From NCBI GenBank assembly GCA_036785375.1, contig JAWMAR010000005.1, positions 248,001-312,000 of the forward strand: a stretch of 64,000 nt of DNA, written 5' to 3'. Each line of letters begins with the position of its first letter. The first letter of the stretch is position 1. The notes below the pieces were generated by a model that searched no databases, was not told the DNA's origin, and was given only the letters and a program-made list of their open reading frames with translations. This stretch comes from Leucoraja ocellata. Its lineage: Eukaryota. Positions 1 to 64,000 of the stretch are shown here, piece by piece. A program made the position numbers and the translations under genes.

Positions 1-91
1 CATGTTGTAAGGTTGGGGTGAGGGAGAGTTGAGGGTGCCAGGAGGAATGGGCAAGTTGGAGGAGAATGTAGGGATCAGGGGAGAAGGGTCA

Positions 92-260
92 CACAAAAAG
101 GCTGGAGAAACTCAGCGGGTGCAGCAGCATCTATGGAGCGATGGAAATAGGCAACGTTTCGTGCCTATTTCCTTCGCTCCATAGATGCTGCTGCACCTGC
201 TGAGTTTCTCCCGCCTTTTTGTCTACCTTCGATTTTCCAACATCTGCAGTTCCTTCTTAA
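92..260. repeat. Palindromic Penelope terminal-repeat remnant; similar copies near 1050-1445, 8880-9010, 17860-18600, 20075-20210, 20655-20890, 29740-29830, 32600-32730, 45905-46035, 47965-48085, 52145-52480
   Basis: Inverted arms gctggagaaactcagcgg...catctatggagcga / tcgctccatagatgctg...ctgagtttctc match the 3' end of the element at 43060-44479. Confidence 0.8.
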
Positions 261-1525
261 AAACTCAGGGGAGAAGGGTCATGAACAGTTGGAGCAGAAG
301 GTGGGGAGGAGAGTGTTGAAGACTCAGCCAGTGCCTTCTCTGACAAGACTCTATATGACGGAGTGAGTGATCACTCTCTCCCCCCCCCCCCCACCCCCTC
401 ACCCCACCCTCCAAGGGGTGACATTATATTTCTATAATGTCATTGCTCAGGCACCTACAGGATTAAAATCTCAGCCTCCCCAACGTCTTTCAGGTCCCTT
501 GAGTCCTGGCAACATTGCGCTGAAGATTCACTGCACTCTCTCCAGCTAAAAGGCACTTTCATACAGCTGGGTGACCAAGCGATACACAATACTCCAAGTG
601 CAGCCTCACTAATGTCTTATAGAATAGCAGCATAGCATCCCAACCTCTCTATTCAATTTGGTGGCTTGATGAAAGCCAGCATGCCAAACACTTTCTTGAT
701 CACCCTATCTATCTGCAATGCCACTTTCAGGGAGCTATGCACTCCTCGGCCCCTCTACCCAACAACGCCATCTACTGGAAATTTCTACCCTGATCTGACA
801 TCTCCAAATGCAATATCTGGTACTCACCTGAATTAAACTCTAATTGCAATTCGTCAGCCAAGTTACCCATTTCTTTATAATTATTTATAATCCCCATCAT
901 CTACGGCACCATCTATTTTAGGGTAATCTGAAAACATACTAACTATGGTTTGTTCATTCTCATGCAAATCATTTAAATACATGACAATATTCCATAGAGA
1001 GCAGCTCCCTCGAAGTCGGTTCTGAGCACACCCTGGAAACTATTGTAGAAACAAAGAATTGCAGACGCCGGTTTGTAGCAAAGATAATCACAAGGTGCTA
1101 GAGTAACTCAACGGCTCAGCGGGCAGCATCTCCGGAGAAAAAAGAATGGCGAGGTTTCAGGTCGTGACCCTTCTTCAGACTGCTTTTAAAAAAAAAGATT
1201 TTCCGTCGTGAAATTAAAGAGAAATAAGGGTCCAGAAAGGGTTGATGGCCATCTGGGGGAGTCCAAGAGGAGGGGGAATGTTGGAGACAGGAGAAGTGGT
1301 CATCACTGGGCAATGAGGACTCTTTCCCACAGAAGAAGGAGGCGGAGGCAACGGAAGAAGAGCTCCGACCCACGGCGTCACCCATCCTTTTTCTCCATAG
1401 ATGCTGCCTGACCCGCTGAGTTACTCCAGCACTTTGGTGTCTATCCTAGAACCTTCTGTTTGCCGGAAATCTCCTCTGCACCAGATCTGTGAGTTGAGGC
1501 TCTGTATCGGGAACAGACACAAAGT

Positions 1526-1785
1526 GGGCGGCACGGTGGTGCTGTGGTAGAGTTGCTGCATTACAGCGCCAGAGACCCGGGTTCAATTTTGACTACAAGT
1601 GCTGTCTGTATGAAGTTTGTATGTTCTTCCCGTGACCGTGTGGGTTTTCCCCAGGTGCTCCGGTTTCCTCCCGCACTCGAAAGACGTACAGGTTTGTACG
1701 TGTTAGTGCACAGGGATCGCTGGTCGGCACGGACTCGGTGGGCTGGAAGGTCTGTTTCCGCCTTATATCTCTAAATAAACTAAAC
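1526..1785 (+). mobile_element. tRNA-derived HE1/V-type SINE; other copies about 2718-3005, 3443-3740, 7098-7378, 27093-27362, 34733-35030, 63055-63170 (+) and 14433-14690, 19355-19643 (-)
   Basis: A box TGGTAGAG, B box GGTTCAAT, central GCTCCGGTTTCCTCC domain, CR1-like tail ending (TAAAC)n. Confidence 0.88.
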
Positions 1786-2012
1786 AAAGTGAGTAACTCA
1801 GCATCTCTGTAGAAAAAGGGGTGGATGAAGTTACTGTTCGGGACCCTCCAACTATCAGAAATATGATGTTGGGCATGTTTTATCACAAGGTTTAAGGGCA
1901 GTTAGGGACATGCGATAAATGCTGGTCTTGGCAGCGATAACACATTAGTTGATTTATTTCTGGTTGACCATAACTCTGAGACTGATTGTTATCTCTGTGA
2001 CACCTCCTCTAG

Positions 2013-2057
2013 GATGAGAAAAACCAGATGATGACGACCAATGTATGGCTCAAGCAG
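2013..2057 (+). CDS. CHRNA2: Nicotinic acetylcholine receptor alpha-2 subunit, internal 45-nt exon (DEKNQMMTTNVWLKQ); upstream exons lie outside the window
   Basis: AG/GT-bounded 45-nt phase 0-0 exon; peptide matches the conserved neuronal nAChR alpha exon. Confidence 0.93.
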
Positions 2058-3040
2058 GTGGGTGTTTCCATTCTCTGCCAGTTTGCACCTCAGGACAGGG
2101 CCATCCCAGGATCACAAGCTGCTGGGTTAGGTCTCCTTGTTCTCCACCTATAGTTTTTATGAGCTGGCAAAATGGGCATCAATGTCAATCTCTCATGGTT
2201 GTGCTAAGTACCAATAGTTTAGCCCAAGCCCACACCTGCAGAACATAGAACAGTACAGCACAGGATGATGTGCTTCAGTCTACAGTGCCTGTGCTGAACA
2301 TGATGTCAGGTTAAATTAATCTCATCTGCATGCTCTCCATTTCCTGCTTATCCATGTGCCTACCTAAAATGCCACTTCATATCTGCTTCCACCACCATCC
2401 CTGTCAATGTGTGATAGGCACCCACCGCACTCTGTGGGGGAAAAAAACTTGCACCGCACATCTCTCTTAAAATTTCACTGTCTGACCTTAAAACTTCGCC
2501 CTCTAACCAGGTCAGTAAACATCTATCCACCCTCTCCAAAGCTTCCACATCCTGATGGGACCATAACTGCACAGAATATTCCAAATATGTCCCAAGCTTT
2601 CAAGGAACCTCTTGGCACCTTGTGTGCTTCTTAGATAAAAGTAACAATGTTTTGGTTTGATACCTATATGTATAACCCTTTTTAGATCAACATCTCCTTA
2701 GAACAGTGTAATAGTAGGCGGCAGGGTGGTGCAGTGGTAGAGTTGCTGCCTTACAATTCCAGAGACCTGGGTTTGATCTTGACTACTGATGCTGTCTGTA
2801 CGATGTTTGCAGTTCTCCCTGTGACCACATGGGTTTTCTCTGGGTACCCCCACACTCCAAAGTCACACAGGTTTATAGTTTAATTGGCTTTGGTAAAGAA
2901 ATAATTGCCCCTATTGTGTAGGATAGTGCTAGTGCACTGGTAATCGTTGGGCAACACTGACTCAGTTTCCATGCCGTATCGCTAAACTAAAAATTAAACT
3001 AAACTGTATCTTCTATTTCTAATTCTTGTGTCTGTTCAAG

Positions 3041-3150
3041 GAATGGTTTGATTACAAACTCACATGGGACCCTGGGGAGTTTGATAACATTACGTCAATC
3101 CGTGTCCCATCTGAGATGATCTGGATACCCGACATTGTTCTGTACAACAA
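3041..3150 (+). CDS. CHRNA2: nAChR alpha-2, 110-nt exon ([36 protein letters not shown])
   Basis: ttcaag|GAA ... AA|gtaagt; loop A motif WIPDIVLYN; canonical 110-nt size. Confidence 0.95.
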
Positions 3151-4930
3151 GTAAGTCTCACTAACCTGCTGATCAACTTGTCCAATTTCAGAGGATAAAT
3201 CAGCACAGACATTAAAACTACAAATCAGGCAATTGGCAATCAACATGAGCAAGGTTTAGACCATTGATCCCAAATCTGCCAGGATAGTGAGGAAGGCTCC
3301 CTCAGCACTACCCTGGCACAAAATTGTGTGTTACATACAGAGTAAAACTTTCTCAACACTATCCCATTGAGCATATTTCAAGTTAAGGGCTTTTGTAGGT
3401 TTTGCTACAATGTGTGTTCCCATTATGGATGGCATAAGCAGAGGGCGGCACGGTGGGGCAGCTGGTAGAGCTGCTGTCTCACAGTGCTGGAGACCTGGGT
3501 TTGATCCTGACCTCGGGTGCTGTCTGCACAAGGTTTGCAGCTTCTCCCTGTGACCACATGGGGTTCCTTCTAAACACAAAGACACACGGAATTGTAGGTT
3601 AATTGACCTATATAAATTACGCCTATTGAGTAGGGATTGGATGAGAAAGTAAGATAACATAGAAGTAGTGTGAACGGGTAATTGATGGTCAGCATGGACT
3701 CAATGGGCCAAAGTGTCTGTTTCCATGGTATCTCTAAACTAGTGCTAATTATATATTACGCATGATGAATTAGGGAATGCAACTTGTATCAGGTGGGCTC
3801 AATTAGTTATAATACAATTTTGATCAGGAACTAACGGCCATTTAAAATTCACTTTATTTATTTAATTATTTCGAACAGAATAAAATAATAAAAAGCAAGT
3901 GTGAAATAGCATACAAAAAACAAAACAAGAATATTTATAAAGTGTCATAAACAATATCTATAAATAAATGAAATCGTATGTGTCCGAAAAGGAGCAGGAA
4001 GAAGCCAAGGGTTATTAATTCCCACCCCTTATTCAACTGCTTATAATTATCTTATACAAATTTTGCAGCTATATGTACACCATATGTACACCAGCAGCTA
4101 TATGTACACCAAATTATTTACATTTATACACTATTCAAGTATTTACAAAGCCATACAAAAAAGAGAGAAAAAAAGAAAAAAGAAAAAACCCTCATATATT
4201 ATACAGTATCTTAGTCAAATATACAACCCATCACCCGTTGAAAATTGATAAGCCGGAAAAGGTTGTTTTGGAAAAAACAGTATAAGGGAATAAAAGATTT
4301 CCATGTAATCTCCCCACAGTAACAAGAACCATTGTCTCTTAAGAACAGAAGACTGTGGCGGTCACATCATTGGGTATTTTTAAACAGAGTTTGACAGATT
4401 CTTGATTATTAAGGGCGTCAAAGGTTATGAGGAGAAAGCAGGAGAATGGAGTTGCGAAGGAAAGATAAATCAACCATGATTGAATGGTGGAGTAGATTCG
4501 ATGGGCCGAATGACCTAATTCTATTCCTCTGACATGAACTTGTGAACATAGTCAGTAAGTTTGACAGCGGGTTGTCATTGACGTTGTTTCTATTGACACT
4601 TGTGTAATGATATGGTATTAACCAATGTAACATGCAGCCTTTAGCATTTTTAGCTTGCAGTAGAATATATAAACTCATAGCTATTAAAAAACTTAACTTT
4701 AATTATGAAAGTCCTGCTCCTCGTGCCTGTGCTGATAGCAGGACAATGGTTATCCCAGGGACTCCACTAGCTTACACTCAGTTTAATCAGTTTGAAGTTA
4801 ACCTCTCACTAATGTTGGAGGACAACTGGTTTAGACTGAGCGAGGATGAGGCAATCCATTGCAAGTGTAAGCACCTGTTTTCTCCTTGTGCGGTGTGGTG
4901 GGAGTGCTGCCCTGTGTTTCCTGGTTGCAG

Positions 4931-5954
4931 TGCGGATGGTGAGTTTGCCGTGACACACATGACCAAGGCTCACCTCTTCTCCGCCGGACGGGTCCAGTGG
5001 ATTCCCCCAGCCATCTACAAGAGCTCCTGCAACATCGACGTCACCTTCTTCCCCTTCGACCAGCAGAACTGCAAGATGAAGTTCGGCTCCTGGACCCACG
5101 ACAAGTCCAAGATTGATCTGCGGAACATGGACAGGAACGTAGACCTGAAGGACTACTGGGAGAGTGGCGAGTGGGCCATTGTCAATGCTGTGGGCATCTA
5201 CAACAGCAAGAAGTACGACTGTTGCTACGAAATCTACGTCGATATTACGTACTCCTTCATCATTAGGAGGCTCCCGCTCTTCTACACAATTAACCTGATC
5301 ATCCCCTGCCTTCTCATCTCCTGCCTCACCGTCCTGGTCTTCTACCTCCCCTCGGGCTGTGGGGAGAAGATCACCCTTTGTATCTCGGTCCTGCTCTCTC
5401 TTACTGTCTTCCTGCTGCTGATCACAGAGATCATTCCCTCCACCTCCCTGGTCATCCCTTTAATTGGCGAGTACCTGCTCTTCACCATGATCTTCGTCAC
5501 CCTCTCCATTGTCATCACAGTCTTCGTCCTCAACGTCCACCACCGTTCGCCCAACACCCACAAGATGCACCGGTGGGTCCGTAGGGTGTTCCTGGAATTT
5601 ATTCCCCGCTGGCTCTTCATGAGGAGACCGGGACGCCAGGCGGAGACCATCGCCAACCACCTCGGGCTGCAGGGGCCCTGCCAGGGATGCCCACGGTCCG
5701 AGCTCAGGGACTCCAGCACCAGCTTGGCGTTGTGCCAGGCGAGGTCGCTGCTGGGCCTGCACGCCCGTGGCTGCCAGAGCCACCTGGAGACTGGCATGTG
5801 CCCGGGAGGGAGAGCAGACCATGGCTGGAGGAGCTGTCCCAGTGGGGGCATGGAGGCCGAGTCCAACCCACTCCTGTCTGCCAACATCCTCCGGGCGCTG
5901 GAGGGCGTGAACTACATCGCCAACCACCTGCGGGCGGAGGACGCAGACTTCTCG
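4931..5954 (+). CDS. CHRNA2: nAChR alpha-2 large exon: Cys-loop, vicinal CC of loop C, M1-M3 and the M3-M4 loop
   Basis: ttgcag|T GCG GAT ... TCG|gtgggt; [40 protein letters not shown] and [12 protein letters not shown] match alpha-2 better than alpha-4, as does the short M3-M4 loop; the ORF-track start at 4632 is intronic read-through. Confidence 0.92.
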
Positions 5955-8436
5955 GTGGGTATGGGGTGGGTGGGGAGCAGGTTTGGCGGGGGAGCTGGGA
6001 GAGTTGGGGGGGGTGTGGGCAACAGGAGCATGAGGCTCTGGGAGGATTATGTGGTGAGAGGGTCAGGGTAGGGCAAACAGGGAGGTGATGGGAAGTTTGG
6101 GACATCGGCATGGGTTTGGGTGGAGGAAGAGATAATGGCTGGGAACATTGTGGTGGTTGGAGGATGAGGTAGAGACCAGAGGTAGCAGAGTCAGGTAGAC
6201 TGGGGCAGGAGGTGCATGGTTTGGTGAAGGACAGAAACATATGGCTGGGTGATTGCGGAGTGGCTGTGGGGTTTGCAGTTGATCAGGTTTAGGGGCTGGA
6301 GTGGGGAAGGAGCAAGGCAGGTGCTTAGGAGGCTTCCTGGCCCATGGAGAAAATGGACTAATAGATGGGCTTGCATATTAAGATATTGATTGCTTTTTAA
6401 AGTTCTTGGAACAGAGCAGTATTGTCAGTTCACAAAGTAATTATAGCTACAAAATCACTCTGCTGTAATGATACAAAACAGACAGATGGTCCATAGTAAA
6501 TGTGGAGACTCCCTCACATTGGGTTGGGTCAGTTGGGCAGGAACAGTAATCAACAGGAATCAATTCTTTAGTCAGATGATGGTGAATCTGTGGAATTCTT
6601 TGCCACCGAAGGCCGTGGAGGCAAAGTCAGTGGAAATATTTAAGGCATAGATAGATTCTTGACTAGTTCAGGTGTCGGAGGTTATGGGGAGAAGGCAGCA
6701 AAATGGGGTTAGGAGGGAGAGATAGAGCAGCCATGATTGAATGGCGGAGTAGACTTGATGGGCCGAATTCTACTCCTATCACATGATCTTAAAAACCACA
6801 GGCCACAATGGCCTTCATCTTCTCCATTCATCAAGGTGTTAAACTGACACAAAGATAGAGGATCTAACTCACAGTAGCTGCCGACTTAACCTTTGCATAC
6901 AAGTTCGCAGTCTGGGCTCGCAGTCTTTTCAAGGGCTCGCAGTCTGTCACTATTCTAATTATATCAACCCATTGATGAATAAATCCCAATCGGCCAGATC
7001 CCACGACCAACTCCCCCTTTGTGGGTAATGTAGTAATGACCCATCTCATATCTTGCTTAACTCAAGTGGTCTTTGTGCACCCTGTGTTGGCACAGGGCTG
7101 CACCATTGTGTACAATGCCTGAGAACCTGGTTCAATCCTGACTACGGGTACTTTCAGTACAGAGTTTGTATGTTCTCCCCATCACCTGCGTGGGTTTTCC
7201 CCGGGTGCTTTGGTTTCCTCCCTCACTTGAAAGACGTACAGGTTTGTAGCTAAATTAGCTTTGGTAAATATTGTAAATTGTCCCTTGTGTGTAGGATAGT
7301 GTTAATGAATGGGGATCGCTGGTCAGTGTGGACTTGGTGGGCCAATGGGCTTGTTTCCATGTTGTATCTCTAAACTAACCTCATGTAAACTCATTCTGAC
7401 AACCAAATTAATTGACTTGATACCAGCTGGAAAGCCATAGCAGGCTGACACTAGGTTCTCCATTATCTGCATCCCAGCCAGCATAGAGTATTATTTTTAT
7501 TTTCACTGGGAATCTGTGGCCTTGTCTAGTTCCCTGGTCACATAATCTGCTTTAATGTTCTGTCATAAAACCATCCGTTTAAGTTTTTAATGTCAAAGAA
7601 CACTGTCTCATCACCCTTTTCTCTGACCATGAGATGCCACGTTAATGTAGTTAATATTTTCATGCAATTAATACCATATTCCTACCAAGTTTTCATGTAA
7701 CTTTCAGCTTATTAGTGACTTTGCACCCAAAACTCTGTTTCCTAGAACCCTATCAATAGTTTACTTCTGACAGTAACATAGCCTCTCAGAGCACAACAAA
7801 GTGATTGAATTTCTTCCCCCACACCCATCTCCAACAACATCATCCCACAGAGGCCTAGTTTGCATTCACTGAACCTGGTCTATGTGCTGAGTATCAGGGA
7901 GGTACAATGGGGACATTCCTCACATCCTCTCATCAAACTTCTCTGAGTCATCGCATAACAATTTAAGTGTCGCTGTTGAGTGACTCTATGTTGAGTAGTT
8001 CCAGTGGGATAATTTTCTGCTATGAATTGCCGTAGTGTCTAGGCATGTGGTAGAGCTTGGGAAGAGTTGATGGGAATTTGGGGAGAATAAAAAAAAGTGG
8101 GTTTAATGTAGGATTAGTGTAAATGGTTGTGTAAATTCATGTAAATGATCAGCATGGACTCAAGAGTGGGCCAAGGTCCTGTTTATGTGCTGTGTCCCTC
8201 CACGATTGGTTCTGGCAACACACATAGTCACCTATTCCAGTTCAGTCAGGGAAAGGTTCCCATCTCTGGATAGACCTGTGGCAAAACAACTCATCAGATG
8301 ATCCAGTGCTCTAAAGAGTAGGGGAATCTGTAGCAGGTTCATGAGATACTGCTCAGAACTCAACCACTGAGGAACTTTGGCTTGATCCTTTTCTGGGGCT
8401 GGTGCTAGGATAGGATAGGATTATGGCAGAGATTCT

Positions 8437-8640
8437 NNNNNNNNNNNNNNNNNNNNNNNNNNNNNNNNNNNNNNNNNNNNNNNNNNNNNNNNNNNNNNNN
8501 NNNNNNNNNNNNNNNNNNNNNNNNNNNNNNNNNNNNNNNNNNNNNNNNNNNNNNNNNNNNNNNNNNNNNNNNNNNNNNNNNNNNNNNNNNNNNNNNNNNN
8601 NNNNNNNNNNNNNNNNNNNNNNNNNNNNNNNNNNNNNNNN
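8437..8640. other. Assembly gap (204 N) in the last CHRNA2 intron
   Basis: Run of N. Confidence 1.
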
Positions 8641-9838
8641 AGGTGGAGGGGTGACCCGACAGAATCTTGAATTCTCACTGCCTTTTCCCAGAGTAGGAGA
8701 TCCATAACTAGGCGGACATACAACCGTTTTAAGGTGAGAATACGTTTAATAAAGTGAGACATGAGTATAAAAGGGACCTGAGGAGCAACATTTTCACTTG
8801 CAGAGTACTCTTCCAGCTTTCTCTCCCACTGACCAACCCCCCCCCCCCCCCTCCCCCCACCCCACACTCCTGCAATCATTCTGAAGAAGGGTTCCGACCC
8901 AAAATGCCACATATCCTTGGTCGCCTGGAATGCTGCTTGACCCGCTGAGTTACTCCAGCATTTTGTTCTTTCCTTGGTAAGCCAGCATCTGCAGTTCCTT
9001 GTTTCTACAGTGGGCACATGGCACGAGCTACCAGAAGAAGTGGTAGGGATGGATATATTCACAATGTTTAAAAGGCACTTGGATAGGTTCATGGATAGGA
9101 AGGGTTTCAAGGGACACGGGCCAAACACAAGCAAATGGGTCCAGCTCATGGAAACAAGTTGGTCAGTATGGATAGTTGGGCCAAAGGGCCTGTATCTCTG
9201 CCTTATAACTATGGTTCTGTGTCTTTGAAAGGAGCACATATTTGGAAGTGGAAGAGGAAACCACTAGGTGACTGGAAAGTGGAACTCGCCATTGTGGGAA
9301 ATGCCAAAAGCAGACATATATCTGCACTAGAAAATTAGATACATATATGCGAACAGGGAGGAAATGGTAGGCTGAGTCAATGCAGTTACATGCTGAGCAT
9401 AAATACTGCTGCTGGCTGGGCTAAATGGGCTCTTTCTGTGCTCCATATAACAAATCTATTATGTTTGTAAATGTAACAAAAACGCCTCATGAATGTGCTC
9501 CCTAATATTGCTGGCAGTAGGGTCCAGGAGATCAATACTTCGTTCCCAATGAATTCTGGAACTATTGGGCAGGTTGTAATACAGAACGTCCAAGGCTTTC
9601 TCCATTCCACATCACTCGTTGATGTGACTGGAATATCCCACAAGGAATCTACCAGGAACACATCGGACTTTGCCCTGAGAACCCGGGAAACCTGGAGATT
9701 CTAGTCGAGACCCTGTCTCCTGAATAGTGGATGCTGGAAAAGATCTCTGTTAAGATGAGTAGGCGGCAGATATCCTCACACAGCAACATGCCACATTTCC
9801 CCTAATTTTAACCTGACTTTATTCCTTCTCCTCTGTGA

Positions 9839-9970
<132 letters not shown>

Positions 9971-11679
9971 AGGGTGCCATGTGCAAGGTGGGAAGAATAT
10001 GGAGGGTGCACATCACCCAACAACCAGTCCCGCCCTCTGATGACCCAGGGCTCAGGGAAGAGGTTATCCAGTGACCCACACACTGAACCCCAACACACTC
10101 TTGCTTTCACCCACGAGCATTATCAATATAGCGTTTGGATGGAAACACATTAAAAAAAAAAAAAAAAGATTTAAAAATTGTTGATTTGTGGTTCATTAAA
10201 AATCCTATCAGTAGCTTGATACTTTTTCAATGTGATAGAATATTCCATAACATTTCTGCATCTCTCAGCTCTTTTTGATGACTGGAAACGTAGGAAGAGT
10301 TTTGGATTTCCACCAAGGAAACTTCACCTATTCTCTCATCACCTTCCTCATTGACCTGAGTGAGGAAGACTGCAGATGCCATCCATCACGGCTACTAACC
10401 TTCCCCCCAACTTCCTGGGCCCCAACGCAATAACATTCTGCTTTCTGGTACTGGGAATTTATGAGACTTTTGGATAGGCGCATGGATATGCAGGGAATGG
10501 AGGGATATGGATTATGTACTGGCAGTGTTGGCCTTGGCATCATGTTTGGCACAGACATTGTGCGGCAAAGGACCTATTCTCGTGCTTTGTTCTATGTTTT
10601 ATGAGTAAATCCGATCCTTCAGCCTCAATGTTACCATTCAATAACTCACACCCTGTGGAATTCACTGCCACAGAAGGCTGTGGTGGCCAAGTTAATGGAT
10701 ATTTTGAAGGCAGAGATAGATAGATTCTTGATTAGTGTGGGTGCCAGGGATTATGGGGAGAAGGCAGGAGAATGGGGTTAGGAGAGAGCAATAGAACAGC
10801 CATGATTGGATGGTGGAGTAGACTTAATGGGCCAAATGGCCTAATTCTACTCCTATCACTGATGACCTTATGGCCCCCTGTTCTTCCAATCCCAATGGTC
10901 CACATATGATCTCTTATCTTTTCTTCACTTTTTCCAACACCCCTCCCTCCTTTACTGAGACTCATCACCCTCCTTCCAACTGCTTCCAACTGCCCATCAT
11001 CAACACATATCCACCTCATCTCCCTTGGTTTACCCTTCATATCTCTTTCCCGACCTGGCTCCATCTGCTCCTTGCCTCTTGCACACTTGGTTCCAGTACT
11101 GTCGCCTTGGATATCGTGTATATTTCGTGTTTTTATCTTTTTGTAAGCAAAGCACCAAGGCAAATTCCTTGTATGTATACATACTTGGCTAGTAAAATTG
11201 TATTCAATACAATTCAATTAAATCCGGTCCTTCACCTGTTCTTGGTGGCCAGTTCCAGGTCCCCAGGATGTTGACGGTGGGTGACTCAGTGAAAGTGATT
11301 CCATTGACTATCAAATGGAAGTGATTTAAACTTCTTGTGGATATTGCCATGGCTTGATATTTCCATGACCCAAATGGTACTTGCCACATATTAACCCATG
11401 CCTAAGTATTATCTGGGTTTTGCATGATGAGACATGGACCGTTGCATTCACTTAAGAGTTGGATCTTGATCAGCAAGGAAGGTTGTGCCAGAGGGTGTCT
11501 TTCTGTGCTGTACACCTCTATGATTTTATAACTGTGACACTTCAGCGGATTTATTTACCTTTTTGCCCCTCAAGACTGCCAACAGCTCCTCTTTTGTAAA
11601 GTGGATGTTTCAAATCATCTCTGTTCTCTTCTTTGAATTCCCTAGCTTCCATTACCGTCTCCACTGATAAGACCATAGG

Positions 11680-12810
11680 AACATAAGAGCAGAATAAGGC
11701 CATTCGACCCTTTGACTCTGCTTCACCATCTCATCATGGCTGCACTTTTTTTCCCCTCTCAACACCATTGTTCTGTCTTCTCCCCATAACCTTTGATGAC
11801 ATTACAAATAAAAAATAATGAAGCTCCACTTTAAAAATACTCAATGACTTGGTGTCCCCTGTCATCTGTTACAATGAATTCCACAGATTCACCACCATTT
11901 GGCTAAAGAAATTTCTCCTCATATCAATTCTTGAGGTGTGTCCTTTTATTCTGAGTTTGTGCCCTCTAGTCCTAGATCTACCCACTACTGGAAACATATT
12001 TTCACATCCACTTCAGTTCTTTCATTATTCGGTAGGTTTTAATCAGATCTCCTATCATCCTTCTAAATTCCAGTAAGTACATTCCCAGAACCTTCAAATG
12101 CACACCATACATCAACCCAATTATCCCTGGGATCATTCTCGTAAACCTCCCCTGGACCTGCTCCAATGCCAGTACGTCCTTCCTCAGATGTGCGGCCCAA
12201 AACTGCTCAGAATGATCGAAATAAAGTGTCTTATAAAACCTCAGCATTTCATCCTTGTTTTTATATTCTAGTGTTCTTCAAAATGAATGCTTCTTCTTAT
12301 CGAGTCCACACACAAGATTAGAAGTTGTTCAGCCAGAGCTGAACACACTTCTCGGCATCTGCATACAATGGTATCTGTCTTGCGCTTCATGTGCTTCTTG
12401 TGCGTTGTGGTGGAAAGATTGGTGAAAACAGGGCCAAGACGTGAACGTTCTTTCCTTGACCCCAAATGAATGCTAACAATGCATTTGCCAATCTGCAAAT
12501 TATCCATGATGGAGCAGGTCTTTCTGCTCCATCATGCCCAAGTCCCTTTGCATCTCTGAATTCTGAATCCTCTCACCATTTAGAAAAAATGCATGACTCT
12601 ACACTTTACTATACTGTAGCCCATCTGCCAATTCTTTGCCCACTCTCCTAACCTGTTCAAGACCTTCTGCAGCCGTCCTGCCCCTCAATCTATCTTTGTA
12701 TCATCTGCAAACTTGGCCACAAAGCCATCAATTCTATCATCCATATCTGTAACTTAAAACATGAATAGTAGTGGACCCAACATCGACTCCTGCAGAACAC
12801 CACTATTCAG
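11680..12810 (-). mobile_element. CR1 LINE fragment carrying a 172-bp retroposon (12292-12463) with TSD AAATGAATGCT
   Basis: QFWAAHLRKDVLALEQVQGRFTRMIPG; TSD at 12281-12291 and 12464-12474. Confidence 0.8.
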
Positions 12811-14170
12811 AAAATAGCAGCCTCATGTACAACTGTTATAGAGGTGCATATTGATCTTATAGAGGTGTATAAAATCATGAGTGGAATAGATTGGGTAGAC
12901 ACAGAGTCTCTTTCCCAGAGATGGGGAATTGAGAACCAGGGGACATAGGTTTAAAGTGAGGTGGGAATGGTTTAATAGGAACCTGAGAGGTAACTTTTTC
13001 ACACAAAGTGTGGTGGGTGTATGGAACGAGTTGCTGGAGGAAGTTGTTGAGGCAGGGACTATTGCAACATTTAAGAAACAATTAGACAGACACATGGATA
13101 GGACAGGTTTAAAGGGATATGGGCCAAACACAGGCAGACTGGTGTAGATAGGACGTGCTGATGGGTGTGGGCAAGTTGAGTTGAAAGGCCTGTTTCCACT
13201 ATGACCTTCTCAAAGACCATCTGAAAGTCTTCATTCAGTCTTTTAGTCTACTAGATAATCTCATAGGACTATCTACATTTTACTTGAGAAATATTTTCTG
13301 AAATATCTGAAATGAGCTGATAGATGAAGGCATTGAAGCGGATCGAATTTTTGCTTTTTAAAGAATTTGCAAAGATATTTGGAAAGGAAGAGCTTAGAGG
13401 GCTAAATGCAGGCAAATGGGACAAGCCCAATATGCAAGCTCAGTCAGCATGGGCAAAGTGGGTCAAAACGTATCCATGCAGTACAGCTCTCTAAGAATCC
13501 AAGAATGCAGAGGGTTCAGGTGAGGGAAAGGAGTTTTAAAAGAGATCTGACAGGAAAGTTTACACATAAGGAAGTTGATATCTGGAACTCACTGCCAGAG
13601 GAGGTGGTGAAATCAGATACAATCACTACATTTAAGGCACATTTGACAGATACTTTAATAGGCAAGACATGGAAGAATACAATCCAAATGCGGGCAAATG
13701 GGATTGGTGCATTTCTGCAAGTGTGGTCAGCATGGATATGTTGTGTCGAAAGGCCTGTCTCTGTTCTATTTGAGTCCGTTTTCACCAGTGGAAGATTTTC
13801 GAATGAATGGTCTGTGTGTTTCAAGTAATGGGAATAACTCTTAAAACCAAGGCACAAAAACACTTTGTTTAGAGATGGCAGTGAATCTCTGGAATTCTCT
13901 ACACCAGTCGGTTAGGGAAACTAAATCATTGGAAGGATTTGAAGTACAGGTAGATGGTGAGATTGTGGACTCTGGGGATCCAGCACGGAGGAGATACAGC
14001 CCGAGGTAGATCAGCCATGATCACATTGAATGGCAGGGCAAAGTTTGAGGGGCTAAGTGACCTAGTCCTCCTCTTGCTTTCTTGTGTTTTGTCAGTGAAG
14101 CCAATATGCTACGGGAAATAACCAACTTCCCTTGTGAAAGAAAAAACAGTCAGAAACACTATTGGCACTG

Positions 14171-14217
14171 CTTCCTCTTTCTACATTCCCAACTACTGCT
14201 GGAGGAAGGAAGTAGAA
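14171..14217 (+). promoter_or_regulatory. Gene 1 proximal promoter: ETS/PU.1-type motifs CTTCCTCTTT (14171-14180) and GGAAGTAGAA (14208-14217)
   Basis: Both 10-mers recur in the same order and at similar spacing upstream of the gene 2 leader; no obvious TATA box. Confidence 0.65.
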
Positions 14218-14297
14218 TGTACAGTCAGCAAGGGACATTATTGTGACCCAAGTTGATTTCTGCGCATTCACTAAACTCCGGCTACCATTCTGTTGAG

Positions 14298-14349
14298 ATG
14301 AGCGATAAATGTCTTTTTGGTGTGACTCTCTCCATCTGTTTGGTGGTGG
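14298..14349 (+). CDS. VJ-ITAM receptor gene 1, exon 1: signal peptide (MSDKCLFGVTLSICLVV-G)
   Basis: ATG, hydrophobic core, phase-1 donor G|gtaagt in frame with the V exon, giving ...LVVGVKA-SMALIQSP; homologous to the gene 2 leader. Confidence 0.85.
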
Positions 14350-15535
14350 GTAAGTACCAGTGTGTTTGGGTACTGTTGGAAGTTCTATTACAGAACCTGG
14401 CATAGGATGAGATGTGGTGTGAGTCTGACATTTAGTTTAGTTTAGTTTAGTTTAAAGATACAGCACAGAGATAGGCGGTGCAACCCACTGACTCCGAGCC
14501 GACCCCCGATCCCCGTACACTAGTTACATCCTAAACACAAGGGCCAATTTACAATTTTTATTGAAGCCAATTAACCTACAAACCTGTAAGACTTTGGAGT
14601 GTGGGAGGAATCTTGAGCACTCGGGAAAAACCCATGTGGTCATGGGGAGAACGTACCAACTCTGTACAGACAGCTCCCAAAGTCAGGATTGAGTGTGAAT
14701 TCTACAATTGTAGCATTTGTTATGGAACGCAAGTACTCCAAGAATGAAGTTACATGGTGAGTGCATCATGCTCCTTATATACCCTGAAGACATTGAACTG
14801 TAGAGCACAGGAACAGGTATGTAGCCCATGATGTCTACCGATCATAATGGCAATCTAAATGAATCCCATCTGCCTGCATAGGATCCCTCTTTTCCCAGCC
14901 TGATCATTTATCATTCTAAATGTTTTTTAAACTTTAGTCATATCTCCTGCAAAACTTCCTCTAAACATCCCCCCTCTCACCTTAGAGCTGCATCATCTAG
15001 TATTTGACTTTCCCACCCTGGGAAAAATATTCTGACTGCCTACCCTATATATGTTTCTCATAATTTTATACATTTTTAATCAGGTTTCCCCACAGTCTCC
15101 AACTCTCCAGGGAAAGCAATCCAACTTTGTCTAAACTCCCCTTATAACCATATAACCATGTAACCATATAACAATTACAGCACGGAAACAGGCCATCTCG
15201 GCCCTTCTAGTCCGTGCCGAATACTTATTCTCCCCTAGTCCCATCTACCTGCATTCAGACCACAACCCTCCATTCCTTTCCCGTCCATATAACTATCCAA
15301 TTTATTTTTAAATGATAAAATCGAACCTGCCTCCACCACTTTCACTCGAAGCTCATTCCACACAGCTATCACTCTCTGAGTAAAGAAGTTCCCCCTCATG
15401 TTACCCCTAAACTTCTGTCTAAACTAGCTTTAAATAATCTTCTGTACCCTCTTAAAGCCTCCACAACCTTACTGTAATGGGCTGTTCAGCACTCTACAAT
15501 GCACTCCAAATGTGGACCATTTAATTGTAGCATTT

Positions 15536-15819
15536 TTTTTTTTAAATTAAAAAAATAAATATTTTTATTAGAAACAATGTACAATAATATAAAGCATGAA
15601 TAACATAATACATTTCATGTACAACTTCTTGTTTTAAATTTAGTAGTAAAAAAAAGTAACAAAAGCAAGAAAAAGAGAGAAAAGGAATGTTAAATAAAAT
15701 AGTGATATTGACAGTTTATAAAAAAAATAGAGAGAAAGAGCCCATAAAGATGTAAAGCCCGAGAGAAAAAAACAAAAGGGAGAGATGAAACAAAAAAAAA
15801 GGATAGAGAAAAAAAAAAA
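15536..15819 (-). mobile_element. Poly(A)-tailed retroposon 3' fragment in gene 1 intron 1
   Basis: 15-bp TSD TTAATTGTAGCATTT at 15521-15535 and 15820-15834; T-run at the left end. Confidence 0.65.
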
Positions 15820-16306
15820 TTAATTGTAGCATTTATGAGACTTTTAGATAGGCACATGGATATGCAGAGGGAGGAGGGATATGAATGATGTGCATGTAGA
15901 GGAGATTAGTTTACTGCGGCATCATGCTTGGTGCAGACATTATGGGCAGAAGGGCATGTTCCTGTACTGTATTATTCTGTTCTATATTCTAATATTAACC
16001 ATGTATCATCCAAATTGTTAATGTAGATAACAAACAACAGTGAACTCAGCACTGACCCCCACAACACTCCACTGGTCACAGACTCCCAATAAGGAAAACA
16101 ACTCTAAACATATACACTTTGATTTCTTCCTCCAAGTCAAGTTTGAATCCAATTGTTTCATGCCCATTCCAGCCTCCTGTTCACCCCATTAATGCATCCG
16201 TTCGATTAGTTCACCACCCGTCTCACTCTGCCTCAGTCCAGTTTGGCACTGTCATTATATCCACTGGGCTCTGCTCCCTCTGACATTCACTCACTTTTAC
16301 CCACAG

Positions 16307-16669
16307 GTGTAAAGGCAAGCATGGCCCTGATACAATCCCCAGAAGCTCTGTTGGTGCATGAAGGTGAAAGGGTGGAAATCCGGTGTGCCCTGGAGAGCAG
16401 CAATGTGAACTACACTGTGGAGAAGTACCAGGGACACTGGTACAACTCACACAATCATTTGACATTGGATGGAATAATCCTCACCCTGTACCCTGATGGT
16501 AGAGTTTACAGGTCACGGGGCTATTCTGAGCGATTTCAACTTTCCAGGAACATCACCAGTAACAGCTATTTTCTGACCATCAGAGAGGTGAAGATCAATG
16601 ACTCTGATGATTACATCTGTGGCATTTGGGGGAACATCTTTGGAAAAGGAACCCAGCTAATTGTAACCA
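16307..16669 (+). CDS. Gene 1, exon 2: germline-joined VJ-type Ig V-set domain
   Basis: ccacag|GT ... ACC A|gtgagt, 363 nt, phase 1-1; IQSP, B-strand Cys, C-strand Trp, RF, LTI, DSDDYIC and J motif FGKGTQLIVT all in one exon. Confidence 0.93.
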
Positions 16670-17102
16670 GTGAGTACTTTATGTTGCCTCTATTTCCACA
16701 AATGTTCCTTTGTTAACATTTCATAAGGAACCCTGATACAGTTTTTTAAGTTCCACAGAAACATTCATAATTAGAAATTTACTGAATCATTGAGTCATAT
16801 GCAGGCCTGTTGACCCAACTCGTTCACACCGAGCTAGATGCCCATATACCCGTACCTTTTGCCCACATTTGACCCATATCCCCATAAACGTCTGCTATCT
16901 ATGCAGCTGTCCAAATGTATTTTGTCTTGATATTGTACTTGCTTCTATTAAATATACACAAATCCCATTTGCCCTCCTTTGACCCATACCCCCATAAGCC
17001 TCTACAGTCTATGCATCTGTCCAAATTTATTTTTAGTTTTGCTGTTGTACTTGCCTCAATTACTTTCATATGACTGCCATCTCACTTTAAAGCTTGCCGA
17101 CC

Positions 17103-17232
17103 AGGGACGTCGCTAGTAACAGCTGCTCACTGACCACCACCATCAGACGGGTGGAGGTCAATGACTCTGCTAATTATATCTGTGACATTTAGGGGAAATT
17201 CATTGGATATGGTACCCGGCTGAATGTAACCA
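17103..17232 (+). pseudogene. Relic 3' third of another VJ exon (RDVASNSCSLTTTIRRVEVNDSANYICDI*GKFIGYGTRLNVT)
   Basis: Clear nucleotide similarity to both V1 exons; Trp codon changed to TAG (17190-17192); degraded donor gtattg; 5' part missing. Confidence 0.85.
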
Positions 17233-17250
17233 GTATTGGTTCTTTAAACC

Positions 17251-19338
17251 CCTTTTTCATGGGACGACTTGACGCAAGAGTTAACCAAAGTTGAACATCG
17301 TGGGAACCTCTTGCGATAACCGTACGGCATTCGTGGACCACCGTGGACCACCGTGGCGCTAACGGCACGTACTCGTGTAACTTGGTGACTCGGGAGAAAA
17401 TTCAAACAAGCTTGAATTTCTCCAAGAGTGACTTGTACACTTGTGGTTGAATATTGCAACATTATATGCACGTAGTGGCCAGTGCGATATCCGTACTGAC
17501 TCTTGCGTGTACCGTGGGAACTCCTGCGAACGGTGAACCCGGAAGCTGGACAGAGGGGACAGAAGGTGAGTAAAAATTGTCTTCTGTGGGATTCAATTTA
17601 AAAAATAAAGATTTGCATCCGCATATGGACATCAACTTATTCATGAGTTATGTTAATGAGATTCAAGAAAATAACTATAATCTTTAAAAGGGACTTTACT
17701 GAAAGGTCCCGCATTTTTATGGTCCGTGAGAAATTTTTCACATGTGCTTCTTTGAGAGATACAGCTCGGAGTCCTCACCGACCAGCGATCGATGCCTTTC
17801 CGAAGCAGGGTCCGGAACGCTACCAATCAATGTTCTCCAGAGACCCGTGTAAAGGAGTGAACTGCACATGCTGGTTTAAAACGAAGACAGACACAAAAAG
17901 CTGGAGTAACTCAGCGAGTCAAGCAGCATCTCTGGAGAAAAATAGGTGATGTTTCGGGACGAGACACATCTTCAGACTCAATTCCGATTAGGATGTCTGA
18001 AGAAGGGTTCCGATTCGAATCGCCACCTATACTTTTTCTCCAGAGATGCTGCCTGACACGCTGACTTACTCCAGCTTTTTATGTTTTTCTTCCCAGATCT
18101 GACTTACCTGCTGAGTTACACCAACATTTTGTGTCCGTGTTCACTATGAACATTGAATTATTTAATTTTAGGTAACTTACACCCTCTCTCTCTCTCCCCC
18201 GCCCACCCCCTCCTGCCCCCCCCCCCCCCCCCCCCCATGCAGTAAATGTCGGTTAACCAGTCCAAGGTTTGCAACACTGGTTCCCTCTTGGGATCACACT
18301 ATCCCTAGCCAACAATTGGCATATCAGGGAACCAAATATAGACATAAAGTGCTGGAGTGACTCAGTGGGTCAGGCAGCATCTCTGGAGGAAAGGGTTAGG
18401 CGACATTTCGGGTCGGGATCCCTCTTCAAAATACCCTGCTGAGGTCATCTGTTGTTGGCCCTGATTTGTCCTGGTCTTTTCTTGCTTCCAGTTCCCCCCT
18501 ACAATCATCCCGAAGAAGGGTCCCGACCAAAAATGGAATCTATTCCTTTTCTCCAGAGATGCTGCTTGGCCCGCTGAGTTACTCCAGCATTTTGTGTCTA
18601 ACTTGCTGATTCAGACAGTTTTTGATTTACTCTGAAACACACGTTGGAAATTTAAACTTGGGCGCAACTAACATCGTCTTACCACCGTGGGAACTCTTTA
18701 ACTCAGCGGGAAGGCAGCAGTTAATTGTTGCTCCCTTCAGTTTCCCAGGGGGTCGGGACGGGACTGGAGTTGGGAGGGAAAGGTGGGGGAGTCGAGGGAG
18801 AGGAGGGGGAGACAGATGGGGGAGTCTTCATTTATTGGCGGCGGGTGTCTGTCACTGAAACAGGCAAGTGAGATTTCACATCCACCTTGTGTGTGCCTCT
18901 CTCTCTCTCCCTCCCTCCCTCTCACGCAGGCTGAGAGACTCTGCCTCTGTGAGTGTACGTCTATTTCTCCCCCTCTCCCACACACAGTAAAGAACGAGTA
19001 ACTCTGCTCACTCCATCTGTGTCTCCCACATACACAGTAAAACTCTGCTTTGTGTGTGTATATACCAATTCAACCAAGGGAGGATATTTATAGTGTGTGA
19101 AAAAAAAGTGATATCATTTGTGCCACGTGATGATTTAATTACACTTGACAGTTTACAATGTCATTCAAGATTTAACGGGAAAGCTTGGGAGACGGACAAG
19201 TCACTCGCACAAATAACAGAAATGCCGAGTACCGTGGGAACTCTTTGTCTACCCCCCCATTATATCGTGTGATATCGTGCTAGACCACGCCCACTTCACT
19301 CTGGCTACATCTTGCGTCAAGTCGCCCCGTGAAAAAGG
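17251..19338. mobile_element. Non-autonomous TIR DNA transposon with nested Penelope-end palindromes
   Basis: 29-bp TIRs at 17251-17279 and 19310-19338 (27/29 match); internal repeated ACCGTGGGAACTC; no clean TSD, superfamily uncertain. Confidence 0.8.
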
Positions 19339-20520
19339 CCTATTTGCCAAAAAGATATCGTGCGGAAACAGGCCCTTCGGCGTACCGAGTCTGCACCGAC
19401 CAGCAATCCCTACACATTAACTCTATCCTACACACACTAGGGACTTTTTACATTGATGCCAAGCTAATTATCTACAAACCTGTAGGTCTTTGGCGTATGG
19501 GAGCAAACCGAAGATCTCGGATGAAACCCACGCGGTCACGGGGAGAACGTACAAACTCCATACAGACAGCACCTGTATGCGGGATTGAACCCAGGTCTCT
19601 GGCACTGTAAGGCAGCAACTCTACCGCTGCTCCCCCGTGCCACCCATATGATTATATTTGATTCTATTTCTAGTTATGTTCCTGTATTAGCACCTCACAA
19701 TGAATGTGCCACCCTGTTATCAGTTCTAATGAGAGAGTCATTAGAAGAACAGAGGATGAAACATGAGCTAAGGTTCATTTATTTTTAACTAATTACCGCG
19801 CATAACTCCACTATGTCCTGAGATTTGGGGTAATTAAGGAGGGAGAATAAATGCTGCAATTGCCGGTGACGGCCACGTCCTGGGAACGGATAAATATATT
19901 CAAATACACAATATTCAGAAAAACTCTATTAATCCCTTATTCGACCTTTTAGCTCACCAGGTGATCTTTGCTGTGGTCCCCATCCACTCTCTGGCCCTTG
20001 GTTCCCCGGTTACCTTTAAATTTATCTCTTCTGCCTCCAGTGCTCACTTAATCACTTACCAGCTTAACTATATGTACGAAGGAACTACAAATGCTGGTTT
20101 ACTCCAAAGATAGACACAAAAAGCTGTAGTAACTCAATGGGTCAGGCAGCATCTCCAGTGAAAAAGAACAGGTGACGGTTCGGGTCGAGACCCTTGTTCA
20201 GACTGATAATCAGTGACGAGGGAAATGAGAGTTATAGAAGGTACATCGAACAAATGAATGAAAGATATGCAAAAAGCAACAATGATTATGGAAAGGTAGA
20301 GGTCACAATGGTCTATTGTTGGCTGTGGGGGAGCCGACAAAATCATTACTCTTTAACTTCTTTAGTTTGAAAGGGAATTGAAAATATATATGAGCATTAA
20401 CAAAGTGACCTCCAAGAGTCTGAAATATTTGCCAATCTATTTCCAACAAAACCCTGAGTGTGCCAGATTATTGGAGTTTTAATGTTTCAGATCCCAGCCT
20501 CACTCAGCAGGTCTAAACAA

Positions 20521-20807
20521 TCCCTTCCCACCGTCCAGGGACACAAATAGCCTTTCCAGGTTAAGCAGTGAATGACTTGCACTTTTTCCAAACGGATGTA
20601 CTGCATTTGGTGTTCTCCGCGTGGTCTCTTCCACACGGAGGAAATTAACACAGTTGACACAAAGTGCTTTAGTAACTCAGCGGGTCAGGCAGCATTTCTG
20701 GTGAAAAAAGATGGGTGACGTTTCAGGTCAGAACCGTTTTTCAGGCAATGTAACTGTGCAGCGTGTAAACATGGGTTCTAACCCGATACATCACCCATCC
20801 TTTTTAT
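20521..20807 (+). repeat. Intron block upstream of the gene 1 TM exon, duplicated at 63719-64000
   Basis: Near-collinear match, including the same old Penelope fragment and the same nested-insertion junction. Confidence 0.85.
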
Positions 20808-21435
20808 CCAGAGATGCTGCCTGACCCGCTGAGTAACTCCAGCACTTTGTGCCTGTCATCGGCTTAAACCAGCATCTGCAGTTCCTTTCTACACAGATGG
20901 AGTGAATGCTTTGTGGAGTATTTACACTCCATCTACAGGAGTGACCTTGAGCTTCCTGGTGTCACCACTCCACTGCTATCCTGACCTCTCTATGTGTCAC
21001 TTCTGCTCTGTTACAAAGGGACCCAATTGAAGCTTGCTCACATTTAATGATTTCTAAATTAATGCTTATTTGGTTCATTAGGAAGTATTCCAGTAATTGG
21101 CCAGGTAAACTCACTCGCTTTTGAACACTCGGTGCTCCCCTTCCTTCCTTTATTACAGTACATTTATATCAGAATGGTCAATGAAGGTTAAAGGAACAGG
21201 GTGCCTCTGGGGACTGTGTTTTATTCAGTGGCCATTTAGGTCAGCTGGTGGACTTGGGTTGAATAGCAATGTTAAATTCCTGTGTGTACCTTTTGCAGGA
21301 TTCCGGGGAATGAGTGGGTTAGGATCAGTGGACCACTCTTTCAAAGAACTGACACAGAACGATGGGCCAAGTGGATTTCTTATGCACTGACATTACTTTT
21401 CCCTGATGTTTTCCAATTATGTGATTTCTTTGCAG

Positions 21436-21570
21436 TTTCTCAAACAAAGGAGAATCAAGTTGTGATGACGTGCCTTCCCTGGATGATTCTGTCTTTGGTG
21501 CTGGGAGTTCTTGCTGTTACTGAAGCCATTTGCCTCATCAGATGCAGAGCTTCGGGAAGCCACCAATCCT
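21436..21570 (+). CDS. Gene 1, exon 3: short stalk and transmembrane helix (ISQTKENQVVMTCLPWMILSLVLGVLAVTEAICLIRCRASGSHQS)
   Basis: tttgcag|TT ... T|gtatgt, 135 nt, phase 1-1; about 22 hydrophobic residues followed by the RCR stop-transfer. Confidence 0.88.
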
Positions 21571-21735
21571 GTATGTGTAACTAAATCATTCAGTCTGAAC
21601 TGATTGCTGTGTGGTTAGTGAAATGGGAATGGCAGGTTCCGATTGTCAAAAAGCCGTCATTATACTATTGGACAGCAAAGTGGGATTCACAGCTCCGAGG
21701 CTGCTAATTGTGAGACCTTGTTCTCTATTTCACAG

Positions 21736-21809
21736 CCCAGTCTGGAGCGGATGATGATCAGACCCCAGGAGCAGATTATGAAAACAATTCCGTGGCAAGA
21801 AATGTCCCG
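21736..21809 (+). CDS. Gene 1, exon 4: cytoplasmic (SQSGADDDQTPGADYENNSVARNVP) with a YxN motif
   Basis: tttcacag|CC ... CCG|gtgagt; phase 1-0; open frame. Confidence 0.85.
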
Positions 21810-22299
21810 GTGAGTTCTGATGGTTTTCTGGGATAAGCAGACCTGTGCTGGGATCCGTCTCCCTTATGGTGTGATATTAGCTTCCCATCAGGTATTTACT
21901 CCACTGGCTTTGTGGATCATTGAGTGTTTTGTTAATCATTGAGCGTTTTGATCATCATCGCAATGTCTTTATGATTTGTAAATGTACATGGTGCATCTAT
22001 CAATGGAGAGTGGGACATGCACTGCTCATGAGCAGGCTTGTGAGAACACACTACCAGGTCTAACAATCCACTGAAGGTTCAGCTTCAGCTGTTTAACCTG
22101 AGAGGAGATCAACCTCTGGATCTCTCCTGCTTTTGTCTGCTCAGAACCATCCTTTCTGGCCAAACATTTGGCCATCAGCTCCACCATTAGCACAACTACT
22201 TCAACTGTTGTCTGATAATGTCCATTTCAAACTAATTGCAGTGTTTAACCACAGTAAAGGCAGGTTCTTGATTAATGGGGTTTCAGAATCCTTTGTAAT

Positions 22300-22702
22300 C
22301 GCTAGAAGATTGAGGGGGGATCTTATAGAAACTTACAAAATTCTTAAGTGGTTGGACAGGCTAGATGCAGGAAATTTGTTCCTGATGTTGGGGAAGTCCA
22401 GAACAAGGGGTCACAGTTTAAGGATAAGGGGGAAGTCTTTTGGGATCGAGATGAGAAAAACCTTTTTCACACAGAGAGTGGTGAATCGGTGGAATTCTCT
22501 GCCACAGAAAGTAGTTGAGGCCAGTTCATTGGCTATATTTAAGAGGGAGTTAGATGTGGCCCCTGTGGCTAAAGGGATCAAGGGGTATGGAGAGAAGGCA
22601 GATACAGGATACTGAGTTGGATGATCAGCCATGATCACATTGAATGGTGGTGCAGGCTCGAAGGGCCGAATGGCCTACTCCTGCACCTATTTTCTATGTT
22701 TC
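22300..22702 (+). mobile_element. CR1 LINE 3' end in gene 1 intron 4; similar 3' ends near 6560-6790, 12850-13200, 33690-34020 (-), 46780-47275
   Basis: RRLRGDLIETYKIL..SRTRGHSL..FFTQRVVN.WNSLP. Confidence 0.9.
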
Positions 22703-23346
22703 AAAAATCTCTCCCCATGATTTTGATGATAATCATTCTTAATACTTCATCTCCGCTGAAACTGCTGACTCCTGCGTGACATGGAGTGTGTGTGGTGTGT
22801 GTGTGTGTGCTTGTTGATTCCATTTCCATGGAGTGTGTGTCCCAGATTAGAGATTGCTGTCGTTTCAGTGTGCGGAAACATTATATTTTTCTTATGAGTG
22901 TAGTTCCAGCATCTCCCATCTTCGCACGGAAAATATTCAGTACTTGCTCTCCTGAACAATGAAGGGAGCTGCCAGGAATCCTGCTACAACCTTTCAGACC
23001 CTCTGCTCCGATTTATTTCCTCTCTCCCTTCAGTTGCCCGACCACAGACTGACTAGGAGTTTCAGAGATGGAGAAACAAAGTCTGTTCTCAGGCTGCACA
23101 ACACCCCCTGCCAATGGGGTTTGTGTGAAGTGCCTAGTATTCTGTTCCTTTCATCTTCCTGATCCTCTGTCAATTATTTCCAGTGACTGCAATCTTTTGC
23201 TTAACTTGACAATAACCTCCACTTCCTTCTGTGCACTTAACACCTGACTTTGTAGTTTTCAATAACACGAGTGGCCATGGTAACTGCAGTGAATTCTGAA
23301 GCCAGCTTTTTGACCAAAGTAACTGTTTGATTGTGTTGTGTTGTAG

Positions 23347-23388
23347 AATTCAGGAGATCACCAGGCAGATCCAAACGCCATCTACATG
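23347..23388 (+). CDS. Gene 1, exon 5: cytoplasmic, first ITAM tyrosine (NSGDHQADPNAIYM)
   Basis: gttgtag|AAT ... ATG|gtaaga; 42 nt, phase 0-0. Confidence 0.82.
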
Positions 23389-23478
23389 GTAAGAAAAGTC
23401 ACATTTAAGACGTTGAAGCGTTTCGATGAGCACGAGTTGCCAAGCTGCTGTTTCCAACATTTCTTTGTTTTCTGCTAG

Positions 23479-23535
23479 GATTTGCAAAGACCCACTCAGT
23501 CCGTCTACGGTCATCTCCGAGGTACGTTCCAGTAA
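23479..23535 (+). CDS. Gene 1, exon 6: rest of the ITAM (DLQRPTQSVYGHLR-GTFQ*); may instead splice after 23521 to a terminal exon
   Basis: ttttctgctag|GAT; completes YMDL-QRPTQSV-YGHL; in-frame TAA at 23533-23535; alternative donor G|gtacgt after 23521. Confidence 0.82.
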   Translation, partial: DLQRPTQSVYGHLRGTFQ

Positions 23536-24249
23536 CTGTTGACAATGGCGCATCTGCACCATGTGATAACTGTCAACTGCTGCAGAATGGTTGAGGATTC
23601 AGACAGGAATGACAAGCGTGGAGTTGGGCCGACAGGAATTCAGTCTGACTACATGTTTGGTTCAGAGAGTAAATTAACACCCATCACCGAGTCGGCTTTG
23701 AACACACATCCTTGCAATCCTGGTAACACCGAGGTGAGAAGTGAGAAGTTTTTGAGGGACCTTTAGAGGCAACTTTTTCATGCAGACAGTAGTCCATTTC
23801 CCAAAGGAGTTGCCTGAGAAAGCTACAGAATCCGATACAATTACAACTTTCAAAGAACATTTGGACAGATATTTGAATAGAAAGGGTCAAGAGGGCCAAA
23901 TACAGGTAAGTGGAATTAGCCCAGAATGACAACTTGATTAACACGGACAAGGTGGGCTTAAGGGCCTGTTTCCATGCTATATAGCTCTGTGACCAGGCCT
24001 TTAAGATCCCATGGGGTTCAAAGTTATTCGAGAACAGAGATACATACCTGTGTTTAGACACTCAACGGAACAGTTCGGGCAATGACTGGAACTGATTTGA
24101 ACTCATGCATTGAAGCACAGAAAGTGCTGTATTATCACAAGGGGTCAGGCAACATCTCTGGACAACATGAACACATGACCCTTCAAACTCATGCATTCTT
24201 CACCATTTTGCTTTGTGTAACTGGTTTATGTTTAATTTTCTTTAAACAG

Positions 24250-24260
24250 GCAGCAAATAA
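24250..24260 (+). CDS. Gene 1, candidate terminal exon 7 (G-S-K-stop), followed by a unique-sequence 3' UTR
   Basis: Strong acceptor ttaattttctttaaacag; phase matches the 23521 donor; AATAAA downstream. Confidence 0.5.
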
Positions 24261-24690
24261 GTGTCCCACAGCTGAATTGTCTCGGCATCCTGTTTAATTG
24301 AAGGAAGATTGGATGATATCTGCACAGGCAGACACGTCGGACATGTAAAGATATAAGGCCAGAGGTTCCATTTGCTTTGTGTTTGACACAAGAAATGTTT
24401 ATTATAAGGAACTTTTGGGATATGTGCATCAAGAAAAAACATCCCTTTCCACACCATTGATAAAAGTATAGGGAAAATAAGTGACATCTACATTGAAGCT
24501 GGTTGATTGGATGCCATGTATCAGCTAGTTAGTTGCTTACCAATGTATGATACGAATTTAAAGACTATCAAGTATATGGAGACTTTCCAATGGTTGTATA
24601 GACTTCCGCAAGTTATTGTTTACTGCTTTAAAATATTGCATTGATTGTTCAAATTGTTCAACTGCCTGTATATAGATGTTGCTGCTTTCT

Positions 24691-24696
24691 AATAAA
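24691..24696 (+). terminator. Candidate polyadenylation signal for gene 1
   Basis: AATAAA at the end of a non-repetitive AT-rich block, just before CR1 debris resumes. Confidence 0.5.
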
Positions 24697-25129
24697 CATG
24701 CAGCTTAAACTGTGAAGCTATGTTTGAGATAATAGGAGAGGGCTGAGTGAAATGTTGCATTGTGGTCTCTCTTAAATATCGTCCCTCTCACCTTAAGCCA
24801 ATGTCCTCCAGTTTTACAATCTGTACCATGGGGAAATAAACTGTGTGTTCACTTTATCCGTGCCTCCTGTCATTTTACATACTTCAGAAAGATCACCCTT
24901 CAGCTTCCTATGCTCCAAAGGAAAAAGGTCGCAGACAATCCAGCTTCACTTTATAACTTAGGCCTGCAAGGATCAGTAAAATCCTGGTGAAACTTCTGCA
25001 CATTCTCCAACGTAGTGACATCTTTCCAATAACTAGCGACTGAAACTGCACACAGTATTCCAAGTGTGGTCTCACCAATAACTTGTGCAGAAATATCATG
25101 ATGCCCCAATTTTGGTATATGCTCAAGAG

Positions 25130-26610
25130 TACTTCTGTAATGGTCAAGAGTTCTAAGAAAAAGGCATTGGACAGGTATAGGCAACTGGGATCAAGTGGTA
25201 TCCCTGAAGGAGTTTCGGGAACTAAGCTAAAAAGGGAAATCAGAAGGGCAAAAAGGGGACAGGAGATGGCTCTGGTAGATAACACTAATGATAATCCCAA
25301 GAGATATTAAAAGCACGTAAAAGGAAAAAGGGTAACCAGTGAAAATGTGGGACCCCTCAGGAATCAAAGTGGTCAATTCTGTGTGGAGCCACAGGAGATG
25401 GGCAAGGTCCTCAACAAGTGTTTTTACCGTGGAGAAAGACAGGAGAATGGGGGATCTTGGGGTAGTACTGGAAGTGGCTTGAGAGCAGTCAGTATTATGG
25501 TCGCAGACGTGCTGAAGTTACCTAAAGCGTATGAAGATAGACAAATTTCCCGGGCCTGATCAGTTATATCCTAGGGAAACGAGGAGCCCTTGCAGAGACT
25601 TATGAATCATTATTAAATGCAGGCGAGTTGCCGGAAGACTAGAGGGAGGCAAATGTTGTGCCTCTATTCAAGAAGGGCTGCAGGGAAAAGGCTGGAAACT
25701 ACAGGCCAGTGAGCTTAACATTTGTGGTTGGAAATTTACTAGGGAGTATTCTGGGGGATACGATATATATATGCACTTTGATGGACAGGGGCTGATTAGT
25801 GATAAACATGGTTTTGTACATGGGAGGTTGTGTCGCTCAAATCTGTTTGAGTTATTTGAGGATGTGACCAAAAAGGTTGATGAAGGTAGAGCTGCGGACA
25901 TTGGATATATGTATTTTAGTAAGGCATTTGACAAGGTACCGCATGGTAGGTTGCTCTAGAAAGTTAGGTCCAATGGGATTCATGGAGATATCGATGAATG
26001 GATAGAAAATTGACTTAATTGAAAGAAGCAGAGGGTGATGGTGGAGGGTTGTTTTTTCAGACTGGAGGCCTGTGACTGGTGGTGTGCCTCAGGGTTTAAT
26101 GCTGGGCCCATTGCTGTTTGTCATCTGTATCAATAATTTGTACCAGAACGTGCATTGCATGGTTAGCTAGCTTGCAGATGACACTAAAGTGGGTGGTATT
26201 GTCGATAGTGAACATGGTTATCAAAAGTTGCAGCAGGATCTTGTTGATTGGGTAGGTGGGCTGAGCAATTGTTGATAGAATTTAATACAGAGAAATGTGA
26301 GGTGTTGCATTTGGGAGCACGAACATGGGCAGAATCTACACAGTAAATGGTAGAGCAGAGGGATTTAGGAGCACAGGTATATAGGTAATTGAAAGTGGCA
26401 TTACTGGTAGATAGGATGGTCAAAAAGGCTTTTGGCACATTGGGCTTCATCAGTTGGAGCACTGTATAGAAGTTGGGAGGTCATGTTGTACACGTATAAG
26501 ACGTTGGTGAGGCTGCATTTAGTGTCTTTTGGGAAACATGTTATGGGAAAGATGTTATCAAGATGAAAAAGAGCACAGAGAAGATTTACGAGGTTTTTGC
26601 CAGGACTCAA
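25130..26610 (+). mobile_element. Decayed CR1 LINE ORF2 (RT) fragment
   Basis: [32 protein letters not shown]-like region, many stops. Confidence 0.9.
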
Positions 26611-27362
26611 AGATAGCTTGGGACTACATCCTTAGCATAAAATTAATTTATTCTGGATCTCCCAACCTACTCACTGCGGTAGGTACCTTGTACAATTTTA
26701 TTTGGACTTTCTCTGTGTCTGTAACACTGTATTCTGTACGCTTGATATTTTTGCACTCCCTGTTGTACTTGTGCCTGGTGTGATTGTACTCATGTGTGGT
26801 ATGATTTGCATGGGTAGCACACAAAACAACGTTTTCTCACTGTATCTCAGTACACGGATTAATAATAAACTAATATCAATGCAAATGTGTGTCGGGCCAG
26901 GGAGATGGTGTCTGCCAAGGATCTGTTTTGTTGCTGGGTGAATTGTAATGGATTAAGGATGTATTTGCCAGCAAACACCTTACTCCAATTAACTTCTGCA
27001 TGCTCTTTTCTAATACTGTTAAAATTAGCCTTCCCTAATTTAAAATTTAAATTGTGGACCAGCTCTGTTCTTTCCCATAAGTATTTTAAAACGGGGCGCA
27101 GCGGTAGAGTTGCTGACTTAGAGCGTTTGCAGCGCTGGAAACCCTGGTTCATCCCGACCACAGGGTTGTACGTCCTCCCCGTGACCACGTGCGTTTTCTC
27201 CGAGATATTCAGTTTCCTCCCATGCTCCAAAGACGTACAGGTTTCTAGGTTAATTGGCTTTGATTTGCAGACTTGGTATATGTGTACATTGTCTCTAGTA
27301 TGTGTAGGCTTGTGTTAATGTGCAGACTTGGTGGGCCAAAGGGCCTGTTTCTGCGCTGTATC

Positions 27363-28401
27363 TAGCAATGTTACAAAATTTTGAGATTTAAAAAATCAAG
27401 TCTGCAATTTATCCCATCAGATAAAGCATAACAATAAGTTTAATTTGACACCTAATTCACTTTCATATCTCAAGTAATAAAAAAGTTATGGCCATTTTCA
27501 TACTCGGAAATTAGCATCTTGTTCCCTATTGATTTTCTATGGACATAACAAAAAAGCTGTGATCGTGGACAGTCAAAAGCCCATAACCTTCTTAAAAATT
27601 AAGAGAACTGAATGAAATGTTCAGTTATCATTGATTGAAGCATTCTGAAACAAATATAAAATAATCTTACTTGGATGACCTGAAATTAAAGCATATAATT
27701 AGTTAGTTACCCAATTGTAGCTAATTTCAAACATCAATTACTAGATCTAAACATCTATCAATTTCTTAATAAATGATTAACATTTTTAAATAGCCCAAGT
27801 GTCCAAATAATATTCACAAATAATTCACAATAAAACATGATTTTTAAATCTCATTTACATCAATTTATAGGCCAAATGGAAGGAATTTAGTGTTCAATTG
27901 CTGTAAATTAAAGTCAATTTAAATCAGCTTTCTAGTGGGTTCCTGTGAACGCGCTGGTTTAGAACGTTCACATTGCGCTGGATTTGTGCCCTCAAATGCC
28001 CAGAATAATACTGCGGGATATAAAGAGCCCAAAATGAACTATTCGCTATAGAAAACTTTATATACAGGGTTCTTAAGAAGCCCCATTTAATGTAAAAATA
28101 AGGTACATACCTATAATTGTTTGCTTTATAAAACCCTGGGGCTGCGAGAGGTTGCGGGTTGAGAGAGTGACTTTTAAACTACTATAACTATTATACAAGG
28201 CCATAAAAACTAATAATACCTTTTGCGACGGGGTCTTTCAGCGATTTTCCGTTAATGATTTACTAGGCTGAACATTTTCGATTGCAACAGCCTAGTAAAA
28301 ATCGCGTGTTAAACCCGCCCCCTCTAAACAGTGCCAAAATCACGCACACGGGGTAGGGCAGATACTCAGCCACGATTCAGGTAGGTTTTGTAACATACCT
28401 A
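27363..28401. mobile_element. Non-autonomous DNA transposon inserted in a SINE tail
   Basis: Imperfect TIRs TAGCAATGTTACAAAA / TAGGTATGTTACAAAA; CTGTATC duplicated at 27356-27362 and 28402-28408; related end fragment near 44570-44853. Confidence 0.8.
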
Positions 28402-29085
28402 CTGTATCTCTAAACTAAATCAAACTAAACTAATAGACCTCTGGGCATTGTTCCAAAGTGCTCCCTCACTGACATCTCAGTCACTTGCCCTGCCCTATTT
28501 CCCAAGAGGAGGTTAAGCTCTGCCCTCTCCATAGCAGAGACCTCTATTATGTGTGGTGAAACCATTCTGAACACACTCAACACATTCCATCCCATCTAAG
28601 CCTTTAACACTATTGCAGCCCAGCCTATATTAGGAAGGATAAAAGATCATACTTTGAATCGGGAAAAACTCAAGGCCAAAATGCTTCTATTGCAATTTCA
28701 TCGGTAAGTGGAGAACCACTTAAAATTACTTTGGAATTTGGGGCCAGGATATTGCCTCCAGCACCTTCGGGGTCGGCTGCAGGAAGTGTTCCTTGAGACA
28801 CAGAGACGGACGGGCGAGGAGAGGGACTTTGGTTGGTGGGCCGACCTGTTCGAGGGCGCTGGAGAATCATTGAATAAAAATCATTGAACCATCCTCAACA
28901 TTCACTCACTCCACCACAGGTACACAGTAGCAGCGGCTTGTAGCATCTTCAGGATACATTGCAGCAAGTTGTCTTCCAATCCACCCATCATACCGACCTG
29001 GAAACATATCGATGTTCCTTCACCGTTGCTGTTTCAATAACCTAGAACTCCCGCTCCCTCATAGCATTGTGGGTGTGCATTGATA

Positions 29086-30382
29086 ATGGGTGGAAATTCT
29101 GGGGAGATGTGCCCCCCACCTCCATGTTTTCTAGTATGTCGAAACATAATCTAGGCCTATTCTCCAGCCTCTTTACCCCGTAAGGGCGGAAATCGCTTTT
29201 AAAACATGGGGGGACACAATTGCTTGGCAGCCCGATGACAAGTTTGCATGACAACTAACAATTTTATCTCCTCCCATCAAAAGTTTCTTTATCTATGTTT
29301 TTGTTAGTTTGTGAAAAGTTTACGTGCATTGTTATCCCTCTCTCTCACCTCCAAGGATAGTTCTTCTGTTTACCTTTATTTGCTTCAGTCTTATTCAGTG
29401 TTATTTATCATGTTGTAACTTTTGAAAGATTTAAACGGCTAACCAAGAGAGAGAGAGAGGGAGAGAAAGAGAGAGAGAGAAAAGAACACACATAGACTTT
29501 TCACAAACTAACAAAAACATACATAAATAAACTTTTAATAAACTAACAAAAATAAATATAAACATACTTAATTTTTTAAAATTTCATATAACATCCCTAA
29601 ATTGTGGGTAAAAATGACTGAATAACGTGTGTGAATGAGGGGCTACACCTGCAAACCATCTCGACCACTGGGTCCCTTGATGATCCTCCAATATCCGTTT
29701 AAATCTTTCCCATCCACCAATACATCAAAAGTTCACAATGGGTCTGAAGGAGGGTCGAGACCCGAAACATCCCATTTTCCTTCTCTACATAGATGCTGCC
29801 TCACCCGCTGTGTTCCTCCAGCATTTTTTGTTTGCTTCCAAAGCTCAAATAGTAATTATACCCACATCAGACAGTTTTAAGAAATTCTCCCGTAAATTAT
29901 ATTCAAAGGAATGCGTCAGGAATACTTGAATGTCAAAACACAATTACATTTACTGATGAATGCATATCGATGTATTGGTTGGTGACACATCAAACTAACA
30001 GTGTTAATACGACAGTTAAAACATCGTTTTTGTCTCAGAGAAATGAAGTGATAAATGACTCCAATCGTTCTTCAGTACTCATTAAACCAGAGAGCTTTTT
30101 ATAAATGTAAAATTCCAAGGCGGTTTTGGTTCTGCTGCAATCTATTTGGTGTATTGTATGAGGAATGGATGAGCGTTTATCATTACCAAAGGATAACATT
30201 TAATTGTTTTCAGATTCTGAGCCAGCTGACAATGCATGCGGCCGCGACTCCGCAGCGCGCGGACGGATGGGAATTGATTGCAAAATACGTTTCACAAAAC
30301 ATGGGGGGGATTGTCCCCCACCTCTCAAAACATGGAGGGGACATGTCCCCCCCTGTCGTCCACCCTGGGATTTCCGTCCATG
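29086..30382. mobile_element. Non-autonomous hAT-like element with G/C-run subterminal repeats
   Basis: Inverted ends ATGGGTGGAAATTCTGGGG / CCCTGGGATTTCCGTCCAT; related right end near 62520-62603. Confidence 0.6.
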
Positions 30383-30482
30383 CCTCCCACCCACCACGGA
30401 AGGAAGCTAGCACTACACTCTTCCCAATTACGGCAGAGCTAACTGTAATTACCGTATCATGCGTACGTACGTATGCGTTCAT

Positions 30483-31176
30483 CAGGGGTCTCAAAACTAT
30501 GGCCTGTGGGCCACATATGGCCCACCCTGAGATTTTATCCGGCCCGCAGCAAGCTCAGCACAGAACGGAGCATGTGTCAGTTAGGCGTCGAGTCGATTCG
30601 AGTCGGGAACGCGGCGGCCCAGAGCTGCTCATAGTGTTGTTACCGGGTAGGTCCCTTTAATTGTCAGAACCGAGACATCTGCAGGGCTGCCGTGAAGAAG
30701 GGTGCAATGTTGGGGGACAGGAGGGTTGTTGAGCGGTAGCAAAATGGGTCGACAGCACATTATAACGTGCAATTGTTCCTCTCTGCCCTATCTGCCCTCT
30801 CTCCCTGCCCTCTCTCTCTGCCCTCTCTCTCCGCCCTCTCTCTCTGCCCTCTCTCCCTGCCCTCTCTCCCTGCCCTCTCTCTCCGCCCTCTCTCTCTGCC
30901 CTCTCTCTCCGCTCTCTCTCTCGGCCCTCTCTCTCCGCCCTCTCTCTCTGCCCTCTCTCTCCGCCCTCTCTCCCTGCCCTCTCTCTCTGCCCTCTCTCCC
31001 TGCCCTCTCTCTCTGCCCTCTCTCCCTGCCCTCTCTCTCTGCCCTCTCTCCCTGCCCTCTCTCTGCCCTCTCTCTCTGCCCTCTCTCTCCGCCCTCTCTC
31101 TCCGCTCTCTCTCTCGGCCCTCTATCTCCGCTCTCTCTCTCCCCTCTGTGCCCTCTCCCTTTGTGGCCACCCCATG
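30483..31176. mobile_element. hAT-Charlie-like non-autonomous element
   Basis: Starts CAGGGGTCTCAAAACT..GGCC repeats; ends ..GGCCACCCCATG. Confidence 0.5.
30779..31160. repeat. CT-rich minisatellite (about 13-14 bp units, CCCTCTCTCYCYG)
   Basis: Directly visible tandem array; explains the low-complexity ORFs here. Confidence 0.95.
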
Positions 31177-31333
31177 TTATAAAAACGATTTCTACCCATG
31201 CTTAGTACGGGTGTTAGACGTGATGGTGAAGGTAGGAGGATTGGGGTTGAGAGGAAAAGATAGATCAGCCATGATTGAATGGTGGAGTAGCCTTGATGGG
31301 TCAAATGGCCTAATACTGCTCTGATCATATGAC

Positions 31334-33047
31334 TAGAGCCAGGATGTTTAGGCACTAAAAAACTGAAATAGGCAGGCAAAAAGGCATAATAGAATCACAA
31401 AAAAGGCAGGAAAAAGTCATTTATTGACTAAAAAGGCATGTATTTCCGCCACAAAAATATGGGTAAAATTGATACTATATTAAATGACCAAAGTTGCCTG
31501 GTTGCACATAATTACCAGCATTGTTTTCAAATTATCTTGTGTTAAACTATGCCTTCTGTCAGACAGAATATGATTCAGTTGTGAAAAACATCTTTCTACC
31601 TCAGCTGAGGTCACTGGTGCTACCAAAAACAAGCTAGAGACTCTATATTCATGTCGATATCTTGTGCACTACAACTACCTTTGAGAACTTTAGCTATGTT
31701 TTATATTTCTTCAAGATCTTTGTTAGCTAAAATCACTCTCTCACATTTTCCTTGCATGTCTTTACCTACATCGCCAGGAATTTTACCAAAATCGTCAGTT
31801 ATTTTTTTGAAAACCTGCAAGTTATTCACTAATGTTTCGCAATGTTTCTCAAGGAAAGTGATAGCTTGTGGGAAGTTTGCAAAATTGGAAGCAATAAACA
31901 CAAGATCGCGATGGAGGGAATTTTTCTGCATGATTTCACTGACAATCCGGACTGGAGCAGATTCTTCTTCTTCAAAACAGTTGACAATATCTTTTATCTT
32001 TTCAAAATTTGCAGCATAGTAGAGTACAGCAGAGAGCCATGTACCCCACCTAGTCAAAATGGGCTGAAGAGGTAGCGGAATCTCAGGTGCCCATTGAGTT
32101 TCTCCAGCATTTTTGTCTACCTTCGATTTTCCGGCATCTGCAGTTCCTTCTTAAATATCTCCCCACAGCATCAGTTGTCTCATCTATTGAGATCCATATT
32201 TTGTTGCATGCAACTTCATCTCTAATTTTCTGCACAACAATGTTGAAGTTGCTGTTAACATAATTTTTTGTAATGATGACTCGCTTGGTATAAGTTCCTC
32301 TGTGTATTTCTCAAAAAAACCTCTGAGAGATTTGTTTTCCAATTTCCACAATGGAATTCCAGCATTAATGAATGCCCTGCACAAATCACTCGAAAACTCA
32401 GATTTGAGACTGGAGCCAGCAGTAAATGTAGTGAGGAGACAAGTTTTGGTATTTCGCTCAGGTAGCCTGCACCCCAACATTGACTTCTCTAATTTTAGAT
32501 AGCCCTTGTCTTCTCCCTCCTCCCCCTCTGCCTTCTCAGCTCTCCTTCTAGTCCTACTGTCTTCGCCTCTTCCTTACCTTTTCCCGCCCCACCCCCCACA
32601 TCAGTCTGAAGAAAGGTCTCGACCCGAAATGCCACCTATTCCTTCTCTCCAAAGATTCTTCCTCACCCGTTGTTTCTCCAGCATTTGTCGTCTACTTCCG
32701 TTTTTCCAGCATCTGCAGTTCTTTCTTAAATAGATCTTGGAGAAGACTGGACCAGCGGGCAGCGGCACGAACGAATGAACGACCAATGGTGGCGCCCCTG
32801 GTTTTGCCCGGTGATGGAAGTTTTCTTGTAAGTCATACTATGTTCACACGTTAAAAAAACATTAATATTAATGTGTTAACATAGAAAACATAATTGTAAT
32901 CACGGTACAACTAGAGAAAATATCTCAACCTTTTGGCAAAACGGCAGAAATAAGTTGATTTAGGCACGTGAAAAAGGCATTATCCTGGTGAAATCATCAA
33001 AAAAGGCATAAAAAGGCAACGGAATTTATGGCAAAATCCTGGCTCTA
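31334..33047 (-). mobile_element. Decayed hAT-type DNA transposon with CGGBP1-like transposase fragments
   Basis: TIRs TAGAGCCAGGAT at both ends; ORF pieces DLCRAFINAGIPLWKLEN..FFEKYT and TRWGTWLSAVLYY; subterminal AAAAGGCA repeats. Confidence 0.82.
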
Positions 33048-35394
33048 ATAATCACAAATCCACTTTCGGGACCTGCACGCAGAGTCGCCTGACTACAGCA
33101 CCATAGACCAGTTAGAATATTCAAAGTCTTTTTTTCCAGGGTAGAAATGTCAAACATTAGATATCAAGGCTTTAAGATGAGAGTAGGAAAGTTTAAAGAA
33201 TATATATGAGGCAAGTTCTTGTTTTCACAGAGTGTTAGGTTCCTGGAACACATTGCCGGGGGAAGTGGTGGAGGCAGATCTGAGTGGTAGTTAATAGTCA
33301 TTTAGACAAAGATATTAACAAGTAGAGAATGGTGAGACCATGTGCAGGCAGATGGGAATAGTTTAAATTGGCATCATGTTCGACACAGATATGGTGGGTC
33401 AAAGAACCTTTCCCTCTGCTGTACTGTTCTATGCTTGTGTGAAACACTTGATCAGAGTACTACATTTTAAGAAAGGAGGAGATAGGAAGAGAGCTTGGGT
33501 GGGGGGTGGGAGGGGGGAGTGGTGGAAAGAGTGGGGAGGTCGGAAGTGGGGGTAATGAGAGGTGCATGTTAAAGGCATAATGACCATCAATAGCTGACTG
33601 AAAGCAAGGAGGAATATACGAGAGGCCAGCATGTAAGTGTTTTCAGACAATTTTTAGGATGATCAATCCAACGAGGAATGGATCTTCATAAGCTATAGGA
33701 ACAGAATTAGGCCATTCGGCCCATCAGGTCTACTTGGCCATTCAATCATAGCTGATCTATCTTTTCCTCTCAACCCCATTATCCTGCCTTCTCCCCATAA
33801 TCTCTGACACCCGTAGTAATCAAGAATCTGTCAATCTCCCCCTTAAAAAAATCCATTGACTTGGCCTCCACAGATATCTGGGGCAATGAATTCCACAGAT
33901 TCACCACACTCTGACTAAATAAATTCCTCCTCATCTCTTTTCTAAAGGCCTCTAGTCCTAGACTCTCCCACTGGTGGAAACACCCTCTCCACATCCATTC
34001 TATCCAGGCCTTTCACTATTAGAATCTGGCACAACAATGGGAAGTTTTATATGAGGCCACCTAAAGTTGGGCAGAGAGGAGGTGTGTGATGAGTAACCAA
34101 ATTTTTCAAGAGACAATATCATCCTGAAATCGGAATTTATTCACATTGGTAAATGTATTTTTAACAAGCAGTGGAAGAGGAAGTCAACTCTAAAGAAAAC
34201 CACATCTGCTTATTATTAACCATATAACCATATAACAATTACAGCACGGAAACAGGCCATCTCGACCCTTCTAGTCCGTGCCGAACACATAATCTCCCCT
34301 AGTCCCATTATTCTTTTTAAATGCTAACTCTCGAGTCTTTCTTGATGCATGTGAGTTAAGTACTATTGACAAAAAGGCAGGTGAACTACATTTACGATGA
34401 GAGTGCAGAAATTTAAGGGTGCCTCTGGACAAGAAATTGTGCAATCTGTCAAGTAACATATTTCAGAAGAGGGAAATTACAATATAAATGACGGTACGAA
34501 TTTCTGTTTTATCCTGTCCATTTTTGCAATTTCACTGAAGAGAAAGTAATGAGGTTATAAACTAGCATTCTCAATTTTCCACTTTTGCCAGAAAGTTTCT
34601 CTCTGCCCTGTCCAAAACCAGTTACAAGTTTGACCACAGTGCGCAGGTTTTCAGTTTAGTTTAGTTTACAGATACAGCATGGTAACAGGCCCTTCGGTCA
34701 ATCCGTGCCGACCAGCAATCACCCAAACACTGGGTGGCATGGATGCACAGTGGTAGAGTTGCTGCCTTACAGTGGAAAAAAAACACGGGTTCAATCCTGA
34801 CTACAGTTGTAGTTTGTACCTTCTCTCTATGACCAAGTGGGCTTTCTCCGGGTGCTCCGGTTTCTTCCAACGCTCCAAAGACGTACAGGATTGTAGGTTA
34901 ATTGGCTTTGGTAAAAATTGTAACATTTTCCCTAGTATGTAGGATAGTGCTGGTGTATGGTGTGATCACTGGTCGGCATGGAATCGGTGGACTGAAGGGC
35001 CCGTTTTCACACTATATTGCTAAAGGCTAAAGAAAAAATTAAAGACTAGTTCTATCCTGCACACTGGGGATAATTTATAGCTGCCAATGAACCTGGATAG
35101 TTTTGTAGTTTCCTCTAATCAGTTTATATATTTGTTCTTCTAAATCATCCTGGTTTTTGGAGGGCCCATTATATCATCCCGTCAGCATGATTGTGCCTTT
35201 GTTTATTGTGAACTCTACCCGCTGTGAATAAACTATCCACAGTGGATTAATCCTCTAGTATGTCCTCTCCAAGTGCCACTGTGAACTTCTCCCTAATCAG
35301 TAATGCATTTCCCCCACGTCAGAACAAAACTTCCTGCTTGATCAGGAACCATCAGCACAGGAGCACCTCAAGGCTGGGTGCTCAGACCCATACT

Positions 35395-36488
35395 TAAAAA
35401 GGGAGGGAGATAGACAATGGGGAATTACAGACCAGTTAGTCTAACTTCGGTAGTGGGGAAAATGATATAGTCAGTTACTAAAGATGGGATAGCAGCACAT
35501 TTGGAAAGTGTTGAAATCATTGGACAAAGTCAGCATGGATTTATTAAAGGTAAATCATGTCTGACGAATCTTTTTGAGGATGTAACTAGTAGAGTGGATA
35601 AGGGAGAACCAGAGGATGTGTTATATCTGGACTTTCAGAAGGCTTTCGACAAGTGGTGAATTCATTGGACAAAGTCTACATGGATTTATGAAAGGTAAAT
35701 CATGTCTGACGAATCTTATAGAATTTTTCGAGGATGTAACTAGTAGAGTGGATAAGGGAGAACCAGTGGATGTGTTATATCTGGACTTTCAGAAGGCTTT
35801 CGACAAGGTCCCACATTAGAGATTAGTATGCAAACTTAAACCACACGGTATTGGGGGTTCAGTATGGATGTGGATAAAGAACTGGCTGGCAGACAGGAAG
35901 CAAAAAGTAGGAGTAAACGGGTCCTTTTCAGAATGGCAGGCAGTGACTAGTGGGGTACCGCAAGGCTAAGTGCTGGGACCCCAGCTATTTACAATATATA
36001 TTAATGATTTGGACGAGAGAATTGAATGCAACATCTCCAAGTTTGTGGATGACACGAAGCTGAGGGGCAGTGTTAGATGTGAGGAGGATGCTAGGAGGCT
36101 GCAAGGAGACTTGGATAGGTTGGGTGTGGGCAAATGCATGGCAGATGCAGTATAATGTGGATAAGTGAGGTTATCCACTTTGGTGGCAAGAACAGGAAAG
36201 TAGACTATTATCTGAATGGTGGCCAATTAGGGAAAGAGGTGATGCAACGAGACCTGGGTGTCATGGCACACCAGTCATTTAAAGTAGGCATGCAGGTGCA
36301 GCAGGCAGTGAAGAAAGTGAATGGTATGTTAGCATTCATAGCAAAAGGGTTTGAGTATAGGAGCAGGGAGGTTCTACTGCAGTTGTACAGGGCCTTGGTG
36401 AGCCCTCACCTGGAGTATTGCGTACAGTTTTGGTCTCCTAATCTGAGGAAAGACATTCTTGCCATCGAGTGAGTACAGAGAAGGTTCA
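35395..36488 (+). mobile_element. CR1 LINE RT fragment, host of the Gypsy insertion; resumes at 41200-41546
   Basis: [60 protein letters not shown]. Confidence 0.92.
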
Positions 36489-39400
36489 TGTAAAGGGACT
36501 CAGTCTGACACACTGTAGCCTTTACTAGAGCCTTTATTATAGCACATGGCACACACGTCCCAGCACTGGCTGCATCCAGCCTTCAGGTGTACCAGGACAA
36601 AATGGGAGGAAGGAAGGGGAGGAGATCATAGTTATACTGATATGAGAGGGCGTGGTAATGGTGATGAGGTAGCTACATTATAGGTTGCATGCATAAACCA
36701 TCTACATCCTTTCCCATACAATTTAAACAAGGTTGCAAGAATAGCAGGTTAATTATACAGGACCTGCAAAACTAAGCGAAGTCTCCGTAGCGATCCGGAG
36801 CTTTGACAATCCGACCCGAGCGAGTGCGCACAGCACCCTCACCCTCCCCACCCGAAAGAAGAGAGGGCAGAACGGGAACAGGAACAGGGGGGAGAGAGAA
36901 GGCCGGCGGGGACCCCAGCTGCAAGGGGGAACCGGCAGGCACCGGGGAACCAGGTGAGAGAGAGAGGGAGGAACGAACGGCAGGTGGAGAGAGAGAGAGA
37001 CGGGCAGGAGGCGAGCGGACTGGAGAGCGGAAACCGGGAAGGGCAGAGGGAGGAAGGCGAGGGACGCGAACCGACCGAGGCATGTTACGGGCAGAGGGCA
37101 TGTTACTGGAGGGGGTACCGCAGGCGGGGGAGAATAAGGAACAGCAGGAGGAGGTTTCGGCTCTCTGACTGCCAACAGGTGCTGGCGGCTGCGCCGGTAG
37201 ATAGTGCCCTCATAGTCCACCAAGTAGGAACGCGGCGAATCGTCGACCCCCACCACGGTAGCGAGCTTGGAGAAACTGGTGGATGTCTGCTACCGGACGA
37301 CCTGGCCTGGCAGTAGTGGGGAGAGAGGACGGCTGGACTTGTCGTGCGAGCGGCGCTGGATTTCGTGCTTCTGAGCAATGCGCTGCTGGACGGCAGAAGG
37401 CTGCAGGACCCTGGGCACCAGAGACTGCTGGGCAATCGGCATCGGAGGGTGAATAACGCGGGACATGAGCCGTTGGGCAGGCGATTTCATGGTACTGTCT
37501 CTGGATATATTCTGAAGGTTCAACAACCCCTGGTAGAAATCACCATTAGAGAGATAGGACTGTTCGAGCAGGTGCTTTGCACTGCGCACAGCGCGCTCAG
37601 CCAGGCCATTGCTCTGCGGGTACTCTGGACTGCTGGTGTAATGATCGGTTCCACTTCGCAGCGAAGGTTTTAAACTCAGCGCTAGTGAACTGGCGGCCGT
37701 TGTCAGTCTGTAACCGGACAGGAGATCCAAACGTTGCGAAGTGGCGACGGAGCTTGCTGATGACCATCTCCGAGGTGATGGCAGGGAGAAGGTCCACCTC
37801 GAACCAATTTGAGTAAGAATCTACCAAAACGAGGTACTGCTTTCCACGCCATTCAAAAATGTCGGCATCCAGCGAGGACCAAGGCATGTCAGGGGCAGGC
37901 TGTTGTAGCAGCGGCTGACGCTGCTGATGCGGGGCAAGAGAGTTGCAGTCCGGGCAGGAGGCCACTCTGGCCTTGATGTACTTCGCCATGCCCGGCAAAT
38001 AGTACTGTTCCTGGGCATGCGAGACGGTGGCGTCAGCCCCAGGATGCCCCATGTGGGCAGCATTGAAGTACAGGTCGTATAGTGAGGTAGGGACGACTAC
38101 TTTGTGGCTCTTGATGATAATGCCATCGATGAGCACCAGCTCATCACGAACCAGGAAGAAGGGGTGAACGCCAGCAGGTAAAGAGGTGCGTTTGACAGGC
38201 CATCCATGCCTGATGACAGCGGCAAGCTGTTGTAGATCGGGGTCGTCGGCGGTGTGTGCAGCCAGGCGTTGGAGCTGCTTGGAAGGGACGAAATTCACGT
38301 TCAGCACCTGTAGGTCATCCTGTTCGAAGGGGTGTTGGTCGCGTGAGGTCCGGGGGGCCCGGGACAGCGCATCAGCCACATGCATCTTTGTGCCCCTTTT
38401 GTAGACGATTTTAAAGTCAAAGCGCTGCAGCTGCAGCATCATTCGCTGCAGCCTTGCGGGAGCAACGTGGATAGGTTTGTTTAGGATCGTCACCAGAGGT
38501 TGGTGATCCGTCCCGACAGTGAAACTGTTGCCAAAATGGAAGTCTCGAAACTTTGAACAAGCGAACACAACCGCCAGAAGCTCCTTCTCAATCTGCGCGT
38601 AGCGCTGCTCCGTGTCCGTCATGGTCCTAGAGGCATAGGAGACCGGCTGTAGAGAACCATCATCATGCGGCTGCAGACAAGCAGCACCCAGGCCAAAACG
38701 TGAGGCGTCACACGTTACCACCACAGGACGCTGCAAATCAAAGAACCTCAGAGTGGGTGTGCTGATCAACTTTTTCTTCAGCAGGTCGAAAGCATGCTGG
38801 TGGTGTGGGAACCAGGACCAGGCAATGTCTTTTTTAGTAAGCTGTCTTAGGGGTGCGTTCAGCTCGCTGAGGTCAGGAATAAACTTGCCCAGGTAGTTGA
38901 GCATGCCCAGGAAGCGCTGTAGACCGGCAATATCCGTGGGGGCAGGCAGTTCGGAGATGGCATTCGTCTTTTGCGGGTCGGGCTTCAACGCATTGGCCGT
39001 GAAAATGTGGCCAACGTACGGGACCTCAGGTACATGGAAACGGCATTTTGATGGGTTCAGCTTGAGATTTACATGCCTGGCGCGGTCCAGGATTCTGCGG
39101 AGGTGGCGGTCATGCTCAGCCACATCTCTGCCGTAGACCAGAATGTCGTCCACAATAATCGCACAGGGCAGACCTGCAAACAGTTGCTCCATAGAGCGCT
39201 GGAATACCTCACTAGCGGAGTTGATGCCGAACGGCATCCGTAAGAATTTAAACCTGCCGAAGGGTGTACCGAAGGTTGTTAAGTCAGAGGAGCGTTTGTC
39301 CAGGGGTATTTGCCAAAATGAACTCCTGGCGTCGAGGACGGAAAACACCGTTGCTTGTCCGACTTGGGTGGCGAAGTCTTCAACGGTCCGCATTGGGTAG

Positions 39401-41199
39401 TGGGGCCGCTTGATTGCCAAGTTCAAGTCCTTGGGGTTGATGCACACCCGTATCTCTTTTTTCATCGTGGCGACCATGGTGGAGACCCACTCGGTGGGCT
39501 CGCTGACTGACGCCAGAACTCCCATATCGACCATGTCCTTTAGCATAGCCTCCACCTTGTCCTTCATGGCGAATGACAATCTGTGCGGCGGGCGAATTAC
39601 AGGCACCACGGAGGGGTCAGTTGCAATCTTGTACACTAGCGGCAGCTTTCCTAGCTTACCGTCAAAAAGGTCTGGATACTCGGATAGCGGATCCATCACA
39701 GTTTGTACCTCGTGGACCATCCGGTCGAAAGACACCAGACCGAGATCCTGGCAGGTCTGGTTGCTCAGCAAGGTGACACAGCCGCAATCCAGAATAAAGA
39801 ACGACAGGTCACGGGACGATTTTTGCAGCACACAGTGGAAAGTGGCCCTCCCCACAGGTGTTAGTTCCTCTCCCCCATAGGCACGCAAAACAGAGCGATC
39901 GGCAGTCAACAGCTCATTATTTCTTATCTTGTTGAAAAGCGATGTTGACATAACATTGACTTTTGCACCAGTATCGAGTTTAGCAGAGCATGACTTGTTA
40001 TTCACCGTAATGAGCACAGAAGGATCAGGGAGGCGAGAGTGGCTGTGAAGGACTGTATAAACACTTGACTCTCCCATGGAATATTCGATCACAGAGTCGT
40101 GGGCAGTGTCGGCAGTAGACTGAGAGTCCATCTCACTATCAAGTTGCTGAAGGTTGTTTAGGATTTGCCTAGTAGCTGGTGCCACTTTCCCACGGGAACG
40201 GCATGCAGCAGCAAAATGATTCATTTTCTTACAGAAATTGCAGGATTTTCCGAAAGCCGGGCACTGAGACTGCACGGGGTGGGCATAGTTACAATTAGGA
40301 CACTTAGGTGCCCGCGGGTCCCGAGACGTACGGGCGGGCCGCGGTGGAGGGCGAGAGTTGTCCTGCAAACATCGTGGCCCGGTAACTCCAGTCAGATGGA
40401 CAGCGCGGCTGTCAGATCCCCTCACCTCATGCGTAGGGGCTACCACCTCGGCCATGCGGCACGCATGCATTGCCTGAGTCAGGGTCAGGTCAGGTCGTTG
40501 CAGCAAATCAGCACATAACTTCTGGTCTAACATGCCAGTAACTAGAATGTCCCTGGTGAGCTGGTCACGCATATTCTCAAAACGGCACCGCTGAGCAAGG
40601 TAGCGCAGGTCAGCGATTAAACATTCGACAGGTTCATCTGGCTGTTGCTTCCACGAGAAAAACCTAGCCCGCTCCAATATGCGGTTGGAGGGCAGGTCGA
40701 AAATCTCGGCAAATTTACGCAAAAGACATACCGGGTCGGCGGCAGATTCAGCTGGCGCGACGGGCTGGCCGTTGTCATCCAGGACCGCTGGATCATAAAC
40801 GAAAGCCCAAGCTCTCTTCGTAGCATCGGGACCTGCTAGATTAAGCAGGAGGGAGGCACGGACCGCAGCTGGGTCATTTCTGTGCACAATATTGACGAAG
40901 TGGGTGTAGTCCATTACAAAAGTAGCCCATCGCTCCGCAATGTCTGCATCAAAGACAAGGGGAGAAGGTTTCCTGCACGAGGAGGCCATTAAAACTGACA
41001 GGGAATACCGGGCAAGAATAAAAAGAAAACCGGTAAACGGGAGGCGCGAGTCTAACTATCTGACACCATGTAAAGGGACTCAGTCTGACACACTGTAGCC
41101 TTTACTAGAGCCTTTATTATAGCACATGGAACACATGTCCCAGCACTGGCTGCATCCAGCCTTCAGGCGTACCAGGACAAAATGGAAGGAAGGAAGGGG
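36489..41199 (-). mobile_element. Gypsy (Mag-like) LTR retrotransposon inserted in a CR1 LINE
   Basis: 3' LTR 36489-36706 (TG...CA, 218 bp), PPT 36707-36715, truncated 5' LTR 41069-41199 (127/131 identical to the 3' LTR), PBS TGGTGTCAGA (tRNA-Leu-like) ending at 41068. Confidence 0.95.
36772..40989 (-). pseudogene. Gypsy gag-pol polyprotein, 1130 aa open, then frameshifted in the integrase and C-terminus
   Basis: Two Cys/His knuckles, protease LDTGA, RT IVDDIL, RNase H CDAS/EKELLA/TDHQPL, integrase HHCC, TDNG, SNGLAER (shifted frame), terminal RTRSGRIVKAPDRY. Confidence 0.93.
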
Positions 41200-42015
41200 C
41201 AAGAAGATTGTTCCCGATGTTGGGGAAGTCCAGAACAAGGGGTCTCAGTTTAAGGATAAGGGGGCAGTCTTTTAGGACCGAGATGAGATTTTTTTTTTTT
41301 TTCACACAGAGAATGTTGAATCTGTGGAATTCTCTGCCACAGAAAGTAGTTGAGGCCAGTTCATTGGCTATATTTAAGAGGGAGGTAGATGTGGCCCTTG
41401 TGGCTAGAGGGATCAGGGGGTATGGAGAGATGGCAGGTACAGGATACTGAGTTGGATGATCAGCCATGATCATATTGAATGGCGGTACAGGCTCGAAGGG
41501 CCATATGGCCTACTCCTGCACCTATTTTCTATGTTTCTATGTTTCTACTCTGTACCTATTACTGTATGGCCAGACACAGTTCCTTCTCCATCTTCAAATT
41601 TGCCGATGACACCACCGTAGTTGAGCAAATTATGATGATGATGAGTCAGAGTATTGGGGGGAGATCGATCAACTGACCAAATGGTGCCAAGAAAACAACC
41701 TTAAACAGACCCGCATCACCGTGGCCATACTCTCATCTCCCTGTACCATTAGGAAGAAGGTAAAGGAGCCTGAAGGCTGTTACCTCTAGGTTGAAGAGCA
41801 GCTTCTTCCCATCACCCATCAAGTTCTTGAACTACCCTGTACAACCCTACTTCAGCAACAGGGGTGACTGCAAAGATTTGTCCTCAGTACGTCTGAAACT
41901 TGCATCTGTGACCATCGTTGATGCATCCAGAGAGAATGGTGAAAACTACTCTGATGGTCTGCCTACAGTTTGAGAGTAAATTTTCATTGGTTTCCACTGC
42001 CCACTTTCCCCATGA

Positions 42016-42070
42016 CTTCCTCTTTACACTCCACACATTTGTGATGAAACAATCTTGTGGGGAAGTAGAA
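42016..42070 (+). promoter_or_regulatory. Gene 2 proximal promoter: CTTCCTCTTT (42016-42025) and GGAAGTAGAA (42061-42070)
   Basis: Same two ETS-type 10-mers as gene 1; the first reads AAAGAGGAAGT on the minus strand, a PU.1/Spi consensus. Confidence 0.65.
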
Positions 42071-42156
42071 GAGGATGCAGCCACGTCTAAAACAGCAACG
42101 GGAACATCGGGTCTGAATGAACTGAAGTCTAATCCTTGCAAATCAAGTTTAACAAC

Positions 42157-42205
42157 ATGTTTGCACTGATATTCTCCACATTGACTCTGTTCCTCTGTGC
42201 AGTGG
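42157..42205 (+). CDS. VJ receptor gene 2, exon 1: signal peptide (MFALIFSTLTLFLCAV-G)
   Basis: aacATG, hydrophobic core, phase-1 G|gtaagtac donor; 3' end homologous to the gene 1 leader; in frame with the exon at 55103. Confidence 0.82.
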
Positions 42206-43059
42206 GTAAGTACAGTCCCAGGATGGGTCGCCCAGTCTGGGTTAGTTTCATCTGTTTTCAAGTTCAATTTACATATTGCAGTGATGTGTATCTACTATTT
42301 TACAGTTGAATATTTCTGTTTAAAATTGAGATGTTTTGTGTTCTTGGTTAGCTGTGAGAAGGACACTGAAGTGTACTACTCTGGGATTCCTACCAAGCAT
42401 GGATATCAATTTGTTTCACTGCTTTGTTAATCAAGGTTTAGAAGTAATCTGAGGCTGTTCTGATTCATCTCTGAGAAAATTATTAGCATGAAATATCAGA
42501 AGATAGGAAAAACATGTGCATTCGCAACCCATATCTAAAAGAAATGCATTAAATGCAAGAAAGAGTGGAGATTAAACAGGCAAATGTAATGGAGGGAAGA
42601 AAAGTAATGAGATGTGTGAAGGGGACATAATAACAGGACGAGTGTATATTTTTCATATGCCATGGAAGTGGACTGGAGCAAAACATTTCTTACTTACTAG
42701 CTTTAGGCACATTAATCTGTACAAAGTTTGTAGGTGCTCTGTGTGACCATGTGGGATTTCTCCGAGTGACAATAGACAATAGACAATAGGTGCAGGAGTA
42801 GGCCATTTGGCCCTTCGAGCCAGCACCGCCATTCGATGTGATCATGGCTAATCATCCCCAATCAGCACCCCGTTCCTGCCTACTCCCCATATCCAAAATT
42901 TTGTTCAGTCCGTAAGGTCTGAATGACAATAAATGTAATTCTAATTCTAATAATCCCCTGACTTCACTATTTTTAAGAGCCCTATCTAGCTCTCTCTTGA
43001 AAGCATCCAGAGAATCTGCCTCCACTGCCCTCTGAGGCAGAGAATTCCACTGACTCACA

Positions 43060-44479
43060 GTGTTAAAGTCCTCCCACTTCCTCCAAATACAAGGCGTAGC
43101 TATGGGCACACGCATGGGCCCCAGCTATGCCTGCCTATTTGTAGGTTACGTCGAACAATCCTTGTTCAATACATACCAGGGCCCCATCCCCAACCTCTAC
43201 CTCCGCTACATCGACGACTGCTTTGGTGCCACCTCCTGCACCCGCACACAACTGACTGACTTCATCCACTTCACCACTAATTTCCACCCGGCACTGAAAT
43301 ACACCTGGACCATCTCCGACACTTCCCTACCATTCCTTGACCTCACTATCTCCATTGCAGGTGATAGACTTCTAACCGACATACACTACAAACCCACTGA
43401 CTCCCATGGCTATCTGGACTACACTTCTTCCCACCCTGCTTCCTGTAAGGACTCCATCCCCTACTCCCAATTCCTCCGTCTACGTCGCATCTGCTCCACG
43501 GATGAGGCGTTCCACACCAGGACATCTGAAATGTCCTCACTATTCAGGGAACGGGGGTTCCCCTCCTCCACCATAAATGAGGCTCGCACCAGGGTCTCTT
43601 CCATACCCCGCAACACTGCTCTCTCTCCCCATCCCCGCACTCGCAACAAGGGCCGAGTCCCCCTAGTCCTCACCTTTCACCCCACCAGCCATCACATACA
43701 AAAAATAATCCTCCGTCAGTTTCGCCACCTCCAACGTGACCCCACTACTAGCCACATCTTCCCATCTCCCCCCATATCTGCCTTCCGCAAAGACCGCTCC
43801 CTCCATAACTCCCTTGTTAATTCTTCCCTTCCCTCTCGGTCCACCCCCTCCCCGGGCACTTTCCCTTGCGGCCGCAGCAGATGCAACACTTGTCCCTTTA
43901 CCTCCCCCCTCAACTCCTTTCAGGGACCCAAGCAATCGTTCCAGGTGCGACAGAGGTTTACCTGCATCTCTTCCAACCTCATCTATTGCGTCCGCTGCTC
44001 TAGATGTCAGCAGATCTATATCGGTGAGACCAAGCGGAGGTTGGGCGATCGTTTCGCCGAACACCTCCGCTCGGTCCGCAATAACCTAGCTGACCTCCCG
44101 GTGGCTCAGCACTTCAACTCCCCCTCCCACTCCGCCTCTGACCTCTCTGTCCTGGGTCTCCTCCATGGCCACAGCGAGCAGCACCGGAAATTGGAGGAAC
44201 AGCACCTCATATTCCGTTTGGGGAGTCTGCACCCCGGGGGCATGAACATCGACTTCTCCCAATTCTGTTAGTCCTTGCTGTCTCCTCCCCTTCCTCAGCT
44301 CCCCTGCTGTCTCCTCCCACCCTCCAGCCTTCCGGCTACTCCTCCTTTTCCCTTTCTTGTCCCCACCCACCCCCACCCCTGATCAGTCTGAAGAAGGGTT
44401 TCGGCCCGAAACGTTGCCTATTTCCTTCGCTCCATAGATGCTGCTGCACCCGCTGAGTTTCTCCAGCTTTTCTGTGTAA
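43060..44479 (+). mobile_element. 5'-truncated young Penelope-like element (RT + GIY-YIG endonuclease; ORF 43060-44271)
   Basis: GVAMGT..GPSYA, RYIDD, FLD, NLIY..C..C...YIGET..RL..RF.EH; 14-bp TSD TCCACTGACTCACA at 43046-43059 and 44480-44493 inside a minus-strand CR1. Confidence 0.95.
44388..44415 (+). ncRNA. Minimal type I hammerhead ribozyme motif in the Penelope 3' repeat
   Basis: CTGAAGA-A-GGGT(TTCG)GCCC-GAAAC-GTT: intact core, 4-bp helix II, palindromic ACGT helix III. Confidence 0.7.
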
Positions 44480-44858
44480 TCCACTGACTCACAACTGTGA
44501 GAAAAAGTGTTTCCTCGTCTCCATTCTAAATGGCTTACTCCTTATTCTTAAACTGTGGCCTCTGGTTTACCTGTTCTGTACGTGAAATCCGTCCCTGTTG
44601 CCGACGTTGACGGCTTTAGAAGCTGATTTTAAAATTACTCCAGCGCTGAACTTGTCGGGCGATTAAAAAAAAAAAAATACACAGAACGGCCGTTGGAACA
44701 ATTCTTCAGGAAAAGCTTGCAGTCCGAGAAAATATAATCCAGGACAAGGTAGGAGAAAACCGCGCTTTAACCCCCCTCCTCAAAGGTGGCAAAATCGCGC
44801 ACACAGCCAGTGGCAGAACTGCAGTGCTGCAGAAGGTAAGTATTGTAACATACCTGCA

Positions 44859-45200
44859 TTACCCTGACTCAGCATTATCCATTACTGATCCAAGGATGGT
44901 GGTATCATCAGAGAATTTAAAGATGACTTTGGAGCTGCGTCTGGCTACACAGTCACGGGTATACAGAGGGTAGAGCAGCGGTTTGAACACACAGCCTTGT
45001 GGTGCCCCTGTACTGATGGTCACTGATGGGGAGATATTGTTGCCAATACATACTGACTGAGGTCCGCCAATGGGGAAGTCTAGCAACCAGTTGAATAGGG
45101 TGGAGCAGAGACCCAGATCCCTGAGTTTGGACAGGATAATCGTGTTGAACGCTGTGCCACAGTCAATGAACAATAGCCTGACATATATGTTTGCATTAAA
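44859..45200 (-). mobile_element. Rex1/Babar-type LINE RT fragment; others near 41546-41830 (+) and 54480-54740 (-)
   Basis: [38 protein letters not shown]. Confidence 0.82.
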
Positions 45201-45519
45201 AGCCAGTGTGAAGAATATCAGATCTAATGACAAAAAGATTTTATAAATCTATTAGGAGAGAGAACATTGCCCAGGGAGAAATGTTGTCCCAATAAAGAGA
45301 TACAGGCAAAAGATTGCAGAGGCAGGAAGGATAATAACACAAAAGCCAGGAACACTCAGCCGCTCAGAGCTGCGGGTGGGGAGAGAAACCGAGTTAGTTT
45401 CAGGCAGATTAACATTCATCAGATTCAATAAGGTCAAACCCAGGCAAGATTTTCAAATAGATCATGGAAATGACAAATCATGAGAAAAAACTCTGTATTC
45501 CACAACAAAATTGATTTTA

Positions 45520-45850
45520 ACATCATCAGCATCATCATCGGCAGTCACTCGAAACGAGTATGACTGTCCTCTCCTCTCCACAGGGTCGTCTACTTGTGGG
45601 TCTGCAGATGTCGGTAGAGGCCGATCCGCGATCCACACACCTTGGTGCAACGTAGTCCATCGAACCTCCTTCTCTCTCTCCTTACAGTGCTGTCGCTTTG
45701 TCTCTGAGACACGCCGTTGTTCCATTTCGTGACGTGCAGCTCCTTCATGCATGGATGTCCTCTAAGAAAGCATGTCCAGTGCAATGTGCTCCTGGTTGCT
45801 CGATGTGATGTGGAATTTCTTCAGACTGTTTTTGATGACTTCCTAAGTGT
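45520..45850 (-). mobile_element. RTE-clade LINE 3' end
   Basis: C-terminal C..VCGSRIGLYRHLQTH followed by a (GAT)n tail. Confidence 0.75.
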
Positions 45851-46003
45851 TCTTGAATTTACAGAGTAACGAGTCATAGTCATACAGCACGGAAACAGGG
45901 CGTGTAGGAAGGAACTGCAGATGCTGGTTCAAACCAAAGATAGACACAAAATGCTGGAGTAACTCAATGGGTCAGGCAAAATCTCTGGAGAAAAAGAAGA
46001 GGT

Positions 46004-46031
46004 GACGTTTCGGGTCGAGACCCTTCTTCAG
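46004..46031 (-). ncRNA. Minimal hammerhead ribozyme motif in a solo Penelope-end repeat
   Basis: Reverse complement CTGAAGA-A-GGGT(CTCG)ACCC-GAAAC-GTC, with a GUC cleavage triplet. Confidence 0.7.
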
Positions 46032-48564
46032 ATTGAGAGTAAGGGGAAAGGGGTCACCATACAGCCATACAAATAATAAAGAGCACCCTAGAACACGATA
46101 GTCTTTATCCTACCCCCCTCCCCACATAGAAAAACTAAAGAAACCTCCAAAACATAATTTTAAAACAGACTGAAAATTAAAAAAAGATAGAAAAACAGAC
46201 AGACTGTAGGCAGGGGCTGCCATCAATGCGGCGCCCCTAGTGGCTTAATGGATAGTGGATATTGATGGTGATATGGAGAGATGTAGAACTAGGATCAGTC
46301 TAACCCATCTTTGCTGACCAAGATGCCCTAACTAAACTAGTCACATTTGCCCATGTTTGTTCACATCCCTCAAACCCTTTCCTATATGTGTTTTTCCAAA
46401 TGCCTTATAAATGTTGAATTGCACATGACTCAACCACTTCCTCTGTCAGCATGTTCCATGTACAAAACACCACCTACAAGCCTTCTAGTTCCTATTAAAT
46501 TATTCCCCTCTCACTTTAAACCTATGCTCTCTTGGTTTTGATTACCCTCCCCTGGGAAAAAAGACTGTGCTTTCATCCTATCTATGTCTCCCATGATTTT
46601 GTACACCTCAATAAGATCACCCCTCAGGAATAAGGAAATCCCCATATGGAATAAAGTCCTTGTTACCCGACTTCTCCCTATAACACAGTCTCTCGAGTCC
46701 TGGCGACCTCCTTGTAAATAATTTCTTCACTTTTTCCAGCTTAACATAAGTTATACAAAAAAAAATTATTTAGAAGAAACAAGAGTGCAGCGTAGGTTTA
46801 CTAGGTTAATTCCCGGGATAGCGGGTCTATCATATGCTGAGAGAATGGAGCAGCTGGGCTTGTATACTCTACAGTTTAGAAGGATGAGAGGCATCCTATT
46901 GGAACAAATAAGATTATTAAGGGTTTGGACACGCTAGAGGCAGGAAACATGTTCCCGATGTTGGGGGAGTCCAGAACCAGGGGCCACAGTTTAAGATTAA
47001 GGGGTAAGCCATTTAAAATGGAGACGAGGAAACTCTTTTTCTCACAGAGAATTGTGAGTGTGGAATTCTCTGCTTCAGAGGGCGGTGGAGTTCGGTTCTC
47101 TGGATACTTTCAAGAGAGAGCTAGATACTGCTCTAAAAGATAGCGGAGTCAGGGTATACGGGGAGAAGGCAGGAAAGGGGTACTGATTGGGGATGATCAG
47201 CCATGATCAAATTGAATGGTGGTGCTGGCTCAAAGGACCATATGGCCTACACCTGCACCTATTGTCTATGGTCTATTGCCTTTTTGAGGCAGTGATTCCT
47301 GTAAATTCCTTTGATGGCGGGGAGGTCAGAAGCCATGATGGACTGGGCAGCGATCACCAGTTTTTGCAATCTTCTTCACTCCTGGGTGTTTGAGTGGCCG
47401 AACCCTGATGCAACCAGTCAATATGTTCTCAACTGTATATCTGTAGAAGTTCAAGAGTTAAAATGGACTTGCAAGTTCCTTTTTCTAACTATTATTGCAG
47501 TTGTATTTAAGAAATGAGGAACACTCTTATTTCAAAACATGTTTCAAAATATGAATTGTAAAAGGCAGGTCTCTCTAGGTCCAAGCAACTTAGCTTGTAG
47601 TGCATAGCTACAAGCTAAGGATTGAGGAGCACTTCAATAACAACTCCGACCCCCGACGCATGTGGCAAGGCATGCAGGTCCTAGCAACTTTCCAGGCTGC
47701 TAGGAAAAGTTTAAACATTCTCTAAGTGTTGGGGAAATTCAGGAGAAATCGTGGCACAATATCCACCATTGCGCCCATCAAGCAGATTGTTTATTGCAGT
47801 GCAGGATAGATGTCAAGTGTCAAGAATATTTTATTGCCATATGTCCTAGATAGAACAACGTTCTTAATTTCAGCAGCACAACAAAATATGTGAACATGGT
47901 ATACTGTAAACAACATAATAAACAAGAAAAAAAAGCTTCAGCGTGTGTATATATACACATATATCTGAAGAATGATCTCAACCTGAAACATCACATCTGA
48001 AGAAGGGTCTTAACCTGAAAAATCACCCATTCCTTCTCTCCAGAGATGCTGCCTGCCCCACTGAGTTACTCCAGCTTTTTGTTTCTAAATACGCACGTAA
48101 TACAGATATATATATATATATATATCTGTATTACTAAAAGTGTGATCTTGACCACTTCCTGTTGTTCCGTATATTAATTTTAGAAAAAACGCTGCCACTT
48201 ACGCCTGTGATTTTTGGGCATCTTACACAGTCCCTCTCCGCTGTGCAGGACAAGAGGATTTTCCCCTTGTTTTTAGGAGTGCAGGATGTGTGTCAAGTGT
48301 CAAGTGTGTTTTATTGTCATATGTCATGAGATGAGTTCTGGGCAGATCAGCCATGATCATATTGAATGGTGAGGGAAGCTTGAGGGACTTGGTTAGGAAT
48401 TACCTACTTCTCTTTGTAGTGTGATCAAAACACAGTGAACCAAAATTAAAAATAATTGCAGAAGCATTAGAGGCATGATGTGGGTAAAAATATCAGCAGA
48501 GTGGGAGGGGTTGAGAACTAGCTGCTTGAGTGAAACAGGATGACGGATGCTGAGAGAATTTTTA

Positions 48565-51500
48565 AATGGAAGGATCTGTGGATTGGTTCTCCCCAGCCTC
48601 TTGCTTCTTGTGAGCTTTAGAAATGATTCCTTTGATTTGAACATAAAATACCAAATATATGAAGCTTGTAGTTAATATCAAAAATAGTAAGATTAAACGA
48701 GAACTTACCAGTTTGAAGTTTGATCTGTGTTTTATGAGGAGTTGGTAACTGTTGCGGTTGAGTAGGTGGTCCCTGTACCAAGCAGTACTTCTCCCATTTT
48801 TTGCTGCTGGACAAGTGCTGTTTTTTAGTGGATGTTCGGAGGGATGCTGACATGGTGTCGACGGTTTGTTCTGATAATTCCAGCCCCAGAAGTGGTTTAT
48901 GCAGAATCTGCAACCCAGGAGTTTGATTTTTTTCATGGCACGGGTGGCTTGTGCCCGACACTGGGTGTTAATATCTCTGGGTCATTGGGGAATACCATCG
49001 GAGTTTCAACAACCATGTCATGGAGTATTGAGAACAATGGCTGCATAGGCCAGTCGGGTACTATTAAAATACCTGAAGCAGAGTCCATTTGTATTGTGTG
49101 TAGTCCCCAACTGATGAGGCAGAAGGGAGGAAATGCATAGAAGAAGAATTTCCCCAATCCAGCGCGAACGCATCTACCGCTGCTGCCTCAGGGTCTGGTT
49201 CCCAAGCGACATACATAGGTACCTGGTGATTTAGCCAATGCAAATAAATCGATATCTGGTGTGCCATATTGCTTGATAACTTTTGTGAATTTTTTGGGGT
49301 TTAACATCCATTCGATGTTGTCATTAAATTTACGTGACCTGGTGTCTGCCACTGTATTTAGCTTACCTGGCAGGTAAGTTGCTGATAGCCAAATATGTCT
49401 TTCGACACACCATTGCCAAATTGTGTTGACCAACTTGTCGCATGATACCGATTTTATGCCGCCCATTTGGTTAATGTAGGCCACCACCGTAGTATTATCT
49501 ATTTGTAACCGTACATGCAAGTGATGCATATTTGTGCATATGCTTTTAAACCATAAAAGTCACCCAACATCTCTAGATAATTAATGCCCAGTGTAAGTGG
49601 TAACGATGACTCTGGGTTAGTCCATCTACTACTTGTGCTGGATATAGAGTTAGTTGCTCCCCAGCCTTGAGCACTGGCATTTGTTTGGATAACTAACGTA
49701 GGGTTAGTGATGATAATAGGGCTGAAACAATGCCAAATGTTTTTTGCCCACTCCTGTAGTTCTGATATTGCTTCAGTGGGTAACTTTATGACATGGTAAT
49801 AATGACCTGTATGTCGTTTTGGTGCCTGTACCTTTGCTCTTTGTAAATTTTGACAGTGCAAAGGTCCGAATCATTAAATTGTTGCATGATTGTGCCAATT
49901 CAACTGTTTTGTCTCTTGGCAATGTTACAGTCATGTAGACTGAATTAATTGTGAAGCCCAAGTAGTCCATGATTGTGGATGGCTTCAACTTAGATTTATC
50001 TGGATGTAAGACAATCCCAGGGTTTTGAATAACTGTTTGGTAGCTTATACAGCTAACATAGTCAATTCCATGGTCTTGCCTATTATTTAAGATATCATCA
50101 AGTTATGCCATGACAATATCTTTTTGTCTTCTGAATATTGCCAGAGCTGGTTTTAGTATCTTGGTGAATAATCTTGGGCTGATGTGAACCCATTGGGTAA
50201 CGCTTTAAACTGCCATAGCTGCCCCATCCAGGTAAATTTCAGGTATCTGCGATGGTCCTTGTAAATGGTCCTAAATAGTAAACATCTTTAAGATCAATGC
50301 TTGCCATGAAGTATCCTTTGGAAATTAGTTGTTTGGCAGTAACAACCGTTTCCATTTTGAAATGTATATACTTAACAAACATATTTAGTGAGGTTAAGTC
50401 AATGATGATGCGACATCCACCATTTTTTTTGGGTTTAGTGATGAATATTTGATATGAATTCCAAGGGTTCATGTTTTCCCATGATACCCTTTGTAATTAG
50501 TCTCACCAGTTCAGCTTGTCCCTCTCGTTTCCTTAACGGAGAGGGAAAATACCCTCTGGGGTGAATGTTGAACTGGTGGCAATTTTTCTAGTATGAATTG
50601 TATTTTGTATCCACTAATGCCATTGAGTATATACTGATCACTCGTGATAAACTCCCGTGCTTCTTAAAACAGGTGTAATCTCCCCGCTATTAGTATTAAG
50701 CCCATATTTTCTATATGCTGGTAGTAACCAGACCCAACTACCTCCATGGTTATGGCTATTGTTCTGTTTCCTGCCGGTCCAACGAGTCTTGCACGTTGTC
50801 TGACGTGTCGGTGATGTTGGGGGGTGGCGCATTTTCCATGGGGTCTGCTATAGGCCCTGGTCTAAAGAAGACTTCCGGGGATAGAATGCGGACCCCGAGC
50901 TTTACACCAGTCCCATATGGTAGACGTCGACTGATGGACGCGATGGGGTGCTGCTGCTTAGGAATTATTGTTTTTGGTTGCTCGTCCCGGGCCTGCCCTC
51001 ATGAGACCAAAAGTTTTTTAAAGCTTCTTCCATATCCTTCATATGCTTTGTGAGGTTTTTGCCAAAGAGGTCTGGCTCAGTGGCTGGGGTATGCACAACC
51101 CCACAAATTTTGGATTTTATGGCAGGTTTTATGATTTGTTTATGAAGATTGTGGTCATCTCCGTATTTGTCCACGGAACGAGCAAACGATGTGATGGCTG
51201 ATGTCAGGAGCTTGAGGATCCGCTGCAGTTTTCTAAGGCCTTATTGACCACCTCTCCTGTAGGGGCCTGTTGGAGAGGTGGTTAAAGCTGGCCGCTGGTT
51301 TGGCCTTTAACGACCTCTTGCACGTGGGGTTGCCACGTAGCGGTCCACCACACTTAGCAGCTCTTCCTGTTCCTGCACCCCTTGCATACTCCCGAGATCT
51401 TCAGCCATCGTCCCCTCTTCTTGACCTGCCCAGTTCTGGTCACCAAAGCTACCCTCGGGTAAGGAGGAAGCAATGGGCAGTGCACAGGGCACTGTGGAGG

Positions 51501-52024
51501 GAGTGCCTAAACTCCCCCTGCGAGAGCGCCCCTCACGAAGCGCGATTCGCTGGAGCTCCTGCTCCAGGAGCCGCTCCAGGCAGCTGTCTCTCCCTCGGGC
51601 GGGTGGAGAGACGTCCCCATCCGATAAGTCAGAAGCCACCGGCCGGATGCCTCTTCCGTGGCTTTACTTCCAGTCCGCTGCTCAGGCGCTAGCGGGCTGG
51701 GCTGGGCTCGGTGTCGGGAAAAAGCGGAGCGCCGGGTAAGCGGTCCTACCGCCTTGCTGCTGCCCCCTCCCCAGATGGAATGTTCCTCCGTGGAGTCGAG
51801 CGGGGGACAGGTTTGTCCAAGAGCCTTTCTTCTCTGCCTGAAAGCAGAAGGCTCCCTGTGAACGAAAACCCGACCTCAGGGTATTTACCTGTTGATCCGT
51901 TCTTTCACCTGTAGTGGGAGCGCCTGACTCCCGATGCGCCGCTGTTGCACTGGTGAACGTAATCCCGCGCAAGCGTGCTGAGCGGGCTCTTCACGTAGTC
52001 ACTCACGTGACTCCGAAGTAAAAT
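48565..52024 (-). mobile_element. Decayed DIRS1-type tyrosine-recombinase retrotransposon in gene 2 intron 1
   Basis: Frameshifted RT (KPKKNGGCRIIIDL, SIDLKDVY, YLGF), RNase H (IDNTTVVAYINQMGG, YLPGKLNTVAD), methyltransferase-like DLFA/YAFPPF/LIVPDW; terminus ATTTTACTTCGGAGTCACGTGAG. Confidence 0.88.
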
Positions 52025-55000
52025 TGGCAGTGTTACTGATAGTGAAGAATAATGTTTGCTGCCACTGGAGGGCAGCACTAGATTGTCCATTGATTGTGTG
52101 GCATGTGGAATTCAATCCAGAGAAGTGTGAAGTGATCGATGGACATAACATGCTGTAGTAACTCAGTGGGTCAGGCAGCATCTCTGGAGAAAAGGATAGG
52201 TGACATTTCGGGTCAAGACCCTTCTTCAGACCAACTTCAGACCTTCTTTGTGTCAGAAGAAGGGTCTCGACCTCTGTGAAATCTCCTCAAGGCATGCCTA
52301 TTTCATGGAGGTTCTCCTCTGATGGGAGTTCGGCAACACCCTTTCTCGCTGCTACTCCTCTGTGGCTGAAGAAGGGTCTCGACCTGAAACGCCACCTATT
52401 CCTTTTATCCAGAGTTGCTGAGTTACTCCAGCATTTTGTCTACCTTCGGTGTAAACCAGCATCTACAGTTCCTTCCTATACACAGTGAAGTGATAGATTT
52501 TGGGCAGGGCCAACTTGGTTAACTCCTTGTAGCCGAACCCCCTGATGGCATCTGGGCATTCTGGATCAGAGCACACCACCACTCCTTTGGGATTGGCATT
52601 AGAGAGCAACTGGACACTGGAAGATCCTGAAAAGATAAGACTATTGTTTAAAGTCATTGGTGAGTAAAGGTGACTCTGGCATGAATGATAGATTAGGATA
52701 CATAAATAATTAATTTACATATACCACCAAACGATGTTCAAAATAACTGGGATGATGCGTTAAGAAGAGAGTGGTTTGATATTGACGGATCTAAAATATA
52801 TGTCGACATATTTTCCCTCAATAAATTCCATCTTCCATAGTCTGGCCACTCAATGCCTCTGTCTGTATCTTTGTAATTTGCACGACATCCTCTGCTTCCT
52901 AATTCAGTCGTGTCTGTAAACATGGAACATCATGTGAACAAGTGTGAACATCCGGTCACTGTCTAAACTATGAACTGAGTTTCACTCGCAACTTTGCTGT
53001 CTGAACCGCTAAATGCTTCCAGGATTTTCCTTCAGATCTGATTTTGCTTTTATATATAACTCTGAATTCTCCCATTTGGTTAAAAGTGAAGATCCCTAAG
53101 GATTACCAAGGATTGCCATTTGACACACTCAGCGAATCAAGGAACTTCTCTGTCTCTTGTTTTACAAAATCACCTCATATTTTGTGTGTTCACATTTTTG
53201 GAACCTAATGAAATCCTTTGTGCAAATTAAATGGAGGCAATATCCACAAAAGTTTCATCATCATCACTGACAATGAGGGAGGAGTTGTTGTCTTCAAGCC
53301 ATATTACTGAGCTCTCTATCTCCTTCCTCTCCGTCTGTGAAAAAGACTGTGATTGCTGACAAGACTCTCAACTGTTCATGTACCAAGTCTCACATTTCTG
53401 CTCTCAATCCCTCTCCGTCCACCCAGAACAAGGATAGGGTTCCACTTGTCCTCATCTCCCACCTCTGTCAGTTCCACATTGTTAATGAGGGTTTTCCCAC
53501 AGAGTAATTGTGGCAAAGGACATTGGCTTAGAATAGCAGATTCCCACTAGTCACAGAACTCCAGCCAGAATATCTTCCTTCCACACCCCTGCGTCTTCTA
53601 TGAATAAGCCATTTCTGAATGCATATGACCAAGTAATCGTGAATTCTAGACATCTTACATTTCTGGATCAGCTTATCATGAGAAAATTATCAAAAACCTT
53701 ACTAAAATCCATGTCTACAACATCCTCTGCCTAACCTTCATCAATTAATAGTGCAACTCCTCCAGTACATTTACCTCCCTCTCAACCACACTTGAAACAT
53801 CAAAAACCGGAACATTAAGCTGCAAGTTATGTCCTGTTTGATAGCTTGATATAAATGATTATCATATCATAAGATCATGTGATAGGAGCAGAATTAGGTC
53901 ATTCAGCCCATCAAGTCTACTCCACCATTAAATCATGGCTGATCTATCTCTCCCTCCTAACCCCATTCTCCTGCCTTCTCCCCATAACATCTGACACCCG
54001 TACTAATCAATATTGTTATCTGGATGAGAAAACAGGAGAGACACTTGGGTATAAAGAGAGCAAAATACTACTTTAAATATAAATTAGGAGAGGAAAGGGG
54101 CAAGAAAAAATATCACTGACAGTCAAAATTAAGAAGCATCCCAAGGTTTGAACAATTGTATTAGAGTAAGAGGGTAACCAGGGAAAGAGTAGGAGCCAAG
54201 GAAAGTGAGGGCTGTTGCAAAGAACAATGGGGACCCGGCATGGGGGGGATTGCATTGAGGGACAGTGGGCGAACAAAGTGGGAACTTTAATTTTAGGATC
54301 CTCTTCTGCATTTGTTTGTTTTGTTTGTTCGTTCGTTCTGGTTAAGGTGCTGTGCACATGGCAGCCAGCCAACAATTGCTTGGCTTTTTCTTTTTTTTCA
54401 CTTTTAATTTCAAGTACTTGTGTACCTTGTGTGTTGTTACTGTTGGCAGAACAATTTCCCTCCGGGGATGAATAAAATGTTATCGTTTCGTATCGTAAAA
54501 CTGCTGCCAGATGTTGTGAAGTTTTGTATCATCTGCCCGACAGGAGAGGGGACAAGTAGGAATAACAGGGGAGAGAATGGTCTTTCACGATGTTGGTTGC
54601 TTTCCCCAGGCAGCGTGGAGTGTAGGGTAGAGTAATTGCCAAACTAGGCTGTGATGTAATCAATAGGATGCTTTCTGCGGTCCATGTGTAGACATTTGTA
54701 AGAGCTGTTGGAAGCATGCTAAATATCCTTAGTCTTCTTTATCTGACTCTGCAACAGAATCTTACATATACTAAATGAATGTTACTAGAACTGCCAGCTT
54801 TGTTCCTGATTTACTGCTCAGTTTAACACAGTGTGTACAGTCAACAAGCATTTACATGGAGCAGGATTTAACCTTTGATATTCAGTGTTTGTACTTTTGA
54901 GCTGTTGCTTTTACCAAAGGTATTGTTTGTAATTTCAGTGCAGAGTGAAAGAGCGAAGCTCAGGAGAAAACAAAAGAGTTTACAAATTGAGGATACATGT

Positions 55001-55102
55001 GCAGAACATTCATAAATATCCAAGAGCTTTCATGCTGCCAGTCATTTCAAATTATTTTTGTGGTCATCGTCTGTTCTGATCTTTGGTTGTTATTACCCAT
55101 AG

Positions 55103-55453
55103 GTCTAACAGCAAACACAGTCATGATCCAATCCCCAGGAGCTCTGGTGGTGCGTGAAGGTGAAACAGTGGAGATACGGTGTGTCCTGAACAGCACCAAT
55201 GTGATTAACACTGTGAACAAATTCGACGTTCACTGGTTCAACTCACGTAATGGAGGAGTCAAACTTAGTCTTTATCTCAATGGCCACATTTACAGGTCAC
55301 TGGGCTTCTCCGATCGATTTCAGCTTTCCAGGAACGTCACCAGTAACAGCTACTCACTGACCATCAGAGAGGTGAAGATTGCCGACTCTGCTGATTACAT
55401 CTGTGGCCTTTGGGGGACTTTATTTGGAAAAGGAACCAAGCTGAATGTAACCA
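55103..55453 (+). CDS. Gene 2, exon 2: germline-joined VJ domain V1, paralogue of the gene 1 V
   Basis: cccatag|GT ... ACC A|gtgagt, 351 nt, phase 1-1; DSADYICGLWGTLFGKGTKLNVT; 74/109 aligned residues identical to gene 1 V by hand count. Confidence 0.93.
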
Positions 55454-56351
55454 GTGAGTATTTAAATTGGTTCTATTTCCAATCCAAACATCATGAGGAA
55501 TCATGATGTCGTATTGTCAGTTTTACAGAGACAAACATCATTAGAAGTTCACACTGCAAAATAGAGAATGAAAATAGGCCAAATTTATTTTTTAACTGAA
55601 TAATGCAGATCACTCGTTACTGCGTTCTGAGATCAGGATGGAGAATGTAATTCGGCATTGCCAGAGAGGTACACATAGTGTGAACAGATGAATGTAAAGA
55701 AATTACAGTATAGGTAGGCTAGTTTCTTCATTTATAATCACTTTGCTTGAGTTTACTTTATTGTCACGTCTACCGAGGTACAGTGAAAAGCTTTTGTTGT
55801 CTGCTAACCAGTCAACGGAAAGACAATACATGATTACAATCGTGCCATTCACAGTTTATGCACAGTCACTATTAGTTGCACCATCTGCCACACTGAGATC
55901 AATAACTCATTGGTCAGCATGGGCTCAGTGGACTGAAGGACCTGTTTCCATGCTGCATCTCTACACTAAAGTGAACTAACATTACCACCTCAATGATCTA
56001 TCTGTACTATTCCCATACCCTCTTATTCCTCCAATATACAGAGATCTGCTTATCTCTGTGTAGAAGGCAACCAAGGACTAAATAAACGACTAAACAAAGC
56101 TAAATGAAAAATGAAATCCCCATTGTGAGGCAACACCGGAGGGAGAGAAAGAGAAAGAGAGAGTGAAAGATAATCGTGAACAGTTGCAATCAGCTGCAAT
56201 CATGATTTTAATATCAGATACTAACCAAGTTAGCATCACTTTTACATGAGGTTATCTAATGACAAAGGATGAATGTATTTTAAGTTGAAACACATGAAGT
56301 ATTTAGCAACTCCAACATTAGTGTTCATCTGTTGATATTTTCCCTTTCAAG

Positions 56352-56696
56352 TTGCAAATCCTCCGATCCTGATCCAATCCCCGAGGCTGGAGCGTGTCAC
56401 TGAGGGTCACACGGCACGGTTACGGTGCTCCATGGAGAACGCTGAAGTGGGAAACACTGACGTCCACTGGTACCGAGAACTACCCGGGCTGGACATGGAG
56501 TGGGTTTTAACACACGAGGCAGGAGGCAGCGTACGAAGGAGACCCGGCTTCACTGAGCGGTTCCAGCCGTCCAAAGACGCCTCCAACAGCAGCTTCATCC
56601 TGACGGTCACAAACGTGACGCTCAATGACTCTGCCGTCTATTACTGCACAGTGTGGGGAGATATCAGAGGGAATGGAACCCAGCTCAGCGTAGCCA
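56352..56696 (+). CDS. Gene 2, exon 3: second germline-joined VJ domain V2, with an IgL/TCR-gamma-like framework
   Basis: ccctttcaag|TT ... GCC A|gtgagt, 345 nt, phase 1-1; LIQSP, LRC, VHWYRELPG, MEWVL, DSAVYYCTVWGDIRGNGTQLSVA. Confidence 0.92.
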
Positions 56697-57849
56697 GTGA
56701 GTACAAATTATATTTGGTTTTATTTGCCTATGTGTAACTATATTGGGTATAATTCACTTCCCTTGAATTGGCACATGTACCGGGAGTACTGAAAGAGAAA
56801 GAGTAAGGAGATCGTACTGGAGCCCTGATTCTGGAGACCAAAACATTGTGGCCCCTCACTAATGGAGTGAGCACTGATATGGTAACTGATGTCAGATCTG
56901 CGTTGTGGGAAATAAATTTCAATGTGCAGTGTGTTCTTCATTGTAGAGAAAACTGGAAATAGTGTTCAGTGCTCAGTGTAATAGCAGGGCACTGCTCACA
57001 GCTGTTTGAGTTAAGGTACAGGAGAGCAGAACTGCAACTTGTCATGGCTTTAGATTAACCAATGCTGCCTCCTTATTTCAATGGTTCAATAGTTCTTTAT
57101 TTGTCATATATGCATCTGGGCAGTGAAATTATTTTTGCATATATTACACTTGCTGGCACTGCCATGTTTTGGCGTCATGATCATTCAAAGTGCAACGTCC
57201 GGTCAGCCCACAGCTCGTTGTACTGGAGTAGTTCCAACAAACCGACATCCCTCTCCTCTCCTCGCCCGGCCATCGTTGTGTCCTGGGGGTGCCTCCAGCA
57301 GACTATCTGGAGGAGATGGAGACATTTCCCTGGTTCAACCTCGCACCGGCCCTTGCTCTTTGTGTCTGACATCTCCAGCTTTCTCCCGGTCATGCCAACC
57401 GATGAGCCTTTTGACGGGTTCCCAGTCCCGCCGACCGATGAACCTTCGGGCTTGTTTTCAACCAGGAATCACTGATACTTGAACCACTCACAGAGCAGAG
57501 GCAACAACAACAACAACAACTACGCTGTCACTGGATCCAAGGCCAGGGCTCTGGAACTGGCTGAGAAGAAACAGGTTACACGTTGATCACCTGTGTTCAT
57601 GCCCTCCCTCAGGCTGACAGTTCATTGTTGTCTGGATCTGAGTCATTGCTCATCTGCATTGTGTTGATGCAGGCCCCCTAATCCATGTTAAATAGTGCGA
57701 AGCACGGTTGAAATTCCCCCTCAATATAATCTCCATGTTCCAATGAAGTAGATAACTCATTGAACCATTGGCAGCAAAGGAAAGATAAGAATCCAACACA
57801 AAGGCAGAAGGGGGTACTGTCCTGTGCACAGCTGCCCAGCCTGCAGCTG

Positions 57850-58672
57850 TCTGTCTCTTCATCTTTATTTTTTATTTTAGTTAGTTAAGTGTTTTGTTTG
57901 GAGGTCTAGACTTTTTTATGTGGGAGATGGGGTGGGTGGGGGGGGGGGGGGGGGGACTACCTTTCAGGGTCCCTACCTGGTCGGAGAGGCAGCTTTTCTC
58001 CGGGCTGCAGCCTCGACCCGTCATCGCGGCCTACCAGCGGGCCTGGAGCGGCGTTTCCTGTCGGGGACCGCCCAGAACCAATGCTTCGGCGGCGGCACAG
58101 CGCTGGAGCGCTATCGCGGAGTGGGTGATGCCTTGCCCGGGTCACCGCGCTGGAGCTCCGGTGAGCTGAGACCACCGGGTAAAACATCGCGGAGCTGCGG
58201 GACTGTGGAGCGGCCAGCTGCGGGCGGCGGCGCTGAACTTTACAATGGGAGCCTGGGATCTCTAGATGAGATCGCCAGTTGTGGAGCTCCAACCGGCGCG
58301 GCCTTGTTGGCTTCAGAAGCCGCGGCCTCCAGTGCGGAAGCGGCTGTTCCAGGGTTCCCAAGCCGCTGGGAGGACTCTCCCGATGCCGGAGCAACATCAC
58401 CCGGCGAGAACGGCCTGGAACATCGGGCCTCCGTAGAGGCAACTGTGGAGGCCTCAATGGGCCCGACAATGGGTGAACTGGGGTTGGGGACTGGACTTTG
58501 TGCCTTCCCTCATGGTGGGAGCCATTGTGGGGGGATGTTCTTTGTGTTTAAGACTCTTATTGGTGTTATGTCTGTATTCTTTTTTTGTGTGCTGCAAAAT
58601 GGCAAAAAGCATTTCACTTCACTACACCTGGGTGTATGTGAATGTGACTAATAAAATACCTTTGATACCATT
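57850..58672 (+). repeat. Unclassified GC-rich interspersed repeat
   Basis: CpG-rich island within an AT-rich intron, ending in AATAAA plus a short tandem tail; overlapping ORFs have no domain motifs. Confidence 0.5.
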
Positions 58673-58999
58673 GAAGAGGGTCAACGTGGATGTATGAAAT
58701 AGACATCATGGTTGAGGAATATTTTAAAGCTCACATTGTTAGATGTTTGTAACTAGCAAAGTAGGGTTGGGTTTTTCAATGAGCCATACGGAGACAGTAG
58801 CTGTAGATGAGATTGACCATTATTCATCACAAGCAGACACATAGATGGAAGAATCTCCTGGAGGAACTAGAATTAGCAGCAGGTATTCAAGCTGAGAGGC
58901 TGTGACTAGTGATTGGTGGTGCAGTGTTTGGTGCTGGGACACTCACTGTTCACAATCGAGGATGAGGAGATCAAGTATATATATATATATGTTCACATA

Positions 59000-59845
59000 G
59001 TATGAAAGATACATCTTCTAGATGCACTGGGACGCATCCTCAATAATGTGACCTGGGGACATCGGGTGTTTCAAGTCTCACAACATCAGGCACCCTCGCC
59101 AAGGCGTCCCAGCCAGGGTTGATCAGGTCCCAACTTGCGTCCAAGCAGCAACCGCCCACGGATCAGCCCTCTTAATCCAAAGCCACCTAGTGGCTTTCTC
59201 TGCGGCTGCGCTTGCGGATTGAATGGTCCTCTTCTTTGCCAGCCCCGTAAAGCCCAACTGGTTGAGGACTTTCAGAGTGAGCGTCCTGCAAAGCCTCTAC
59301 AGCCCACCTCTATGGGATCATAGTATGTCTTCCAGCCTCTGTCCTGGCATATCTCCACCAGTTCCTGGTACTTTGCACGTATCATCTCGTTAGCCTCTTC
59401 AATACGCTCTTCCCAGGGCACTGTCAGCTCCAGAATGAACAGCTGTTTTGTCACTTCGGAGGTGATGATCATGTCTGGCCGGAGTGATGTTGCTGTGATG
59501 TGCTGTGGAAATTTCAGCTGTTTGCCCAGATCGACATGCAGCTGCCAGTCAGTGGCTGTGTAGAGGAGGCCCATCCATGTTTTTGGTTGTGGTCGAGGCT
59601 TCTCTCCAGCTTTGACAAATGTGATTGATTTCTATGGAGCGTTGTGGTGTTTGCTGTTACCAATGGCAGTGGCTATGCTCGCAGCAACCACCTTGAGCAC
59701 CGGCTCATGGCGCAGCCAATAGCGACCTTCCCCAAGGGACTTTGGACAGCTGACGAGGAGATGTTCTAATGATCCTCTGCCTGAGCCCCACCGTCCTGTT
59801 CTCACACTCTTCCTCCACACCTGCTCGGACCTCTTCCTGAGCCAT
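59000..59845 (-). mobile_element. 3' fragment of a HERO-like non-LTR retrotransposon with a restriction-like endonuclease
   Basis: SLEHLLVSC..GRYWLRH, LRPDM..ELTVPWEERIEEANE..RAKY, PIEVGCRGF (PD-D/E-xK type motifs). Confidence 0.85.
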
Positions 59846-59958
59846 GAACAACAGTAACATTCCGACCATCACCAATGTCTCCATCAATGACACTGCTGTC
59901 TACAACTGCAGTGTGTGGAGTTACATCTATGGAGCAGGGTCCCAGCTCAATGTAACTG
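59846..59958 (+). pseudogene. Gene 2 relic of a third VJ exon (NNSNIPTITNVSINDTAVYNCSVWSYIYGAGSQLNVT), 5' part lost at a LINE junction
   Basis: E-F-G strands and an intact phase-1 donor G|gtaagt; YYC degraded to YNC; directly abuts the HERO-like fragment; no acceptor or 5' half found. Confidence 0.82.
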
Positions 59959-60411
59959 GTAAGTCATTGTTTGCCTACACTGACGATAACAGCAGCTTAT
60001 ACTTCAACCTTCACGCAATGACTCACCGACACATGGAAACTCTGTGACCACTCCCAGTAAAACAGAGAGTAGGGAAGGTATCCTTGGCGTGTAAAGTGCA
60101 ACAGCTAGGAAATAGAAAAGTGTGTGAAAGGACGAGTACAAGGAAACTAAAATCAAAAGTGTAAATAGTCTCCGCAAATGGTTTGTGAATGAAAAAGGAT
60201 TATTCTTTGCGTTTCAGTTGTCAGAGATGGAAGATATTACCAACTAATAGCAGAAAGTCAAATAGTCATACAGTGTGGAAACATGCTCTTCTGCCCAACT
60301 TGCCCACACCGGCCAACATGTCCCAACTACACTAGTCCCACCTGCCTGTGTTTGGCCCATATCCCTCCTGAAACAAATCAGAATAAGGAGAGAAAGAGGA
60401 TAACTTGAGTT

Positions 60412-61990
60412 ATTTTACTTTGGAGTCACGTGAGTGACTACGTGAAGAGCCCGCCAGCGCGTCATTACGTCTAACGCATGGCGCACGACTGGCTGGCAGG
60501 CGCGTCGCTCCTCCAGCGGTAAGTTTCGAAACCTGAAGGTAAGTTTCAAACTTATTTTTCAGGTTGTGCTTATTACTTGCAGGAATCTCTTTCACAGAGT
60601 TCCTGCTGGATGACGTTCCGGGGTCTAAATCCTGTCTCGTCAGGGAAACCCAGCTACGGAGACCGCAGGAATCCTGGCTCCGCAGGGAGAAACCCGGCTT
60701 GAGGAAACCCGGCTACGGAGACCGCAGGGAATCCCGGCTCCGTGGGGGGTACCCGGCTCGCAGGCCGGTTGACTCGGACGAGTCCGGCCGGGAGGGTTCA
60801 CCTCCTGCTGTGGGGAACGTCTTCGGACGTCTTTCCCGGATGGAGAATCTCATGGAAAAGATGCTCCACCATGATATACTCCAAGGAACGGAGTCATATC
60901 AGCGCGGGTCTCGGGGGTCTGCGGCAGCACCTGGTGCAGGGCTGCATTATATCTCCCTCTTTGAGGAGGGGAGCGTAGGCAGTCAGTTTTGGGCTGACTC
61001 GTAGTTCGGTGGTATGTCTGGGGAACATTCCACGGCACGCCAGCTGCGTGAAGTAAAAAGGAGGGTTCCCCTCCATGGTCCTTATCCAGGTGGAGCATGG
61101 ATGCGTCCACAGGGCGTTCATCCCACTGAGGAGATGGTCCATCCTGATGTGGTCCGTGGACGGGGCCATATCAGCGCATATCTTATCGGGGACCTGCAGC
61201 AGCGTCTGTTGCAGGGCTGCTTACAAATCTCCCTCTCTGTGGAGGGGAGTGCGAGGGGTCAGTGTGTGACTGACTACAAACTCGGACGTATGTTTGTGAA
61301 ACATACTAGAGTGCATGCATGAGGTTCAAGAATCCTGTTATGGCATCAAGGGTTACAATATCCACGCAAACGGAGGAGCCGCTGCAAGGAAGAGTTGGCT
61401 TCCAGCCTAGCAGAAAATCCGGGGGGCGAGGGGGTGCAGAATTTCCCCTCACATTACAAGCTTGGTAAGCATCAGTGACCTCACATCACATCATTACAGG
61501 AACAAAGTGTCGCTATCCGGGGAGACTATGGATGGCGAGGCCAGCGATGTCCAGCCGCCAAATCTTCTCCTTGGAGAAGACCTAGCCAAACGGGTAAAAA
61601 ACCTGGATGAGGAAGTAAAGCTGTCGGACTAGTCAAGGTACCTACGATGAGCAAAAGCCTCACCGTTTTGGCGACAACACCCCTTCACCTCCATCGGCAG
61701 TAAGTGGTTCACTGAAGCTGGTGGCAGCTTGAAAGCTGATTCTCTGGGCAGATGTCTTTTAGTCCAATGCCCAAGCCGGCCCTGAGGGAAAATGTGCAAT
61801 CCACGCACCCCAGCAGTCCTATCCTCCAATTCAAGGAAGGAATTAAAACCTGAGGATGGAAACAGAATCCGCATCAGGGGCCTTTGGGCTTACCATAAGA
61901 CCACTGGTAACCATGTGGGTCTGGTTCTTTCCGAAACATGGTGTGTGTGGATGAGTTACGAGTTGGTAATAGATTACACTTGTTTTTGCA
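60412..61990 (+). mobile_element. 5' fragment of a second DIRS-type element (gag-like region); right end approximate
   Basis: First 43 bp match the terminus of the 48565-52024 element at 42/43; decayed gag-like sequence follows. Confidence 0.75.
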
Positions 61991-63718
61991 CGAATGTCAA
62001 CGAATAACATCCGATCAGTTTATGCTGCACAGTATACAAGGATTCCAAATTGAATTTCCTTTTGGCCCTGTGCACGATAACATCGGGATCTGACCTGGTT
62101 GGTGACCAACTCCAAACTCCAGCAACAGCAGCTTCGTCCGCCCCGAATCGTGGGGCTTGAATCAACCCATTCACGGGGCCTTTCATCGCCCGAGGCCGAT
62201 TTCAGTCCGTGCCGGGTGATGAAAGGCCCCGCGAATGGGCCGATTAATGCTCCGCTCTATGATCTTTGCTCCACTAGGACGCCTCCCTCCTCCAATCACC
62301 GCGCTTTATACTCAGTCCCACCCCCCTACTTCCGCCTCTGACCGACACTCCCTCCTCCAATCATCGCGCTGAATCATCATGTCCCCCCCCACCCCCCCCC
62401 CCATTGCTTGCTAACCGGCATCCTCTAGTCCAATCGACGCCCTCGAACATCCGTCCCACCCCCTCTGTCTTGCGGAAAGCGGAGATTTTTAGTAGATTTG
62501 TTTTTAGCCGAATTTCAAAATCTGGATTACAAAACATGTCCCCCACCTCTCAAAACATGGAGGGGACGTGTGTCCCCATGTCTCCCCGGGATAGCCACCC
62601 ATGAAAACAGTACATAATAGCGCAACAATTTTAGGCCCAATTTACTCACTATTTGCCTGGAGTGTGGTGTAGCAATTTTCGTTCGATTTGACAAAGTATT
62701 TCCCTTTAAAAAAATTACATTTTCTTTTTACCACTCGGGCCTGCTGCACTCCCACTTGCCGGCCCCGTTAGCTATATGCTTCCTATTTTCTCTTTATCCA
62801 ACCCTCTGCATCCTTGGTTCCCTATTCTTGTTACTTTTGACAATCACCCTTACACAAATATGTTGACCTTAAGTTCTTGTTTTTTTCTCCTTTGAATGCT
62901 TCCCACTGTGCAGATTTTGACTTACAGATAAGTAAATTTGCCAGGTCCTGGCTTAATGTTGTGAAATTGGCCCTCCCCCAAAGTAAGCCCCCTATTCCAA
63001 TCTATCTCTGTCATTTTACGTAACCATTTTGAAATATACAGATTTATGGTCAATGGGGCGACAGAGTGGCGCTGTGGTAGAGTTGCTGCCTTATAGTGCC
63101 AGAGACCCATGTTCAATCCTGACTAGGAGTGCTGTCTGTACGGAGTTTATATGTTATCCCTGTGACCACCAGAAGGCCAGGCAGCATCTGTGGAGAAAGA
63201 AAAACAGAAGTAAAACATTTCTGTGAGAAGGAAGGAATCGGTAGTACAAAGGAAATATCTCTGATTGAATTCAATGTGAGGATGTGTAAGCATATTATGC
63301 TTCCTTGGCCGTGAGATGTGTTGTTAATAGTGTGCTCAAGGACACATCTAGCAGGACAAACTGTGCTAAAATGATGATGGGAAGAAACAATAAGTTACCC
63401 TGAGAGATGCCACTGAAATGTCTTCCTTCTTTCTGAACAGTGGCTTCTCCTCTACTGGAGTGGACAGAGTCCTTAATCACATCTTATTGATTTTCCCACA
63501 TCTATGCTCTCACTCTTCATCTTTCCAGGAATGGATAAGATCATAGTTCCCTTGCTCCTTACCTTCCACCCAGAAACCTGCCATATTTATCCAATCATTC
63601 TTTGCATTTTTCACCAGATCCAATAAAATCCCTCGTCCGTCCCCAGCAACCACTCGCACTCATGCGGCATGTCTCCATGCAAAAACACAGGAGAAGCAAC
63701 ACTTGACTTTTCACCTCT

Positions 63719-64000
63719 TCCCTTCCCACCGTCCAGGGACACAAATAGCCTTTCCAGGTTAAGCAATGAATGACTTGCACTTTTTCCAAACGGATGTACA
63801 GCATTTGGTGTTCTCTGCGTGGTCTCTTCCACATGGAGGAAATTAAACATAGTTGACACAAAGTGCTGGAGTAACTCAGTGGGTCAGGCAGCATTTCTGG
63901 TGAAAAAAGATGGGTCAGATCAGAAACGTTTTTCAGACAGTGTAACAGTGCAGGGTGTAAACATGGGTTCTAACACAAAAACGTCACCCATCCTTTTTAT
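63719..64000 (+). repeat. Paralogous copy of the 20521-20807 intron block, in gene 2
   Basis: Shares idiosyncratic substitutions and the insertion junction with 20521-20807. Confidence 0.85.

Follow-up and report, generated by a model that had tools for sequence, protein, structure and literature searches.

The window, i.e., the 64,000 nucleotides of Leucoraja ocellata DNA at positions 248,001 to 312,000 of contig JAWMAR010000005.1 (hereafter C5), carries two members of a receptor gene family, the second of which continues beyond its end. Their exons are listed below in window positions, except where C5 coordinates are given.

14298..14349, + strand: gene 1 leader exon, of a different leader type
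16307..16669, + strand: the single V1-type VJ exon of gene 1 (363 nt, phase 1-1)
17101..17234, + strand: second V1-type exon of gene 1, a dead 3′ fragment with an internal stop and without a donor
21436..24260, + strand: gene 1 TM exon (21436-21570) and tail with ITAM (21736-21809, 23347-23388, 23479-23521 and from 24250)
42157..42205, + strand: exon for the first part of the gene 2 split leader (ATG at 42157, 49 nt, phase-1 GT donor)
55103..55453, + strand: gene 2 V1, germline-joined VJ, membrane-distal, FGxG kept, fast-evolving (351 nt)
56352..56696, + strand: gene 2 V2, germline-joined VJ, conserved, J Phe replaced (345 nt)
59841..59958, + strand: V3-subtype relic of gene 2 (last 118 of 348 nt, donor intact)
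59959..64000, + strand: gene 2 intron, running past the window end; the gene carries on outside the window
C5:312573-312707, + strand: gene 2 TM exon, uncharged, 573 nt beyond the window end
C5:314243-314316, 317417-317458, 317549-317591 and from 322938, + strand: gene 2 tail exons

On C5, gene 2 reads as an open model of 349 aa in the order leader-V1-V2-TM-ITAM with canonical splice sites, and all of these exons, from the leader to the tail, are open in both contig copies (C5 and C76), the splice sites having been checked for the C5 model. The original prediction of a leader about 12.9 kb upstream of two intact phase 1-1 VJ exons and a relic third was confirmed in its coordinates and splice sites: the leader-to-V1 gap is 12,897 nt, and V1 and V2 are both open and phase 1-1, with AG acceptors and GT donors. 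Both match the Pfam V-set family (V1, E 1.7e-12; V2, E 2.6e-16) and have a J-like G strand that runs continuous with V; the predicted V2 motifs WYR..PG..EW, YYCTVW and RGNG are all present, RGNG yielding an N-G-T sequon. In the tail, a YEN motif is accompanied by an ITAM (YxxL-x7-YxxL) whose coding sequence a phase-0 intron interrupts. Separate transcripts for V1 and V2, which the original prediction had held up against itself, were not borne out, as the skate RefSeq models P0012 and P0028 open with the gene 2 leader and join it to V1 and V2; gene structure and these models together suggest that leader, V1, V2, TM and tail form one transcript. At the RNA level, a contig of presumed RNA origin agrees almost perfectly with the TM exon over the whole exon length. 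Among the joints listed, no read or contig crossed L-V1, V1-V2 or V2-TM in four runs mapped on C5:303001-313000, where the signal came mostly from intronic repeats, and V1 and V2 had approximately zero depth in three raw RNA runs filed under another organism label.

The 118 nt of the V3 relic, with the intron behind them, are 95–97% identical over 150 nt to the intact V3 of genes 4 and 5, and in both contig copies the first ~230 nt (the 5′ part) have been swapped for repeat DNA. A terminal V2 lies dead in the C76 copy and was taken from C5 by a ~11.5-kb deletion. Judging from these remnants, the gene 2 ectodomain is reduced from V1-V2-V3-V2; the V3 relic was thus rightly recognised at the outset, but the count of one lost domain was wrong, two having gone, with C76 keeping the dead terminal V2. 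Between them, the C5 and C76 copies show domain loss under way within one gene. The leader is 93–94% identical to the leaders of genes 3–5 (93.9% to gene 5), while against the gene 1 leader there was no blastn match and a global identity of ~56% (55.8%). Hence the leader that had been called paralogous is real, but no paralogy to the leader of gene 1 can be recognised. Similarly, V1 had been taken for the counterpart of the gene 1 V, which holds for the subtype (64% aa identity) but not for the closest kinship, which lies with genes 4 and 5, both inhibitory (83–85% aa to their V1); V1 identity is 93.2% to gene 5 vs 76% to gene 1. The TM and tail exons of gene 1, by contrast, are 88–100% identical to those of gene 2, and the gene 2 TM is 45.8% identical to the gene 5 TM. 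On these identities gene 2 is a mosaic, with an inhibitory-neighbour-like leader and V1 and a gene-1-like ITAM tail. This mosaic nature goes beyond what had been claimed for the locus, as does the pairing of ITAM with ITIM/ITSM members in the family.

Six genes are linked, with 1, 2, 3, 6, 4 and 2 V exons in genes 1–6, and 123 homologous protein models have 1–9 V domains, in agreement with the proposal that ectodomain length varies by the number of VJ exons. Genes 1–3 have ITAM tails, genes 4–5 have ITIM and ITSM, and the sixth is a long-stalk gene; the tail exons and the cluster with its opposite tails are present in both contig copies. Five of the genes span at most 280 kb, with V1 aa identities of 81–91% among genes 2–5 and 64–71% for gene 1. 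The cluster neighbours a nicotinic receptor alpha gene and a FAK-family gene; Clusterin and KCNQ were not found on the contigs carrying it, and a TCR-alpha/delta-like V array is located on another contig. In gene 6, V0-V2 are carried on a very long N-glycan-rich stalk.

Homologues were found in 23 named cartilaginous fishes, database searches returned no named homologue outside this group, and the family dates back to the chimaera-elasmobranch split (P0111, P0292). The 123 models, which are database predictions that include isoforms, fragments and possibly some fused neighbouring genes, comprise 46 with ITIM/ITSM, 24 with ITAM, 25 with another TM arrangement and 28 without TM. V1-V2-TM-ITAM is the most frequent activating layout in other species, and in Heptranchias one ITIM and one ITAM model have an identical V1 (possibly because a model fuses neighbouring genes). 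Pfam V-set was the top family in the orthologue models scanned, several homologues are automatically named SHPS-1-like in RefSeq, and the literature searched contained no description of the family, which is one of unnamed paired receptors, the paired-receptor kind itself being already known. The J Phe/Tyr is retained in 67/70 V1, 53/57 V3 and 39/197 V2 domains, and the distance from Cys to the J Phe position is 6 residues in 323/325 scored family domains, as against 8 or 10 in all 34 scored type I light chains. A G-strand sequon occurs in 121/197 V2 and 29/70 V1 domains; its candidacy as a V2-specific dimer block is weakened, since it is common to V1 too. The fold predicted for the little-skate orthologue contains a TM helix and three V domains modelled with confidence, its tail being disordered, and a V1-V2 dimer prediction for the same protein scored 0.00, which speaks neither for nor against packing.

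The proposed distal V1-type binding domain on V2-type spacers gains support because pN/pS is high in V1 and low in V2. The ratio was 2.16 for V1 (codon bootstrap 1.20–4.50, 8 exons) and 0.55 for V2 (codon bootstrap 0.33–0.92, 18 exons), from a set without gene 1 V1 (its length differs), both V0, a frameshifted V3 and a broken V2, and with few synonymous sites, non-independent pairs and gene conversion able to reduce pS; in the V1 loops, whose borders were set after the sequences had been inspected, it rose to 3.35. Between its two copies, gene 2 V1 shows 21.5 non-synonymous vs 0.5 synonymous differences. As some shark members start with a V2-type N-terminal domain, binding by V1 and spacing by V2 is not universal. 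A V1 tree of 40 rows sorted by lineage (7 changes, the minimum) and not by tail (16 changes, shuffled mean 13.6), and 19 of the 19 V1 domains from ITAM genes were nearer to an ITIM-gene V1 of their own lineage than to the V1 of any ITAM gene from another lineage. As tree and distances indicate, V1 is evolving in concert within lineages across ITIM and ITAM genes.

RSS-flanked V and J segments, the mark of rearranging antigen receptors, were not found in gene 2. The consensus RSS nonamer is absent across the whole 64 kb, and a loose RSS scan of 54.9–60.1 kb, which recovered RSS at 4/4 rearranging V loci and 0/2 germline-joined light-chain loci, gave a single match inside an intronic CAA repeat. 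A CACAGTG heptamer within V2 (56647) was rejected as an RSS, having no nonamer and not being kept in sharks. An exact octamer was absent within 400 nt of four leaders, and equally from the scanned stretch of a type I control. The original prediction also allowed that downstream C1 exons might expose a conventional germline-joined IgL cluster; TM and tail exons were found instead, and no C1 exon was detected in C5:248-572 kb (324 kb) by a C1 HMM run on 9,989 six-frame ORFs, the best cluster score being E 0.33. Two IgL C exons used as positive controls were the only matches (E 1e-58 and 4e-43), and this absence was judged by the local HMM, separately from a genome-wide C1-set search.

We consider it likely, with a probability of about 0.82, that gene 2 encodes an activating member of a set of cartilaginous-fish paired immune receptors, its leader and two joined-VJ exons lying here and its TM and ITAM beyond the window. 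The V1 loops would contact ligand, V2 and V3 are predicted to be mostly stalk modules, and their symmetric exons could be freely gained or lost, which would set the reach. ITAMs are phosphorylated by Src-family kinases and then recruit Syk/ZAP70, and ligand binding by gene 2 would be expected to trigger the same steps. Genes 4 and 5, being inhibitory, would detect a host ligand and signal via SHP-1/2, whereas activating copies like gene 2 may have arisen when an inhibitory-type leader and V stack were joined or converted onto an ITAM tail, possibly trapping microbes that exploit the inhibitory receptor.

It is an unlikely alternative that the receptors serve self- or allo-recognition and adhesion (SIRP-alpha/CD47-like or homotypic), V1 following a polymorphic host ligand and not microbes. 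Tandem-V stalks with ITIM/ITSM tails fit cell-cell contact, and the gene 6 stalk protein could serve as counter-ligand; the marked allelic divergence of V1 is compatible with either driver. Against this reading, every lineage shows repeated copying of V1 from inhibitory to activating genes or back, a pattern in paired receptors usually put down to pathogen pressure. That gene 2 is a decaying duplicate, losing exons one by one with its intact V exons unused, seems very unlikely: the truncated V3 in both copies, the broken or deleted terminal V2, retroelements in the first intron and the RNA runs without V1 and V2 depth would all suit decay, but the open exons of both copies, the V1 differences unlike a neutral ratio and the prevalence of its layout elsewhere do not. 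Least probable by far, and refuted by the missing C1 and the TM/ITAM exons that follow, is a light-chain reading in which V1 and V2, orphan or clustered, would be germline-joined genes with separate transcripts. Skate type I and all type II light-chain genes are germline-joined (PMC2192082 and PMC4279169, each in part), and V2 of gene 2 is 45–51% identical to type I V. A light-chain gene has one VJ and no TM or cytoplasmic exons, whereas at least two V exons per leader (a single one serves both here), a TM and four tail exons were found, and among the matches listed, genuine type I and II clusters are found on other contigs and have their C exons 1–2 kb downstream.

The earlier comparison of V2 with IgL and TCR-gamma stands for the light chain. 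A reciprocal genome search, trees and a per-domain score (1.84 billion representatives) all placed the sigma-2/type I light chain as the nearest antigen-receptor V, and it was the best non-family match of 46/46 family domains. TCR-gamma, with 0/46, was dropped as nearest relative although no formal rejection was obtained, and the TCR-gamma-like V segments of skate, which have RSS, group in a separate clade. In two trees, which left out UrIg, UrIg2 and NKp30, a starred branch (96/86; 96/97) unites the family with type I/sigma-2 and a coelacanth light chain; it sits within the rearranging receptors, a long way from nectin-, TIM- and pIgR-like V. Other origins were not rejected by AU tests, which used 100 columns and had low power (p 0.13, 0.20, 0.083, 0.050), a tree holding the family outside all rearranging receptors having p-AU 0.13. 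Searching the PDB by sequence and by fold turned up engineered antibody constructs, which do not discriminate origins, and the ESM Atlas gave generic V-set clusters only.

That all V subtypes go back to a single germline-joined VJ exon in the lineage of the sigma-2 light chain is the least certain step of our reading, and we put it at roughly even odds. With the same balance of belief, a RAG-rejoined sigma-2 VJ exon may have lost its C exon before the chimaera-shark split, multiplied as a symmetric unit and joined ITAM/ITIM tails. Lee et al. 2000 proposed that rejoined Ig genes yield such an outcome (PMC2193156, in part); skate, coelacanth, gar and turtle have sigma-2 in germline-joined form (PMC2192082 and PMC5985310, in part), and horned shark has it split (PMC2193156, in part). 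That the V domains are instead relics of an unsplit pre-RAG VJ exon, as in UrIg, UrIg2 and NKp30, with a superficial likeness to sigma-2, is unlikely. The unrejected outside placement, the fixed, shorter junction, the age of the family and a locus away from the type I light-chain clusters are in keeping with it, but the starred branch inside rearranging receptors, the uniform light-chain matches and the want of named homologues beyond cartilaginous fish speak against it. Whether single-exon VJ genes are pre-RAG relics or products of germline rejoining is a standing question, made testable here via trees, structures and synteny; the family leans to the second answer and warns that a non-rearranging VJ gene alone need not be a primordial relic. 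If sigma-2 descent is true, a whole innate paired-receptor family sprang from adaptive immunity, which inverts the usual account, with germline selection and conversion replacing V(D)J recombination in diversifying the tip and exon gain and loss tuning stack height.

Among known systems, sigma-2 (sigma-cart, NS5, type I) shares the joined VJ exon and split leader, whereas the family has no C1, a tandem V stack, a TM with ITAM or ITIM/ITSM tail, a shorter, fixed junction and a different locus. SIRPs (alpha, beta, gamma) are likewise paired, with a J-like V, a polymorphic distal domain and an ITIM and ITSM-like tail, but they are V-C1-C1, and their activating form uses a charged (basic) TM with DAP12 and no ITAM of its own; the family has V domains only (no C1 found), its own ITAM and, in gene 2, an uncharged TM. 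PRARP has a VJ-C1 ectodomain and orthology to chicken genes. Hagfish APAR/NICIR are non-rearranging V(J) receptors with activating and inhibitory forms and birth-and-death evolution, traits also reported for NITRs (PMC7916673, in part), which have one or two Ig domains, as opposed to 1–9 J-bearing V domains in the family (at most 6 per linked skate gene); two rows that we labelled NITR-like fell outside the family clade on long branches. According to parts of PMC12227049, UrIg and UrIg2 are non-rearranging shark VJ-C1n genes with single-exon VJ and split leader, whose domain number is altered by duplication and conversion of exon pairs. On that account they repeat C1 and lie in the MHC or Ig/TCR complex (IgH/TCR-alpha-delta), whereas the family repeats the VJ exon without C1, has signalling tails and lies elsewhere; UrIg2 was rejected as the same gene, no C1 following VJ here. 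Tandem-V receptors of the pIgR/CD300/skate MDIR type, NARTCR and marsupial TCR-mu also have V domains in series, but NARTCR and TCR-mu rearrange and contain C1 domains, unlike the family (in part after PMC12227049). No lineage with antibodies is older than the cartilaginous fish, whose innate leukocyte receptors have been little charted; the outcome here is a concrete, conserved ITAM/ITIM pair family with a selected binding tip, concealed in databases by automatic names. The pIgR-like V from the skate genome branches far from the family, and TCR-mu (7k0x) had the top query TM-score among the listed Foldseek matches, 0.35.

Gene 2 is real and intact, and the window carries the following parts of it:

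42157-42205, + strand: gene 2 leader exon (49 nt, phase 1)
55103-55453, + strand: gene 2 V1 exon (open, phase 1-1, AG/GT bounds; Pfam V-set E 1.7e-12)
56352-56696, + strand: gene 2 V2 exon (open, phase 1-1, AG/GT bounds; Pfam V-set E 2.6e-16)
59841-59958, + strand: V3-subtype relic of gene 2 (3' third of the exon)

The open frames, splice bounds and Pfam V-set matches bear out the original prediction of a leader and two intact phase 1-1 VJ exons, and the relic third V domain that it also described is confirmed: the 3' third of an exon of V3 subtype survives, and across 150 nt it shares 95-97% identity with the intact V3 of genes 4 and 5. Both V1 and V2 run uninterrupted from V into the J-like strand, and neither was found to be flanked by an RSS. 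A search between leader and V1 yielded no additional V exon, and the long first intron is normal for the cluster (about 12 kb in gene 3, 26 kb in gene 4 and 23 kb in gene 5). The sequence that has replaced the front of the V3 relic provides a pyrimidine tract with a weak acceptor, GAG, use of which would yield an in-frame exon of 117 nt (window 59842-59958); this putative exon would encode half a domain of 39 aa, which could lengthen the stalk. Retroelements lie around and inside gene 2 (window 37600-41055, minus strand; 43054-44268, plus; 48936-50496, minus; 59275-59631, minus), including an LTR-retrotransposon pol frame of 1,152 codons, a Penelope-like fragment with reverse transcriptase and GIY-YIG, and further pieces that match nothing in Pfam and resemble DIRS elements and restriction endonucleases.

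Using blastn with gene 1 exons, we located four tail exons of gene 2 and its TM exon, which begins 573 nt beyond the window end (C5:312573-312707). Joined at canonical splice sites, the exons give an open 349-aa model that reads leader, V1, V2, short stalk, uncharged TM, YEN motif and ITAM (YxxL-x7-YxxL, split by a phase-0 intron). We infer a single gene 2 transcript because of the splice phase, the open frames in both copies and the RefSeq models of three other skates. Depth over the V exons was about zero in three raw RNA runs. In run X1 (presumed RNA), one contig aligns to V2 over 185 nt with 5 differences; another, 668 nt long, covers the TM exon almost end to end, with its remainder mapping elsewhere. 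The latter resembles a spliced family transcript, although gene 2 need not be its source. Downstream C1 exons of a conventional IgL cluster would have refuted the original prediction. None appeared: when 9,989 ORFs drawn from C5:248-572 kb, C5:850-910 kb and C76:7.86-7.94 Mb (C76 being the contig with the other copy of the cluster) were scanned with an HMM made from light-chain C domains, the two controls were the sole matches. Given this result and the TM and ITAM tail exons, we rejected a light-chain cluster identity for gene 2.

Gene content and order are the same on both contigs, which also share a flanking nicotinic-receptor exon upstream and exons of the FAK family downstream; identity between them is 92-98% over most gene 2 blocks, from which we infer that C76 holds a second haplotype. 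Proteins of the window are up to 96% identical to little-skate models. The linked genes and the upstream flank on C5 are:

window 4611-6068: large exon of a neuronal nicotinic acetylcholine receptor alpha gene (best PDB match alpha-4)
gene 1: one V, ITAM
gene 2: two V, ITAM
gene 3, minus strand: V1-V2-V2, ITAM
gene 4: V1-V2-V3-V2-V3-V2, ITIM plus ITSM
gene 5: V1-V2-V3-V2, ITIM plus ITSM
gene 6, 330 kb beyond gene 5: V0-V2, stalk in a 1,988-codon frame, TM

The nicotinic receptor gene, upstream of the cluster, is presumably alpha-2, judging by its residues and its FAK-family neighbour (which ends at C5:850 kb), and the flanks are consistent with the CHRNA2-PTK2B neighbourhood. The second V3 of gene 4 (G000:C5:451873-452235) is frameshifted on C5 by an extra T near its start and open on C76, and thus represents either a null exon or a sequencing slip. 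At a position that is Gly in genes 2 and 3 and in ray homologues, the gene 1 TM (window 21436-21570) carries Glu on both contigs, and this residue may allow pairing with another chain. In gene 6 (G000:C5:865184-897415, loci L028-L031; C76:8539457-8544472), V0 and V2 continue without a donor into the 1,988-codon frame, in which Asn, Gly and Ser abound and N-glycan sequons are numerous, and a TM exon follows. Another skate has an orthologue of 1,999 aa (P0035), and the gene 6 product is possibly a very long stalked receptor or counter-ligand. Just past gene 6 lies a rhodopsin-family GPCR frame (L032, G000:C5:909388-910000, minus strand).

The C76 copy of gene 2 retains an additional V2 at its end, disrupted by a stop, a small deletion and an insertion of 1.66 kb, whereas C5 has lost this exon through a deletion of ~11.5 kb; the ancestral gene 2 was therefore V1-V2-V3-V2, a layout shared with gene 5 and many shark and ray models. 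The present gene is a mosaic, its leader (93.9%) and V1 (93.2%) matching gene 5 and its TM and tail exons being 88-100% identical to those of gene 1.

Two database searches returned 44 and 118 homologous proteins (123 combined), and all named homologues come from cartilaginous fish (23 species, including the chimaera Callorhinchus) and bear automatic names only. Searches of full texts, mostly from open-access journals, found no description of the family, although supplementary gene tables could include its members. A motif script, which undercounts some domains and includes isoforms and fragments, assigned the 123 models 1-9 V domains each and sorted their tails into 46 with ITIM/ITSM, 24 with ITAM, 25 with another TM and 28 without TM. 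The number of V domains varies, as originally proposed, both among homologues and across the several stack sizes of the linked genes, and the symmetric exons let a stack grow or shrink with the frame intact. By hand count, at least three V domains occur in 30/46 inhibitory versus 7/24 activating models, a trend matched in the Leucoraja ocellata cluster. A precomputed C1-set match is listed for three homologue models; the two inspected, P0004 and P0053, contain V repeats only. The chimaera model P0292 combines a TM with three V domains. Some divergent shark proteins (P0192, P0291, P0174, P0179) fall in the same V clade and carry different tails, among them a single V with Tyr motifs and two-domain forms, which suggests more subfamilies than the skate cluster displays.

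The V subtypes differ in pN/pS, at 2.16 for V1 (codon bootstrap 1.20-4.50; 8 equal-length exons; loops 3.35, framework 1.47), 0.55 for V2 (0.33-0.92; 18 exons) and 0.59 for V3 (0.21-3.08; 5 exons), values that involve non-independent pairs, few silent sites and loops delimited with sequences already seen. Between the two copies of gene 2, V1 differs at 21.5 replacement versus 0.5 silent sites. In a V1 tree of 40 rows, lineage needs 7 changes, the fewest possible, and tail type 16 (shuffled mean 13.6), and 19/19 activating V1 are closer to a same-lineage inhibitory V1 than to any foreign activating V1. The J Phe/Tyr, a residue of the VL-VH interface, is kept in 39/197 V2 versus 67/70 V1 and 53/57 V3. 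The AlphaFold2 model of the little-skate orthologue P0028 shows three V domains (block pLDDT 82-95) and a TM helix, with the tail disordered; its pTM of 0.52 means that the relative packing of the domains is not fixed by the model.

Judged from sequence, the gene 2 product is most likely a type I membrane receptor that binds ligand with its V1 loops. ITAM phosphorylation by Src-family kinases is established as the step that recruits Syk/ZAP70, and by analogy the gene 2 ITAM would act likewise. The inhibitory genes 4 and 5 would sense host ligand via SHP-1/2, and activating genes appear to borrow the V1 of inhibitory genes repeatedly, which fits activating forms as counter-receptors against microbes exploiting the inhibitory ones. 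Stack height would alter reach, and short activators perhaps fit within close cell contacts. The likeness to SIRP- or NITR-type paired receptors lies in this mode of working; their defining features were not found here, and the family resembles such pairs but is distinct from both.

Outside the family, V2 finds its closest counterpart in the genome in a joined VJ exon (45%) that has a C exon 1 kb behind and is itself 90% identical to a little-skate type I light chain; the reverse search gave V2 96 bits versus 87 for type II light chains. A family profile run against 1.84 billion representatives gave 3,826 matches, and among the best 150 the top non-family scores per domain came from type I light chains (84-123 bits) and, at 92 bits, from a light chain of the coelacanth, with other database V domains at no more than 64 bits and skate type II up to 80 among the matches listed. 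Type I is equated with sigma-2/sigma-cart in PMC5985310. The family, type I and the coelacanth chain were joined at 96/86 (107 rows, mixture model) and at 96/97 (62 rows, including 7 skate TCR-gamma-like V) in trees of V regions without J, with group labels other than type I assigned by us and UrIg, NKp30, PRARP, SIRP and TCR-beta left out. AU tests rejected 0/4 alternative placements: the family outside all rearranging receptors (p 0.13), with TCR-gamma (0.20) or with lambda/kappa (0.050), and all light chains grouped without it (0.083). The junction has one fixed length in 323/325 scored domains, which is what descent from one founder exon predicts, whether that exon was joined or had never been split.

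The assembly yielded only three type I light-chain VJ exons (G000:C94:6734315, C94:6842705, C230:195609). For little skate, PMC2192082 reports at least 89 clusters, and the much lower number here reflects either a difference between the species or incomplete recovery by the search or assembly. At L086 (G000:C175:1140000-1142700), a single-exon VJ-like domain is followed by a C1 exon and is unrelated to the receptor family in the trees.
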